A program made the position numbers and the translations under genes. Under the pieces are notes generated by a model. It was not told where the DNA came from, did not search any database, and was given only the letters and a program-made list of their open reading frames with translations. Below are positions 1 to 64,000 of a stretch of DNA of 64,000 bases, one piece after another; the first letter of the stretch is position 1; every line of letters begins with the position of its first letter. The stretch spans positions 448,001 to 512,000 of the forward strand of contig CBDUPA010000002.1 of assembly GCA_965368975.1 (NCBI GenBank). The letters are read 5' to 3'. This DNA is from an uncultured bacterium. GTDB lineage: Bacteria > Acidobacteriota > Thermoanaerobaculia > Multivoradales > JAHZIX01.

Positions 1-2
1 CG

Positions 3-995
3 ACCGAAGGTGCGATCAGCGCATCAATCACGCGACTCGATGCTGACACCCTGCATGGGAAGGTTCCGGTACCGGCTTCCCCGAGCAGCAGGACACCCGC
101 GACCCCGATCGGGCGTCCGACACTCGGCAAGCGTGTTTACGTCCTCGACGCCTGGCTGCGGACCGTGCCGCTCGGGGTACCTGGCGAGCTGTGCATCGGC
201 GGCCAGGTCGCGCGCGGCTACCTGGGTGACGCCGGCAAGACGGCCACAAGCTTCCTGCCCGATGCCTTCTCCACCCAGGCCGGCGGCCGGCTCTACAAGA
301 CCGGCGACCTCGTGCGCCATCTCGCCGACGGCCAGCTACAGTTCCTCGGCCGCGCCGACGACCAGGTCAAGCTGCGGGGCTTCCGCGTCGAGCTGGGCGA
401 GATCGAAGCCGCCCTGGTACGCCATCCGGCGGTCAGCGAAGCCGCGGCCCTGGTGCATGGCGAGGGCCCGCAGGCCCGCCTGGTCGCGGCCTATGTTGCG
501 GCAGAGGGCACGGCTCCAGAGGGCACGGCTCCAGAACCCGGCGAGTTGCGCGAGTTCCTCTCGCACCAGCTGCCGGCCGCGCTCGTGCCTGGCGGCTTCC
601 TGCAGGTCGATGCACTACCGCGGACCAGCGCCGGCAAGCTGGACCGGCGAGCGCTGGCCAAGGCTGCGGCGGAGAGTGCCGCGGAGCACGCGACCGCTCT
701 CGGCGCACGCATGCACGAGCCGCCCGAAGGTGAACTCGAAGCGATTCTGGCCGAATACTTCCAGGATCTGCTCGGCGTCGAACACGTCGGTCGTCACGAC
801 GACTTCTTCGACCTCGGTGGTCACTCGATGGTCGCCACCTGGCTGATCGGCCGCATCGTCGAAGAACTCAGCGTCGAGCTGCCGCTGCAAGCGCTGTTCG
901 AAGCCCCCACCATCGCCGGCCTCGCGCGACTGATCGCGCCACGGCTGCCAGAAGACACCGCCGTCGACCCCGCGGCGGAAGACCAGGGGCTATAA
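3..995 (+). CDS. NRPS, 3' end (C-terminal half of adenylation domain + PCP), 5'-truncated by window edge
   Basis: Frame open from position 3 (TEGAISAS...PIGRP), then [34 protein letters not shown] (A10 Lys) and PCP motif FFDLGGHS. No TE. Confidence 0.93.
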
Positions 996-1005
996 TCCGT
1001 CGCGC

Positions 1006-1620
1006 ATGGACAAACACGACACCACACCTTCCTCGCTGCAACGCCTCGACCAGCAGATCCGCTTTACCCTCGAAATCGACAACCTGAAGCACGTCATCCG
1101 ACGCTGCTACCTGGTCAACGGTGAGCGGCGCGAGAACACCGCCGAGCACAGCTGGCACCTGGCGGTGGGCGCCGTGGTGCTGGCCGAGCACGTCGACGAA
1201 GAGGTCGACCTGCTGCGGGTGCTCAAGATGGCGCTGATCCACGACATCGTCGAGATCGACGCTGGGGACACCTTCGCCTACGATGCGAAAGGCTACGAGG
1301 ACAAGGCCGAGCGCGAACAACTTGCGGCCGAGCGGCTGTTCGGCCTGCTGCCCGAGAATCAGGCCAGCGAGTTCCGCCAGCTGTGGCACGAGTTCGAGGC
1401 CATCGAGACGCCGGAGGCCCGCTTCGCCACCGCCCTCGACCGCCTGATGCCGATGCTGCACAACTACCACACCGAAGGCCGCGCCTGGCGCGAACACGGC
1501 GTCACCAGCGAGCAAGTCCTGGGACGCATGAAAGACATCCGGCCCGCGTCGGAAAGCTTGTGGCAATTCGTCCAGGCGCTGGTACAGGACGCGGTCGACA
1601 AGGGCTTCCTGGCGGCCTGA
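1006..1620 (+). CDS. HD-domain phosphohydrolase (HD_3/HDDC2-like family)
   Basis: RRENTAEHSW, LIHDIVEIDAGD and ALDRLMP motifs. Confidence 0.88.
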   Translation: MDKHDTTPSSLQRLDQQIRFTLEIDNLKHVIRRCYLVNGERRENTAEHSWHLAVGAVVLAEHVDEEVDLLRVLKMALIHDIVEIDAGDTFAYDAKGYEDKAEREQLAAERLFGLLPENQASEFRQLWHEFEAIETPEARFATALDRLMPMLHNYHTEGRAWREHGVTSEQVLGRMKDIRPASESLWQFVQALVQDAVDKGFLAA

Positions 1621-1642
1621 TCCGCCGGACGAAAGGAACGAT

Positions 1643-2563
1643 GTGCCCAACGATTCAGACACCCAGAGCGGCTTCGACATTCAAAGTGTAGAGATCGGCG
1701 GACGCCCCGTCGGCCCCGGACACCCGACCTACATCATCGGTGAGATCGGCATCAACCACAACGGCGATCTCGACGTCGCCCGCAAGTTGATCGACGCCGC
1801 CGCACTGGCCGGCTGCGACGCGGTGAAGTTCCAGAAGCGCACACCAGAGGTCTGCGTGCCACCCGAGCAGCAAAGTGTGATGCGTGAGACACCGTGGGGG
1901 CTGATCAGCTACCTCGACTACCGCTACAAGGTCGAGTTCGGCGAAGACGAGTACCGGCAGATTGACGCCTACTGCAAGGACAAAGGCATCCATTGGTTCG
2001 CCTCACCCTGGGATGTCCCCTCTGTCGACTTCCTCGAAGCCTTCGACCCCGTCTGCTACAAAGTAGCTTCCGCCTGCCTCACCGACGCCGACCTGCTCAC
2101 ACGCCTGCACGCCACCGGCCGGCCGGTGATCCTGTCGACCGGCATGTCGACGCTGGACGAGATCCGCACGGCCGTCGCGCGCCTGGGCGAGGGGCAGGGC
2201 AAGGAACGCTTGTTGGTCGCCCACACCACCAGCACCTATCCCTGCCCGGCGGAAGAGCTGAATCTGCAGATGATCGACACCCTGGCCCAGGAGTTCGGCG
2301 TACCGATCGGCTACTCAGGGCACGAGGTCGGCCTGCAAACCACCTGCGCCGCGGTCGTCCTCGGCGCCTGCTTCGTCGAGCGTCACATCACCGTCGACCG
2401 CGCCATGTGGGGCAGCGACCAGGCCGCCTCGGTCGAGCCCTGGGGCCTGATGCGCCTGGTGCGCGACATCCGCGTGGTCGAAAAGGCCCTCGGCGACGGC
2501 GTCAAGCAGGTGTACGACAGCGAAAAGAAGGCCCGCGCCAAACTGCGTCGCGTGACGTCCTGA
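1643..2563 (+). CDS. neuB: N-acetylneuraminate/nonulosonate synthase family protein (short form, no C-terminal SAF/antifreeze-like domain)
   Basis: IIGEIGINHNG, DAVKFQ, ILSTGMS, GYSGHE, VERHIT, SDQAAS. GTG start with AAGGA RBS. Confidence 0.88.
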   Translation: MPNDSDTQSGFDIQSVEIGGRPVGPGHPTYIIGEIGINHNGDLDVARKLIDAAALAGCDAVKFQKRTPEVCVPPEQQSVMRETPWGLISYLDYRYKVEFGEDEYRQIDAYCKDKGIHWFASPWDVPSVDFLEAFDPVCYKVASACLTDADLLTRLHATGRPVILSTGMSTLDEIRTAVARLGEGQGKERLLVAHTTSTYPCPAEELNLQMIDTLAQEFGVPIGYSGHEVGLQTTCAAVVLGACFVERHITVDRAMWGSDQAASVEPWGLMRLVRDIRVVEKALGDGVKQVYDSEKKARAKLRRVTS

Positions 2564-2595
2564 CACTCTTCTTCTGAATCCCGTCCGGAGAACTG

Positions 2596-3306
2596 ATGCG
2601 TCATCTACTCTTGATCAGCACGTCCCGTACCCACGGCACCGGCTTCCTTGAACACTGCGCCAGAGACCTGCAAGAGCGCTTCCAGAGCGCCGCCGATGCC
2701 GCAAAGCCGGTGATTTTCGTCCCGTACGCCTTCAAGGACTACGACAGCTACATCGCCATCGCGCGTCCAGCGTTCGAGAGCATGGGTTTCACGTGCCGCG
2801 GCATCCACGAAGGCGATCCGCGCCAGAACCTGCAGGAGGCAGGGGCGGTGTTCATCGGTGGCGGCAACACGTTCCGTCTCCTCGACACCTTGTACCGCGA
2901 GCAGCTCGTCGAACCCCTGCGTGAACGGGTCGGGAACGGCATGCCCTACGCCGGTGCCAGTGCCGGCTCCAACGTCGCTACGCTCAACATCCGCACCACC
3001 AACGACATGCCGATCCTCCAGCCACCCACCTTCGACGCACTGGGCTTCATCCCGTTCAACCTCAACCCGCACTACCTGGACCCGGATCCGAACTCCAAGC
3101 ACATGGGCGAGACCCGCGAGACACGGATCAAGGAGTTTCACGAAGAGAACGAGCAGCCGGTGTTGGGACTGCGGGAAGGATCGATGCTGTGGGTGGACGA
3201 CGACACGGCGCAGATCCGTGGTGAAGTCGGGGCACGATTGTTCTTGCGCGGTGAAAAGGCGCGGGAGCTGGAGCCGGGTGCGGATGTGTCGTTCTTGCTA
3301 ACCTAG
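2596..3306 (+). CDS. pepE: Dipeptidase E (peptidase S51)
   Basis: IGGGNTFRLL, GASAGSN, TTNDMPI, NLNPHY, GETRETRI, GLREG. Confidence 0.93.
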   Translation: MRHLLLISTSRTHGTGFLEHCARDLQERFQSAADAAKPVIFVPYAFKDYDSYIAIARPAFESMGFTCRGIHEGDPRQNLQEAGAVFIGGGNTFRLLDTLYREQLVEPLRERVGNGMPYAGASAGSNVATLNIRTTNDMPILQPPTFDALGFIPFNLNPHYLDPDPNSKHMGETRETRIKEFHEENEQPVLGLREGSMLWVDDDTAQIRGEVGARLFLRGEKARELEPGADVSFLLT

Positions 3307-3447
3307 CCGCCAGATCTTGGCTTGCCCAGAGCGTTCCGGCACAGACTCCGGCGGTCTGGTATCGTCGCTCTTCCGCCCCGCGGACCACCGATTATCCTGC
3401 GGTATACTTCGCATTCACGCTCATTATCCTCAAAACAAGCTGAGATC

Positions 3448-4869
3448 ATGTTCGACGGACTCCAAGGCAAGCTCAACGACGTCTTCCGCAACCTGCGTGG
3501 CGAAGGACGCATCACTGAACAGACGCTGAACGCGGCGCTACGCCAGATCCGATTGGCGATGCTGGAGGCGGACGTGCACATCCGCGTGGTGCGGCCGTTC
3601 ATCGACCGTATTCGCGAGAAGTCGCTGGGGCAGGAAGTCCTGCAAAGCCTGTCAGCGCCGCAGCAGGTGATCAAGATCGTCCGCGACGAGTTGATCGGGC
3701 TGCTGGGGGAAGACGGCGCCGAGCTGCGGCTGGACAAGCGCCCTTCCGTCGTCCTGATGTGCGGCTTGCAGGGTTCGGGTAAGACGACGACTTCTGGCAA
3801 GCTGGCCAAGCGGCTCAAGAGCAAGGGCCGGCAACCTCTGCTGGTGGCCGGTGACTTGCAGCGCGCGGCGGCGGTGGAGCAGCTGGTCCAAGTGGGCAGT
3901 CAGGCCGGAACCCCGGTGGTGCAGCCCGAGGACGGAGAGGGCGTGCTGGCACTGGCCAAACGGGCCCTTCGGCATGCTCAGGATCACGGCAACGACACCC
4001 TGATCTTCGATACCGCCGGCCGTCTGCACGTCGACACCGAGTTGATGGACGAGCTGAAGGCACTGGCGAAGCAACTGGATCCGCAGGAGATCCTGTTCGT
4101 CGCCGACTCGATGACCGGTCAGGACGCGGTGCGCAGTGCCGAGCAGTTCGCCGAGGCGCTCGACCTCACTGGCGTGGTGTTGACCAAGATGGACGGCGAC
4201 ACGCGCGGTGGTGCGGCGCTGTCGATCCGCACCGTGGCACGGGTGCCGATCCGCTTCGTGGGTGTCGGCGAGAAGCTGGAGGAGATCGAACTCTTCCACC
4301 CGGAGCGCCTGGCCGGACGCATGATCGGCATGGGCGACGTGCTCAGCCTGATCGAGAAGGCCGAGCAGAACATCGACCAGGAAGAAGCCGAGCGCCTGGC
4401 CAAGCGGGCGATGAAGGCCCAGTTCACGCTCGAGGATCTGCGCGACCAGCTCAAGCAGCTGCGGCGCATGGGCCCGCTCAGTCAGATCCTGGGCATGCTA
4501 CCCAAGGCCGGTCCGCTCAAAGGTCTCGACGCCTCGCAGGTGGACGAGTCGCAGTTCAAGCGCATCGAAGCGTTGATCAACTCGATGACGGCGGAGGAAC
4601 GGCGACGCCCCGAGGTGTTCAATTCCAGCCGCAAGCGGCGCGTGGCGAAGGGCTCCGGCACGTCCGTCGCCGAGCTGAACCGGCTGCTCAAGCAGTACAA
4701 GACGATGCGCAAGATGCTCAAGGGCAAGCAAGGCAAGATGATGCGTAAGATGATGAGCGGCGGTATGGATATGGGCGGTGGCGGTGGTCTGGGCTTGGGC
4801 GGCGGAGGCGGCTTGGGCGGCGGAGGCGGCTTTGGGGGCGGAGGCGGCCTGGGCGGCGGGCGGTTCTAG
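3448..4869 (+). CDS. ffh: Signal recognition particle protein with Gly-rich C-terminal tail
   Basis: GLQGSGKTT, DTAGR, TKMDGD, M-domain RRVAKGSG. Start taken at the ATG at 3448 (MFDGLQ). Confidence 0.97.
   Translation: MFDGLQGKLNDVFRNLRGEGRITEQTLNAALRQIRLAMLEADVHIRVVRPFIDRIREKSLGQEVLQSLSAPQQVIKIVRDELIGLLGEDGAELRLDKRPSVVLMCGLQGSGKTTTSGKLAKRLKSKGRQPLLVAGDLQRAAAVEQLVQVGSQAGTPVVQPEDGEGVLALAKRALRHAQDHGNDTLIFDTAGRLHVDTELMDELKALAKQLDPQEILFVADSMTGQDAVRSAEQFAEALDLTGVVLTKMDGDTRGGAALSIRTVARVPIRFVGVGEKLEEIELFHPERLAGRMIGMGDVLSLIEKAEQNIDQEEAERLAKRAMKAQFTLEDLRDQLKQLRRMGPLSQILGMLPKAGPLKGLDASQVDESQFKRIEALINSMTAEERRRPEVFNSSRKRRVAKGSGTSVAELNRLLKQYKTMRKMLKGKQGKMMRKMMSGGMDMGGGGGLGLGGGGGLGGGGGFGGGGGLGGGRF
4774..4860 (+). 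repeat. Imperfect 18-bp tandem repeats encoding (GGGGG[LF])n in the Ffh tail
   Basis: ggcggcggaggcggcttg-like units read directly. Confidence 0.8.
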
Positions 4870-4885
4870 CACCCGGTAGGACGCC

Positions 4886-7800
4886 GTGGAGCAACAGAGC
4901 ACCGGCCTTGAGATCGCGGTCATCGGCTTGGCTGGACGCTTCCCTGGTGCCCCGGACATCGAGACCTTCTGGCGCAATCTCGACGCTGGCGTCGAGAGCA
5001 TTCGCTCCTTCAGCGACGAGGAACTGCTGGAGGCCGGTGTTGCGCTGGAGATACTGGCGGATCCGGCGTACGTCCGGGCGCGCGGCTATCTCGACGACAG
5101 CGAGCTGTTCGACGCGGAGCTGTTCGGCTTCAATGCACGCGAGGCGGAGATTCTCGATCCCCAGCAGCGCTTGTTCCTGGAAGTCGCTTGGAGCGCACTT
5201 GAGCACGCCGGCTACGGCCGCGGCGGCGAACGACCGTCAGTAGGCGTCTACGCTGGCGTCAGCCTCAACGGCTATTTCCTGAACAACCTGCAGACGCGCC
5301 CCGAGGTGCTGGCGGCGGTCGGTACGATGCAGGTCGGCACCGGAATCGACAAGGACTTCCTGGCGACGCGCGTTTCCTACAAGCTGGATCTGCAAGGTCC
5401 CAGCGTCAGCGTCCAGACCGCGTGCTCGACGTCGCTGGTGGCGGTGCACCTGGCGTGCCAGGCACTGCTCTGCGGTGAATGTGACATCGCCCTGGCAGGC
5501 GGTGCGTCGTTGGGTGTACCGCCGGTCTCCGGCTACCTGTACCAGGAAGGCGGCATCCTGTCTCCGGATGGGCATTGCCGCGCTTTCGACGCTGACGCCG
5601 CGGGCTGTCTGGCCGGGCACGGCGCCGGCGCGGTGGTGCTCAAGCGGCTCGACGACGCGCTGGCCGACCGCGACACGCTGTACGCGGTGATCAAGGGCTC
5701 GGCAATCAACAACGACGGGGCGCTGAAGGCTGGCTACACGGCACCGAGCGTCGACGGACAGGCTGCCGTGGTGCGGGCAGCACTGCGCGTGGCCGAGGTC
5801 GAGCCGTCGTCCATCGGCCTGATCGAAGCGCATGGCACGGGCACGCCGCTGGGAGATCCGATCGAGATCACCGCGCTGCGGCAGGCTTTTGAGATCGACG
5901 AGCAGGCGCTCGACCCCGGCAGCTGCGCGATCGGCTCGGTGAAGACGAACATCGGTCATCTCGATGCCGCTGCCGGCATCGCCGGCCTGATCAAGGCCGT
6001 GCAGGCGCTGCGCTACCGGCGACTGCCACCGAGCCTGCACTTCCGCACGCCCAATCCCCAGCTGCAACTCGATCGCTCGCCCTTCTTCGTGCCGGTCGAG
6101 AGTGCGGCTTGGGCGGCGGCAGACGGGGCTGGTTGGCCCCGGCGGGCGGGGGTGAGCTCCTTCGGCATCGGCGGGACCAACGCCCACGTGATCCTGGAGG
6201 AAGCGCCGTGCATCGATGCGGCGGACCGGCGCGAGACGGCTCGACCCTGGCAGCTGCTGTGTCTCAGCGGACAGCGTCAGGAGGCCATCGAGCAGCTGTG
6301 CCACGCACTGGCAGCACAGCTGAGCGAGACGGGGGACGTCCCTCTTGCAGACGTCGCCTACACTCTCCACCTCGGTCGGCGACCCTTGCGGCACCGCGCG
6401 GTTGTGGTAGCCCGAGACATCGCCGACGCGGCGCGAGTACTGGCTGGCGACATGCCCGAGCGCCTGCTGCACGGCACGGCCACCCAGGGCCGCACGCCCG
6501 TCGCGTTCTTGTTCTCTGGTCAGGGCACACAGTACCCCGGTATGGCGCGCGAGCTGTACGAGCGCGAGCCCGTGTTCCGGCGCCACCTGGACTACTGCCT
6601 GGAGTTGCTGCAACCCCACCTGGACACGGACCTGCGTCGTTGGTTGCTGCCGGTGGACAGTGAAGAGGGGCAGGCCGCGGAGGCGTTGCGGCGCACCGAG
6701 CTGACGCAGCCGGCACTGTTCGCCGTCGAGCATGCGCTGTACGAGCTGTGGCAGAGCTGGGGCGTCGAGCCGGACGCGCTGTTGGGGCACAGCATCGGCG
6801 AGTGGGTCGCCGCTTGCCGGGCCGGCGTGCTGACGCTCGAGGCGGCGCTCGAGGCCATCGCGCTGCGCGGACGCCTGGTGGCACAGTGTCCGCTGGGCGC
6901 CATGCTCAGCGTTCCCTTGTCGGAAGCGGAACTCGAGACCTGGCTGACAGGCCGGAACGTCGAGATCGCGGCGATCAACGCGCCACGGCTGTGCGCGGTG
7001 GCCGGGCCGCATGCCGACGTCGAAGCGCTGGAGGCTGAGCTGCGCGCCGACGGCGTCGAGGTTCGGCGGCTACACACCTCGCACGCGTTTCATACGCATG
7101 CCCTGCAGCCAGCGGCGACAGCCTTGCAGGAGCACCTGAGGCATGTCGAGTTGCGCGCGCCGCACTTGCCTTTTGTCTCCAATGTCACCGGAACCTGGAT
7201 CACCGAGAGCGAAGCCACCGACCCCGCCTACTGGGGTCACCAGCTTCTGCGGCCGGTGCGCTTCGCGGACGGCCTGGGGACGCTGCTCGGTTCTTCGCTC
7301 GGAGGCGGCCGGCGCTTGCTGCTGGAAGTCGGCCCTGGGCACACCTTGAGCCGGCTGGCTCGGTTGCATCCGAGCTTCGCCGAGGATCGAGGAGGTCCAC
7401 TTCCCGTGGTGGCATCTCTACCACCGGCACCGAGAGCCGGCATCGCCACCCAGAGCGCGAAGACGTCGACCGAAGATGCGCAAGCGTCGATGCTGACGGC
7501 CCTCGGCCGCCTGTGGCAGTGCGGCGTCCAGGTCGACTGGCAGCTTCTGTACGACGGCCAGGCGCGACGCCGGCGGCCGTTGCCGACGTATCCGTTCCAG
7601 CACCGTCGCTACTGGCTCGACGCCGCTCCTCGGCAGGAGGCCAGCGGCGCTAGCGCGACGAGCCGGCAGCCGCTACCGAGATGGTTCTGGCGACCGGTCT
7701 GGCAACAGGCTCCTCCGGCAACGGCCGCTGCACTCCCGGGCGACCGGCCACGACACCTAGTGCTCGCAGGCGAGCCGGGCAAGGCTCGTGACGAACTGGC

Positions 7801-10459
7801 CGGGGAGTTGGACAGCCAGGGCTGGGCGGTACGACCGGTGGCGTCGCCGGGCACACGGGAGACATGGCTGCACCTGCTGCGACAGCTGCGGGAAGCAGAA
7901 GCCTCACCCCGACGTATTGTGCATCTCGGTTCCTACGGCACGGCTTTCGATGGAACTGGGACCGAGGCGGTAAGCCGACCTGATTTTCACACCTCCTTCA
8001 CGCCTTTGCTGACGCTGGCACAAGCTCTGAGTGAGCTGGGTCCCAGCGCGGATTCCAATGCCAATGCAGCCAATGCGAACGGCAGCGAGGGCGGCATCGA
8101 CGTGCTGGCGGTGACGGTCGCGGCGTGGCCGGTCACCGGCGACGAGCACGCCCGAGCGGAAGAAGCGCTGACGTTGGGCCCGCTGCGAACGTTGCCGCAC
8201 GAAGTTCCTGGCATTCACTGCCGGGCAGTGGATATCGAGCAGACCTCGGCACGGCGGCTGGCTGCGGCGCTGTCGGAGTCGCTGGAGGTACAGCCACTGG
8301 AGGGAATGGATCTGCTGGCGCTACGGGGACGGCGTCGTTGGTGCTGGCACTGGGAGCCGGTTGAACTGCCCGGCTCGTCAGAGGCGCGCCAGCGAACTGA
8401 AGGCGTCTACCTGATCACCGGCGGTCTCGGGGGTCTGGGACGCGTGTTCGCTGAGCACCTCTTGACGCACGGCGCCACGGTGGTGACCATCGGTCGGTCC
8501 ACGGGGGCAGGGGAGGGGGTTGAGGCCTTGATCGCCGCCGGGGGCCCATGCTGGCTCCACCTGACCGCGGACGTCAGCGACGAGGACGCGATGCGGCAGG
8601 TCTTTGCCACTATCGGGGAGCGCTGGGGGCGGCTCGACGGCGTCATTCACGCTGCCGGGATTCCCGGTGAGGGTGCGTTGGCGCGTATCTCCGCTACGGA
8701 CGCTGAAGCCGTACTGGCACCCAAGGTCAGAGGCACGCGGGTATTGGATCGGCTGCTGCGCGAACCTGCCTCGAATGGTGAACCCTGGCTGCATCAGCTG
8801 GAATTCTTCCTGCTCTGCGGCTCACTGACCGGTCACCTCGGCGGTCCCGGTCAGGTCGCCTACACCGCCGCCAATCTCTTCCTGGACGCCTATGCACAGC
8901 GGACAGCGCTGGAACTGGAAGACCTGCCGTCTGCTCCGCATGTGATCGCGGTGGACTGGGACGCCTGGGCCGAAGTGGGCATGGCGGCCGCGGCCGTGCG
9001 AGGAGTGGCCTCGCCGCGCGAGCGCTCTGGCGACGAGAAGGACAGCCAGCGAATCGACGCTCATCCTCTGCTCCAGCAGCGGCGGATCGAGGGCGAGACG
9101 GTGGTCTTCACCAGCCGCCTGCACGCGAGCGATACCTGGGTACTGGCGGATCACCGAACGGGCGGCCGGTCGGTGCTTCCGGGTACTGGCTATGTCGAGC
9201 TGCTGCGCACCGCGCTGCTGCTGCACGGAGATGAGGCTAGCGTCGAGGTCGGAGCTGAAGGAGGCGTCGAGATCTCACAGCTGATCTTGCTGCTGCCCAT
9301 GGCTTTTGACGATGCGGCGCGTGAGGTGCGGGTTCGCCTGCGACCGGAAGCTGGTGACGGGTTCAGCGCGGAGGTGGCCAGTCGAGGGACCAGTCGAAGT
9401 GACACGGACAAGAGCTGGTTGCTGCACGCGCAAGCTCGGGTCACCGCAGGCGCCGGCGCCGGGAGCACTACCAAAGCCGAAGATCTGGACAGCTTTCCGT
9501 CGCGGGTCACCGATGAGGACGAGGCGGGAGACAACCCGCTGTTCGACTTCGGCCCCCGCTGGCGCTGCATCCGGCAAGCTCGCACGACCCTCGAAGAGGC
9601 AGAGCATGCCCGCCTGCGACTGCCGGCGGAGTTCACGGCGGATCTGCAGGACTTCCCCCTGCACCCCGCCCTGCTCGACGCCGCGGTCGCGGCCCGGCCA
9701 CCGAGCGAAGCGCTGGAAGAGGCCGCGTACCTGCCCTTTGCCTACGATCGAGTACATATCCACCGTCCTCTGACGGCCGAGATTCTCAGCCGCATCACTC
9801 GGCACTCGACGAATCCTCCCAACTCTGCCAAGTTCGACGTGGTGGTCTTCGATACCGACGGTCGAGTGCTGGTGGAGATCGAAGGCTACACCTTGCGCCG
9901 GCTGAGTGCTGAGCAGCTCGCCGTACCGACCACGCAGCCGGCCGAGGAAGCACCGCTGGCACAGGCCATTCGCAATGCCGAGGGAATCGAAGTGCTCGAG
10001 CGGATCCTGGCGGACCAGCTACCGCAACGAGGCCTGGCGCAGGTGGCCGTCTCGACGGTTGATTTCGCAGCGCGGCTCGCACGGCTCGGCGAGACCCGCG
10101 CGCAGGTCGAGGGAGACGGCACCACCGCGAGCCACGCCAGACCCAACCTCTCGACGACCTACGTGGCGCCGAGTTCGGAGTTCGAGCGACACGTCGCCGA
10201 GGTGTGGAGGGAGTTGCTCGGCGTCGAGGAGCTCGGAGTTCACGACGACTTCTTCGAACTGGGTGGCCATTCGATCTTGGCAACGCAGAGCGCGGCCCGG
10301 TTGCGGGAGAAGCTCGGCACGGACATGCCCTTGGACGAGTTCTTCGAAGCCAACACCATCGCGCAGCTGGCGCAGCGTCTACTCGACTTTGAAGCCGAGA
10401 CAGCGGCGGAGGGCGCCGGCGCGAGATCTTTGGGCGACATCGAAGAAGGCTCCCTGTGA
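4886..10459 (+). CDS. Type I PKS module: KS-AT(malonyl)-KR with inserted DH-ACP
   Basis: KS VQTACSTS/HGTGT/KTNIGH; AT GHSIG and HAFH; KR ITGGLGGLG...YTAAN; DH LADHRTGGRSVLP and HPALLD; ACP GGHS. Confidence 0.95.
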   Translation: MEQQSTGLEIAVIGLAGRFPGAPDIETFWRNLDAGVESIRSFSDEELLEAGVALEILADPAYVRARGYLDDSELFDAELFGFNAREAEILDPQQRLFLEVAWSALEHAGYGRGGERPSVGVYAGVSLNGYFLNNLQTRPEVLAAVGTMQVGTGIDKDFLATRVSYKLDLQGPSVSVQTACSTSLVAVHLACQALLCGECDIALAGGASLGVPPVSGYLYQEGGILSPDGHCRAFDADAAGCLAGHGAGAVVLKRLDDALADRDTLYAVIKGSAINNDGALKAGYTAPSVDGQAAVVRAALRVAEVEPSSIGLIEAHGTGTPLGDPIEITALRQAFEIDEQALDPGSCAIGSVKTNIGHLDAAAGIAGLIKAVQALRYRRLPPSLHFRTPNPQLQLDRSPFFVPVESAAWAAADGAGWPRRAGVSSFGIGGTNAHVILEEAPCIDAADRRETARPWQLLCLSGQRQEAIEQLCHALAAQLSETGDVPLADVAYTLHLGRRPLRHRAVVVARDIADAARVLAGDMPERLLHGTATQGRTPVAFLFSGQGTQYPGMARELYEREPVFRRHLDYCLELLQPHLDTDLRRWLLPVDSEEGQAAEALRRTELTQPALFAVEHALYELWQSWGVEPDALLGHSIGEWVAACRAGVLTLEAALEAIALRGRLVAQCPLGAMLSVPLSEAELETWLTGRNVEIAAINAPRLCAVAGPHADVEALEAELRADGVEVRRLHTSHAFHTHALQPAATALQEHLRHVELRAPHLPFVSNVTGTWITESEATDPAYWGHQLLRPVRFADGLGTLLGSSLGGGRRLLLEVGPGHTLSRLARLHPSFAEDRGGPLPVVASLPPAPRAGIATQSAKTSTEDAQASMLTALGRLWQCGVQVDWQLLYDGQARRRRPLPTYPFQHRRYWLDAAPRQEASGASATSRQPLPRWFWRPVWQQAPPATAAALPGDRPRHLVLAGEPGKARDELAGELDSQGWAVRPVASPGTRETWLHLLRQLREAEASPRRIVHLGSYGTAFDGTGTEAVSRPDFHTSFTPLLTLAQALSELGPSADSNANAANANGSEGGIDVLAVTVAAWPVTGDEHARAEEALTLGPLRTLPHEVPGIHCRAVDIEQTSARRLAAALSESLEVQPLEGMDLLALRGRRRWCWHWEPVELPGSSEARQRTEGVYLITGGLGGLGRVFAEHLLTHGATVVTIGRSTGAGEGVEALIAAGGPCWLHLTADVSDEDAMRQVFATIGERWGRLDGVIHAAGIPGEGALARISATDAEAVLAPKVRGTRVLDRLLREPASNGEPWLHQLEFFLLCGSLTGHLGGPGQVAYTAANLFLDAYAQRTALELEDLPSAPHVIAVDWDAWAEVGMAAAAVRGVASPRERSGDEKDSQRIDAHPLLQQRRIEGETVVFTSRLHASDTWVLADHRTGGRSVLPGTGYVELLRTALLLHGDEASVEVGAEGGVEISQLILLLPMAFDDAAREVRVRLRPEAGDGFSAEVASRGTSRSDTDKSWLLHAQARVTAGAGAGSTTKAEDLDSFPSRVTDEDEAGDNPLFDFGPRWRCIRQARTTLEEAEHARLRLPAEFTADLQDFPLHPALLDAAVAARPPSEALEEAAYLPFAYDRVHIHRPLTAEILSRITRHSTNPPNSAKFDVVVFDTDGRVLVEIEGYTLRRLSAEQLAVPTTQPAEEAPLAQAIRNAEGIEVLERILADQLPQRGLAQVAVSTVDFAARLARLGETRAQVEGDGTTASHARPNLSTTYVAPSSEFERHVAEVWRELLGVEELGVHDDFFELGGHSILATQSAARLREKLGTDMPLDEFFEANTIAQLAQRLLDFEAETAAEGAGARSLGDIEEGSL

Positions 10460-13400
10460 ACCGAGCTATCGAAACACTGTGGCTGGCCCTGGACAGCGGC
10501 TTGCAGCTCTGGGTCGACGGCGATCAACTGCGCTTTCGAAGCGCCACGGGAGCTTTGACGGACGAGCTGAAGGCACGGCTCAAAGCGCACAAGACGGAAC
10601 TGCTCGACCTGATCGGTCCGGGACGCAAGCTGTGCCTGCCGGCGTTGGCCCAGCAGAGACTGTGGTTCTTGCAGCAACTCGACCCGCACAGCCCGGCGTA
10701 CAACCTGCCGGCCGTGTCGCGACTGCAGGGGCAGCTGGATGCCCATGCCTTGGCGCGGGCGCTGGCGCGCATCGTCGAGCGTCACGAGAGCTTGCGGACC
10801 GTGTTCGTGCTGCTCGACGGCCGGGTCGCCCAGTCCGTGGTGACGGCGCGGACATCGGTGCCCGTAGTGGACCTGAGCCGCTTGCCACCGGCCTTGGTGG
10901 AGCGCCTGGCGCAAGAGCTGGCGTCGCGGGAAGTGCAGAGCGCCTTCGACCTGGCTAGCGGACCGCTGGTGCACTTCCGACTGTTTCGACTGGGTCCAGA
11001 GGATCACGCGCTGGTGATCAACATCCACCACAGCGTCTATGACGGCTGGTCGGTGGGCTTGTTGTTCGGTGAGCTGGTGGCCTTGTACAACTTCGAGGTC
11101 GATGGGCGCGGCGAGCCGGCAGTGCCACCTGGAGTCCCACCCGTTCCGGACCTACCGCTGCAGTATGCGGACTACGCTCTGTGGCAACGCGAGCAGCTGC
11201 AAGGCGCGCTTCTGGAGCGCCTGCTCGACTACTGGCGCGAACGGCTACCACGCGTGCCGTCGGCCCTCGACCTACCGGGTCAACTCACACTGCGGCGCAA
11301 CCCTGTTGCCCGAAACGACGACGGGTCCCCGAGGGATGCCGGCTTCCTGGGCGACGAGGTGCTCTTCAGCTTCCCGGGCGACGTGCGCGATCGGCTCGAA
11401 ACACTGGCTCGGCAGCGTGGCACCAGCCTGCCAGTGGTGCTGCTCGCCGGCTTCCAGACGCTGCTCCACGCCTACACCGGCGCACCGGCGGTGACGCTGG
11501 GTCAACCAACAGCGAACCGGACTCGGCGCGAGGTGGAAGCCCTGATCGGCTTCTTCGCCAACATCGTGGTCTTGCACACCGATCTGCGGGGTGATCCGAG
11601 CTTCGACGAGCTTCTGACGCGCGCGCAGATAACGGCGCGCGGCGCCGGAGCGCACCAGGAGTTACCCTTCGACCGCTTGGTGGAGGAGCTGGCACCCGAA
11701 CGGGACCCGGCACGAAGGAATCCGCTGTTCCAGATCTTCTTCGCGGTGCAGAACGCGCCGCGCGGCGAGGCGCGGCTACGGGGCCTGACACTGCAACCCC
11801 TGCCCTTCGCGGCACGGGTGACGCGCTTCGACCTGGAAGTCCACCTGACACCGGCACCAGACAGTGCCAGTGGCGGCAGTGGCAGTCGCAGTAGCAGCGG
11901 CATCCTGTGCCACGTGATCTACAGCACAGCCCTGCTGGAGCGCACCGCCGTGGAGCGGCTGCCACGGCATCTGCTGCGCATTCTGGAGCAGGCGGTAGAG
12001 CGGCCGGCGCGGCACCTTGGCGGGTTCCAGCTGCTGACTCGGGCCGAGACTCGGCAGCTGCTCGACTGGACGACAACTGGGGCGCACGGACCGGCAACCG
12101 AGCAGGCACTCTTGGGCGCCTTCAACGCCCACGTCGCCGCCGGGCCAGAGGCAGCCGCACTGGTCGGCGACCACGGATCCATCCTGGCAACGCGACGCGA
12201 AGTGCAGGACGCGGCGACTCGCGAGGCTCAGGAGCAGGGCAACAATCCGCTCCAGGCACTACTCGATGTCGGTGGCCTGCCGGCGTTACTGGAGGCAGCA
12301 AACCCGCACCTGCGCCTGCTCGGACCGACCGGACAACCGGCACCGATCGGCGTCTGGGCTTCCATCGACGTCTGTCTGCCGCGGGCCGGCGAGATGACTC
12401 CCGTGCCCAGCCGAGCCTTCCAGGGACGTTGGCGCTCCAACGGCGGCATCGAGCTGCGCCCGGCTGGAAGCCCGGTTGGCAGCAGGCCCGCCGGAACCGT
12501 GGATGCACACCGGCTGTGGCGGCAGGGTGCTCTTGTTGACACCCGGGTGATCGAACGTCGGCTGCTGGACTTGCGCTTTGGCGAGACTGGACTGAGCGGT
12601 GCGGCGGTGCGTGCACGGCGGGTGTTCAGCAACCCAGCGCGGGCGTGTGACCGCGGGGAGAATGATAGCGAACTCGTGGCGTGGGTGACGGCGAGCGTAT
12701 CGCTGGCACCGGAACGGCTGGACGCCGTAATGCGCGAGACCTTTTTGGCGAGGCAGGTAGACCCGCGTTGGATTCCACAGGCAATCGTCCAGGTGTCCTT
12801 GTTGCCCCTGACCCAGGACGGCCAGCTCGACGAGCGCGCGCTGCAGCGGGTGGAAGTGCCGACACCGGACATCCTACAGCGCTGGCGAACCCGCTTGCGG
12901 GCACTGCCGGAAGTTCGTGACGTGGAGGTAGTGTCGATCCAAGTGCCGCGGACGCTGGACCGCTACCACCGGGACGACCTTGTGCCTCCCGGCGAAGGTG
13001 TCTCGCCAGCTGCCACGGACACCACAACGCGGACCGCTGCTCGCGAGGCGGCCGTTCTCGAGATTCCGCCGGCCGAGACGCCGCCTGCCGAGGCATCGTC
13101 GACCGTGGCGGATGGCGGTCCGCTGGAGCTGCCGGCCGAGGCGCCAAGAACGCTGGGAGAGGCTCTGCTGCGAACAGCGCGGGAGCATGCCGAGCACGGC
13201 ATTGCCTACATCGGCGCGGATGGTAGCGAGGACCGGCAAAGCTATCCGCAGCTGCTTGTCGAGGCGCAGGCGATCCTCGGCGGCCTGCGCCGGGACGGCC
13301 TCGTCGCGGGCGACTATGTGGTGCTGCAGTTCGAGGACATCCGCCTGCACCTGACGACTTTCTGGGCCTGCATCCTCGGTGGTCTCGTACCGGTGACCGT

Positions 13401-16400
13401 GGCGGTACCGCCGTCCTACGAGGTCGACGAAGCCGGCGAGTACAACGCCGTGGCGCTCAAGCTGCTCAACACTTGGCGCTTGCTCGGCCATGCCGCGGTG
13501 CTGACGCAGGTATCGCTCGCTGGCGCACTCGCAAGGTTGGGACTCGAGCCGCCGATCCATGCCATTGTGGTCGATCCCTTCCTCGAGCGGAAGCCGGCGA
13601 CACCGCGTACCGCCGACTCCCACGACGTGGCTTTCTTGCAGCTGACCTCCGGCAGCACGGGCATTCCGAAGTGTATCCAGGAGACCCACCACGGCATCGC
13701 CCACCACATCGAGGGCTCGCGCCTGGTCAACGGCAACAGCGCACGCGACATCACGCTGAACTGGCTACCACTGGACCACGTGGTGCCGATGCTCACCTAC
13801 CACATCAAGGACGTCTATCTGGGCTGCCGGCAAGTGCAGCTGGCAGGTGCCCGCGTGTTCGCGGATCCACTGTGCTGGCTGGATGCCCTGGAAAGGCACG
13901 GCGTCACCCACAGCTGGGCGCCCAACTTCGGCTTCAAGCTCGTTGCCGATGCCCTGGCGCAAGCATCGCCGTCGCGGTCCGCACAGGTCTGGGATCTCAG
14001 CCGCCTGCAGTTGCTGATGAATGCGGGCGAGCAAGTGACGCTGCCGGTGGTCGACGACTTTCTCCGGCGCACGGCACCCTTCGATGTGCGACCCGAAGTG
14101 ATGCAGCCGGCCTACGGCATGGCTGAGCTGTGTACCGCCATGACCTACGCCAACGGCTTCCGGCCGGAAACTGGCGCCTTTCGCTGCCGCAAGGCTGGCC
14201 TGGGCGAGGCTCTCGTGGCCGCCGACACTGGGGATCCTCTGGGTGTCGACTTCATCGACGTCGGCCCGCCGATTCCGGGGGTACGGCTGCGCGTGGTGAA
14301 TGCCGACAGCCGACCGTTACCGGAGGGAGTCGTGGGTCGGCTACAAGTCGCGGGCGCCATCGTCACTCCCGGCTACCTCAACAACGAGGCGGCCAACCGG
14401 GAGGCTTTCCCGCGAACCTACGAAGACGACGGCGTCTGGTTCCACACCGGCGATCTGGCCTTCCTGCGAGGTGGTCACCTCACGATCACGGGACGCGAGA
14501 AGGAAGTGATCATCGTCCGCGGGGCCAACTTCTACTGCTACGAGATCGAGGACATCGTTTCGAGCGTTGACGGCGTCGCGGCCACCTTCAGTGCCGCCTG
14601 CGCACTGGAAGACCCCGTGACCGGCACCGAAGGGCTGGCGATTTTCTTCGTCCCGGAGTCACCAGATCCTGAGGCGTCGCATTGCAGGTTGGACACGACT
14701 GTGTCTCGCCGCGTGGCCCGGCTGGCCGATGCAGTGCAGGCGGCAGTGACGGAGCGGTTGGGAATCAGTCCGTCCGTGGTCTTGCCGCTGGCGCCCGAGG
14801 ACTTCCCAAAGACGACGAGTGGCAAGATTCAGCGTACTCGGCTGAAGGAGGCGCTGGAGACCGGTGAGTTCGACGAGCTGCGGCGCCGACTCGACTTGCA
14901 GGTCGATGCGCTGGCTGGGCCGCTCGGTACAGAGAGAACGGTACCAGCCTGGTTTCACCAGCGCGTATGGCGGCGTTGCCCGCTATCAGCCAAGCCGCGC
15001 CGGAACCGCGAGATACGCGTTCGGATGCTCGTTCCAAGGGATGCGAGTGGGTCTGCGGAGAGCACGCGTCTAGCCGCAGTGGTGCGAGAACAGCTGCAGC
15101 AGCAAGAGGCTACCGTCGACGGGTACCAGCTGCCGGCCACCGCGGAGCTGGCGCAAGCGTTACAGCCAGGAGACACTCTGATCTACCTGGGAGCCTGGAA
15201 TGCTACTCCGCGCGTTGAGACAGCGGAAGATCTGACCAGGCTGCAGGAAGTTTGGGTTCGAGATGTGCTGGAGTTGGTGAGTTCGCTGCAGACCGTACCG
15301 CCGGAACGACGACGCGGGCTGCACCTCCTGGTTCCGACGGCAAGCTCGCACCATGTGGGACCCGCAACGGGCGACCCTTCGGTCGGCACGGCGTCCGATG
15401 AGGCAGAATCGGCCCGGGGGTCGCAAGCAAGGGAACCGCAAGGCCGCAATGGCTGGGTGTACGCTGGGGTCTCCTCGGTGTTCAAGACTTGGAGCCAGGA
15501 GCAGCCCTGGCTGCAGGCACGCCACCTGGACCTGCCTGCCACTGCTTCGCATCTCGAACTGGCGCGGCACCTGGTGGCCGAGGTCGCGGCGCAGCACGGA
15601 GCCGGAGCGGTGAGCGCGGCAACCCTGGAGGACGTCGCCTGGCGGGATGGGACACGCTATGTGACTCGCTTGCGCCCCCTGAGGATGAAACCACCGGCGG
15701 CGGAGTCCTCAGCGGTCGAGATCTTCTCACGCCGTAGCCGCTGGTTGTTGACCGGCGGGTTGGGAGGGATTGGCCGACGGCTGGCAGCGTGGCTCCTACG
15801 GGAGCGTGGCGCCCGGCTCTTGCTGACCGGGCGACGGTCGGCCCAGGATTCCGACATCGTGCGCGAACTCCAGGCGCTCGCGACACTCGGCGACGTCACC
15901 TACGTGTCCTGCGACGTGACCGACGGTGCCGCATTGGAAACGGCCGTTGCGAGGGCCGAGAAGGCTTGGGGCGCGACGCTCTCGGGAGCCGTGCATCTGG
16001 CTGGCAGCTACCACGAAGCGCTGCTGTCGGATGAGAGCGTCGAGGGCTTCCTGCGCCCGTGGCGGTCGAAGGTGCTGGGCGGATGGCAATTACGCCAGCT
16101 TCTCGCGGCGCGGCCAGAAAGCCAGCTCATCGCCTTCTCCTCGGTCAACGGATCTCTTGGCGGCCGCGGTGTCGCAGCCTACGGGGCGGCGAATGCGGGG
16201 CTCGAAGGACTGTGCGCGATGCCTTGCCGTGACGGACCACGAGTTCACACGCTGGCCTGGAGCCTCTGGCAGGACGTCGGCATGAGCCAGGGTTTCGCCG
16301 CTGGCGAGGCTGCGCGGGCGCGCGGCTTCCTGCCGGTCTCGGCACCGGCGGGGTTGCTCTCTCTACAAGCCGTGCTTGGCCGGATGGGTCCTCAGGACGC

Positions 16401-17811
16401 TTCGCGGCAAGAAGCCTCGGCGCTTCTCGTGGGACTCGACGACCGGCAGCCACACGTGCGGCAGATCCTCGAGCTGCCGGGCAGCGAGCCCAAGGACCTG
16501 CGTGCTTGGCAGCTCGCGGCTGCCATGGTGATCGAGGGCGGGGTGCAGCCACGGCTGGATGACTTCGCTTTGCGGGACCGCTTCGGCACCCCGGCTCCGT
16601 GCAGCACCCACGAAGTCGACACCTTACCGCGCGGCACGGACGGTGGCGTCGACACGCCCACATTGCGCAGGCGGCTTCAGCAGCTGGTCACGGGTCGGAC
16701 GACAGTAGACCGGCACGTGGCACCGCGCAGCGACCTGGAAGCCCGACTGGCTGAGCTGTGGCAAGAGCTCTTGGGTGGTGCTTCACCTAGCGTGCGAGAC
16801 AATTTCTTCCGTCTGGGCGGCCACTCCCTGTTGGCGTCGCGACTGGTTCTGGAGATCGAACGCCGTCTCGACACGCAGCTCCCCGTCTCGGCGCTGTTCC
16901 AGGCACCAACCATTGAACGCTTGGCGCGGATCATCGAGGCCCAGGAGCGGGGAGCCGGAGGCAGGGCCTGGTCGCCGCTTGTGCCGCTACAGCCGGAAGG
17001 CGATAGGACGCCCTTCTTTTGCGTTGCACCGATCATGGGCACGGTGTTTCCCTACTTCGAGCTGGCGCAGTTACTTGGGCCCGGTGCCTTGGACCGTCGG
17101 CGGCCGTTCGTCGGCGTCCAGCCGCTGGGCCTTGCTACTGGCCAGACGGCGCTCGCCACGATCGAGGAGATCACGGAATACTTCCTGACCGAGATCCGGG
17201 CACTGCAGCCGACGGGCCCGTACTTTCTGGGCGGCTGGTCCTTCGGTAGCTTTGTGGTCTACGAGCTGACGCGCCGGCTACGCCAGCAGGGAGAGGAGAT
17301 CGCCCTGGCCGCGCTCATCGATACGCCAGCACCGCTACCGTCGCAACGACCGTCCTTCCTGCACGGTCTGCGCTTCCTCTTCGCCACTTTGCTGCGAAAC
17401 TTTTGGCCGTGGGTCAAGGATTACTTCGCCCTGCAACGCACTGGCGATTTCGGAGACGAGAAAGACAGCCGCGGTCTGTGGCAACGCTTGTTGGAGCGAG
17501 CAACGCTGGCCGAGGTGATCCCAGAGGAGTCGCGAGAGGTGATGTCGCACCAGCCACAGATCCGTGCCATGTTGCGCGCCATGCGCGCCAACAGCGAGGC
17601 GATGGGACGCTACCAACCGCGAGCCGCAGACGTGCGCGTGCTGCTGCTGCGCACCGAGCACAGCTGGAGTCGCAGCGAGGACGAGACGCTCGGCTGGAGC
17701 GAACTGGCCCTGGGCGGCGTCGAGGTGGAGCGGCTGCCGGGCAATCACATGACGCTGCTGCGGAAGCCGCACGTGGAGACGGTAGCGCGAGTGCTCGCGC
17801 GGTACCTGTAG
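10456..17811 (+). CDS. Terminal NRPS (depsipeptide-type): docking domain-C-degenerate A-keto-acid A-KR-PCP-TE
   Basis: N-terminal LWVDGDQLRFR...LKAHKTELL; C HHSVYDG; A LTSGSTGIPK, LDHVVPM, PAYGMAE, FHTGD, SGKIQR; KR LTGGLGGIG...YGAAN; PCP GGHS; TE GWSFG and GNH. GTGA overlap with the PKS stop. Confidence 0.93.
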   Translation: MNRAIETLWLALDSGLQLWVDGDQLRFRSATGALTDELKARLKAHKTELLDLIGPGRKLCLPALAQQRLWFLQQLDPHSPAYNLPAVSRLQGQLDAHALARALARIVERHESLRTVFVLLDGRVAQSVVTARTSVPVVDLSRLPPALVERLAQELASREVQSAFDLASGPLVHFRLFRLGPEDHALVINIHHSVYDGWSVGLLFGELVALYNFEVDGRGEPAVPPGVPPVPDLPLQYADYALWQREQLQGALLERLLDYWRERLPRVPSALDLPGQLTLRRNPVARNDDGSPRDAGFLGDEVLFSFPGDVRDRLETLARQRGTSLPVVLLAGFQTLLHAYTGAPAVTLGQPTANRTRREVEALIGFFANIVVLHTDLRGDPSFDELLTRAQITARGAGAHQELPFDRLVEELAPERDPARRNPLFQIFFAVQNAPRGEARLRGLTLQPLPFAARVTRFDLEVHLTPAPDSASGGSGSRSSSGILCHVIYSTALLERTAVERLPRHLLRILEQAVERPARHLGGFQLLTRAETRQLLDWTTTGAHGPATEQALLGAFNAHVAAGPEAAALVGDHGSILATRREVQDAATREAQEQGNNPLQALLDVGGLPALLEAANPHLRLLGPTGQPAPIGVWASIDVCLPRAGEMTPVPSRAFQGRWRSNGGIELRPAGSPVGSRPAGTVDAHRLWRQGALVDTRVIERRLLDLRFGETGLSGAAVRARRVFSNPARACDRGENDSELVAWVTASVSLAPERLDAVMRETFLARQVDPRWIPQAIVQVSLLPLTQDGQLDERALQRVEVPTPDILQRWRTRLRALPEVRDVEVVSIQVPRTLDRYHRDDLVPPGEGVSPAATDTTTRTAAREAAVLEIPPAETPPAEASSTVADGGPLELPAEAPRTLGEALLRTAREHAEHGIAYIGADGSEDRQSYPQLLVEAQAILGGLRRDGLVAGDYVVLQFEDIRLHLTTFWACILGGLVPVTVAVPPSYEVDEAGEYNAVALKLLNTWRLLGHAAVLTQVSLAGALARLGLEPPIHAIVVDPFLERKPATPRTADSHDVAFLQLTSGSTGIPKCIQETHHGIAHHIEGSRLVNGNSARDITLNWLPLDHVVPMLTYHIKDVYLGCRQVQLAGARVFADPLCWLDALERHGVTHSWAPNFGFKLVADALAQASPSRSAQVWDLSRLQLLMNAGEQVTLPVVDDFLRRTAPFDVRPEVMQPAYGMAELCTAMTYANGFRPETGAFRCRKAGLGEALVAADTGDPLGVDFIDVGPPIPGVRLRVVNADSRPLPEGVVGRLQVAGAIVTPGYLNNEAANREAFPRTYEDDGVWFHTGDLAFLRGGHLTITGREKEVIIVRGANFYCYEIEDIVSSVDGVAATFSAACALEDPVTGTEGLAIFFVPESPDPEASHCRLDTTVSRRVARLADAVQAAVTERLGISPSVVLPLAPEDFPKTTSGKIQRTRLKEALETGEFDELRRRLDLQVDALAGPLGTERTVPAWFHQRVWRRCPLSAKPRRNREIRVRMLVPRDASGSAESTRLAAVVREQLQQQEATVDGYQLPATAELAQALQPGDTLIYLGAWNATPRVETAEDLTRLQEVWVRDVLELVSSLQTVPPERRRGLHLLVPTASSHHVGPATGDPSVGTASDEAESARGSQAREPQGRNGWVYAGVSSVFKTWSQEQPWLQARHLDLPATASHLELARHLVAEVAAQHGAGAVSAATLEDVAWRDGTRYVTRLRPLRMKPPAAESSAVEIFSRRSRWLLTGGLGGIGRRLAAWLLRERGARLLLTGRRSAQDSDIVRELQALATLGDVTYVSCDVTDGAALETAVARAEKAWGATLSGAVHLAGSYHEALLSDESVEGFLRPWRSKVLGGWQLRQLLAARPESQLIAFSSVNGSLGGRGVAAYGAANAGLEGLCAMPCRDGPRVHTLAWSLWQDVGMSQGFAAGEAARARGFLPVSAPAGLLSLQAVLGRMGPQDASRQEASALLVGLDDRQPHVRQILELPGSEPKDLRAWQLAAAMVIEGGVQPRLDDFALRDRFGTPAPCSTHEVDTLPRGTDGGVDTPTLRRRLQQLVTGRTTVDRHVAPRSDLEARLAELWQELLGGASPSVRDNFFRLGGHSLLASRLVLEIERRLDTQLPVSALFQAPTIERLARIIEAQERGAGGRAWSPLVPLQPEGDRTPFFCVAPIMGTVFPYFELAQLLGPGALDRRRPFVGVQPLGLATGQTALATIEEITEYFLTEIRALQPTGPYFLGGWSFGSFVVYELTRRLRQQGEEIALAALIDTPAPLPSQRPSFLHGLRFLFATLLRNFWPWVKDYFALQRTGDFGDEKDSRGLWQRLLERATLAEVIPEESREVMSHQPQIRAMLRAMRANSEAMGRYQPRAADVRVLLLRTEHSWSRSEDETLGWSELALGGVEVERLPGNHMTLLRKPHVETVARVLARYL

Positions 17812-17905
17812 CCGGTACCCTCCGAGCAACCGGAATCGGAGGCGCCTGACGGCGCAGGGTGGCCCCATGTGGCCGCTCCTACCCGGTGTGCTCGTGACCG
17901 GCTAA

Positions 17906-17935
17906 CTCAGTTCGTCAGACCTCAGTTCGTCAGAC
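17906..17935. repeat. Perfect 15-bp tandem duplication spanning the atpC stop codon
   Basis: ctcagttcgtcagac x2. Confidence 0.9.
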
Positions 17936-18311
17936 GCTGCTGCACGCGGGCGCGCTGCAGGGCCGCCTGACGACGCTCAAAGCTGTCTTCGTCCGTCACC
18001 AACATGGCATGCGCTTCGTCGAGGATGCGCTGCGCCGCTTCGGCGTCCAGCTCGTCCAGGCTACGTGCGTTCTCGGTCAGCAGGGTCAACGTGTTGCCCA
18101 CTACCTGGGCGAAGCCGCTGTCGACGTACACAAGGCGCTCGCCTTCGGGGGTCGTCACTTGCAGCACTCCGATTCCCAGCCGGCACAGCAAAGGTGCGTG
18201 GTTGGGCAGGATGCCGACCTGACCGTCGAACGCAGGTACCACCGCGGAGGTGGCTTCACACTCCAGGAAGGAGCCTTCCGGCGTCACAACGCTGCACTGA
18301 AAGGTGGCCAT
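17922..18311 (-). CDS. atpC: ATP synthase epsilon subunit
   Basis: VVTPEG, GQVGILPNHAPL, SGFAQV; last gene of the atp operon. Confidence 0.95.
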   Translation of the reverse strand: MATFQCSVVTPEGSFLECEATSAVVPAFDGQVGILPNHAPLLCRLGIGVLQVTTPEGERLVYVDSGFAQVVGNTLTLLTENARSLDELDAEAAQRILDEAHAMLVTDEDSFERRQAALQRARVQQRLTN

Positions 18312-18321
18312 GAGTTCCGCC

Positions 18322-20696
<2,375 letters not shown>

Positions 20697-20730
20697 GGGT
20701 CCTCCCTAGGATATCGGGTGGGCTTGCGGG

Positions 20731-22458
20731 TCAGGCCTGGTAGTCTTCGACGAAGCGAGCCTTGAAGGTCTCGATCGCGGCGATGAGGGTACTGGTCATT
20801 TCGTCGCTGAAACTGCCCCTGGCGTCCAGCTCGCTGACCAGGTCGGCGTGCTCGTCGCGCACGTACTCGATCATCTTGCGCTCGAACTCCAGCACCTGTG
20901 GCAGCGGCAGATCGTCCATGTAGCCCTTGGTACCGGCGAAGATGCTGATGATCTGACCGTTGACGTCGTACGGCGAGTACTGCGGCTGCTTGAGCAACTC
21001 GGCCATGCGCTGACCACGGTCCAGCTGACGCTGGGTGGCGGGGTCGAGTTCGGTTCCAAGCTGGGCAAAGGCTTCCAGTTCACGGAACGCCGCCATGTCG
21101 AGACGCAGTGAGCCGGCAATCTTCTTCATCGCCTTGCGCTGGGCGTTACCGCCCACGCGGCTGACACTGGTGCCAACGTTGACCGCCGGCCGGGTGCCAG
21201 CCAGGAAGAGGTCGGGCTCGAGGTAGATCTGGCCATCGGTGATCGAGATCACGTTGGTCGGGATATAGGCCGAGACCTCACCTTCCAGCGTCTCGATGAT
21301 CGGCAGCGCGGTCATCGAACCGCCGCTGTCCGGGAAATGATGAACCTTGAACTTGTCCTTGTCCGACAGTGTCTCCAGCCAAGCCTCGGCACGCTCGACG
21401 CCCTCGGGGCGATGGTAGAGGCCGTCGCTATCGTCCGGGCGATGCTCTTCCGGTGCGTTCAAACCGTCTGGATGCTTGCGTGCCAGGGAACGATCCTTGG
21501 AGTCTTCAGGAGTGTCCGCGGGCACAACGGCATACTCGTCGCGCAGCTTGACGGCGCGCTCGAGCAGGCGGGAGTGCAGGTAGAAGACGTCACCGGGGTA
21601 GGCTTCACGCCCTGGCGGACGGCGCAGCAGCAGCGACAGCTGACGGTAGGAGTACGCCTGCTTGGTCAAGTCGTCGTAGACCACCAGGGTCGCCTTGCCG
21701 TGGACGTACATGAAGTACTCGGCAATGGCGGCACCGGCATAGGGAGCGATGTACTGCAGCGGCGCGGCGTCGGAAGCACCCGCGGAGACGATGACGGTGT
21801 AATCCATCGCGCCGACTTCGCGCAGCTTCTCGATCACACCGGCGACCGTCGACTCCTTCTGGCCGATGGCGACGTAGACGCAGATGACGTCTTGGCCCTT
21901 CTGGTTGATGATCGTGTCCAGGGCGATCGCGGTCTTGCCGGTCTTGCGGTCGCCAATGATCAGCTCGCGCTGGCCGCGACCGATCGGGATCATGGCGTCG
22001 ATCGCCTTGATACCGGTCTGCAGCGGCTCGGTCACCGGCTGGCGGCCGGCGATGCCTGGAGCCTTGACCTCCAGTGGTCGGCGCAGTTCACCGTCGACCT
22101 CCGCGCCACCGTCGAGCGGACGGCACAGCGGGTCGACGACACGACCGACCAGGTTGTCGCTGACCGGCACGCTGAGTAGCTCACCGGTGCGCTTGACCTC
22201 GTCGCCTTCCTTGATACCCAGGTAGTCACCGAGCACCACGACGCCGACAGAGCTTTCTTCCAGGTTGAGCACCTGGCCCATGGCGCCATTGGCGAAGACC
22301 ACGCGCTCACTGGCCATGGCGTTCGCGAGACCGTAGACACGGGCAATGCCATCGCCGATCTCCAGCACACGGCCGACTTCGGCGAGGTCGACATCGCTAC
22401 GATATTGTTGAATCTCTTCGGCGATGACCGAGGAGATTTCGTCGACTTTGAACTTCAT
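20731..22458 (-). CDS. atpA: ATP synthase alpha subunit (with ~70-aa insertion)
   Basis: [37 protein letters not shown]. Confidence 0.97.
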
Positions 22459-22482
22459 GGCAGCTTAGTCCCCATCTTGTCT

Positions 22483-23076
22483 CTAGGCCGCGATGTGGTC
22501 GCGGCTCTGAATCTCTTGGGCAGCACGGCGGAGCAGGCTCTGCCCCATGTGCTCCAGCCTCGTCTTGACACTGGCGTCGACCTTGCGGTCTCCGACCTGC
22601 AAAATCATGCCCCCGATCAGAGTGCCGTCCACGCGTTCGTGCAGCACGGGCTCGAGGTCTAGATTCTGCTGGATGCCGGCACTGATCTTGGTGCGCAGGT
22701 CGTCGGTGAGCGGCACGGCGGTGGTCACTTGTACATCGACTCGGCGGGAAGCCTCCAGAATGCCTCGCCGGTAAGCCTCCGCGACGGCCGGCAGGAAAGC
22801 CAGCCGGCCCTTGCGGTTGAGCACCTGTAGGGCGTCGACCAGCAGATCGCTAGTCTTGCCACGGAACATCGTCTCCAGGCTTTTGGCGCGCTCGGCGGAA
22901 TCGATCAACGGGCTCCCGATGAAGGCTCGGAACGGCTCGGAACGGCTCGCGAACTCGGCCAGCGCTTGCAGTTCTTCTAGCAATTCGTCCTGCTGTCCCT
23001 GCTCCGCCGCCACGTGATACATGGCGTCGCTGTACACCCGAGCCAGGGCGAGCATGCGGTCGTCGATCTTGGCCAT
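22483..23076 (-). CDS. atpH: ATP synthase delta subunit
   Basis: ARVYSDA, TTAVPL, LIGGMILQVGDRKVDAS; operon position. Confidence 0.93.
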   Translation of the reverse strand: MAKIDDRMLALARVYSDAMYHVAAEQGQQDELLEELQALAEFASRSEPFRAFIGSPLIDSAERAKSLETMFRGKTSDLLVDALQVLNRKGRLAFLPAVAEAYRRGILEASRRVDVQVTTAVPLTDDLRTKISAGIQQNLDLEPVLHERVDGTLIGGMILQVGDRKVDASVKTRLEHMGQSLLRRAAQEIQSRDHIAA

Positions 23077-23148
23077 GTTGCCTCGCTTCAGTGTTCGTTC
23101 AAGCCTGCGGCCGCCCCGGGTTGTCCCGGCGGCCTTGGGCCTGAGAAG

Positions 23149-23766
23149 TCAGTTGGCCCGCAGGTGGGAGATGGCGTCGATGGACTCGGCCACCAGGCGC
23201 TCGTGATCTTCGGGCTTCAGTTCGCGCTCGAGAATGCGAGCCGCGGCGGATGTGGCCAGCTGGGTGGCCTGTGCATAGACGTCCTTGACGGCCTGCTCCT
23301 TGGCACGCTCGATCTCGCCCTGCACACGCTCGAGGGTTTCCTCCGCCTTACGGCGGGCCTCAGCCTCGATCTCCTGGCCGATTTCGACAGCTTTGCGGCG
23401 TGCTTTCTCCAGCGACTCGTCTGCGAGCTTGCGCGCCTCGGCCAGCTTGGCAGCGTACTCCTGCCGCTGCGCATCGGCTTCTTCGCGGTCCTTGCGGGCC
23501 TGCTCCAGGGAATCATGGATGAAGCGTTCGCGCTTCTGCAGCCCTTCGAGGATCGGACCCCAAACGAACTTGCCGAGCACGATCAGCAGAGCGATGAAAA
23601 TGACAGTGGTCCACAGCGCGTTGCCGATGTCACCGGCAAACGGGTTGTTGCCACCCTCGCCACCGCCGGCAGCCCAGGCGGGCAGAGACACGAACGCGAC
23701 CAGCAGAGCAGCTGCCGCAAGCAGTGCGGCGCTCACCCTGGGAGCGGTCTTGGTTTTGTTGATCAT
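23149..23766 (-). CDS. atpF: ATP synthase b subunit
   Basis: TM helix then KFVWGPILEGLQKRE and a long charged coiled coil; operon position. Confidence 0.93.
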   Translation of the reverse strand: MINKTKTAPRVSAALLAAAALLVAFVSLPAWAAGGGEGGNNPFAGDIGNALWTTVIFIALLIVLGKFVWGPILEGLQKRERFIHDSLEQARKDREEADAQRQEYAAKLAEARKLADESLEKARRKAVEIGQEIEAEARRKAEETLERVQGEIERAKEQAVKDVYAQATQLATSAAARILERELKPEDHERLVAESIDAISHLRAN

Positions 23767-23914
23767 CGTACGAAGATCCTCAGGCAGCTTTGCAGATAGA
23801 AGACAGGGGCGACGCTGGGCCGCGCCCGGGAGACCGGGCGCGAACCAACCACGTCATGGGCCCACCACGAATGGCCAGCCACGGTTCAGATTGCCGCGTG
23901 TACCGGGCTCGGGG

Positions 23915-25230
<1,316 letters not shown>

Positions 25231-25325
25231 CTTCGGCTCCGTGGGTCTCGAGTGTTGGGAGTTTGCGCGAGGATCGCAGTGACCTGGCCCTCAACCATGA
25301 GAGCGGCCAGTTGCGAGAATCGCGA

Positions 25326-25736
25326 CTACTTGGAGGGCGACGACGGATCACCCTGGACCAGGATCAGTCGAGTGTCGACGATCAACAAGGCCATGTAGCT
25401 CAGTGCCAGCCAGAGAAGAAAGGGCTTCAGGGCCACCCAGCCCGAGAGCGCGATCAGGAGGCCCGCGAGGGCCACGATCACGAGACGGGCGCCCATCGCC
25501 GCCATGGCGGCGAAGACACCCTTCGGACCACCTAGATCGCGGCTGCGCAGGATGATCACAGCACCGACCAGCGCAGCAGCCAGGCTGACGGCGCACGCCA
25601 GCAGCAGAGCCGGCACGGCCGTGTCGCCCGCCAGCTTGCGCGTGATCGGGATGCCCACCAACACCAACAGCGTGGTGACGGCAACGGCGCTCAGTGCAAA
25701 GCGCAGCCAAGCCCACAATGGTGATCCAGATGGCAC
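25326..25736 (-). CDS. AtpI-like four-TM membrane protein
   Basis: Four hydrophobic segments, directly upstream of atpB. Confidence 0.6.
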   Translation of the reverse strand: MPSGSPLWAWLRFALSAVAVTTLLVLVGIPITRKLAGDTAVPALLLACAVSLAAALVGAVIILRSRDLGGPKGVFAAMAAMGARLVIVALAGLLIALSGWVALKPFLLWLALSYMALLIVDTRLILVQGDPSSPSK

Positions 25737-25750
25737 GGGTGACGCGTGTG

Positions 25751-26065
25751 TCAGCGTTCGTCTCCGGATTGCTTCAAAGAGTTCGAGTCCGAGCCTTCAC
25801 GGCCCTTGCCGGCAACTGACGAACCCGAACCTGCGCGCAAGGCGCCGCGAATCAGGTTGTACATGGCACCGACGAGACCGAGAAGGGCGCCGCAAAGAAT
25901 GCCCCAAGGCCGACTGTCGTAGCGAAGATCCACCCAATACCCAACGAGAGCGAAACCCAGAACCGCGGCGGCGAAATCGAAGCCCAGACTGGCTGAAGTG
26001 AACGTCCCTCGAGAGCGTTCGCTGCGCCGGTGGCCTTCGCCGTCCTGCCCGTTACCGGTGGGCAT
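25751..26065 (-). CDS. AtpZ/AtpI family (ATPase gene 1) protein
   Basis: GFDFAAAVLGFALVGYWVD...PWGILCGALLGLVGAMYNL signature; first gene of the operon. Confidence 0.8.
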   Translation of the reverse strand: MPTGNGQDGEGHRRSERSRGTFTSASLGFDFAAAVLGFALVGYWVDLRYDSRPWGILCGALLGLVGAMYNLIRGALRAGSGSSVAGKGREGSDSNSLKQSGDER

Positions 26066-26199
26066 CGGCCGTTCCCTACCTCGTCGTGATGGTGAGATTT
26101 TCGCCGGGTCGGCACCGCACGGAAGCGTGATCACGTGTGGCGTTGATTCTGGCGGCGGTCAGACTTCTAGTGAGCGGCCCGTTGCCGGTCCGCAGGCGG

Positions 26200-26228
26200 A
26201 GTGTAGCAATGTCGACCTTCGGGTTCAA
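26200..26228 (-). promoter_or_regulatory. Sigma70-type promoter of the atp operon
   Basis: Minus strand TTGAAC-N17-TACACT with an extended TG (TGcTACACT). Confidence 0.6.
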
Positions 26229-26298
26229 CCCCCACTGCAACTTTCCGCCGCCGCGCTCCAGTGCAGCGACTCGCGGCGACGGAAGCGCCCGGGCGGAA

Positions 26299-27735
26299 TC
26301 AGGCGAAACTGTGCCCTTGAATGACCGCCCAGATGATCCACAAGATGGCCAACGGGCACAGCACGCGCACCAAGAAGCGCCAGAGGCCATAGAGCGGGAA
26401 GGGGCCATCGTTGCCCGCCTCCAGCTCGCCCTTGGTCAGGGAACGATCGAGCACCCACCCGGCGAAGACAGCAATCAGCAGCGCACCGATGGGCAGTAGC
26501 CAGTTGGTGCAGAAGTAGTCGATGCCGCCAAAGAAACCCATGCCTCCCCACAGACCGGTGAGACCTCCGTGGGCGCCTAGCGACAGAGCCGATGGCAGGC
26601 CGAGCAGGAAGACGAAGCCGCCGAGAACGAGCGACGCTTTGCGCCGGCTCCAGCCGCGACGGTCGATGAAGTAGGAGACCACGACCTCGAGCAACGAGAT
26701 GGTCGAGGTCAAAGCAGCGAAACCCACCAGTAGGTAGAAGACCGGGGCGATCACGACGCCGCCGGGCAGTTCATAGAACATGCGCGGCAGGGTGGTGAAG
26801 AGGATGGTCGAGCTCTGACTGAAGGTCGCGTCGCGGGTGTCTTCAGGCACGCTGAAGATGATTGAGAACATGACCACCGAGGCAGCCATGGCGATGCCGG
26901 TATCGAGAAGGCAGATGGTGGCGGACGAGCGCGGAATCGAGTCGTTGCGCGAGACGTACGAGCCGTAGGTGATCATGGCTCCCATGCCAAGGGACAGGCT
27001 GAAGAACGCCAGGCCGACGGCCTCGAGCACACCATTGGCGGTGATCGGGCCGACATGAAAGAGGAAGCCGATGGCGTCGCCGAAGCCGGGAGTGCGAATC
27101 GAGTTCAGCACCAGCAGCAGCAGAATGCCGCCGAGGACTGGCATCAAGAACTTGGTGGTGCGCTCGATGCCAGACTTGACGCCCATCGCCACCACGCCCA
27201 CGGTCGCAACCATGAAGACCAGGTGGAAGCCTAGTTGCATCGGCGCATTCCCGAGGAAGGAACCGAAGGAGCTGCCGAGATTCTCTGCGGTCTCGGCAGT
27301 GAAGCCCTGGACGGACCAGCTCACGCACTTGCCGAAGTAGAAGACGGTCCAGCCAGCGACGATCGAGTAGTAGGACAGAATCGCGCAGCCTGCAGCCACT
27401 CCCATCCAGCCGACAGCTCCCCACAACTTGCCGCCGACACGCCCTTTGGCCAGTTCGAGGAACGCTCCCACAGGGCTCTGCTGCGTACGCCTGCCGATCA
27501 AGATCTCGGCGACCATGATCGGCGCCCCGATCAACAGCACCGCGACCAGGTAGGTCAGAACAAAGGTGCCGCCATCATTGGCGTAGGTGACGTAAGGGAA
27601 CTTCCAGATGTTCCCAAGGCCGATCGCCGAGCCTGCGGCGGCCAGGATGAAGCCCAGACGGCCAAAGGTGCCGCGTGCGGACGCGGTGTCGGGTGCGGAT
27701 TCCATTTGTCCACCTCCAGAGGGGGTAAGAGCCAT
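26299..27735 (-). CDS. Sodium-dependent transporter (NSS/SLC6, LeuT-like)
   Basis: GSAIGLGNIWKFPY, FFSLSLGMGAMITYGSY, AALTSTISLLE. Confidence 0.94.
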   Translation of the reverse strand: MALTPSGGGQMESAPDTASARGTFGRLGFILAAAGSAIGLGNIWKFPYVTYANDGGTFVLTYLVAVLLIGAPIMVAEILIGRRTQQSPVGAFLELAKGRVGGKLWGAVGWMGVAAGCAILSYYSIVAGWTVFYFGKCVSWSVQGFTAETAENLGSSFGSFLGNAPMQLGFHLVFMVATVGVVAMGVKSGIERTTKFLMPVLGGILLLLVLNSIRTPGFGDAIGFLFHVGPITANGVLEAVGLAFFSLSLGMGAMITYGSYVSRNDSIPRSSATICLLDTGIAMAASVVMFSIIFSVPEDTRDATFSQSSTILFTTLPRMFYELPGGVVIAPVFYLLVGFAALTSTISLLEVVVSYFIDRRGWSRRKASLVLGGFVFLLGLPSALSLGAHGGLTGLWGGMGFFGGIDYFCTNWLLPIGALLIAVFAGWVLDRSLTKGELEAGNDGPFPLYGLWRFLVRVLCPLAILWIIWAVIQGHSFA

Positions 27736-27888
27736 GCCCGCGCGGTGCTCACGGCCAGCCCAGACGGCCTCGGATGCTCACCACGCCCAGATTGAACCAA
27801 GCTAGCAGGACGAGAAGATATCACGAACAGACAGGGCACCCTGCGCTGCCCAGAGCCATGTTCAAGCGGCGCGGAACCGCCACGTGAA

Positions 27889-28881
27889 TCAGGGCTCGAG
27901 CGTGTGCGAACCCGACAGGCGATCGCCGAGCGAGCGCCCCCTGAGCGCCAGCAGCAGCGGCAGCCCCGCCAAGGCCAAGGTCACCAAGGCCACCAGCCAT
28001 CGGACGGTCGTCTGGACGAAGCTCAGGTTCTCACCACCCAGGCTGCGTGCACTCAGTCCCAGGCTCGCCATTCCCGGCGTCTGCCCCCAGAAAGCGAGAG
28101 GCACGACGGTGTAGAAGAAGGAGAAGACAAGCAAGAAGAGCAGCAGCGGCGGCCACTGGTGCTGGAGGTCGGGCGACACTCCCAGCAGGTAGTTGCCGAT
28201 CAGCAGGATGCCCAGCACCGCCGCGTGGACCGCTAGGTCTGCCAGTCCGCCCAACAGGCGACTGGAAACCCGCGCTGGCCGCCCTCCGGTGGCGTAGCCC
28301 TCGGCATCGAGCTCCTCCACGCCATAGTCGTCGAATTCGTCCTGACCTCCCAGGGCTCCCGCAGAACCCGCTGCCGCCTCGTCGAGCGGTACCGCGTACG
28401 GATCCTCTAGCTGGTCGTCGAGTAGGTCTTCGACATCGGGCAACTCGTGCCCCAGCGCAGAGACCGCCTGCGGCCCCTCGGCCTCCAGATCGGCTTCGTA
28501 CGCCTCGTCGTCGTACGCCCCCTCATCGAACGAGTCTTCCCGGTCGCACCCGTCACCGGCAGCGCCCTCCGACTCTACGTCGAAGGGCGGCTCTCCCGCA
28601 TCCTCTCCCCAGTCGTCGCCTGCGACCTCGCCATCGCCATCGTCCATGGGACCGTCGTAGATCAGGTTGGGAGCGGAACTGCCGACACGGGGCGGCGGCT
28701 CGGGCTCCGTCGCGGCCTCGGGAAACAGAGGCAGCGACTCAGCGAGATCGCGCGGCGGGCGCCGGGATCGCCCGCGACCATCACCGCGACGGCCGGGCAC
28801 CTCATCATCGGCCTCGGCGGCCGTGGATTCGGTGCCCGCGAAGAGCGGTAGATCATCATACGTCGGAGGTCGGCGGCTCAT
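27889..28881 (-). CDS. RDD family membrane protein with long acidic N-terminal region
   Basis: RLLGGLAD, GQTPGM, RSLGDRLSG; D/E-rich N-terminus. Confidence 0.8.
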   Translation of the reverse strand: MSRRPPTYDDLPLFAGTESTAAEADDEVPGRRGDGRGRSRRPPRDLAESLPLFPEAATEPEPPPRVGSSAPNLIYDGPMDDGDGEVAGDDWGEDAGEPPFDVESEGAAGDGCDREDSFDEGAYDDEAYEADLEAEGPQAVSALGHELPDVEDLLDDQLEDPYAVPLDEAAAGSAGALGGQDEFDDYGVEELDAEGYATGGRPARVSSRLLGGLADLAVHAAVLGILLIGNYLLGVSPDLQHQWPPLLLFLLVFSFFYTVVPLAFWGQTPGMASLGLSARSLGGENLSFVQTTVRWLVALVTLALAGLPLLLALRGRSLGDRLSGSHTLEP

Positions 28882-28896
28882 GAGTTCCGCCCGTCC

Positions 28897-31563
28897 TCAG
28901 GGCACGGTCCGGAAGGGCAGGTACTTGACGTAGATGCGGTAGAGCAGGTCGGCGTCCCGCTGCAGGTAGGTCTGCGCGAACAGCAGGTGGCGTCGAGCAT
29001 CGGCATCGTCCGGATCGACATCGAGCAGTTCGGTGAAACTCTGCTCGGCGCTGTTGAGGTTGCCACGCTGCAGGCTCTGGACACCGATATTGTAGTAGCT
29101 GTAGGCGATCAGCAGCTTGATGTCCGGGTCGTCGGGCTCGTCGAGGTGACGACGCCACAACATCCGTAGCGCTTCTTCCCATTCGTTGCGCTCGAACAGC
29201 TTGATCTCCTCGCTCAGCGAGCGGGCCTTCTCTTCGGTGTCGAACAACCGCTGACTGTCGGCGGGTGACAGCGCCAGGGTCTCACCAGCAGCTCGGAACA
29301 ATGCGCGCGCCTCGAGCATGCGACCCTCGGAAACCGCCGTACGGGCGGCGGCTGCCAGGGCGTCGTGGCGTGCCTGCACAGCGGGATCGATCTCGGGGCC
29401 GTCCCCGTCGTCCGGCTGCTGCGCGCCCTCCCATTGGGCGATCAACGCCTGCGCTTCTTCATAGTGCGGACTGCTCGGCGGCAACTTCTTGAGCGACGTC
29501 AAGGCGGCCTCGGTGTTGCCGCGCTCGTACTGGGCACGCGCACGATCGATGGGCGAAAGTCGCTGTCCGGGCGTTTCTTGGCCGGCGGACGGATCTGGCG
29601 TGTTGGGGAAGAAGTCGTCGCGGTGCGTGAACACATACCAGCCACCGCCGAGCACCAGCGCCAGCACAAGGCCACCGATGAGCAGGAAACGACGCCGGGC
29701 ACTGGCTCCACCGACCGCAACCTGACGCTTCTCTGCCGGGCCGCGCGGCGTGGACTCTTCGCCCGGCTCTGGCGGCACCATGATTTCTTTGGCGAGCATG
29801 TGCTCGGCCGCCGCCTCGATCGTGTCGGTCGTGTTGCCTTGCTCATCCACCTCGGGCATCTGGCCAGCTTCGAGCTGCTCCAGGAAGTCCCGAGCCTCGT
29901 TATTGCCGGGCTGAGCCGCGAGAACCTGCTCGAAGGCCTGCTTGGCGGCGTCGGCATCCTGGGCCCTGAGAGCCTCCATGCCCTCCTGGAACACTTCCTC
30001 GACTTGCCGCTCCGACTCGGCCTTGAGCTGGCGCGCCTTGTCGATGCGCGTAGAGGCCTCTTCGTTGTCGAGATCGATCAGAAAGATGCGCGACCAAGCG
30101 TCGATGGCCCCCTGGTAGTCACGTTGCTCAAAGGCCTCCTGACCCTCGCGCAGCAAATCGTCAATACGGCTGTCGCCGCTCGGCGGAATCGGCTCTGACG
30201 CGGGTGCCGCTGGGACGGGTGCCGCGGGAACGGTAGCCGGCTCTGCGGCGGCTTCCGCTGCAGCGGGCTCCGGCGAGAGCTCTTCGACGGGCAGAGCTGG
30301 CGGTTCGCTCGTCGGCTCCGGTGACGGCAAATCGAAGCCACCGCCGGCATCCTCGGACCCGAGGTCGAAACCACCCGGCGCGGAAGCAGCCTCCGGCGTT
30401 CCCAGATCGAAGCCATCTCCCAGATCGAAACCCGCGTCCGGCCCGGCGGTAGCCGGCGCCGCGGGTGTGGCGGCCGGTGCAGCAGGCGGGACCGGTTCCG
30501 TGGGCAGCTCGAAACCACCGACATCGGGCGGCGAGGCCGACGGCGGCGGCTCGAAACTCAAGTCCGCAGCGCCCAGCTCATCCGCGCCCAACTCTTCAGA
30601 ACCGAGCTCTTCAGCGCCTAGCTCAAAGCCGCCACCCCCGAGATCGAAACCCGCACCCGCTTCCGCGGCGGGTGTCTCCAAGCTGTCCGCCGCCGGCTCG
30701 CCGAGATCCGCAAGCGAGAAGTCGAAGCCTCCCTGATCCACCGGCGCGGCTGCCGTCGGCTCGGCCGCGGCAGGAGGCTGCATCTTGACGGTCCCCAGCG
30801 GCTCCCCCGCACCCGGCACCTCTTCGGATGCCGGCTCTTCCAGGCTGCCGAAGTCCAGGCTCTCGAGATCGAAACCCTGGTCTGCCGGGGCAGCGGCCTG
30901 CTGAGCAGCTTGCTGCGCGGCGGCCTGTTGCGCGGCGGCCTGTTGCGCGGCGGCCTGCTGCGCGGCAACAGCCTGCGCGTGCGCCTGCAGCATCTGCGCG
31001 ACCCGTGGGTTCTGGGGATCCAGCCCCTGCGCTTTCTTCAACTCTTCTGCCGCCACATCCAGCTCACCACGATCCAGGGCGCCAGCGGCCCCCCGCAGGA
31101 AGCCCTCGACGTATTGCGCGGTTTGCTGGCGCATCTGCACGGCCTGTACCAGCTCCTGCATGTCCTGGTGCTGCATCACCGTCGCCTGATACTTGCGCGC
31201 CAGCTGGAGCAGCTTGTCGAGGTCACCATCAGCCTGCAGCTTCTGTAGCGCTGCTCGCAGCTTGTTGGGATCGACCGCAGGAGCAGCCGCGGGAGCAGGC
31301 GCAGGAGCAGCCGCGGGAGCAGGCGTAGGTGCAGCCGCCGCTCCGGCAACCAGGTCTGCCGTCTCGACGGGCCCACCCTGCTGCAAGCGCTCCGCCAGAA
31401 TCTGTGCCGGTCGGAACTGGGGATCGAGACGCTGAATGAAATCGCATCCCAGCATCGCTTCCTGCACGCTGCCCTGTTGCGCGGAATCCAGGGTTTGCTT
31501 GAAGGTACCCAGAATTCGTTCACGGGTTTCCTTGGGCAGCGAGGGGTTGCCTTGATATTCCAT
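28897..31563 (-). CDS. Large TPR-containing single-pass membrane protein with acidic low-complexity linker
   Basis: TPR-like helices (EGQEAFEQRDYQGAIDAWSRIF), GFDL-type acidic repeats, TM LLIGGLVLALVLGGGWYVF. Start MEYQGN. Confidence 0.8.
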   Translation of the reverse strand: MEYQGNPSLPKETRERILGTFKQTLDSAQQGSVQEAMLGCDFIQRLDPQFRPAQILAERLQQGGPVETADLVAGAAAAPTPAPAAAPAPAPAAAPAVDPNKLRAALQKLQADGDLDKLLQLARKYQATVMQHQDMQELVQAVQMRQQTAQYVEGFLRGAAGALDRGELDVAAEELKKAQGLDPQNPRVAQMLQAHAQAVAAQQAAAQQAAAQQAAAQQAAQQAAAPADQGFDLESLDFGSLEEPASEEVPGAGEPLGTVKMQPPAAAEPTAAAPVDQGGFDFSLADLGEPAADSLETPAAEAGAGFDLGGGGFELGAEELGSEELGADELGAADLSFEPPPSASPPDVGGFELPTEPVPPAAPAATPAAPATAGPDAGFDLGDGFDLGTPEAASAPGGFDLGSEDAGGGFDLPSPEPTSEPPALPVEELSPEPAAAEAAAEPATVPAAPVPAAPASEPIPPSGDSRIDDLLREGQEAFEQRDYQGAIDAWSRIFLIDLDNEEASTRIDKARQLKAESERQVEEVFQEGMEALRAQDADAAKQAFEQVLAAQPGNNEARDFLEQLEAGQMPEVDEQGNTTDTIEAAAEHMLAKEIMVPPEPGEESTPRGPAEKRQVAVGGASARRRFLLIGGLVLALVLGGGWYVFTHRDDFFPNTPDPSAGQETPGQRLSPIDRARAQYERGNTEAALTSLKKLPPSSPHYEEAQALIAQWEGAQQPDDGDGPEIDPAVQARHDALAAAARTAVSEGRMLEARALFRAAGETLALSPADSQRLFDTEEKARSLSEEIKLFERNEWEEALRMLWRRHLDEPDDPDIKLLIAYSYYNIGVQSLQRGNLNSAEQSFTELLDVDPDDADARRHLLFAQTYLQRDADLLYRIYVKYLPFRTVP
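30900..30970 (-). repeat. 15-bp tandem repeats encoding AAAQQ
   Basis: tgttgcgcggcggcc-like unit, about 4 copies. Confidence 0.8.
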
Positions 31564-31789
31564 GCTAGCGCCTTCAAATGATTCGAATCTGGAGACCGGG
31601 GCCGTCCACCGGCGAGTCTTCCGCACTCGGACGGCCCATTTTGACATAGATCTTCCAGCGTGTGCGGGCAGGTGCCCCGTCGACGCTCATCAGCCCGAGC
31701 ACCTACACAGGGGCTTCCAGCACAAATGCAGACGACCGGAGCACATGGCTCCGGTCGCATAGCAAGGCACGATCGCCACAGAGTGGCGG

Positions 31790-32953
31790 CTATTCGATCC
31801 AGGACTTGAAGTAATCCGGATCTTCCAGCGGCAACAGCGGCTTGGCCGCGTACAGTGGACGGAAGGTATCGAACATGACCGCCAGCTCGTCGGTGGCCGG
31901 CTGACCGAGCGACGCCTCCATGCGCCCCGGGTGGGGACCGTGCGGGATGCCATCCGGGTGCAACGTCACCGAGCCGAACTCGATGCCCTTGCGACTCATG
32001 AACTCGCTCGAGGCGTAGTAGATGACCTCGTCGGACATGACGTTCGAGTGGTTGTACGGCGCCGGGATAGCCGTGGGGTCGAAATCGTAAGGACGCGGAC
32101 AGAAGGAGCAGACAACGAAACCGTCGACCTCGAAGGTCTGGTGGATCGGTGGCGGCAAGTGGAAGCGACCGACGCGCGGTTCGAAGTCGTGGATCGACAA
32201 CGCCCAGGGATAGTAGTAGCCATCCCAGCCAACGACATCGAAGGGATGGTGTGCAAGCACCATCTCGGTCAGCGCGTCGTACTGCTTGACCAGCACACGG
32301 AACTCACCTTGCTCGTCGTGCGTGCGCAGCGTTTCCGGCTTGCGGATGTCGCGCTCACAATAGGGAGCATCCTCCATCAGCTGTCCGTGCTCGTTGCGGT
32401 AGCGCTTGGGCGTGCGCACGTAGCCGCCGCACTCGAGAATCAGCATGCGTACCGGCTGCTGGCTGTAGCTGTAGCGATGAACGATGTTGCGCGGAATCAC
32501 CAGGTAGTCGCCAGGGCGGAATGGCAGATCGCCGTACTGAGACTCCAGCACGCCCTCGCCCTCGGCCACGTAGACGATCTCGTCACCCTGGCCGTTGCGG
32601 TAGAAGAAGTCGTCTTCCTGGTCGGGTTGTGCGAAGTACGAAGCGACATCCTGGTTGAACAGCACGGGCAGGCGATCGAGCACGGCGCTACCTCCCGCCG
32701 GCTGCTGGTGCAGCCGGAAGTGGCGGTGGCGCAGGCAGGCGTCGCCGTCGGCCTCGAGCTTCATCGAGCGCAGCTGGCGCACCTGCTGGACGCGCGTCGG
32801 CGGATACAGGTGATAGAGCAGGGACGAGATGCCGACGAAGCCCTTGTTACCGACCAATTCTTCTTGGTACAGCTCGCCGCCCTGCTCTTCCGGCCGCCGG
32901 AAGATGCTGTGACGCTTACGCGGGATCTCGCCGAGACGATGATAGATGGGCAT
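31790..32953 (-). CDS. hmgA: Homogentisate 1,2-dioxygenase
   Basis: HPFDVVGWDG, PYNHSNVMSDE, HPDGIPHGPHPG, ELAVMFDTFRPL; adjacent to hppD. Confidence 0.93.
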   Translation of the reverse strand: MPIYHRLGEIPRKRHSIFRRPEEQGGELYQEELVGNKGFVGISSLLYHLYPPTRVQQVRQLRSMKLEADGDACLRHRHFRLHQQPAGGSAVLDRLPVLFNQDVASYFAQPDQEDDFFYRNGQGDEIVYVAEGEGVLESQYGDLPFRPGDYLVIPRNIVHRYSYSQQPVRMLILECGGYVRTPKRYRNEHGQLMEDAPYCERDIRKPETLRTHDEQGEFRVLVKQYDALTEMVLAHHPFDVVGWDGYYYPWALSIHDFEPRVGRFHLPPPIHQTFEVDGFVVCSFCPRPYDFDPTAIPAPYNHSNVMSDEVIYYASSEFMSRKGIEFGSVTLHPDGIPHGPHPGRMEASLGQPATDELAVMFDTFRPLYAAKPLLPLEDPDYFKSWIE

Positions 32954-32993
32954 GAGGTCGTGTCCCTCCTAGGTTTCTGGGGCTTGCTGGGCT

Positions 32994-34103
32994 TCAGAGA
33001 TTACCGCGCAGCTCTTGCTCGCGCTCGATCGACTCGAAAAGGGCCTTGAAGTTGCCCTTGCCGAAGCCGCGACTCCCCTTGCGCTGGATCAATTCGTAGA
33101 ACAGCGTCGGGCGGTCTTCCACCGGCTTGGTGAACAGCTGTAGCAGATAGCCTTCCTCGTCGCGGTCGACCAGGATACCGAGGTCGTGCACAGCGTCGAT
33201 CGACTCGTCGATCTTGCCAACGCGCTGGGGCAGCTCTTCGTAGTAGGTGTCCGGCACTTCCAGGAACTCGACTCCGCAGTCTCGCAGCCGCTGTACGGTC
33301 GCCAGGATGTCGTCGGTCAGCATCGCGATGTGCTGCACACCCGGACCATTGTAGTAGTCCAGGTACTCTTCGATCTGGCTCTTCTTGCGACCATCCGCAG
33401 GCTCGTTGATCGGGAACTTGATGGCGTAGGAGTTGTCCGACATGACGATGCTCATCAGCGCGGAGTATTCGGTCGAAATATCCTTGTCATCGAAGCTGAT
33501 GTAGCGATTGAAACCGAGGATGTTCGAGTACCAGTCCGCCCAGTAATTCATCTTGCCGAGCTCGACGTTGCCAACGATGTGGTCGACCCGCTGAATGCCA
33601 ACGCTCTCCCCGGGCAGGTTCAGCGGCTCGAAGCCAGGCAGGAAGGGGCCGTCGTACTTCTTGCCCTTCACACCACCGTTGTGCGAGATCAATGAATGGA
33701 TCGTGTCGCCGTAGGTCTTGATCGCGGCGCGCCGCACCACTCCATGCTCGTCTTCCATGTCGTAGGGCTCGACGGCTGGCTCGGCACCGCGCTCCAGGGC
33801 CGCTGCGAAGGCGCGGTCGGCGTCTGCGACTTCGAAAGCGATGTCGCGCACGCCGTCGCCGTGCCGAGTCAGATGCTCCTGGATCTCGTGGTCTTCCTTC
33901 TTGAGTGGAGAGGTGAAGACGAAGCGTGCTTCGTTCTGCTCCAAGGCGTGGGAAGTACGATCCCGCTCGCCTGTCTCGAGCCCGGAGTAGGCGAACTGCG
34001 AGAAGCCGAAGGCGTTACGGTAGAAGAACGCCGCCTGCTTAGCGTTGCCGACCCAGAACTCGATGTGGTGGATGCGCTTCAGCTCCAAGGGATTGTCACT
34101 CAT
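32994..34103 (-). CDS. hppD: 4-hydroxyphenylpyruvate dioxygenase
   Basis: [41 protein letters not shown]. Confidence 0.96.
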
Positions 34104-34337
34104 GTCGGAAGCTCCTTTGGCATATCTTCAAAGCTATGGTCTTGGGGACTGCGGGCTCTTGGGCGGTTGAGAGAACCGAGCGGTTGAGAAGACCGGAGGA
34201 AGGTACCGGCGACCGCACGAAAGTGTAGCAAAGTCCAGGAGTCTCTGAAGAAGTACCGAATTATCTTCAGGCGTCGGCGGCACAGCATCGAGCATCCCGG
34301 AAGTTCTGCGGCCTCAATGGGATTGAGCCGCAGAATT

Positions 34338-35627
34338 CTACCTGGGATAGCCGCCGTCGGAGTGCTGTCGATCCTTCCAGGCGACCCCACCCTGGAAGGT
34401 CCACGCATGCTCCGGCGCATAGACGCCGGCGCTCTTGCGTGGTGCCTCGACGGTGAAGCCGAGCGCACCCTCTCGGTAGTCGTAGGGCGCACCGTCGCGG
34501 GCGTGTACGGCCACGTCGAGCCGGTACTCGCCGGCGGCCAGGCGCAGCGCCGGACAGCGCACACGCACCCGCACGTCGCCGTCGAAACGGTCCGGCACCA
34601 ACCCAGCCAACTCGGTGTTCGTGCCCCAACAGTCGACGCCGCGCGGCGTCGCGATGTTGACGCCAAAGACGAAATCGTCCAGCGGCACGCGGGCCCGCGC
34701 GTCAATCTCGATCTCCACGGCCTCGCCGCTGGTGAAGAGGTAACGCTCGCCCCCCTCGCTGCCGCGCAGCGTCACATTGACGATCTCAGCCTCGCGCGAA
34801 CCCCAGCGCCGCCCCTCTTCGCCCTCAGCCTCGGCCTCGGCCTGCGTCCTGACCTTGTCATCCTGGTGCATACGCCCTTCGGCCTGAGCGACAGCGTGAC
34901 GGTAGGCGTCGACCACTCGCCGCGGCTCGCCCAGCTCACGGGGCACGCCCCGATCGAGCCAGAGCACGCGGTCGCACAGGTCGAGCACCAGATCCAGGGA
35001 GTGGCTGACAAAGAGTACGGTGGCCCCTTTGGACAGCATCTCTTCGATGCGCCGCAAGCAGCGATGGGCGAAAGCCTCATCACCGACCGCCAAAACCTCG
35101 TCGACCAGCAAGACATCTGGATCCGTGTGGACGGCAACCGCGAAGCCGAGGCGCACATACATACCGGAAGAGTAGTTCTTGACCGGCTCTTCCATGAACT
35201 CACCGAGACCGGAGAACTCGACGATCTCGTCATAGCGGCGATCGAGCTCCTTGCGACTCAACCCGAGCAAGGTTCCGTTGATGTAGAGGTTCTCCCGCCC
35301 CGAGATTTCGGGGTGGAACCCAGCGCCAAGTTCGATCAGCGCCGCCAGACGGCCATCGACCTCGACGCTCCCCTCGGTGGGCTGCAGGATGCCGGCCACC
35401 GTCTTGAGTAGCGTCGACTTACCTGACCCATTGCCGCCCACGACGCCGAAGGCCTCGCCGCGGCCGACCTCGAAGTTGACCTCGGACAGCGCTCGGATCG
35501 CCTCCCCCTGGCGCAGACCGCGCGTGAGATTGCCGTCGAGCAGGGCACTCTTCAGTGTCCGCAGCTGCGCACCCGGCACCATCCGGCGGTAGAGCTTGGT
35601 CAATCCCTGGACGCGGATCACACTCAT
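34338..35627 (-). CDS. wzt: Polysaccharide ABC exporter ATPase with C-terminal Wzt_C domain
   Basis: GGNGSGKST, YSSGMYVRLGF, DEVLAVGD, VSH. Confidence 0.9.
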   Translation of the reverse strand: MSVIRVQGLTKLYRRMVPGAQLRTLKSALLDGNLTRGLRQGEAIRALSEVNFEVGRGEAFGVVGGNGSGKSTLLKTVAGILQPTEGSVEVDGRLAALIELGAGFHPEISGRENLYINGTLLGLSRKELDRRYDEIVEFSGLGEFMEEPVKNYSSGMYVRLGFAVAVHTDPDVLLVDEVLAVGDEAFAHRCLRRIEEMLSKGATVLFVSHSLDLVLDLCDRVLWLDRGVPRELGEPRRVVDAYRHAVAQAEGRMHQDDKVRTQAEAEAEGEEGRRWGSREAEIVNVTLRGSEGGERYLFTSGEAVEIEIDARARVPLDDFVFGVNIATPRGVDCWGTNTELAGLVPDRFDGDVRVRVRCPALRLAAGEYRLDVAVHARDGAPYDYREGALGFTVEAPRKSAGVYAPEHAWTFQGGVAWKDRQHSDGGYPR

Positions 35628-35639
35628 GGCAGCTGTCTC

Positions 35640-36449
35640 CTAGGCCAACTCGACCAGCGTCTCGCGCAGACGCGCGAACAACCACGCGCCGCAGGCGAGA
35701 GCGACGAGACTGATCGACAACATCTGCAGCCATAGCCAGGCACCGGGAACGGTGCCGTCGACCAGCACTTGTTGGTAGGCCATGGTGTAGGGCGTGAAGG
35801 GATTGAAGAGAATCGCCCGACGCAGCAAGAGCACAGGAATCTGCTCCAACGGATAGAGGATCGGCGTCAAGAAGAAGAGCAGGGTCAGGACGTTGGCGAG
35901 CAGATCCTTGACGTCGCGGAACAGCGCATTCAGCGCTGCCAGACCGAGGGTCAAGCCGGCGACCATCGGCAGCTGGATCACCATCACCAGCGGCAACAGC
36001 AGCATCCCCCAGCCGCCAGCCTGGAGGCCGAGCATGCGCGCACCGGCAAGGGCCAGCAGCAGGATCGGCAGCGCGTACAAGAAGTGCACCAAGTGCGTCA
36101 GCACGACTACCAGCGGCGGCAGTTCGACGGGAAAGACCGCCTTGCGAATCAGGGCCGAGTGCGTGGTCAACGACACCGCGCCCTCCAGCAAGGAACTGGA
36201 GACCCAGATCCAGGGAAACAGGCCAGCGACCAGGAACAGCGGGTACAGTCCCTGCGCACCACCGCGCAGCTCCCCGCCGGCAAAGATGACGCCGAACACC
36301 AGGGTGTACACAGCCGTCAACAGCAGCGGATTGACCAGCGACCAGAAAAAGCCGAGAACCGACCCGCGGTACCGTGCCTTGATCTCCCGCTGCGTGAGCG
36401 TGAAGAGCAGGGCTCGGTGCCGCACGATCTGGCTTAGGCTGCGCAACAT
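35640..36449 (-). CDS. wzm: Polysaccharide ABC exporter permease
   Basis: REIKARYRGSVLGFFWSLVNPL, FLTPILYP, NPFT. Confidence 0.9.
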   Translation of the reverse strand: MLRSLSQIVRHRALLFTLTQREIKARYRGSVLGFFWSLVNPLLLTAVYTLVFGVIFAGGELRGGAQGLYPLFLVAGLFPWIWVSSSLLEGAVSLTTHSALIRKAVFPVELPPLVVVLTHLVHFLYALPILLLALAGARMLGLQAGGWGMLLLPLVMVIQLPMVAGLTLGLAALNALFRDVKDLLANVLTLLFFLTPILYPLEQIPVLLLRRAILFNPFTPYTMAYQQVLVDGTVPGAWLWLQMLSISLVALACGAWLFARLRETLVELA

Positions 36450-36479
36450 GTGGTGGAACTCTTACGGAACTTCAGATGC

Positions 36480-36509
36480 AAAAGGCCCCTCCCGCTGACG
36501 GGAGAGGCC
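36480..36509 (-). terminator. Rho-independent terminator downstream of the solute-binding protein gene
   Basis: Minus strand GGCCTCTCCCG-TCAG-CGGGAGGGGCC followed by TTTT. Confidence 0.65.
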
Positions 36510-36539
36510 GGTGCCAGGCTTCGCAAGCCGGCGTCGTCT

Positions 36540-36582
36540 TCGGTGCGGTGCTCGGCGCGATGCTCGGTGCGATGCTCGGTGA
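36540..36582. repeat. Imperfect 12-bp intergenic tandem repeat
   Basis: cggtgcggtgct / cggcgcgatgct / cggtgcgatgct / cggtga. Confidence 0.7.
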
Positions 36583-36597
36583 AGCGCGCCAGGCGGC

Positions 36598-37800
36598 TCA
36601 GCCGTCGCTGCCGCTGACCAGCTCGCGCCGCTCGTTCTGAATCTGCTGGTACTGGCGCAACAGGATTTCTCGCTGTTCCTTGACCCAGACTTCGTGGTCG
36701 ACCGCCTTGCCTTCGACGATCAGGTAGACGCGCGGCCACTTCTGGACATCGCCCTTCTCGTCGAACTGCAGGATGCCGGTAGCGCCCTGCAGATCGCCCA
36801 GGCTGCGAAGGCCGCGCCAGAAGTTGGTCGGACGGTCGGCCCCCTTCTGCAGGGCCTGGCAGAACACCAGCATCGCATCGTACCCGTGCGCGGCGTAGAT
36901 GTCCGGCTTTTCGCCATACTGCGCTTCATAGGTGCTGACGAAGTTGGTCAGGCGCTCCGTGTCCGGGTTGCTCGGATCATAGGGCGGATGGGTGATGTAA
37001 ACCCCTTCGCCCGCCTCGCCAGCGGCCGTGATCGACTCCTGGGTGGCGAACGCCGAGACGGTGAGAACGCGACCTTCGAAGCCTTTCTCACTGAGCAGCT
37101 TGATCTGCTCGACCAAGACATCCGCGTAGTCCGCCAGGTAGACGGCATCGGGGTTCAGCTCGACGACGCGATCGACCAGGGCGCTGAAGTCCTGGGTGTC
37201 CTTGGGATACTCGATCGCCTCCAGCACCTGGCCACCGTTCTGCTCGAAGGAGCTGGCGAACACCGCCTGGATGCCCTTGGCGTACTCGGACTCGGCTGCC
37301 AGCGTCACGGCGGTCTCGAGGTTGATCTTCTGACGCGCGTACTCGCCCATCTTCATACCTTCGCGGTAGTCCGAAGGCCAGACGCGGTAGAAGAGACGCG
37401 AGATGCCGGTCAGATCCGGGGTCGAGGCCGACGGCGAGAGCAGCACGCGGTTGTACTCATCCGCCACCTGCACCATGGCCCGGGCTTCGGGTGTGGTGAC
37501 ACCGCCGATAACCGCCCAGGCGCCTGCGCTGTATTCCTGCCCCAGGACCTCTTTGGCCCGTTCAGGGTTGCTCTCGGAGTCGAGAACTTCCAGCTGAATC
37601 GCCGGAGCACCTTCGTCCGCCTGACACTCGGCCAGCCCGACATCGATGCCGCGGCGGATCACTTCGCCGTAGTTCTGCCACTCACCGGAGAGCGGCAACA
37701 CAGCGCCTAGGCGGACGGTGTCCTGCCCCGGGCAACCGGTTAGAAAGAGAGCCGCGACCAGGCACAGCGCCAGCAGTGCGAGTCCGTTTCGGATACTCAT
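36598..37800 (-). CDS. Branched-chain amino acid (Leu/Ile/Val-type) periplasmic binding fold lipoprotein
   Basis: Lipobox LTGC, LGAVLPLSG, AAHGYDA, GATGILQFDEKGD. Confidence 0.85.
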   Translation of the reverse strand: MSIRNGLALLALCLVAALFLTGCPGQDTVRLGAVLPLSGEWQNYGEVIRRGIDVGLAECQADEGAPAIQLEVLDSESNPERAKEVLGQEYSAGAWAVIGGVTTPEARAMVQVADEYNRVLLSPSASTPDLTGISRLFYRVWPSDYREGMKMGEYARQKINLETAVTLAAESEYAKGIQAVFASSFEQNGGQVLEAIEYPKDTQDFSALVDRVVELNPDAVYLADYADVLVEQIKLLSEKGFEGRVLTVSAFATQESITAAGEAGEGVYITHPPYDPSNPDTERLTNFVSTYEAQYGEKPDIYAAHGYDAMLVFCQALQKGADRPTNFWRGLRSLGDLQGATGILQFDEKGDVQKWPRVYLIVEGKAVDHEVWVKEQREILLRQYQQIQNERRELVSGSDG

Positions 37801-37867
37801 AACTATCCCTTCCGAATGTCGATCGTGCTTGAGTCGTTTTTCATGCATAACTCTTCACCACCGGCCG

Positions 37868-37896
37868 TTTCTAACTCAGGGTACCAACCCTGTCAA
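37868..37896 (-). promoter_or_regulatory. Putative sigma70 promoter of the binding-protein gene
   Basis: Minus strand TTGACA-N17-TAGAAA. Confidence 0.45.
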
Positions 37897-37922
37897 GTTG
37901 AGTCACAGGGACAGGTCGCGAC

Positions 37923-39104
37923 TCAGGTACCGCGCAGCGCCGTCGCCACGGGCTGGCGCGCGGCCTGGATGGCGGGCAACAGGCCGCCGAGCAAGCCTAT
38001 GAGCAAGGCGTAGAAGATGCCCCGCAGCAACAGCTCCGGCGTCACAGCAAAAGCGAAGGTCACCTGACTGAAGGTCTGCCAGTTCATGGTCGCGGCCTGG
38101 TAGCCGTTGAACCCAAGATAGGCCAGCACGCCCCCGACCGTGCCGCCGAGCGCCGCGAGCACCAGGGATTCGACCAGGATCGACACCACGACCGGAAACC
38201 TAGTGAAACCGAGCGCGCGCAGCGTCGCAATCTCGGTGCTACGGCTGGCAACCGCCGAGTACATGGTGATCAAGGCGCCGAAGATGGCACCTAGGCCCAT
38301 CAGGAAGGCGACAACACCACCAACCATCGACACCAGGCCAACCAGGACTTCCGACTGCTGCGCGTAATAGGTGTCCGTGGCAAAGACATCGACGTCGAGA
38401 CGCGGGTCCGAGGTCAGCGCATCCTTGAACGGGCCAAAGTCGTCGACCGACTCGAGGCGCGCATACACCGATTGAAAACTGTTACCGCGCCGGTAGGCGG
38501 GCTGGAGCACCTTGGCATCGCACCACAGCTCACTCTCTTCTACCGCGCCACCGACACTGAAGACGCCGACCACGGTCCAGCTGCTCTGACCGAGTTCGAG
38601 CTTCGAGCCCAGGTCGACATCGAACTCGCGCAGCGCCCCGACGCCCACGACCACCTCGTTGCGCCCCGGCGTGAAACGCCGTCCGTCCACGATCTCGACG
38701 TTGTCGCGCACCTCGAAGGCCTCGGTCTGCACCCCGCGCAGCGGCACGTTGGCATCGGTGCCCGTTCCGCGCTTGGGCAAGTTGATGATGACGAAAAGCT
38801 CCGAGGACGCCAGCGGGTTGCCATCGGTGTCGCGGGCCAGTCCGGGCGCGTCGGCGATGATCCGGGTGCTGTCCTGACTCAGACCGCTGGTCATCTCGCT
38901 CTCGCTACCGGCGCGCAGCACGATGGCGAGGTCTGGCGAGCCCGCGGTGTTCATGGTCGCCTGCACACCGGCGGCGATCGACAGCATGGCGACGAAGACG
39001 GCTACGACACCGGCGACACCAACGGCAGCGACGGTCGACGGGCCGAGACGCTGAGGCAGGCTCTGCAGACTGATGCGAGTGACTGCCAGGATTTGTTTGA
39101 GCAT
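37923..39104 (-). CDS. ABC transporter permease (MacB/FtsX family)
   Basis: N-terminal TM, periplasmic domain, RSTEIATLRALGF. Start MLKQIL. Confidence 0.88.
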   Translation of the reverse strand: MLKQILAVTRISLQSLPQRLGPSTVAAVGVAGVVAVFVAMLSIAAGVQATMNTAGSPDLAIVLRAGSESEMTSGLSQDSTRIIADAPGLARDTDGNPLASSELFVIINLPKRGTGTDANVPLRGVQTEAFEVRDNVEIVDGRRFTPGRNEVVVGVGALREFDVDLGSKLELGQSSWTVVGVFSVGGAVEESELWCDAKVLQPAYRRGNSFQSVYARLESVDDFGPFKDALTSDPRLDVDVFATDTYYAQQSEVLVGLVSMVGGVVAFLMGLGAIFGALITMYSAVASRSTEIATLRALGFTRFPVVVSILVESLVLAALGGTVGGVLAYLGFNGYQAATMNWQTFSQVTFAFAVTPELLLRGIFYALLIGLLGGLLPAIQAARQPVATALRGT

Positions 39105-39150
39105 GGGATGATCTCCTCTTCTGCCTCTAAGACAGTTCTGCCAGCAAGAT

Positions 39151-40299
39151 TCAGTCGCGCCGCAGCGCTTCAGCGACCTGTAGACGCTTCGCTTGCAGAC
39201 CCGGTACCAAGCCGATGACGACGCCGAAGACCAGTACCAGGACGCCTCCCAGAACCAGCTTCTGCGCCGGAATGTAGAACACCGGCAGCGCACCGCCGGT
39301 CGGATCGCCACCCAGCGTCAGCACCCAGGCCGTCAGCAGACCCAGGCCACCACCGAGCACCGCCAACAGGCACGACTCCGCGAGGACCATCGCCAAGACA
39401 CCAGCATCGGTGAAGCCGATCGCCTTGAGCACCGCCAGTTCGTTGGTGCGCTCGCGAACCGCTTGCGCCATGGTGTTGCCCACCACCAGCAGCAAGAGGA
39501 AGAAGACCACGGACAACACCGCGCGCACGATGGCGCCGATGTCCCCGATCTGCTTGGCGAAGGCTTGGACGAAGGCGAGTTCCGTCGCGGTGCTGGTCTC
39601 CGCCGACGAGTTGGCGAACATCGCATCGATCTGCTCAGCGATCTCTTCGGATCGCTCGGGCTCGTCGACGGTCACCACGTACCAACCCGCCAGGCCCGGA
39701 CCGCCGGAGACTTCGTCGAGGTAGTCGTAGTGGAAGAAGAAGCCGGTCAGATCCGTATTCTTGTCGTCGCTGTCGTAGATCCCTACCAGCTCGAATTCCC
39801 AGGCCGACGCATCCTGCTTGCGCCAGATGGTGCCCATGATCGGCACGATGTCGCCGACCTCCCAGCCGTAGCGTTCCGCCAGCACGCGTCCTGCAACGGC
39901 GCCGCGACGCGTGCGCTGCCAGGCTGCTTGCTGATCCTCCGGCACCTGGTACTCCGGGTACGACTGCAGGAACTCCTCCGGCTCGACGGCGATGCGGGCG
40001 AAGAAGTTCTTCGGATCTTGGTAGACACCGCCGAACCACGTCTGGTGGCTAGCGACGGACACGCCCTCGATGCGACCGATGCGCTCTTTGTAGCTGACGG
40101 GGAGCAACTGGATGAGCGACACCTTGTGCCGCACGACCAGGCGATCGTTGCCCGCCAGGCTGACACCGGCATCGAAGGCCTGCTGCACGGCGGCCAACAA
40201 GCCGAAGAGCAGGAAGGCGACGAAGATACAGCCGAAGGCCAGGATGACTCGCAGCGGCCGGCGGCGCAGGTTCGCCCAGAGCAGGCCAAGGTACTTCAT
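39151..40299 (-). CDS. ABC transporter permease (MacB/FtsX family)
   Basis: ERTNELAVLKAIGF motif, four-TM layout. Confidence 0.88.
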   Translation of the reverse strand: MKYLGLLWANLRRRPLRVILAFGCIFVAFLLFGLLAAVQQAFDAGVSLAGNDRLVVRHKVSLIQLLPVSYKERIGRIEGVSVASHQTWFGGVYQDPKNFFARIAVEPEEFLQSYPEYQVPEDQQAAWQRTRRGAVAGRVLAERYGWEVGDIVPIMGTIWRKQDASAWEFELVGIYDSDDKNTDLTGFFFHYDYLDEVSGGPGLAGWYVVTVDEPERSEEIAEQIDAMFANSSAETSTATELAFVQAFAKQIGDIGAIVRAVLSVVFFLLLLVVGNTMAQAVRERTNELAVLKAIGFTDAGVLAMVLAESCLLAVLGGGLGLLTAWVLTLGGDPTGGALPVFYIPAQKLVLGGVLVLVFGVVIGLVPGLQAKRLQVAEALRRD

Positions 40300-41012
40300 G
40301 CCGCGGCTCCCAGCTTGCCTTTGTCCAAGTGCAACACACGAGTCGCGCGCTCGGCAGCGGCCGGGTCGTGCGTGACCATGATGATGGTCTTGCCGTGCTC
40401 CTGGTTCAGCGCCTGCAGCAAGTCCAGGATTTCGTCACCACTCTGACGGTCGAGGTCGCCTGTGGGCTCGTCGCACAGCAGTAGCGTTGGATCTGTGACG
40501 ATGGCGCGGGCAATACCCACGCGCTGGGCCTGACCACCAGAAAGCTGGCGCGGATAGTGGTTCGCACGGTCCGACAGGCCGACCAGCGCCAGCGCGGTTT
40601 CTACCTGACGCTTGCGGCGACTGCCATTGAGTGACGTCAGCAGCAAGGGCAGCTCGACGTTGCGCTCGGCGTTGAGCACCGGCATCAGGTTGTAGAACTG
40701 AAAGATGAAGCCAACGTGGCGCGAGCGCCAGCGGGCCAGCTGCGAGTCGCTGAGCGCGCTGATGCGCTCCCGACCTACGTGGACCTCGCCACGGCTCGGT
40801 CGATCGAGGCCACCGATCAGGTTCAGCAAGGTGCTCTTGCCGGAACCGGACGGTCCCATCAACGCCAGGAACTCACCGCTCTGCACGTCGAGATCGAGGC
40901 CATCGAGCACGTCGATGCGCTCGGATCCGCGGTGATAGATCTTGTGCACGTCGCGCACCTTCACCAGCGTGTCTTTGGAAAGGCCTTCACCGGAAGAGAT
41001 CGTCTCAGACAT
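40296..41012 (-). CDS. ABC transporter ATP-binding protein (MacB/LolD type)
   Basis: GPSGSGKST, LSGGQ, DEPTGDLD, VTHD. Confidence 0.92.
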   Translation of the reverse strand: MSETISSGEGLSKDTLVKVRDVHKIYHRGSERIDVLDGLDLDVQSGEFLALMGPSGSGKSTLLNLIGGLDRPSRGEVHVGRERISALSDSQLARWRSRHVGFIFQFYNLMPVLNAERNVELPLLLTSLNGSRRKRQVETALALVGLSDRANHYPRQLSGGQAQRVGIARAIVTDPTLLLCDEPTGDLDRQSGDEILDLLQALNQEHGKTIIMVTHDPAAAERATRVLHLDKGKLGAAA

Positions 41013-41034
41013 AGCAACTCCTCTGCATTGCGAT

Positions 41035-42288
41035 TCAATCCACTCGTACGCGTGCACCGTCCACCAACTCGACGGGTGGATCGACGACCACTCGGTCGGC
41101 CGCGGTGACCCCCGCCAGCACCACGACGCGCTCGCCGCGTCCAGCGCCACCGCGCTCGGCTCCGAGACGCACCGCGCGCCGCTCGACTCGATCCCCGCGC
41201 AGCACGAAGACGACTTGCGCTCCATTCTCGTCGCGCACCGCGGCGCTCGGCATCAACAGCTCAGACGACGCCTCGGCGCTGGTGTCAGCGCTCTCAGCCT
41301 CGCTCTCGGCATCCAGGAAAGCAACCTTGATCCCCATGTCCGGCAGGATGCGAGCGTCCAGTTCCTGGAAGCGGATACGCACCATCACCGTCGCCTTCTG
41401 CCGGTCGGCGGTGGGCACCGGAGTGATGACTTCTGCCGGTATCTGCCAGTCGGGGTAGGCATCGAGCGTCGCCAACACGGGCTGGCCCGATTGCACGCGG
41501 TTGATATACGCCTCGTTGACATCGACCTCGATCTCCAGCGAGCTCATGTCGACGACGGTACAGACACCGGTTCGAGTGAAACCACCGCCGGCACTGACCG
41601 GCGAGATCATCTCGCCCGGCTGCGCGTCCTTGGTCACCACGACACCATCGAAGGGCGCCCGAATCACAGTGTCCTCCAGCTCTTGCTGGCGCAGGGCCAA
41701 ACGGCCAGCGGCGACGTCGATCTGCTGCCGGGCCTGCTCGAGTCGGGCCTGGAGCGCGTCCACTTCGGCCTGAGCGCGGTCCAGTTCGGCACGCGCCGAG
41801 GCGTCGGCCGCGGTCAGCCGCTGCTGGCGGCCCAGCTCCAGGCGGGCCTCGTCCAACCGCACCTCGATCTCGGGCAGGACCCGGTGCGCGGCGTCCAGCT
41901 CAGCACGCGCCAGGGTCAGCTGACGCTGCACCGTGCTGGCGTCGAGGCGCGCCAGAACCTGCCCTTGACGCACCGCCAGACCCTCGTCGACCAGCACCTC
42001 GACAATCTTCCCTGTCACCTTGGACGAAACGACCGCGCGACGCCGTGCGGTGACGTAGCCGGAAGCGTCGAGCACTGCTCCGGCGGCGGCCGCCTGGTCC
42101 GCGCTGACCTCGACCACTGCCGCGGTCTCCACTGGCAACACCGGGGGCCGCTGCCACCAGTACCAAACCGCGGCCGCCAGCACGGCGACCAGCAGCAGCC
42201 CGACCCAGAGGCCGGTCCGAGACCGTCTCGACGTGTCTTCGTCGGAGCGGTCGATACGCAGATCGTCGATCGAAGGTGTACTGGCCAT
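41035..42288 (-). CDS. Periplasmic adaptor (MacA/HlyD-type membrane fusion protein)
   Basis: TM, SSKVTGKI, coiled hairpin, IRAPFDGVV. Confidence 0.9.
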   Translation of the reverse strand: MASTPSIDDLRIDRSDEDTSRRSRTGLWVGLLLVAVLAAAVWYWWQRPPVLPVETAAVVEVSADQAAAAGAVLDASGYVTARRRAVVSSKVTGKIVEVLVDEGLAVRQGQVLARLDASTVQRQLTLARAELDAAHRVLPEIEVRLDEARLELGRQQRLTAADASARAELDRAQAEVDALQARLEQARQQIDVAAGRLALRQQELEDTVIRAPFDGVVVTKDAQPGEMISPVSAGGGFTRTGVCTVVDMSSLEIEVDVNEAYINRVQSGQPVLATLDAYPDWQIPAEVITPVPTADRQKATVMVRIRFQELDARILPDMGIKVAFLDAESEAESADTSAEASSELLMPSAAVRDENGAQVVFVLRGDRVERRAVRLGAERGGAGRGERVVVLAGVTAADRVVVDPPVELVDGARVRVD

Positions 42289-42498
42289 GATGTCTCCCTG
42301 CCGCCACCCGAAGCCGCGGTGGCATCCGGAGACTGGCCCCAGTCTCTGGGGATACCAGCCTTCGGGCCCGCTGTCTCGCCAGCATCACATGCGAGAGCGT
42401 TTCAATTCGGGGGTCAGCTGATGATTCTGAGCAAGCAAGTACGGCTCACGGCCGCTCGGGTTGCGGTGGGCTCCGAGGAAGCCTCGCGACGCGCGCGC

Positions 42499-42882
42499 TC
42501 AGGGCTCGTAGATGGCGCAGGAGGTATCCGTCTCCCACACCTCCACACGCCGCACCTGGACGCGCCCAGCCGCCGACTCCATGGTCCCGATGCGCCGCGC
42601 TACTTCGTCGTAGATGTGACCACTGATCAGCTCGGCGGTCGTGTTCACCCGGTCGAAGGGCTCGAGCTCGTTGAGCACGTGGTGATCGAAAGGATCCAGG
42701 ATCTCCTTCATCACCGCCTTGAGATCCTGGAAGTCCAGCACCATGCCCAGCGCATCGAGCTGACGCGCGCTCAAGTGCACGCGCACGCGATAGTTGTGGC
42801 CATGCAGATTCTGACACCCGCGAGTGTGGCCACGAATGAAGTGGGCGGCGCTGAAGGAGAATTCTTTGAAGACGGTGTACAT
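42499..42882 (-). CDS. queD: 6-carboxy-5,6,7,8-tetrahydropterin synthase
   Basis: FSAAH, CQNLHGHNY, DHHVLN, TTAE, WET. Confidence 0.88.
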   Translation of the reverse strand: MYTVFKEFSFSAAHFIRGHTRGCQNLHGHNYRVRVHLSARQLDALGMVLDFQDLKAVMKEILDPFDHHVLNELEPFDRVNTTAELISGHIYDEVARRIGTMESAAGRVQVRRVEVWETDTSCAIYEP

Positions 42883-43105
42883 GGGGAATACAAGCCTCTG
42901 GCGGCCTCGGGCCCTATTGTAGCGGCAATGCCCATTGTAGCTGGGAATGGCAGAGCCCGGGAGGCTGTTGCACTAGACGAGCGAGATGTCAGGAGTTGCT
43001 CTCGCTCCGGAGGCCGTACCTCGTTCTCTCCGGCAATCTCCAACAACTCCTTCTCCTCCCATGCCCGGGCCGAAGTCTCCCTCCTCGGTCCGGGCAGTTT
43101 TGTGC

Positions 43106-44902
43106 TCAGACATCAGCATAGAGGGCTTCGACTTTGTCGTCGTACTTCTTCATCACGACGCGGCGGCGAACTTTGAGCGAGGCCGTGAGCTCACCAGCCT
43201 CGACGGTCAGGTCGCTGGGCAACAGGGCGAAGCGTTTGACCGACTCGTAAGACGCCAGCTCCTTGTTGCACTCGGCGATCTCGGCCTCGATCAGCTGGCG
43301 CACCTTGTCGTGCTCAGCCAACTCCTCGTAGCTCAGCTGGCCGAAGCCCTCCTCTTGCGCCCACGCCTGGATGTTGTCGGGCTCCAGAGTGATCAGGGCG
43401 GAGATAAACTTGCGGCGGTCGCCAACAGCAACGGCCTGGCTGATGTATCGCGACGTGCGCAGGATCTGCTCGATGCGCTGCGGTGCGACATTCTTGCCAC
43501 CGGCGGTGATGATCAGGTCCTTCTTGCGGTCCGTGATGCGTAGGTAGCCACCCTCGTCGATCTCACCGACATCGCCGGTATGCAGCCAGCCATCTTCGTC
43601 GACCGTCTCGGCAGTGGCTTCCTGGTTCTTGAAGTAGCCCTGCATCACGTTGTCGCCGCGGGTCAGGATCTCGCCATCCTCGGCGATCTTGCATTCGATG
43701 TCGGGCCCCGGCTGGCCGACGGTGCCGAAGCGGTTGCCGTCGATGCGGTTGACATGGCTGAAGGAGGTGTTCTCGGTCATGCCGAGGCCCTCCACAATCA
43801 GGATGCCGCAGGCGTGGAAGAACTCGCCAATTTGGCGGTTGAGCGGTGCGGCACCGGAGACGGCGTAGACCAGGTTACCGCCGAAGGCTGCGTGGATCTT
43901 GGCGAACACCAACTTGTGCGCCAGCTTGTGCTTGAGTGCCAGCAAGCCGCCGATCGACTGGCCGGCCTGCTGCCGCTGGCTGACCTCACGACCGACTCCC
44001 AGCGACCAGTCGAAGATGACCTTCTTGAGGCCGCCCGCGTCCTCGACGCCGGAGGTGATTTTCTCGTGCACCTTCTCGAAGATGCGCGGCACGCTGGCGA
44101 AGAAATGCGGCTGCGCGGCGCGCAGGTCTTCGGCCACCGTCTGAATGCTCTCGGCCAGCACCACGGTCAGTGCCTGGCTCATCGACGTCGCGACGATCAG
44201 GCGCGCAAAGACGTGCGCCATGGGTAGGAAGAGGAAGGTGCGGTAGTGCGGCTCGGAGTACAAGCACGCGTTGGCCTGTTCGATGGTGCACATCAGGTTC
44301 TTGTGGCTGATCATCACGCCCTTGGGTACACCGGTGGTGCCCGAGGTGTAGACCAGCATGGCCAGATCGTCCCGGCGCAGATCACCGATGCGCGTCTCCA
44401 GCACATCGACGGACACGTCTTCGGCGCTGTCCAGAAACTGCTGCCAGCTCAGAACGTCTTGGCCATCACCGTCACCGTCGAAGAGGACCATGCGCTTGAC
44501 CTTCGGCAACTTGTCGCGCACCGACTCGATCTTGGCCATCTGTTCGGCATCCTCGACGAACAGCACCACGGCATCGCAGTGGTCGATGACGTAAGCGCAC
44601 TCTTCGGCGATCGATGCCGGATAGACGCCGACCGTCACGCCGCCCGTCGCCTGGTTGCCCAGCTCCGTGAGGATCCATTCGAGGCGCGTCTGGCTCAGAA
44701 TCGCGACACGATCGCCGTGCTCGACTCCTTGCGCCAGCAGGGCGCGGGCAATGGTATCGACCCGCTCTCGTACCTCGCGCCAGCGCAGGTCGACCCATGA
44801 CCTTTCACCCGAAGCCTCGACCTTCTTGTAGCGGTAGGCAATCTGCTCCGGATTCGATTCGGTGACGTGACGGAAGAGCTGGCAAAGCGAAGCGTGCTCC
44901 AT
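43106..44902 (-). CDS. Long-chain fatty acid--CoA ligase
   Basis: YTSGTTGVPKG, VPRIFEK, GWLHTGD, DRKKDLIITAGGKNVAPQ. Confidence 0.92.
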   Translation of the reverse strand: MEHASLCQLFRHVTESNPEQIAYRYKKVEASGERSWVDLRWREVRERVDTIARALLAQGVEHGDRVAILSQTRLEWILTELGNQATGGVTVGVYPASIAEECAYVIDHCDAVVLFVEDAEQMAKIESVRDKLPKVKRMVLFDGDGDGQDVLSWQQFLDSAEDVSVDVLETRIGDLRRDDLAMLVYTSGTTGVPKGVMISHKNLMCTIEQANACLYSEPHYRTFLFLPMAHVFARLIVATSMSQALTVVLAESIQTVAEDLRAAQPHFFASVPRIFEKVHEKITSGVEDAGGLKKVIFDWSLGVGREVSQRQQAGQSIGGLLALKHKLAHKLVFAKIHAAFGGNLVYAVSGAAPLNRQIGEFFHACGILIVEGLGMTENTSFSHVNRIDGNRFGTVGQPGPDIECKIAEDGEILTRGDNVMQGYFKNQEATAETVDEDGWLHTGDVGEIDEGGYLRITDRKKDLIITAGGKNVAPQRIEQILRTSRYISQAVAVGDRRKFISALITLEPDNIQAWAQEEGFGQLSYEELAEHDKVRQLIEAEIAECNKELASYESVKRFALLPSDLTVEAGELTASLKVRRRVVMKKYDDKVEALYADV

Positions 44903-44957
44903 CGGGAACTCCTTGCGATCAACGGCTCAGCGATGTGGCGTCCTGGTACCTGCGGCG

Positions 44958-45443
44958 TCAAACAGACGTACTATCGTAACCCACTCGTTCCAGGACATGC
45001 CGGAAATGACGCTCCTCGACAGGCTGCACGGACAGGCGCTGTCCTTTGCGAATGACCAACATGCCATCGAGATCCGGATCGTCCTTGGCCTCCTGCAGCG
45101 ACAGTGAACGCTCGAAACTGGCCACGTGTTCGACATTAACCAGGATCCAGCGCGGATCCTCCGGCTTGGATTTGAGGTCGTAGTACTTGCTGTCCACATC
45201 AAATTGCGTCGGGTCCGGATACCCTTCCCGGCACACGCGAGCAAGCCCGACGATGCCCGGCGGCTTGGTGTTGGAGTGGTAGAACAGCACCAGGTCGCCG
45301 GCCTTCATCTCATCGCGCATGAAATTGCGTGCCTGGTAGTTCCGCACCCCGTCCCACATGGTGCTGCCGTCACGCTTCAGATCCTCGATGCTGTAGACGT
45401 CAGGCTCACTCTTGATCAGCCAGTACCTACGCGCGTCTGCCAC
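44958..45443 (-). CDS. EVE domain protein
   Basis: YWLIKSEP, WDGVRNYQARN, FYHSN, RLSVQPV. Confidence 0.93.
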   Translation of the reverse strand: MADARRYWLIKSEPDVYSIEDLKRDGSTMWDGVRNYQARNFMRDEMKAGDLVLFYHSNTKPPGIVGLARVCREGYPDPTQFDVDSKYYDLKSKPEDPRWILVNVEHVASFERSLSLQEAKDDPDLDGMLVIRKGQRLSVQPVEERHFRHVLERVGYDSTSV

Positions 45444-45501
45444 GGTCTCTCCCCTCTCTATCTTCTATGTCTCGCAAGGCCCCGTATCTCCAGATCCAGA
45501 C

Positions 45502-45831
45502 TTACATGAAGCCCAGGTCGAGCTTGGCCGCTTCGGACATCATCTCGGGCGTCCACTGCGGGTCCCACACGAGGTGCACCTCGCAGGTCTCGACGCCCGG
45601 CACGCCGAGCGCCTTCATCTCGACTTCGCCAGGCAGCGTCCCCGCGACAGGGCAGGCCGGCGACGTCAGCGTCATGCGGATCTCGCAGTGGTCGCCCTCG
45701 ACATCGACGTCGTAGATCAGGCCCAGCGCGTAGATGTTGACCGGGATCTCCGGGTCGTACACCGTCTCGAGCTGCGCCACGACCTGCTCTTCGAGAGTCT
45801 TGGTGGTGGGGTCGGGGTTGTTGTCGCTCAT
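45502..45831 (-). CDS. sufT: SUF-associated DUF59/SufT protein
   Basis: DPEIPVNIYALGLIY, MTLTSPACP, WDPQW. Confidence 0.88.
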   Translation of the reverse strand: MSDNNPDPTTKTLEEQVVAQLETVYDPEIPVNIYALGLIYDVDVEGDHCEIRMTLTSPACPVAGTLPGEVEMKALGVPGVETCEVHLVWDPQWTPEMMSEAAKLDLGFM

Positions 45832-45833
45832 TT

Positions 45834-46292
45834 TCAATTCTCCGTCGTCACCGCTTCGACCTCGCCTTCCAAGGCCGACTTCAACGTGTGCCAGGCCAGC
45901 GTCGCGCACTTGACGCGCATCGGGTACTGGCGCACGCCGCCGAAGACACCCAACTTGCCCAACTCCTCCTCAGCTTCGCTGCGGTCCGACGGATCGCCGG
46001 TGAGCAGGCGGTGGAAGAGGTCGAAGAGGTGCTCGGCCTCGGCGCGGCTCTTGCCCTGTAGCGCTTCGGTCATCAAAGATGCTGATGCCTGCGAAATGGC
46101 GCAGCCGTTGCCCTGAAAGGTGATGCGCTCGAGGTGGTCGTCGACCATCTTGACGAAGACCTTCACCTTGTCACCGCACAGCGGATTGTGGCCTTCAGCA
46201 CAGCCGTCCGCATCATCGAGCACGACGAAGTTGCGCGGCTTCTTGTTGTGGTCCAGGATGACTTCCTGGTACAGATCCGTCAGGTCCGACAT
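45834..46292 (-). CDS. sufU: SufU Fe-S assembly protein
   Basis: LYQEVILDH, NPLCGD, GCAISQAS, RVKCATL. Confidence 0.93.
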   Translation of the reverse strand: MSDLTDLYQEVILDHNKKPRNFVVLDDADGCAEGHNPLCGDKVKVFVKMVDDHLERITFQGNGCAISQASASLMTEALQGKSRAEAEHLFDLFHRLLTGDPSDRSEAEEELGKLGVFGGVRQYPMRVKCATLAWHTLKSALEGEVEAVTTEN

Positions 46293-46334
46293 GTCTTCTC
46301 CTTGCATTCTTGCATCGTACGACGCCCGACCTCG

Positions 46335-47669
46335 CTATCCGAACAGGTCCACGACCTTGCGAAGTCCCGCGACCAGCGCGTCGACCTCTGCGAAGGTGTT
46401 GTAGAAAGCAAATGACGCACGCGTGGTGGCGTGCGTGCCGAAGCGGCGCAGCAGCGGCTGCGCGCAGTGGTGACCGGCGCGTACCGCCACGCCTTGCTGG
46501 TCGAGAATGGTGGCGATGTCGTGCGAATGGGCCCCATCGAGCACAAAGGTCAACACGCTGACCTTGTGCGGTGCCCGGCCGAGGATGCGCACCCCCGGCA
46601 GCTCGCTCACCAGCTCGGTGGCGCGTGCCAGCAACGCGGCCTCGTGGCGGGCCACGGCCTCCATGTCGAGCCCCTGGACATACTCCAGCGCCGCACCCAG
46701 GCCAATCACCTGCGCGATCGGAGGCGTGCCGGCCTCGAAGCGCTGCGGCGGATCCCGGAAGGTGCTGCCCTCGAAGGTGACCTCCAGGATCATGTCGCCG
46801 CCACCCTGCCAGGGCGGCATGCTCTCCAGGTGCGCCTGCTTGCCGTAGAGCACACCGACACCGGTCGGACCGAAGACTTTGTGGCCCGAGAAGACCAGGA
46901 AGTCACAGTCCAGCGCCTGCACGTCGACCGGGCCGTGGGGCAGCGCCTGGGCGCTGTCCAGGAGTACCGGAATCTGGTGCTCATGCGCCAGGCGGATCAG
47001 CTGCTCGACCGGATTGATCGTGCCGAGCACGTTCGAGATGTGGCACAGCGCGACAAAACGCGTGCGCGGCCCGAGCAGGGCGGCATAGGCCTCGACATCG
47101 AGCACACCGTCGTCGTCGACCGGCACCACCTTCACCGTCGCGCCGTGCTGCTGGCACACCAACTGCCAGGGCACCAGGTTGGCGTGGTGCTCCATGGCGG
47201 TGACGATCACCTCGTCGCCGGCCTGCAACCTCGGCGCCACGAAGCAGCGCGCCACCAGGTTGATCCCCTCGGTGGTGCCGTGCGTGAACACGACTTCACT
47301 CTCGCGCGCCGCGTTCAGGTGCCGCTGCACCGTGCCGCGCACGGCCTCGTAGCTCAGCGTCGCGCGCTCGGACAGCGTGTGGACGCCGCGGTGCACATTT
47401 GCGCAATCGTGCTCGTAGTAACGGCGCAGCGCGTCGAGCACCGGGCGCGGTTTCTGCGCCGTGGCGGCGTTGTCCAGGTAGACCAGAGGGTGACCGTGGA
47501 CCTGCTGCGCCAGCGCGGGAAATGCAGCGCGCACCCGCGACACATCGAAGGCCACCGGCCGGACGCCGACGGCAGTGTCGCCCGCATCCGTCGCACCTGT
47601 GGCCTGTCGACGAGTGGTCTGTTGGCGATCGTCTGGCTGCAGAAGTGCTGTGGGCGTGCCCACGCTCAC
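46335..47669 (-). CDS. sufS: Cysteine desulfurase
   Basis: YLDNAATAQKP, FSGHK, RAGHHCAQP. Confidence 0.95.
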   Translation of the reverse strand: MSVGTPTALLQPDDRQQTTRRQATGATDAGDTAVGVRPVAFDVSRVRAAFPALAQQVHGHPLVYLDNAATAQKPRPVLDALRRYYEHDCANVHRGVHTLSERATLSYEAVRGTVQRHLNAARESEVVFTHGTTEGINLVARCFVAPRLQAGDEVIVTAMEHHANLVPWQLVCQQHGATVKVVPVDDDGVLDVEAYAALLGPRTRFVALCHISNVLGTINPVEQLIRLAHEHQIPVLLDSAQALPHGPVDVQALDCDFLVFSGHKVFGPTGVGVLYGKQAHLESMPPWQGGGDMILEVTFEGSTFRDPPQRFEAGTPPIAQVIGLGAALEYVQGLDMEAVARHEAALLARATELVSELPGVRILGRAPHKVSVLTFVLDGAHSHDIATILDQQGVAVRAGHHCAQPLLRRFGTHATTRASFAFYNTFAEVDALVAGLRKVVDLFG

Positions 47670-47679
47670 CCCCTCGGTC

Positions 47680-49089
47680 TCAAACCGCCTGCCTCACGAT
47701 CTCACCACCGGGCAGCCGGCTGAACAGGAACTCTTCGAGATCCTGGCGCACCGCGTCGACGCGGATGCGCTCCACCAGTTCGCTGGCGAAAGCGTAGGTC
47801 AGCAGGCTGCTCGCGGCTTCGGCACTGATGCCGCGCGAGCGCAGGTAGAAGATGGCTTCCTCGTCCAGCTGGCCGACCGTCGAGCCGTGTGTGCAACGCA
47901 CGTCGTCGGCGAAGATCTCTAGCTGCGGGTTCGAGTTGGCCAGGGCGTTCGGCGACAGTAGCAAGTTGCGGTTGGTCTGCTTGGCGTCGGTCTTCTGGGC
48001 GTCCTTGTGGACATGGATCAGACCGTTGAACACCGCCCGGCCGTGACCGTCCAGAATGCCCTTGTACAGCTCGTGGCTGGTGCAGTGCGGCTTGGCGTGA
48101 TCCACCTTCATGTGGTTGTCGACGTGCTGGCGGCCGTCCACCAGGTACAAGCCGTTGAGCGTGCAGTCGCCCCCTTCACCGTCCAGATAGCCGTTGAGGT
48201 CGTTGCGCACCAGCTTGCCGCCCAGCGAGATGTTGTGCGAGCGGAAGACCGCGGCGCGGTCCGAATACGACTGCTGGGTGGCGACGTGGAAGGCGTGGCG
48301 CGGCTCGCGCTGCACCTTGTAGTGGTCGAGGAATGCATTGGGGCCGCAGACGGCCTCCGTCACCGGATTGGTGAACACGTGCTCGCTTTCCCCTGCCGGG
48401 CCTTCCATGCCGATGTAGGTCTCGACCACCGTCACCTGTGCCCCTTCATCGGCGACGAAGAGGTTGCGCGGGAAGCTGACGCTACCCGGCGTGACGGCGA
48501 CGAAGATCACCTGGATCGGCACTTCCACCAGCACATTGCGGCGCGCATGCACGAAAGCACCGCCGGCACCGGCACTGGCCAGGAACGCCGTATTGAGCGC
48601 GGTGAAGGGACTGTCATCCACGTTGGCGTAGCGCCCCAGGTGAGCCTCGACGCCTTCGGCTCCTTGCTGGATCGCCTCGGCGAGAGGCAGCACCGTGACG
48701 CCCTCGGGCAGGTCGGCAGGCACCAACAGCTCGGGACGGAAGTGCCCGTCGACGAACACCAGGTGGAGTCCACCGTCAAAGCGGTAGCGGTCGATCAGCT
48801 CGATCACCCCGGGTGCCACCTCCGGCAGCGCCCCTAGTACGGAAGCTGGCACCGGCTCAAAGCCACCGTTGGCGATCGGCTTGACGTTGGTGAAACGCCA
48901 TTCTTCCTGGCGCAGCGTCGGGAAGCCTTGGCGGGCGAAGGCTTCTCGACCGTCCCGTCGCAACTGCGCGACGCGCGGCGAGGCGCCTGGCCCCGTCTCC
49001 TGCACTGCGGCGGCGAGGTCGACCAAGGCTTGCACCTCGGGAGCGACCGTGGCCGTGTGAGTCTCTGGCTCAGCTACAGCTTGCATCAT
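47680..49089 (-). CDS. sufD: Fe-S cluster assembly protein SufD
   Basis: EEWRFT, PQLEIFADDVRCTHG, FYLRSRGI. Confidence 0.94.
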   Translation of the reverse strand: MMQAVAEPETHTATVAPEVQALVDLAAAVQETGPGASPRVAQLRRDGREAFARQGFPTLRQEEWRFTNVKPIANGGFEPVPASVLGALPEVAPGVIELIDRYRFDGGLHLVFVDGHFRPELLVPADLPEGVTVLPLAEAIQQGAEGVEAHLGRYANVDDSPFTALNTAFLASAGAGGAFVHARRNVLVEVPIQVIFVAVTPGSVSFPRNLFVADEGAQVTVVETYIGMEGPAGESEHVFTNPVTEAVCGPNAFLDHYKVQREPRHAFHVATQQSYSDRAAVFRSHNISLGGKLVRNDLNGYLDGEGGDCTLNGLYLVDGRQHVDNHMKVDHAKPHCTSHELYKGILDGHGRAVFNGLIHVHKDAQKTDAKQTNRNLLLSPNALANSNPQLEIFADDVRCTHGSTVGQLDEEAIFYLRSRGISAEAASSLLTYAFASELVERIRVDAVRQDLEEFLFSRLPGGEIVRQAV

Positions 49090-49095
49090 CTCTCC

Positions 49096-49851
<756 letters not shown>

Positions 49852-49886
49852 GATCGTATGCTCTCTCCGTTCGTGTTTTTCTTTGA

Positions 49887-51332
<1,446 letters not shown>

Positions 51333-51454
51333 GGCGTCTCCTGTTCCTAACTTCCAACGGTGTCGAGCTGCCAGCGGTGTCGCCAGCTAGCCGGACTGTT
51401 TCTCTACTTTTCTTGCAGGCGGGCCGCTCGAGAGCGCGGCAGGGAGGAAGCCGC

Positions 51455-51931
51455 TCAGCTGAGCGCCGCACTCTCGAGACCGGCTTCGGTCCGCTCTCCG
51501 ATGGTCACCAGGCGCGCCGACGACGTCATGGGCTGCCCCATCTCCGCCAGCGTGATGCCTTCGAGCGCCTGACGAATCGCCTGGTTGATGCGATTCCAGT
51601 TGCTGCGCGACGGGCAGGTCGCGGCAAGACCGCACTCACCCGGCGTGTCGTCGATGCATTCGGTGATCCCGATCGGCCCTTCCAGGGCGCCGATGATCTC
51701 CGCCACCGTGATCTCGTCCGCCGGCCGGCTCAGGCTGTAACCACCCTTGACCCCACGCTGGGAGTCGAGAACCCCTTCGCGCGACAGCGCCTTGAGGATC
51801 TTGCTCACCATCGGCGCCGGCAAGTTCGCCTCCGTCGACAGGTCGGGCGCGGTGAACAACCGTTCCGGTTGATGCGCCAGGTGTGTCAGGAGGACGATGC
51901 CGTAGTCGGTTTGCTTGGTAATTCTCAGCAT
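51455..51931 (-). CDS. Rrf2 family regulator of the suf operon
   Basis: TKQTDYG, SQRGVKGGY, three Cys (TEC...EC...TC); heads the suf operon. Confidence 0.9.
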   Translation of the reverse strand: MLRITKQTDYGIVLLTHLAHQPERLFTAPDLSTEANLPAPMVSKILKALSREGVLDSQRGVKGGYSLSRPADEITVAEIIGALEGPIGITECIDDTPGECGLAATCPSRSNWNRINQAIRQALEGITLAEMGQPMTSSARLVTIGERTEAGLESAALS

Positions 51932-51973
51932 GGCTTTGGGTGCTCGGGGTCTGGGATACTGGAGCCCAGAAGG

Positions 51974-51998
51974 AAAAGGGACCTTTGTGGTCCTCTTT
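51974..51998. promoter_or_regulatory. Inverted repeat, candidate Rrf2 operator
   Basis: AAAAGGGACC-TTTGT-GGTCCTCTTT between the promoter and the start codon. Confidence 0.55.
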
Positions 51999-52002
51999 GG
52001 GG

Positions 52003-52031
52003 ATACTAGGGACCTTATTGAGACTTGTCAA
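52003..52031 (-). promoter_or_regulatory. Sigma70 promoter of the suf operon
   Basis: Minus strand TTGACA-N17-TAGTAT. Confidence 0.75.
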
Positions 52032-52087
52032 GGCTGTGTCCAAGCTTCTGGGGCGGGGTGCGAGACACCACGGCGTAGACTCGGACC

Positions 52088-53020
52088 ATGAAGTCTCCCC
52101 TCCTTGTAGCCGCCGCAGATTGGAGCGTCGACGGCCGCAAGCGTCATCTCGCCAGAGCCGCCTGGAACCCCAAGACACAGCACTACGAGATCCACGCCTC
52201 CGAAGAGGTCGGCGACACCTCGATGCTGATCGACCGCCTCCGGGATGGCTTGCCGAGCGGCGCCACCGTCATCCTCGGCTTCGATCTCCCAATCGGCCTC
52301 CCCAAGCCCTACGCCAATACCGCAGGCATAACGTCATTCCTCGACTTTCTTCCACGAATCGGGGCCGATCGCTGGGCCAGATTCGCCACCCACACCAACA
52401 CCCCGACGCTCGACCAGCCCTTCGCACCGCTGCGCGTCCGCAAGAAGGGCGATTTCACGCGTCAAGATCTGGTCGACGGTCTCGGCCTCAGCAGCTTCGA
52501 CGACATCCAACGCCGCTGCGACCGTCTCGCCAAGGCACAACCGCTCTTCCTCACCGTCGGCGGCAAGCAGGTCGGCCGCGCAGCCTTGCATGCTTGGCAG
52601 CACGTCCTGATCCCGAATCTAGACCGCCTGCGCATCTGGCCGTTCCACGGCTCGCTCGCCGAGTTGATCGCGGAGCCGGGGGCTACGGTGATCGTCGAAG
52701 TGTATCCGGGCGGGGCGTACGCACAGCTGGGGATGGAGTTGGGGCGTCAGCAAAGAGGCGGGAAGCGTCGAAGTAAAACACGTCGAGAGGACCGGCAGCA
52801 CCCCGACGTCGGCGGACGACTCTTGGCAGCCCTCGAAGGCGTTGGCCAGGTGACGCAGGAAGCCCGAGCCGAGATCCTGAGCGGCTTTGACAGCGATGAC
52901 GCCTTCGACGCGATGGTCGGATTAGCGGCGCTCTTGATGGGCACCACGGGACGCTGGAAGGACGAGACGCCGACCGACGATGCGGTGCGCAACGTCGAGG
53001 GGTGGATCTGGCGGCTATGA
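52088..53020 (+). CDS. DUF429-like protein (predicted RNase H-like fold)
   Basis: AADWS, GFDLPIGLP, RRCD, VEVYP, DDAFDA, VEGWI motif series. Confidence 0.7.
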   Translation: MKSPLLVAAADWSVDGRKRHLARAAWNPKTQHYEIHASEEVGDTSMLIDRLRDGLPSGATVILGFDLPIGLPKPYANTAGITSFLDFLPRIGADRWARFATHTNTPTLDQPFAPLRVRKKGDFTRQDLVDGLGLSSFDDIQRRCDRLAKAQPLFLTVGGKQVGRAALHAWQHVLIPNLDRLRIWPFHGSLAELIAEPGATVIVEVYPGGAYAQLGMELGRQQRGGKRRSKTRREDRQHPDVGGRLLAALEGVGQVTQEARAEILSGFDSDDAFDAMVGLAALLMGTTGRWKDETPTDDAVRNVEGWIWRL

Positions 53021-53235
53021 GCCAGCGACGGACTGAACGCCCGACCATAGCCAATTGGAAGGCGACCGCGCAGATGGGGACCATTGGCCCTCCGCCTTGC
53101 ACGCCCGGTCGAGGAGGTTTGTACAGTTTGGCCCTCCGAACAGAGGGAACATCGCTAGCAGGTTCCGTCTCAGGAGTGTACGAACTCATAGGCTAGTTCG
53201 TACGCGACACCCAACTCTCTTCAAAGGAGCGACGC

Positions 53236-54036
53236 ATGAAGCTTTCCACCTCTCTTCTCCTCCTGGGATCGCTGCTGGTGCTGATGCCCGTCAGCTCCCA
53301 GGCGGCGATTCAGCCCATGCTGTTCTTCGAGACGCAGGTTCCCGCTGCATGCCTGGCGGAGCACCCGAACAACAAAGGCAGCTACATTCGGCAGTATCGG
53401 GACACCACCAACCCTTGCCCGGGACTCTCCGTGTACCACATCGTCCATGGGGCCAACGCGTACGCCTGGAGCTTCGAGAGCTTCTACATCAGCAACGGAT
53501 TCCTTCGCCAGATGAACGAAATCTTCATCAACGAGAACACCGGCGCCTTTACCTTCTACAGAGCCTTCCGAGATCAGACGACACTGTCGAAGGGGATTCC
53601 CACCATCCCAACGTATATCCCCGGCACCTCGAAGTTCTGGTATGCACCGCCGTACCATGAAGAACACTGGACGAACGGCAGTGGTCAACCTGTTTGCTTC
53701 AACACGCAGCAGAACTGGGTCTGGGGCTCCCTCAACTGGACGCAAGTCTACGACGGAGGCACCTACTCTGGCTGGCTGCAAGACAAGCGCTCGTCATCGC
53801 AGAACCCGAGTACCTGGCACAATGTGCAGGTCGTCGTCAGAGTGGACCAGTGGGGCTACGGCAATTACGAGTTCTACCACTACGGCCGCTGGCAGAATCC
53901 CGCGACGGGACAGTGGCAGGGGTTGGGCCTGATCAAGTGGGAGAAGTACTCCGGCTCTCAGCTCGTCATCGCCACCGAGAACCACTATCTGGTGGATTGC
54001 AACGTTGTGGCCACGTGCACAACATGCCCTCCCTGA
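53236..54036 (+). CDS. Secreted hypothetical protein, aromatic- and Cys-rich
   Basis: AAAGGAG RBS, signal peptide ending SQA, GC3-biased codons; no family recognised. Confidence 0.75.
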   Translation: MKLSTSLLLLGSLLVLMPVSSQAAIQPMLFFETQVPAACLAEHPNNKGSYIRQYRDTTNPCPGLSVYHIVHGANAYAWSFESFYISNGFLRQMNEIFINENTGAFTFYRAFRDQTTLSKGIPTIPTYIPGTSKFWYAPPYHEEHWTNGSGQPVCFNTQQNWVWGSLNWTQVYDGGTYSGWLQDKRSSSQNPSTWHNVQVVVRVDQWGYGNYEFYHYGRWQNPATGQWQGLGLIKWEKYSGSQLVIATENHYLVDCNVVATCTTCPP

Positions 54037-55356
54037 TCAGCCACTTCCCGGTGCAAGGACCTCAATCTCCAAATCGAAGGGCTGCGACCCCTGGTCGCTG
54101 AACCAGGTCACGTTCTCAGCCACCATGTCGAGTCTCACCCAGTAGGTCCCAGGCTCCGCCGGGACGGTCAAGTCGAGCTCGAGTTCGGCTTGCTGTCCCG
54201 GTTCCAGGTCCGTGGACAGGGCAGCACGACCCCATTCCCTCCAGACGCCTTGGGGCTCGCCGTCGACCTTCGGCCGTAGGCGCGCGCCGAGCAGAGTCTC
54301 GCCAGGGAACCGGCCGTCGCCGTGGAGCCACAGGGAGTCGCCGCTGTTGCGCACCTGGCACCGCCAGCTGAGCCGCGAGGCCGCGGCGGCGCTCGTCTCG
54401 GACGCCGTGTCGTGCAACAGCCGGATCTCGGCGGCGTGACGGCCCGGTTGACGGGTGGTGAGCTGGGTTTCGCCTTTGTAGAGCAGAATGAACTGGTTGG
54501 CCAACAGCTGGTCCTTCTGGTGGCGCCAGAAGTGCGAGAAGTGCTTGCCGCGCAGGAAGGCAGCTTGCTCGCTGGCTGGGATCTCCGGTGCCCTCAAGGC
54601 GACGGGCACGAAGGTGACGCGACTGAAGCCGGCGTCGAGGGCGGCGACTTCGAGATCTTCGAGGACCACGTCGTTTTCCAGCACAGCCGTCTCCTCCACT
54701 TCGCGCTGGCTGGTAGGCGCCGAGGAATGCTCGCGCCCCGGCTCGGACATCGCGACGATGCCGCCGGGACGCAGCACGCGCTGCATCTCACGCAACACAT
54801 CTCCGGGATTCGGGATGTGGTGGTAGGCGTCATGGATGACGATGCGATCGACAGAAGCAGCGTCGAGAGGTAGGCGGTAGCCATCGTAGGGCAAGAAGAG
54901 GGGGTCGAGATCCCAGCGCGTGCGGGCGTCGCGCTCGAACAGCTCACGGCCCAGTCGTAGAGCGGTGGCCGAGACGTCGACCGACACGGTCCGGCAGCCG
55001 TGGAGATTCAGGAAGTGGGAGATCCAGCAGCTGCCCGCCCCCAACTCGAGCACTCGGTCCCCCGGCCCAACCCGCAGGTAGTGCAACAGCACGCCCAGGT
55101 TGAAGAGGTAGCGCGGAAAGGCGAAGGGATCGCTGTACGGCTTGCCGAGCAGGTAGGCTCGATACGGCGCCTGCGCGAAGTACGCCTCGGCGGCGGCGTT
55201 GAGTTCGTCGGTGCGCTGCTCGATCTCGGACGCCCTATCGACACCAGCCGCCGCCGGCATTCGGATCTGCGGCCGTAGCAGTACCTGGACGGCGGCGTCG
55301 GTGAGTCGGCCGGTCAGCCGGCGGACGAAGCGGTGGAGCCAGGATCGCGATGCCAT
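54037..55356 (-). CDS. Class I SAM-dependent methyltransferase with C-terminal Ig-like domain
   Basis: VLELGAGSCW, AYHHIPNP...VLRPGG; C-terminal VRNSG..W...LEPGQ...PGTYWVRLDMV. The ATG at 55353 is an alternative start. Confidence 0.8.
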   Translation of the reverse strand: MASRSWLHRFVRRLTGRLTDAAVQVLLRPQIRMPAAAGVDRASEIEQRTDELNAAAEAYFAQAPYRAYLLGKPYSDPFAFPRYLFNLGVLLHYLRVGPGDRVLELGAGSCWISHFLNLHGCRTVSVDVSATALRLGRELFERDARTRWDLDPLFLPYDGYRLPLDAASVDRIVIHDAYHHIPNPGDVLREMQRVLRPGGIVAMSEPGREHSSAPTSQREVEETAVLENDVVLEDLEVAALDAGFSRVTFVPVALRAPEIPASEQAAFLRGKHFSHFWRHQKDQLLANQFILLYKGETQLTTRQPGRHAAEIRLLHDTASETSAAAASRLSWRCQVRNSGDSLWLHGDGRFPGETLLGARLRPKVDGEPQGVWREWGRAALSTDLEPGQQAELELDLTVPAEPGTYWVRLDMVAENVTWFSDQGSQPFDLEIEVLAPGSG

Positions 55357-55510
55357 TTCATGATTGTCTCATCCAGGCGCGCGGCGGTGCTACTGGTCTG
55401 TGGAGCAGTTTCGGCCATGCAGGAATCATGACGTGCCTTGATTCCTGGCATGGGGCGGAGGACAATCGCGAGAGGAAGAGGCCCCTCAGGTCTCTCTGGA
55501 GGAGGAAATC

Positions 55511-58500
55511 ATGTCGACGTCGGATCCGTCGCGTCCGAATGGCGCGCAGACGCCGCAGCCTACGCTCAGCGGGACGCAGCAGCTCTTGGCCGCACAGCTG
55601 ACGGCCTTCAACCAGCTGGTGCAGAATCAACTGGCGGCGCTGCGTGGCGCTGGCGTGCGCAACCAGGCACCAGCAACGCAGGGCACGGCCGCGACGCAGG
55701 GGGCAGCCGCGACGCAGGGAGCACCGCCACCAGCTCCCACCGAGCCATCAACGACGACGCAAGCAGAGGCAACCCCAGCCGGAGACAAGAAGCTCGCCTT
55801 CTTCACCCGCCGCGACGGCAAACCCGGCCTGAAAGGTGCGACGGTGGGCGACGAGTCGCTGCGGCACGAGGTGCCGGACATCGTGCTCGAAGCGCGAGAG
55901 GAAGTGAAGTTCAGCTTCTACTTCTTCGGCAACTACCCGGCCGGCTTCCGCGACGACAAATACGACCTCCTTTTCCGGGCGGCGCGCTTCGCCGACACGC
56001 ACGGCTTCGAAGGGCTGTGGTTCCCGGAGCGGCACTTCCATCCGTTCGGCGGCCTGTCACCCAACGCGTCGGTACTGGCGGCAGCGCTGGCGCGGGAGAC
56101 GGAACGGGTGCGCCTGTGCTCCGGCAGCGTGGTGCTGCCCCTACACCATCCGGTGCGGGTAGCGGAGGAATGGTCCCTGGTGGACAACCTGTCCAAAGGG
56201 CGCGTGGGACTGTCCGTCGCGTCCGGCTGGCATCCCAACGACTTTGTGCTGGCACCGGAGAATTTCGGCAAGCACAAAGACCTGACGTTCGATCGTATCG
56301 ACATCATTCGGCGCCTGTGGCGCGGCGAGCCGGTGACGTTCCCGGACGGCGCCGGCAACGACTTTCCGGTGCAGCTCTTCCCGCGACCGCTGCAGCAAGA
56401 GCCGACCATCTGGATGACGGTGGTCAACAACCCGGAAACCTACCGCCGCGCGGGCGAGGTCGGCGCCGGGGTCTTGACCAACCTGATGTCGCAGACGCCG
56501 GAGGCGCTGGCGGACAACCTCAAGATTCACCGGCAGGCGCTGCTCGACCACGGGCACGACCCGGAGAAGGCCCCGGTGACGGTGCTGCTGCACACGTTCC
56601 TCGGCAGCGACCAGCAAGCCGTGATGGAGCATGCGCGCAAGCCGTTTCACGCCTACCTGGAATCGTCCGTGGGACTGTTCAAGAACATGGCGGCGGCACA
56701 CGGGGTGTCGGTCGATTTCGACCGCCTGAGCGAAGAAGACAACGAGTACTTGATGGACCTGGCCTACCAGCGCTACGCGGCGACCAGCGCGCTGGTCGGC
56801 ACGCCCGACACGTGCATGCCGATCGTCGAACGATTGCGCCAGATGGGGGTACACGAGATTGCCTGCCTGGTGGACTTCGGTGTCGACGCACCGTCCGTGC
56901 AAGAGAGCCTGCCCTTCGTCGACGAGCTACGACAGCGCTTCGAGGCCGAGGCAGTGCAACAGCGCGGACCGATGGACCTCCCCGCGCCGGCGGCACCGCC
57001 CTCGGCGATGTCTGCGACGACGCCCCAGCCGGGGCGCATCATGGACGCACGGGGAGCCCAGATAGAGGCAGACAGCTTCCCGCTCACCGGTTCGCAGCAG
57101 CAGCTCTACACCCTCGCCGCCTTCAGCCCGGCCGCCAGCGCCGCCTACAACGAGCACATGGTGCTGGAACTGAACGGTCCCCTGCAGCTGCCGGCGCTGG
57201 AAGCGGCGCTGGCACAGGTGGTGCTTCGGCACGAGGCGCTACGCACGGTGCTGGTGCCAACAGCGGGTGACGACAACGACCATCAGCGCGTGCTGCAGTC
57301 CGTGGATCTACGCCTCTCCCTGGTCGATGCAACGGGCCTGGGTGCCGCTGGCATCGAGATCGTATCCGAAGCGTGGCGCGCCGAGATCGGCGGTCGAGCG
57401 TTGGACCTGGAGCACGGGCCACTAGCCCGCATCGGCCTGCTGCGACTGGGCGGCGGACGTCACCTGCTGGCGCTGATCGTCCATCACACGATGGCCGATG
57501 GTCTATCGCTGGTGGTCGTGGGACGTGAGCTGCTGGCCCTCTACGATGCCTTCGCTAGCGGCACCGAGCCACCGGTGCTGCCAGCACCGATGTCCATCCG
57601 CGACTATGCCGCCTGGATCGACGCGGCGCTGGCGCAGCGCGACATCGAAGCCTGCGACGCCTGGTGGCGCCAACACATGGCGGCTCCGCTGCCGACCTTC
57701 GACCCACCGACGGACCGGCCACGACCGCCGGTGCGCAGCTTCGAAGGAGATCGCCGCTGGCTGCGTCTCGACGGCGACTTCCTACAAGCCGTGCGCGACT
57801 TGGGCGCCAAGCATGGCTGCACCCTGACCGTGACGCTGCTCGCCGCTTACGCCGAGGTGCTGCGGCGCTGGTGTGGCCAGGACGACGTCATCGTCGGCAT
57901 TGCCGCCGCGCATCGACCCGGCGGAGCCCAAGGTGAAGCGCTGGTGGGGCACACCACGGACGTCCTGCCGCTGCGCTGGAACCGCGCCGGTGAAGCCGGC
58001 GACCTCGACTTCGCCAACCACCTGAAAGCCACCCGTCACCTGCTCTTCGACGCCCAGGAGCACGACTGCGGCTTTCCGCACCTGCTGCGCCTGCTCGACG
58101 TCAAGCCCGAGCCGGGCCGCGGTTCGCTGGTGAGCACCATCTTCAACATCGACCCCGAGCTGCCGCTGCCTCCGTCCGGCGGCCTGCAGACGCGCGTTGG
58201 CGAACCGGTGTTCCGCAAAATCAAGTTCGACCTGGCGCTACATGTCGTCCCTGGACTTGCTGTCCCCAGTCTGGCCGCCCCCGGAGTTGCCGGCCCCGGA
58301 GCTGGAGAGGCAGGGTCGACCACCGGCAACCTGGCCTTCGGTCTCGACTACGTCACCGACCTGTTCGACGCCACCACCATGCAGCGCCTGCTCGGCCACC
58401 TGCACACTCTGCTCGACGCCGCCGTCGCCGACCCGGCACGACCGCTGACGTCGCTGCCCCTGTGCTCGACGGCGCAGCGGCAGCAAGCGCTCTACGAGTG

Positions 58501-60358
58501 GGGCGGCTACCGTCCTTTCGAGGTGGCTTTCGACCCCGAAGATCCAGAGCTGGGCGGCAACATTGCGCACCAGTTCCGACAGCAAGCGGCCCGCACCCCG
58601 GATGCCGTCGCGGTGGTGGCGGGACATTGCCACCTCAGCTACCGGGAGCTCGACCGCCGCGCCCACAGCCTGGCCGCACAGTTGGTACAGCTGGGCATCC
58701 GCCCGGAGACGCCCGTGGCTCTGTGCACCGAGCGCAGCCTGGAGCGCATCGTCGCCCTGGTCGGCATCCTCGCCGTCGGCGGCGTCTACCTGCCGCTCGA
58801 CCCCGCCGACCCCGCGCGACGCCTCGGCTACCTACTCGACGACACCGGCGTCCAGCTGGTCCTCGGCACCGGCGAGCAGCTCGACCGCCTGCCGCTGGAC
58901 GAATTGGACGAACGCGACATCGAGATGCTGGAGCTGGAGGAGCTGGACGTGCACAACGAGGTGGAGAGCGCACCGCTTCCCGCCTGCCACCCCGACCAGC
59001 TCGCCTATATCGTCTACACCTCCGGCTCGACCGGCCAGCCCAAAGGCGTCCGCGTGCCGCACCGCGCCGTCCTACGCCTGGTACAGCGCACCGACTTCGC
59101 ACGCATGGACGCGGACGAAACCTGGCTGCACGCCGCGCCACTCGCCTTCGACGCCTCGAAGCTCGAAATCTGGGGCGCCCTGCTGCACGGCAGCCGCCTG
59201 GTGCTGCTGCCGCCCGGCAAGCAAGACCTGGCGTCGATCGCGCGCGTGATCGAACGCGGTGGCATCTCCTCCGCCTGGTTGACGGCAGCGCTGTTCCAGC
59301 AGATGGTGGAACAGCAACTGCCAAGACTGGGGGGTCTGCGTCAATTGCTGGCGGGCGGCGATGTCCTCGCTCCGGACGCTGTGCGCCGGCTGCTCGAAGT
59401 CCACGACAGCCTGCGATTGATCGACGGCTACGGCCCCACTGAAAACACCACCTTCACCACCTGCGGCCCGGTCGATCGCCCCGAAGACGTCGGCACCACG
59501 GTGAGCATCGGCCGCCCGATCGCGGGGACCCGGATCTTGGTGCTGGACGAGAACAGCCAGCCCGTGCCGCCGGGTGTGCCCGGGGAGTTGCTGGCGGCGG
59601 GAAGCGGCCTGGCACGCGACTACCTAGCGCAACCGGCCCTGACCGCCGAGCGCTTCGTGCCGAATCCATTTCCAGGCGCCCCGGGAGAACGCGTCTACCG
59701 CACCGGCGACCGTGCCCGCTTCTTCGCCGACGGCCGCCTCGACTTCCTAGGCCGCATCGACCAGCAGGTCAAAGTGCGCGGCTTCCGCGTCGAACCGGGC
59801 GAGATCGAAGCGGTACTCGGCGAGCATCCGGAAGTGTCGCAGGCAGCGGTGGTGCTGCGTCGGGATGAGGAGGACCAGAGCCTCGTCGCCTTTGTGTCGC
59901 CACGTGAGTTGCTAGCCGGGGATGGGGAAGTGTCGCCAGAACTGGCGCAAAGCCTGACGGCGACAATCCGGACCTACCTGGAACATCGCCTGCCGCCATA
60001 CATGGTCCCGTCCGTCTTCGAAGTGCTGCCGCGCCTGCCGGTGAACGCCAACGGCAAACTGGACCGGAAGGCACTAGCGAGCCTGGCTGAAGGAGCGCAG
60101 ACGGCATCGGCCGCGGTGAAGATTGCGCCGCGGACACCGCTGGAGACGCGACTGACAGAGATGTGGTGCGAGGTGCTGAAGCGGGACGAGGTCGGGGTGA
60201 CGGAGAACTTCTTTGACCTCGGCGGACATTCTTTGCTGGCGACGCGGTTGTTGTACCGCGTGCACCAGGCGTATGGCGTCGAGTTGCCGATGCTGGAGCT
60301 GTTCCAACATCCGACGATCGAGGAGTTGGCGGCGCGGGTGGAGGGTGTGCGGGGGTAG
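55511..60358 (+). CDS. NRPS: LLM (MupA/luciferase-like) monooxygenase-C-A(Val predicted)-PCP
   Basis: Strong GGAGGAGG RBS; LLM WFPERHFHPFGG, SGWHPNDF; C HHTMADG; A YTSGSTGQPKG, YRTGD, NGKLDR; PCP GGHS. Confidence 0.93.
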   Translation: MSTSDPSRPNGAQTPQPTLSGTQQLLAAQLTAFNQLVQNQLAALRGAGVRNQAPATQGTAATQGAAATQGAPPPAPTEPSTTTQAEATPAGDKKLAFFTRRDGKPGLKGATVGDESLRHEVPDIVLEAREEVKFSFYFFGNYPAGFRDDKYDLLFRAARFADTHGFEGLWFPERHFHPFGGLSPNASVLAAALARETERVRLCSGSVVLPLHHPVRVAEEWSLVDNLSKGRVGLSVASGWHPNDFVLAPENFGKHKDLTFDRIDIIRRLWRGEPVTFPDGAGNDFPVQLFPRPLQQEPTIWMTVVNNPETYRRAGEVGAGVLTNLMSQTPEALADNLKIHRQALLDHGHDPEKAPVTVLLHTFLGSDQQAVMEHARKPFHAYLESSVGLFKNMAAAHGVSVDFDRLSEEDNEYLMDLAYQRYAATSALVGTPDTCMPIVERLRQMGVHEIACLVDFGVDAPSVQESLPFVDELRQRFEAEAVQQRGPMDLPAPAAPPSAMSATTPQPGRIMDARGAQIEADSFPLTGSQQQLYTLAAFSPAASAAYNEHMVLELNGPLQLPALEAALAQVVLRHEALRTVLVPTAGDDNDHQRVLQSVDLRLSLVDATGLGAAGIEIVSEAWRAEIGGRALDLEHGPLARIGLLRLGGGRHLLALIVHHTMADGLSLVVVGRELLALYDAFASGTEPPVLPAPMSIRDYAAWIDAALAQRDIEACDAWWRQHMAAPLPTFDPPTDRPRPPVRSFEGDRRWLRLDGDFLQAVRDLGAKHGCTLTVTLLAAYAEVLRRWCGQDDVIVGIAAAHRPGGAQGEALVGHTTDVLPLRWNRAGEAGDLDFANHLKATRHLLFDAQEHDCGFPHLLRLLDVKPEPGRGSLVSTIFNIDPELPLPPSGGLQTRVGEPVFRKIKFDLALHVVPGLAVPSLAAPGVAGPGAGEAGSTTGNLAFGLDYVTDLFDATTMQRLLGHLHTLLDAAVADPARPLTSLPLCSTAQRQQALYEWGGYRPFEVAFDPEDPELGGNIAHQFRQQAARTPDAVAVVAGHCHLSYRELDRRAHSLAAQLVQLGIRPETPVALCTERSLERIVALVGILAVGGVYLPLDPADPARRLGYLLDDTGVQLVLGTGEQLDRLPLDELDERDIEMLELEELDVHNEVESAPLPACHPDQLAYIVYTSGSTGQPKGVRVPHRAVLRLVQRTDFARMDADETWLHAAPLAFDASKLEIWGALLHGSRLVLLPPGKQDLASIARVIERGGISSAWLTAALFQQMVEQQLPRLGGLRQLLAGGDVLAPDAVRRLLEVHDSLRLIDGYGPTENTTFTTCGPVDRPEDVGTTVSIGRPIAGTRILVLDENSQPVPPGVPGELLAAGSGLARDYLAQPALTAERFVPNPFPGAPGERVYRTGDRARFFADGRLDFLGRIDQQVKVRGFRVEPGEIEAVLGEHPEVSQAAVVLRRDEEDQSLVAFVSPRELLAGDGEVSPELAQSLTATIRTYLEHRLPPYMVPSVFEVLPRLPVNANGKLDRKALASLAEGAQTASAAVKIAPRTPLETRLTEMWCEVLKRDEVGVTENFFDLGGHSLLATRLLYRVHQAYGVELPMLELFQHPTIEELAARVEGVRG

Positions 60359-60362
60359 TGAG

Positions 60363-62918
60363 TCATTCCTCTGGGCTCCACTTTTCAAGCACAGCCAAAC
60401 GGACCTCGTGTCGTTCTGGAAGCTTGGCCACACAGCGAAGGAGCTCCTCAACAAAAGTAGTGAGCCGAGTCGTGTCGCCAAGAGCTTCCAGCGTTAGGGA
60501 AAGATTGTGTATCAAACGCAGGGAGTCTGGGTGCTCTCGACCAAGAACACGGCGGCTGATCTTGAGTGTCGCCAACTGATGATCACGTGCACCTACATAG
60601 TCACCAAGACAGCGAAGCGTTTCAGCAAGGTTGTTGCGCGAACTAAGGGTGGCCGGATGCTCTTCGCCCAAGACTCGACGACGGACCTCTAGAACAGCTG
60701 AATGCTCATCTCGAGCCTTTCCATACTCCTCTAGTGACCGAAGTGTTTCGGCAAGGTTGTTGCGCGAATGTAAAGTGCTCGGGTGCTCGTCACCAAGGGT
60801 ACGGCGACTAATTGCTAACGTTGCCGAGTGTTCACATCGAGCACCGGCGTAGTTGCCAAGAGAGCGAAGGGTCTCGGCAAGATTATTTCGCGAACGAAGC
60901 GTGTCTTGGTTCTCTTCGCCCAGGACACGACGACGCACTTCTAAAACTGCTGCATGCTCATCTTGAGCGGCCGCATAGTCACCAAGAGAACGAAGAGTCT
61001 CTGCAAGATTGCTGCGAGAATGGAGCGTGGACGGGTGTTCTTCACCCAAGAGACGGCCATAGACCTCAAGTGTTGCTGAGAGTTCATCTCGAGCACCGGT
61101 GTAGTCACCAAGCGCACGAAGAGTCGCGGCAAGATTGTTGCGCGAACGTAGTGTAGCTTGGTGCTCTTCACCTAAAACACTGCGGCAGACTTCTAGAGCC
61201 CTTACTTCGAGCTGCCTTGCCACTTTGTAGTGCCCTATCGCAAAAACATAGAAACCCGTTTTCCGCAGAATTCGAGCCGGATTCACTTTGAAGACATCAA
61301 GGTCAACCTTCCTCCAGTGTTTGTCTGTTGCCTGGACCTGCGGTAACAACCGCTGGAACTGTGGCCAGCTGATCGGCTCATCAGGTCTTCCCGCTGGCAT
61401 AGCGGCATCGAGTGCCCTGTGAGCACACTCCAGTGCCCCGTTCCATTCTCCAGCAGTTTCTAACTGCGCCAGCATCACCTCCTGCACTAGTCGGTGTAGC
61501 GAGAGCGTACGAGCTATTCGGTCCCAAGTCACCAAGGAATAGCGCTGTAACGGTGCCAACACCAACTCAGCAAAGGTCAATGGACACTGCAAATCTTCCT
61601 TGACTTCAGCAGCAGCAGGTCCGAGGTACTCGCCGCCTTGGCTGAAGATCTCTGCAGGGATGTCGAATGGCGCATAGAAAGCACAAGCCCTTAACACTTC
61701 GGCTGCAACCGGGGCAGTCTTCTCCAGCGGCTTGAAGCTGAGGTTCCATGTAGTCGCCACCGTCGCCGGATAGTCTCCAAACTGCGGCGCCTCCTTGTCC
61801 AGCAGCTTCAGACGTCGCTTCCGATACGCAGCGAGGTAGTCAGCAAAGCTGACTTCGTGAATATCGACATAGGCACCTGCTTGCTCCAAAGCCAACGGTA
61901 AGTAACCGAGTTCCTCCGCCAACTCCTCGGCAGCTGACCGAGCACCCGCATCCCTCCTAGCTCGCCGAAGAAGCAGATCCGTCGCCTGCTCCGACGGCAG
62001 TACACCCACTCCAAGCGGCTCCTGCCCAAAACCCTGGATCTTCCGATCACGCGACGTCACCAGCAGATGCCCCGAACTAGCAGCCGGCCTGAGAGGTCGA
62101 ATCTCATCGGGCGCATCAACGTTGTCGAGCACCAACAGCCAGTCGCCTCGTTCCGACAACCAATGTTGAAACATCTCTGCAGCTTCGTCGACTGGTGTCT
62201 CTCGGGTGGTGATTTTGAGTCGCTGCGCCATCTGCGCATAGCTGGCTCGCAGCGCGTCAGCAGAAGAAGCATCCGCCCAGAAGACATACGGATAGTCAGC
62301 GCGATGGCGATAGCAAAACTCGACCGCCGTCTGAGTCTTACCGATGCCACCGAGCCCTGTGATCGCCTGCGTCGAGGCCACACGCTTGGCCGCGGCAAGT
62401 CGCCGTTCCAGCTCCTCCAGTAACTCCTCCCGCCCCGTGAAGAACGGATTGCGAGGCGGCACGTTCCAGAAAGTTCGCGGCTCCTCGTCTGGTCCGAAGA
62501 AGCGGGCTTTGACCAGCGGATACTCACGAACTCTCTTGTCAAACGACGTGAGCCCCCAAACTTTCAGCTCGAACTCGCCCTGAATCACCTCGACCAGATG
62601 TTCTTCCGTCTCACGACTGACCGGACAGGTCGCCGCCAGCAAGTAGACATCCGGCGAGGGTGTCGGCGGCTTCCTGAGCACCTTCCTCACTTCGTCGGCA
62701 GCCTGCGCCTTGCCGAAGCGTTGCACACGCTTCGCCTGCGTCACCCATCGCCGCCCATCCGGCGCAGTGCTGACGACATCGCAGCCATCCTCACTACCTG
62801 CATCGCCCCAGTGGCGCACCTCCCTATGCCCCATGGCTTCAAGCAACCAGTGACACAGCTCCTCGAACTGCCTCGGAGACAGCTCGAAGTAGTTGAGATG
62901 GTGCTCGGTGTAGGCCAT
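60363..62918 (-). CDS. Mrr-like restriction endonuclease domain + NB-ARC (STAND) ATPase + TPR array
   Basis: FEELC...DGCDVV...QAKR; FTGREELL, GLGGIGKT, LLVLDN, VTSR, GYLPLAL; six 42-aa LGEEHP.TL.SRNNLA repeats. Confidence 0.85.
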   Translation of the reverse strand: MAYTEHHLNYFELSPRQFEELCHWLLEAMGHREVRHWGDAGSEDGCDVVSTAPDGRRWVTQAKRVQRFGKAQAADEVRKVLRKPPTPSPDVYLLAATCPVSRETEEHLVEVIQGEFELKVWGLTSFDKRVREYPLVKARFFGPDEEPRTFWNVPPRNPFFTGREELLEELERRLAAAKRVASTQAITGLGGIGKTQTAVEFCYRHRADYPYVFWADASSADALRASYAQMAQRLKITTRETPVDEAAEMFQHWLSERGDWLLVLDNVDAPDEIRPLRPAASSGHLLVTSRDRKIQGFGQEPLGVGVLPSEQATDLLLRRARRDAGARSAAEELAEELGYLPLALEQAGAYVDIHEVSFADYLAAYRKRRLKLLDKEAPQFGDYPATVATTWNLSFKPLEKTAPVAAEVLRACAFYAPFDIPAEIFSQGGEYLGPAAAEVKEDLQCPLTFAELVLAPLQRYSLVTWDRIARTLSLHRLVQEVMLAQLETAGEWNGALECAHRALDAAMPAGRPDEPISWPQFQRLLPQVQATDKHWRKVDLDVFKVNPARILRKTGFYVFAIGHYKVARQLEVRALEVCRSVLGEEHQATLRSRNNLAATLRALGDYTGARDELSATLEVYGRLLGEEHPSTLHSRSNLAETLRSLGDYAAAQDEHAAVLEVRRRVLGEENQDTLRSRNNLAETLRSLGNYAGARCEHSATLAISRRTLGDEHPSTLHSRNNLAETLRSLEEYGKARDEHSAVLEVRRRVLGEEHPATLSSRNNLAETLRCLGDYVGARDHQLATLKISRRVLGREHPDSLRLIHNLSLTLEALGDTTRLTTFVEELLRCVAKLPERHEVRLAVLEKWSPEE
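60470..61175 (-). repeat. Six diverged 126-bp repeats encoding kinesin-light-chain-type TPRs
   Basis: 42-aa periodicity in the translation; boundaries approximate. Confidence 0.8.
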
Positions 62919-62961
62919 CAAGACTCGCTGTGCTCGAAAGTCTCGGGCAGGCCTTAGAAAG

Positions 62962-63999
62962 CTAAGCAGCCTGCCGCGACGTCAAGATCTCCTCGAAGAA
63001 CCGCTCCACGCCCGCCAAGAACACCTCCGGCGTATCCATCACCTGCAACTGACGCCGCAGCTTCAACCCATCCGGAAGCCCGAAGCTGTACCAGCGCGCA
63101 AAACTCCGCAGCTTGTGCATGGCATCGGTTCGCTCGCGCGTCTCGGCAACGGTGCGGAAGTGATCCAAGATCAACTCCCTGCGATCTTCCAGCGTCGGCT
63201 CGCGTAACTGCTTGCCCTCCAGCCGCGCGGCGATCTGACGGAACAGCCACGGATTCTTGGTCGCACCGCGCCCAACCATGACGCCATCACAGCCGGTCTT
63301 CCTGAACATCTCGATGGCATCTTCCGGCTCTTCGACGTCACCATTGCCGATCACCGGAATCGACAGCGCTTCCTTCAAGCGCGCGATGTGGGTCCAGTCA
63401 GCCTCGCCTTTGTACATCTGCTTGGCGGTGCGGGCGTGCATGGCGACGGCGTCGACGCCTTCAGCGTCGCAGATGCGGCCCAGTTCCAGGTAGTTCCGGC
63501 GGTTCACGTCCAGACCGAGACGGAACTTGACCGTCAACGGGACGCTCACCTGCCGCCGGACATTGACGATGATCGCCTCGGCTAGCTTCAGATCTCCCAT
63601 CAACGCGGCCCCGGCGCAGCCTTTGAGCACCTTGTTGGCGGGACAACCCATGTTGATGTCGCACAGGTCGGGGCGCAGGTCCTCGACGATGCGGGCGGCG
63701 TCGGCCATGGTGTCGGCGTCGGAGCCGTAGATCTGGATGGCCAGGGGGCGTTCTTCCTCCTGGAACTGCATCAGGCGGCGCGTGAACTTGCGGCCGCTGG
63801 TGATATCGCGAGAGGAGAGGAATTCCATCGACACCACACCGACACCGCCGATGCGGCGCACGATGAGGCGAAAGTCGCAATCGGTGATGCCGGCCATGGG
63901 GGCCAGCCACAGGGGTGGATCGACGGTGACGCGGTGTTCTCCCGTGCCCAGGTGTACGGGGTCGGCGGCGACAGGAGCAGCGGTGTGTTGGCGCGGAGT
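62962..63999 (-). CDS. dusB: tRNA-dihydrouridine synthase B, 5'-truncated by window edge
   Basis: LAPMAGITD, DINMGCP, HART, GNGDV, DGVMVGRG; frame open to the window end. Confidence 0.92.
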   Translation of the reverse strand, partial: TPRQHTAAPVAADPVHLGTGEHRVTVDPPLWLAPMAGITDCDFRLIVRRIGGVGVVSMEFLSSRDITSGRKFTRRLMQFQEEERPLAIQIYGSDADTMADAARIVEDLRPDLCDINMGCPANKVLKGCAGAALMGDLKLAEAIIVNVRRQVSVPLTVKFRLGLDVNRRNYLELGRICDAEGVDAVAMHARTAKQMYKGEADWTHIARLKEALSIPVIGNGDVEEPEDAIEMFRKTGCDGVMVGRGATKNPWLFRQIAARLEGKQLREPTLEDRRELILDHFRTVAETRERTDAMHKLRSFARWYSFGLPDGLKLRRQLQVMDTPEVFLAGVERFFEEILTSRQAA

Positions 64000-64000
64000 T

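Follow-up and report, generated by a model that had tools for sequence, protein, structure and literature searches.

Bacterial Ffh, the homologue of SRP54, is known from organisms such as Escherichia coli and Thermus aquaticus. In the goadsporin cluster, self-resistance is attributed to godI, a homologue of ffh (PMC6027282), and goadsporin itself is described as acting on SRP (PMC6027282, PMC5303826), a precedent that these sources give as the initial annotation of the present locus had stated it. The publications retrieved on ffh, self-resistance and BGCs comprise PMC6027282, PMC10549211, which by its title concerns actinobacterial natural products, and three others that are fungal by title. 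More generally, ARTS names duplication, HGT and localization within a BGC as the criteria by which resistance genes are sought, with approximately 5% of core genes flagged by any single criterion and the combination of several advised (PMC5570205). Here we analyse a full-length ffh that lies in an NRPS-PKS cluster of an uncultured bacterium of the Thermoanaerobaculia (genome G000), and that had been proposed to be a self-resistance or target copy. The window referred to below is the whole 64,000-nucleotide stretch of DNA that was analysed.

Organization of the locus

The view that a complete ffh is located among biosynthetic genes is borne out by Pfam, which places it between NRPS1 and the PKS-NRPS2 pair in the following row.

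3..995, + strand: 3′ end of NRPS1 (A-PCP; Pfam AMP-binding, AMP-binding_C and PP-binding)
1006..1620, + strand: HD_3 / YfbR-like phosphohydrolase gene (PF13023, 1.7e-55)
1643..2563, + strand: NeuB-family (nonulosonic-acid-synthase-like) gene (PF03102, 7.4e-80)
2596..3306, + strand: peptidase S51 (PepE-like) gene (PF03575, 2.9e-57)
3307..3447, + strand: spacer before ffh, ∼141 bp, the sole sizeable gap in the gene row
3448..4869, + strand: ffh, with N, G and M domains and a Gly-rich C-terminal tail (Pfam; 473 aa)
4870..4885, + strand: ffh-PKS spacer, 16 bp, with AGGA 5 nt before the GTG
4886..10459, + strand: PKS module KS-AT-KR-DH-ACP (Pfam and translation)
10456..17811, + strand: NRPS2, a terminal module with a TubC-type docking domain and C-A(KR)-PCP-TE (Pfam)

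NRPS1 encodes ∼3,400 amino acids in all and starts upstream of the window, at G000:C2:438790; this upstream part contains five Condensation matches together with AMP-binding and PP-binding matches (Pfam). The four embedded genes (HD_3, NeuB, S51 and ffh) are on the same strand as the synthetases and are closely packed, the successive spacers being 10 (or 11 after the NRPS1 stop), 22, 32, 141 and 16 bp. The last 4 bp of the PKS gene are shared with NRPS2. In the translated PKS the active-site Cys of the KS domain is present and only 8 residues precede the domain; a start earlier than 4886 is excluded by an in-frame stop at 4877–4879. NRPS1, PKS and NRPS2 are predicted to constitute one assembly line. 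Elsewhere in the window, a 704-aa AtpD ORF (18322–20436) is probably over-extended, as relatives match only from approximately residue 215, and its N-terminal extension was dropped. An Rfam scan of the whole window returned no family that reached its gathering score.

The initial annotation had ffh running from 3448 to 4886, 16 bp from the PKS. Both the start and the spacer stand, but the end does not, as the TAG stop occupies 4867–4869 and the GTG start of the PKS begins at position 4886. Translation from the ATG at 3448 gives 473 aa, in which SRP54_N, SRP54 GTPase and SRP_SPB domains are recognized, and this ATG is assigned as the start because the Ffh proteins of all 29 relatives share the N-terminus MF(D/E)GLQ, which also rules out a TTG further upstream (3322). 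The N-terminal helical bundle spans residues 5–82 (PF02881, 1.1e-20), the G domain residues 99–293 (PF00448, 1.3e-69), with intact G1, G3 and G4 motifs (GLQGSGKTT, DTAGR and TKMDG), and the M domain residues 325–424 (PF02978, SRP_SPB, 8.2e-35). The genome also contains an FtsY-like ORF on contig C3, which has SRP54_N and SRP54 but lacks SRP_SPB, and a single match to the bacterial small SRP RNA (RF00169 at C9:227154-227251, 70.6 bits). Together, ffh, the one SRP RNA and the FtsY-like receptor would provide a normal co-translational membrane-targeting system.

The spacer that precedes ffh likely holds the gene's own promoter. Inspection by eye identified −10-like TATCGT and TATACT in 3307–3447 of G000, and TAGCAT or TACCAT-type boxes in the corresponding spacers of relatives, whereas a consensus promoter scan of positions 900–5200 returned no sigma-70 sites. 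The spacer folds to −47.1 kcal/mol (z −2.34) and the fold is closed by a 12-bp stem (3313–3324 paired with 3436–3447). Between ffh and the PKS no terminator-like site was detected on the + strand, the three found in the scan as a whole not exceeding the number in shuffled sequences, and the 16-bp spacer is too short to contain one; a hairpin followed by a T-run is present after ffh in at least one relative (L005). Read-through from ffh into the PKS, the alternative raised in the initial annotation, is plausible, as no terminator follows ffh and the anatomy of the junction fits it, and transcripts that initiate at ffh, or further upstream, would probably continue into both PKS and NRPS2.

Copy number, descent and divergence of ffh

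A search of G000, which is 99.32% complete, with the Ffh protein returned the query itself and one 33% match, the FtsY-like ORF, while PF02978 matches once in the genome. The copy count, which the initial annotation had put forward as a check on its proposal, thus gives a single ffh in a 99.32%-complete genome. Across 41 genomes, G000 included, Ffh was matched at E<=1e-60 in 40, the one without a match being 79% complete, and every matching genome except G016 contains a single match.

The ffh gene is inherited vertically. In a tree of 30 Ffh sequences, where GTDB family labels stood in for the species tree, the 11 labels require 10 changes, the minimum possible, and the G000 protein nests in its own GTDB family with support of 99/97. 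Its end branch is 0.26 vs a median of 0.19, and its path from the family node is the shortest. The comparison of Ffh with taxonomy that had been suggested alongside the copy count therefore finds the tree in agreement with the GTDB family labels, without a long branch.

The initial annotation had also drawn attention to the sequence DLQRAAA (residues 136–142) at a site where RPAA is usual. Across 160 publicly available genomic and metagenomic ffh loci, split at 60% identity, RPAA is indeed the common form below that threshold (129/131 loci, the other 2 reading RPGA), and all 29 loci at >=60% identity read RAAA. The motif is also present in 29/29 relatives of the order, the same relatives being without this cluster. 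These data show RAAA to be characteristic of the entire order and not a change tied to the cluster. RAAA is also known from FtsY. At alignment columns that are invariant in the other 29 proteins, the G000 Ffh has one private substitution, the conservative L38M, compared with 0 to 8 in the others.

Placement of ffh within the cluster

The absence of the rpsP-rimM-trmD neighbours, as previously noted, is confirmed by the location of rpsP on another contig (C11:228397); in two relatives from the same family the rpsP-rimM-trmD block lies ∼5 kb from ffh. The ffh loci of 17 relatives (6.8–19 kb each) contain no match at E<=1e-10 to any of 14 other window proteins, and in 0/17 is an S51, NeuB, HD or PKS gene located beside ffh. 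The context of ffh within the NRPS-PKS cluster is new compared with these 17 relatives and, as none of the 14 proteins is matched in their ffh loci, the placement is derived rather than ancestral. The pepE-ffh neighbourhood, the presence of which in relatives lacking the cluster would have counted against the original proposal, is confined to G000 and a metagenome relative that is ∼93% identical. That population is also the only one outside G000 in which this layout was seen, and the two may reflect a single inherited event. A wider control of 80 loci (1.30 Mb, mostly Clostridia), retrieved through shared peptide patterns, contained no PKS, NRPS, HD_3, NeuB or S51 match. In a search of metagenome contigs the closest Ffh was 74% identical, which places all of these matches outside the genus. 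Two metagenome contigs with an ffh of 70–72% identity carry a different, convergent NRPS-PKS gene 3–5 kb from ffh.

That the MAG contig misjoins a housekeeping region to megasynthase genes is a very remote prospect. The genome is a 59-contig assembly, and repeated NRPS and PKS domains are generally prone to break or mis-join assemblies. Set against this, the window lies mid-way in a 588,756-bp contig, and every junction between 798 and 5441 is bridged by contigs from independent runs. One of these (X3 record 15; 4683 nt, ∼93% identical), assembled from an unrelated sludge metagenome, covers window positions 798–5441 without a break and keeps the gene order from the end of NRPS1 through the start of the PKS; 8 nt at 4888–4895 are replaced there by 47 nt. 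Two further contigs from independent runs (X1 record 6 and X2 record 11) span the ffh-PKS junction. The layout is real, as the same order is found in another metagenome.

In relatives, the five closest in the case of HD_3, NeuB and S51, the four embedded genes each reside elsewhere, at four different loci. HD_3 is present in G000 as one copy and a 31% paralogue, with orthologue-level matches in G005 (56%) and G017 (53%) in other contexts. NeuB is single-copy, and its orthologues in G005 and G002 (72–73%) sit between two polysaccharide-cluster genes, the counterparts of which are directly adjacent in G000 at C6:139–142 kb; in function, NeuB goes with the CMP-sugar/glycosyltransferase cluster on C6 rather than the assembly line. 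S51 is also single-copy and is matched in 5/5 relatives (54–62%); the context common to four of these has its G000 counterparts on C11, C31, C24 and C2:286–290 kb. Indeed, the relatives' neighbours of ffh, S51, NeuB and HD_3 are mostly single genes scattered over many G000 contigs, and the gene order of G000 is heavily shuffled compared with other genera of the family.

The genome is rich in megasynthase genes, with 84 ORFs in 45 loci that occupy 893 kb, or 12.5% of the genome. When 200 genomes of the order were searched with the KS-AT part of the 1857-aa PKS and the A-KR-PCP part of NRPS2, the best matches were 58–60% and 43%, respectively, and no orthologous cluster was found in these genomes, consistent with an NRPS-PKS cluster that is lineage-specific. 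Gaps of 400–8000 bp between megasynthase ORFs number 12 in G000, and only the one that contains ffh holds a universally essential gene. Of the other 11 gaps, 10 were scanned, and contain kinases, transketolase/DegT, radical-SAM/GT2, a MacB-type transporter, TauD and a symporter; one divergent gap contains PFK and AhpC-like genes.

The data are best explained by a sole, ordinary housekeeping ffh of vertical descent that was rearranged into the cluster, and we consider it probable that the gene is this rather than a dedicated resistance copy. In the lineage of G000, four unrelated, single-copy cellular genes (HD_3, NeuB, S51 and ffh) would have come between NRPS1 and PKS-NRPS2. The placement of ffh is most likely the result of genome rearrangement, given the heavily shuffled gene order and the large fraction of the genome devoted to megasynthases. 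The gene would have kept its upstream spacer, with the probable promoter, and would lack a terminator as a by-product of this placement. It is improbable, by contrast, that the product of the cluster targets SRP and that ffh supplies an insensitive Ffh for self-protection, whether as a resistant copy that took the place of the original or as the naturally insensitive Ffh of the lineage. The location of the gene inside the assembly-line row, 16 bp from the PKS, and the maintenance of this derived position in the ∼93% relative are consistent with such a role, for which godI provides the precedent (PMC6027282). However, there is no second ffh in G000, the Ffh tree displays neither incongruence nor acceleration, the single private substitution is conservative, and RAAA occurs throughout the order in genomes without the cluster. 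Furthermore, HD_3, NeuB and S51 have no link to SRP, NeuB being part of a sugar pathway elsewhere, and the high density of megasynthase genes makes chance adjacency with ffh likely. Of the three ARTS criteria only the location in the cluster applies to ffh, with no sign of duplication or HGT, and divergence at conserved positions (L38M only, RAAA being order-wide) does not mark it as a self-resistance gene. The proposal of a self-resistance or target copy is thus not supported by a gene that is single-copy, vertically inherited and altered at one private position, although the sequence is compatible with a naturally insensitive, single-copy target.

It is also possible, though unlikely, that the embedding was itself selected, an essential gene being held in the cluster for constitutive transcription of PKS-NRPS2 or because deletions that span the cluster would then be lethal. 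The tight co-directional packing without a terminator after ffh, the assembly here of four genes that occupy four loci in relatives, and the retention of their order across ∼7% nucleotide divergence while the spacers change by indels all point in this direction, as does the position of ffh as the sole universal essential gene among the 12 inter-synthetase gaps. Conversely, the arrangement is known from two related populations only, and perhaps reflects one event inherited once; in a heavily shuffled genome of which 12.5% is megasynthase DNA, such cases are expected even if selection plays no part, and a literature search, which covered self-resistance wording only, found no comparable system. 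The broader proposal that all four relocated genes were captured in an NRPS-PKS operon and kept by selection, with ffh as an insensitive SRP target or as a transcription or deletion ‘anchor', is quite unlikely; if true, such selected capture would represent target or essential-gene co-localization without duplication.

Comparison with known systems

The rearranged housekeeping ffh favoured here provides a caution for target-directed genome mining, as an essential gene within a cluster can mimic a resistance marker: this ffh fails the tests of duplication, phylogeny and divergence, and its ‘odd' motif is an order-wide trait. Were the minority reading true, an uncultured Acidobacteriota lineage would be the source of a natural product aimed at SRP, and co-localized targets would need no duplication. 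Irrespective of the role of ffh, a genome in which roughly one eighth consists of megasynthase genes is of interest to natural-product mining.

With respect to GodI from Streptomyces sp. TP-A0584, the likeness is that an ffh-type gene resides within a natural-product cluster. GodI, however, is reportedly an additional ffh-like gene beside the producer's own housekeeping ffh, while the gene described here is the only copy. The goadsporin cluster, compared here by description, is a RiPP cluster in Actinobacteria, in contrast to an NRPS-PKS cluster in Thermoanaerobaculia. A further likeness is to core genes that ARTS flags solely by cluster proximity, as ffh lies within a BGC and shows neither duplication nor HGT. 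The protein resembles bacterial Ffh in its full-length N, G and M domains, its intact G1, G3 and G4 motifs, its single copy and the presence in the genome of a single SRP RNA and a single FtsY-like receptor. It differs from bacterial Ffh in having RAAA for RPAA in the G-domain motif, as does the whole order, in a Gly-rich C-terminal tail that some relatives share, and in the location of its gene apart from rpsP-rimM-trmD.

The gene row around ffh

From C2:438790 (C2 being the contig that carries the window) to window position 17811 every gene lies on the plus strand, and the row is bordered on both sides by minus-strand loci.

Gene row and Ffh domains (window coordinates unless prefixed with the contig; domains from Pfam)
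C2:438790 to 995, plus strand: NRPS1, ~3400 aa, ending in A-PCP
1006-1620, plus strand: HD_3 (YfbR-like) phosphohydrolase
1643-2563, plus strand: NeuB-family synthase
2596-3306, plus strand: peptidase S51 (PepE-like)
Spacer before ffh, ~141 bp: no other gap in the row is sizeable
3448-4869, plus strand: ffh
ffh-PKS spacer: 16 bp
4886-10459, plus strand: PKS, KS-AT-KR-DH-ACP, start GTG
10456-17811, plus strand: NRPS2, TubC-type docking, C-A(KR)-PCP-TE
Upstream border, minus strand: dcw cluster, mraW to ftsW
Downstream border, minus strand: ATP synthase operon
Ffh residues 5-82: SRP54_N
Ffh residues 99-293: SRP54 GTPase domain
Ffh residues 325-424: SRP_SPB

The ffh ORF runs from ATG 3448 to TAG 4867-4869 and, as initially annotated, is complete, its 473-aa product containing all three domains with intact G1, G3 and G4 motifs. 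The end previously assigned to ffh, 4886, is a base of the PKS, although the 16-bp spacing was correct given the stop codon and the PKS GTG. An MF(D/E)GLQ N-terminus common to the Ffh proteins of 29/29 relatives identifies ATG 3448 as the true start and rules out TTG 3322. The C-terminus is a Gly-rich tail, and several relatives have comparable tails.

A PKS start upstream of GTG 4886 is excluded by an in-frame stop at 4877-4879. The KS retains its active-site cysteine and is preceded by only eight residues, indicating an elongating domain that needs an upstream carrier. We infer that NRPS1, PKS and NRPS2 constitute a single assembly line, with HD_3, NeuB, S51 and ffh inside it.

The junction between ffh and the cluster is real. 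Public sludge and soil metagenome contigs, ~93% identical, align to the ffh region; one of 4683 nt (record 15 of contig set X3), aligning over 798-4887 and 4896-5441, reaches from the end of NRPS1 into the start of the PKS, and contigs in sets X1 and X2 likewise span ffh into the PKS. As these contigs bridge that stretch, the layout is kept in a diverged relative. In the sludge relative 47 nt stand in place of 8 nt at 4887/4896, at the PKS start; the net gain of 39 nt is divisible by three and thus in frame, and the PKS N-terminus or ffh-PKS spacer of that relative therefore differs. There are also small indels in intergenic spacers.

Elsewhere in the window, the 704-aa ORF listed as ATP synthase beta (18322-20436, minus strand) is probably too long at its 5' end, because matches in family relatives begin at about residue 215; an overlapping 292-aa ORF (19818-20696) fits the position of the gamma subunit. 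An 852-aa protein (60363-62921, minus strand) combines an Mrr-type nuclease, NB-ARC and many TPR repeats, a STAND-NTPase defence-like architecture, and adjoins an LLM-C-A-PCP NRPS gene (55511-60358).

Copy number, descent and the RAAA motif

The initial annotation proposed ffh as a candidate self-resistance or target copy and suggested counting its copies and comparing its tree with that of the species. In this genome (99.32% complete, 59 contigs) an Ffh query recovers its own gene and a single further place, 33% identical, on contig C3, which has SRP54_N and SRP54 without the M domain and is thus an FtsY-like ORF; ffh is single-copy. SRP_SPB and the small SRP RNA (on C9) each give one match. 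Across the order an Ffh match (E<=1e-60) is present in 40 of 41 genomes, this one included, the exception being 79% complete; a second match occurs only in the relative G016, and is partial (48%). In a maximum-likelihood tree of 30 Ffh sequences, 11 GTDB family groups are accounted for by 10 changes, the minimum possible, against a mean of 22.3 for shuffled labels. The Ffh lies inside its own family (support 99/97); its end branch measures 0.26 (median 0.19), and its path from the family node is the shortest. With GTDB family labels standing in for the species tree, these data are congruent with vertical inheritance.

The motif DLQRAAA, correctly noted before, occupies Ffh residues 136-142 (window 3853-3873). 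RAAA is the FtsY form of this motif. It occurs in 29/29 relatives of the order (one reads DLRRAAA) and, in a survey of 160 ffh loci on public genome and metagenome contigs, in 29/29 loci with at least 60% identity. Below 60% identity (n=131) RPAA is indeed usual (129 loci; RPGA in 2), and other Acidobacteriota loci, at 55-56% identity, have RPAA. By these alignments RAAA characterises the lineage as a whole, including genomes in which no counterpart of the cluster was found. Where the other 29 sequences are invariant, the Ffh has one private residue (L38M); the same count for each of the others gives 0-8. Thus, while location within the cluster favours a resistance or target copy, the single copy, congruent tree, lineage-wide RAAA and lone private residue count against it, and the resistance reading is not supported.

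Gene order in relatives and possible read-through

In the ffh surroundings of 17 relatives (6.8-19 kb each), no match at E<=1e-10 was obtained for any of 14 other window proteins, among them HD_3, NeuB, S51, the PKS, the two NRPS pieces and the atp genes. The pepE-ffh context, which the initial annotation would have counted against its proposal had it recurred in relatives, is absent from 17/17 ffh loci, showing that the arrangement is derived. In the family members G003 and G002, ffh lies ~5 kb from genes that best match the rpsP-containing block on C11 of the present genome. HD_3, NeuB and S51 are each single-copy here and located elsewhere in relatives. The S51 context is common to four family members, its counterparts here being dispersed over C11, C31, C24 and C2:286-290 kb. 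In the relative G005, HD_3 lies behind a block with its counterpart at C8:37-49 kb. In a polysaccharide cluster of G005 and G002, NeuB is flanked by a cytidylyltransferase-HAD gene on one side and a 471-aa gene on the other; in the present genome these flanking genes abut at C6:139326-142024 (9326-12024 of retrieved locus L238), and the sole NeuB is at 1643-2563 in the NRPS-PKS row, which reads as a clean single-gene relocation. The C6 genes are glycosyltransferases and a cytidylyltransferase-HAD fusion, so that NeuB is functionally part of a sugar pathway and not of the assembly line. Compared with other genera of the family, gene order is kept mostly within operons only.

We therefore favour, as the likely explanation, a normal Ffh that would perform normal SRP work and would have been brought to its present site by rearrangement. 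Read-through from an essential gene, the other option initially raised, is plausible on sequence grounds. A scan found no terminator-like site after ffh, whereas at least one relative (locus L005) has a clear hairpin and T-run there, and ffh transcripts would run on into PKS-NRPS2. In the S51-ffh spacer a sigma-70 consensus scan found no sites; by eye, -10-like hexamers occur at the places of relatives' TAGCAT or TACCAT-type boxes. This spacer folds at -47.1 kcal/mol (z -2.34 versus shuffles) and is closed entirely by a 12-bp inverted repeat (3313-3324/3436-3447) ending just before the ffh ATG; the repeat may either occlude the start region or be left over from a rearrangement.

ffh-PKS linkage and comparison with known systems

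No counterpart of the cluster was found in 200 other genomes of the order, where the best KS-AT match is 58-60%; some PKS is present in 104/201 genomes, this one included. The A-KR-PCP part of NRPS2 has a best match of 43%. The linkage of ffh to a PKS, proposed for inspection elsewhere, was absent from 80 public genome-contig loci (1.30 Mb, mostly Clostridia). In two of 80 metagenome loci (0.69 Mb) ffh is accompanied at 3-5 kb by a different, convergent C-A-PCP-KS-AT-ACP-TE gene (L183:13848-18599 and L193:4564-11496; Ffh 70-72%), in both cases behind a DUF5916/CBM9 gene; its KS-AT part shares 51-53% identity with the window PKS, so this is not the same cluster.

As a baseline for chance placement, 45 loci with 84 megasynthase ORFs span 893 kb or 12.5% of the 7.1-Mb genome, a locus on C19 extending over 128 kb. 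Speaking against chance, of the 12 gaps of 400-8000 bp that separate megasynthase ORFs, that containing ffh is the sole one with a universally essential gene; 10 of the other 11 were scanned, and contain regulators, tailoring enzymes and transporters, with PFK and AhpC-like genes in one divergent gap. The latter (C2:556356-563478, locus L247), between divergent megasynthase genes, encodes phosphofructokinase, AHSA1-like, AhpC/redoxin, VWA and glyoxalase proteins; here too, genes of primary metabolism are grouped within an NRPS/PKS locus. Four cellular genes embedded in an assembly line, in a derived and conserved arrangement, are a small curiosity.

The precedent invoked initially holds: passages on goadsporin describe godI as the ffh-like self-resistance gene of its cluster, the compound acting on SRP (PMC6027282, PMC5303826). 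Passages on ARTS state that ~5% of core genes are flagged per single criterion and ask for several together (PMC5570205). Set against the three criteria described there, the ffh gene studied here displays localisation only.
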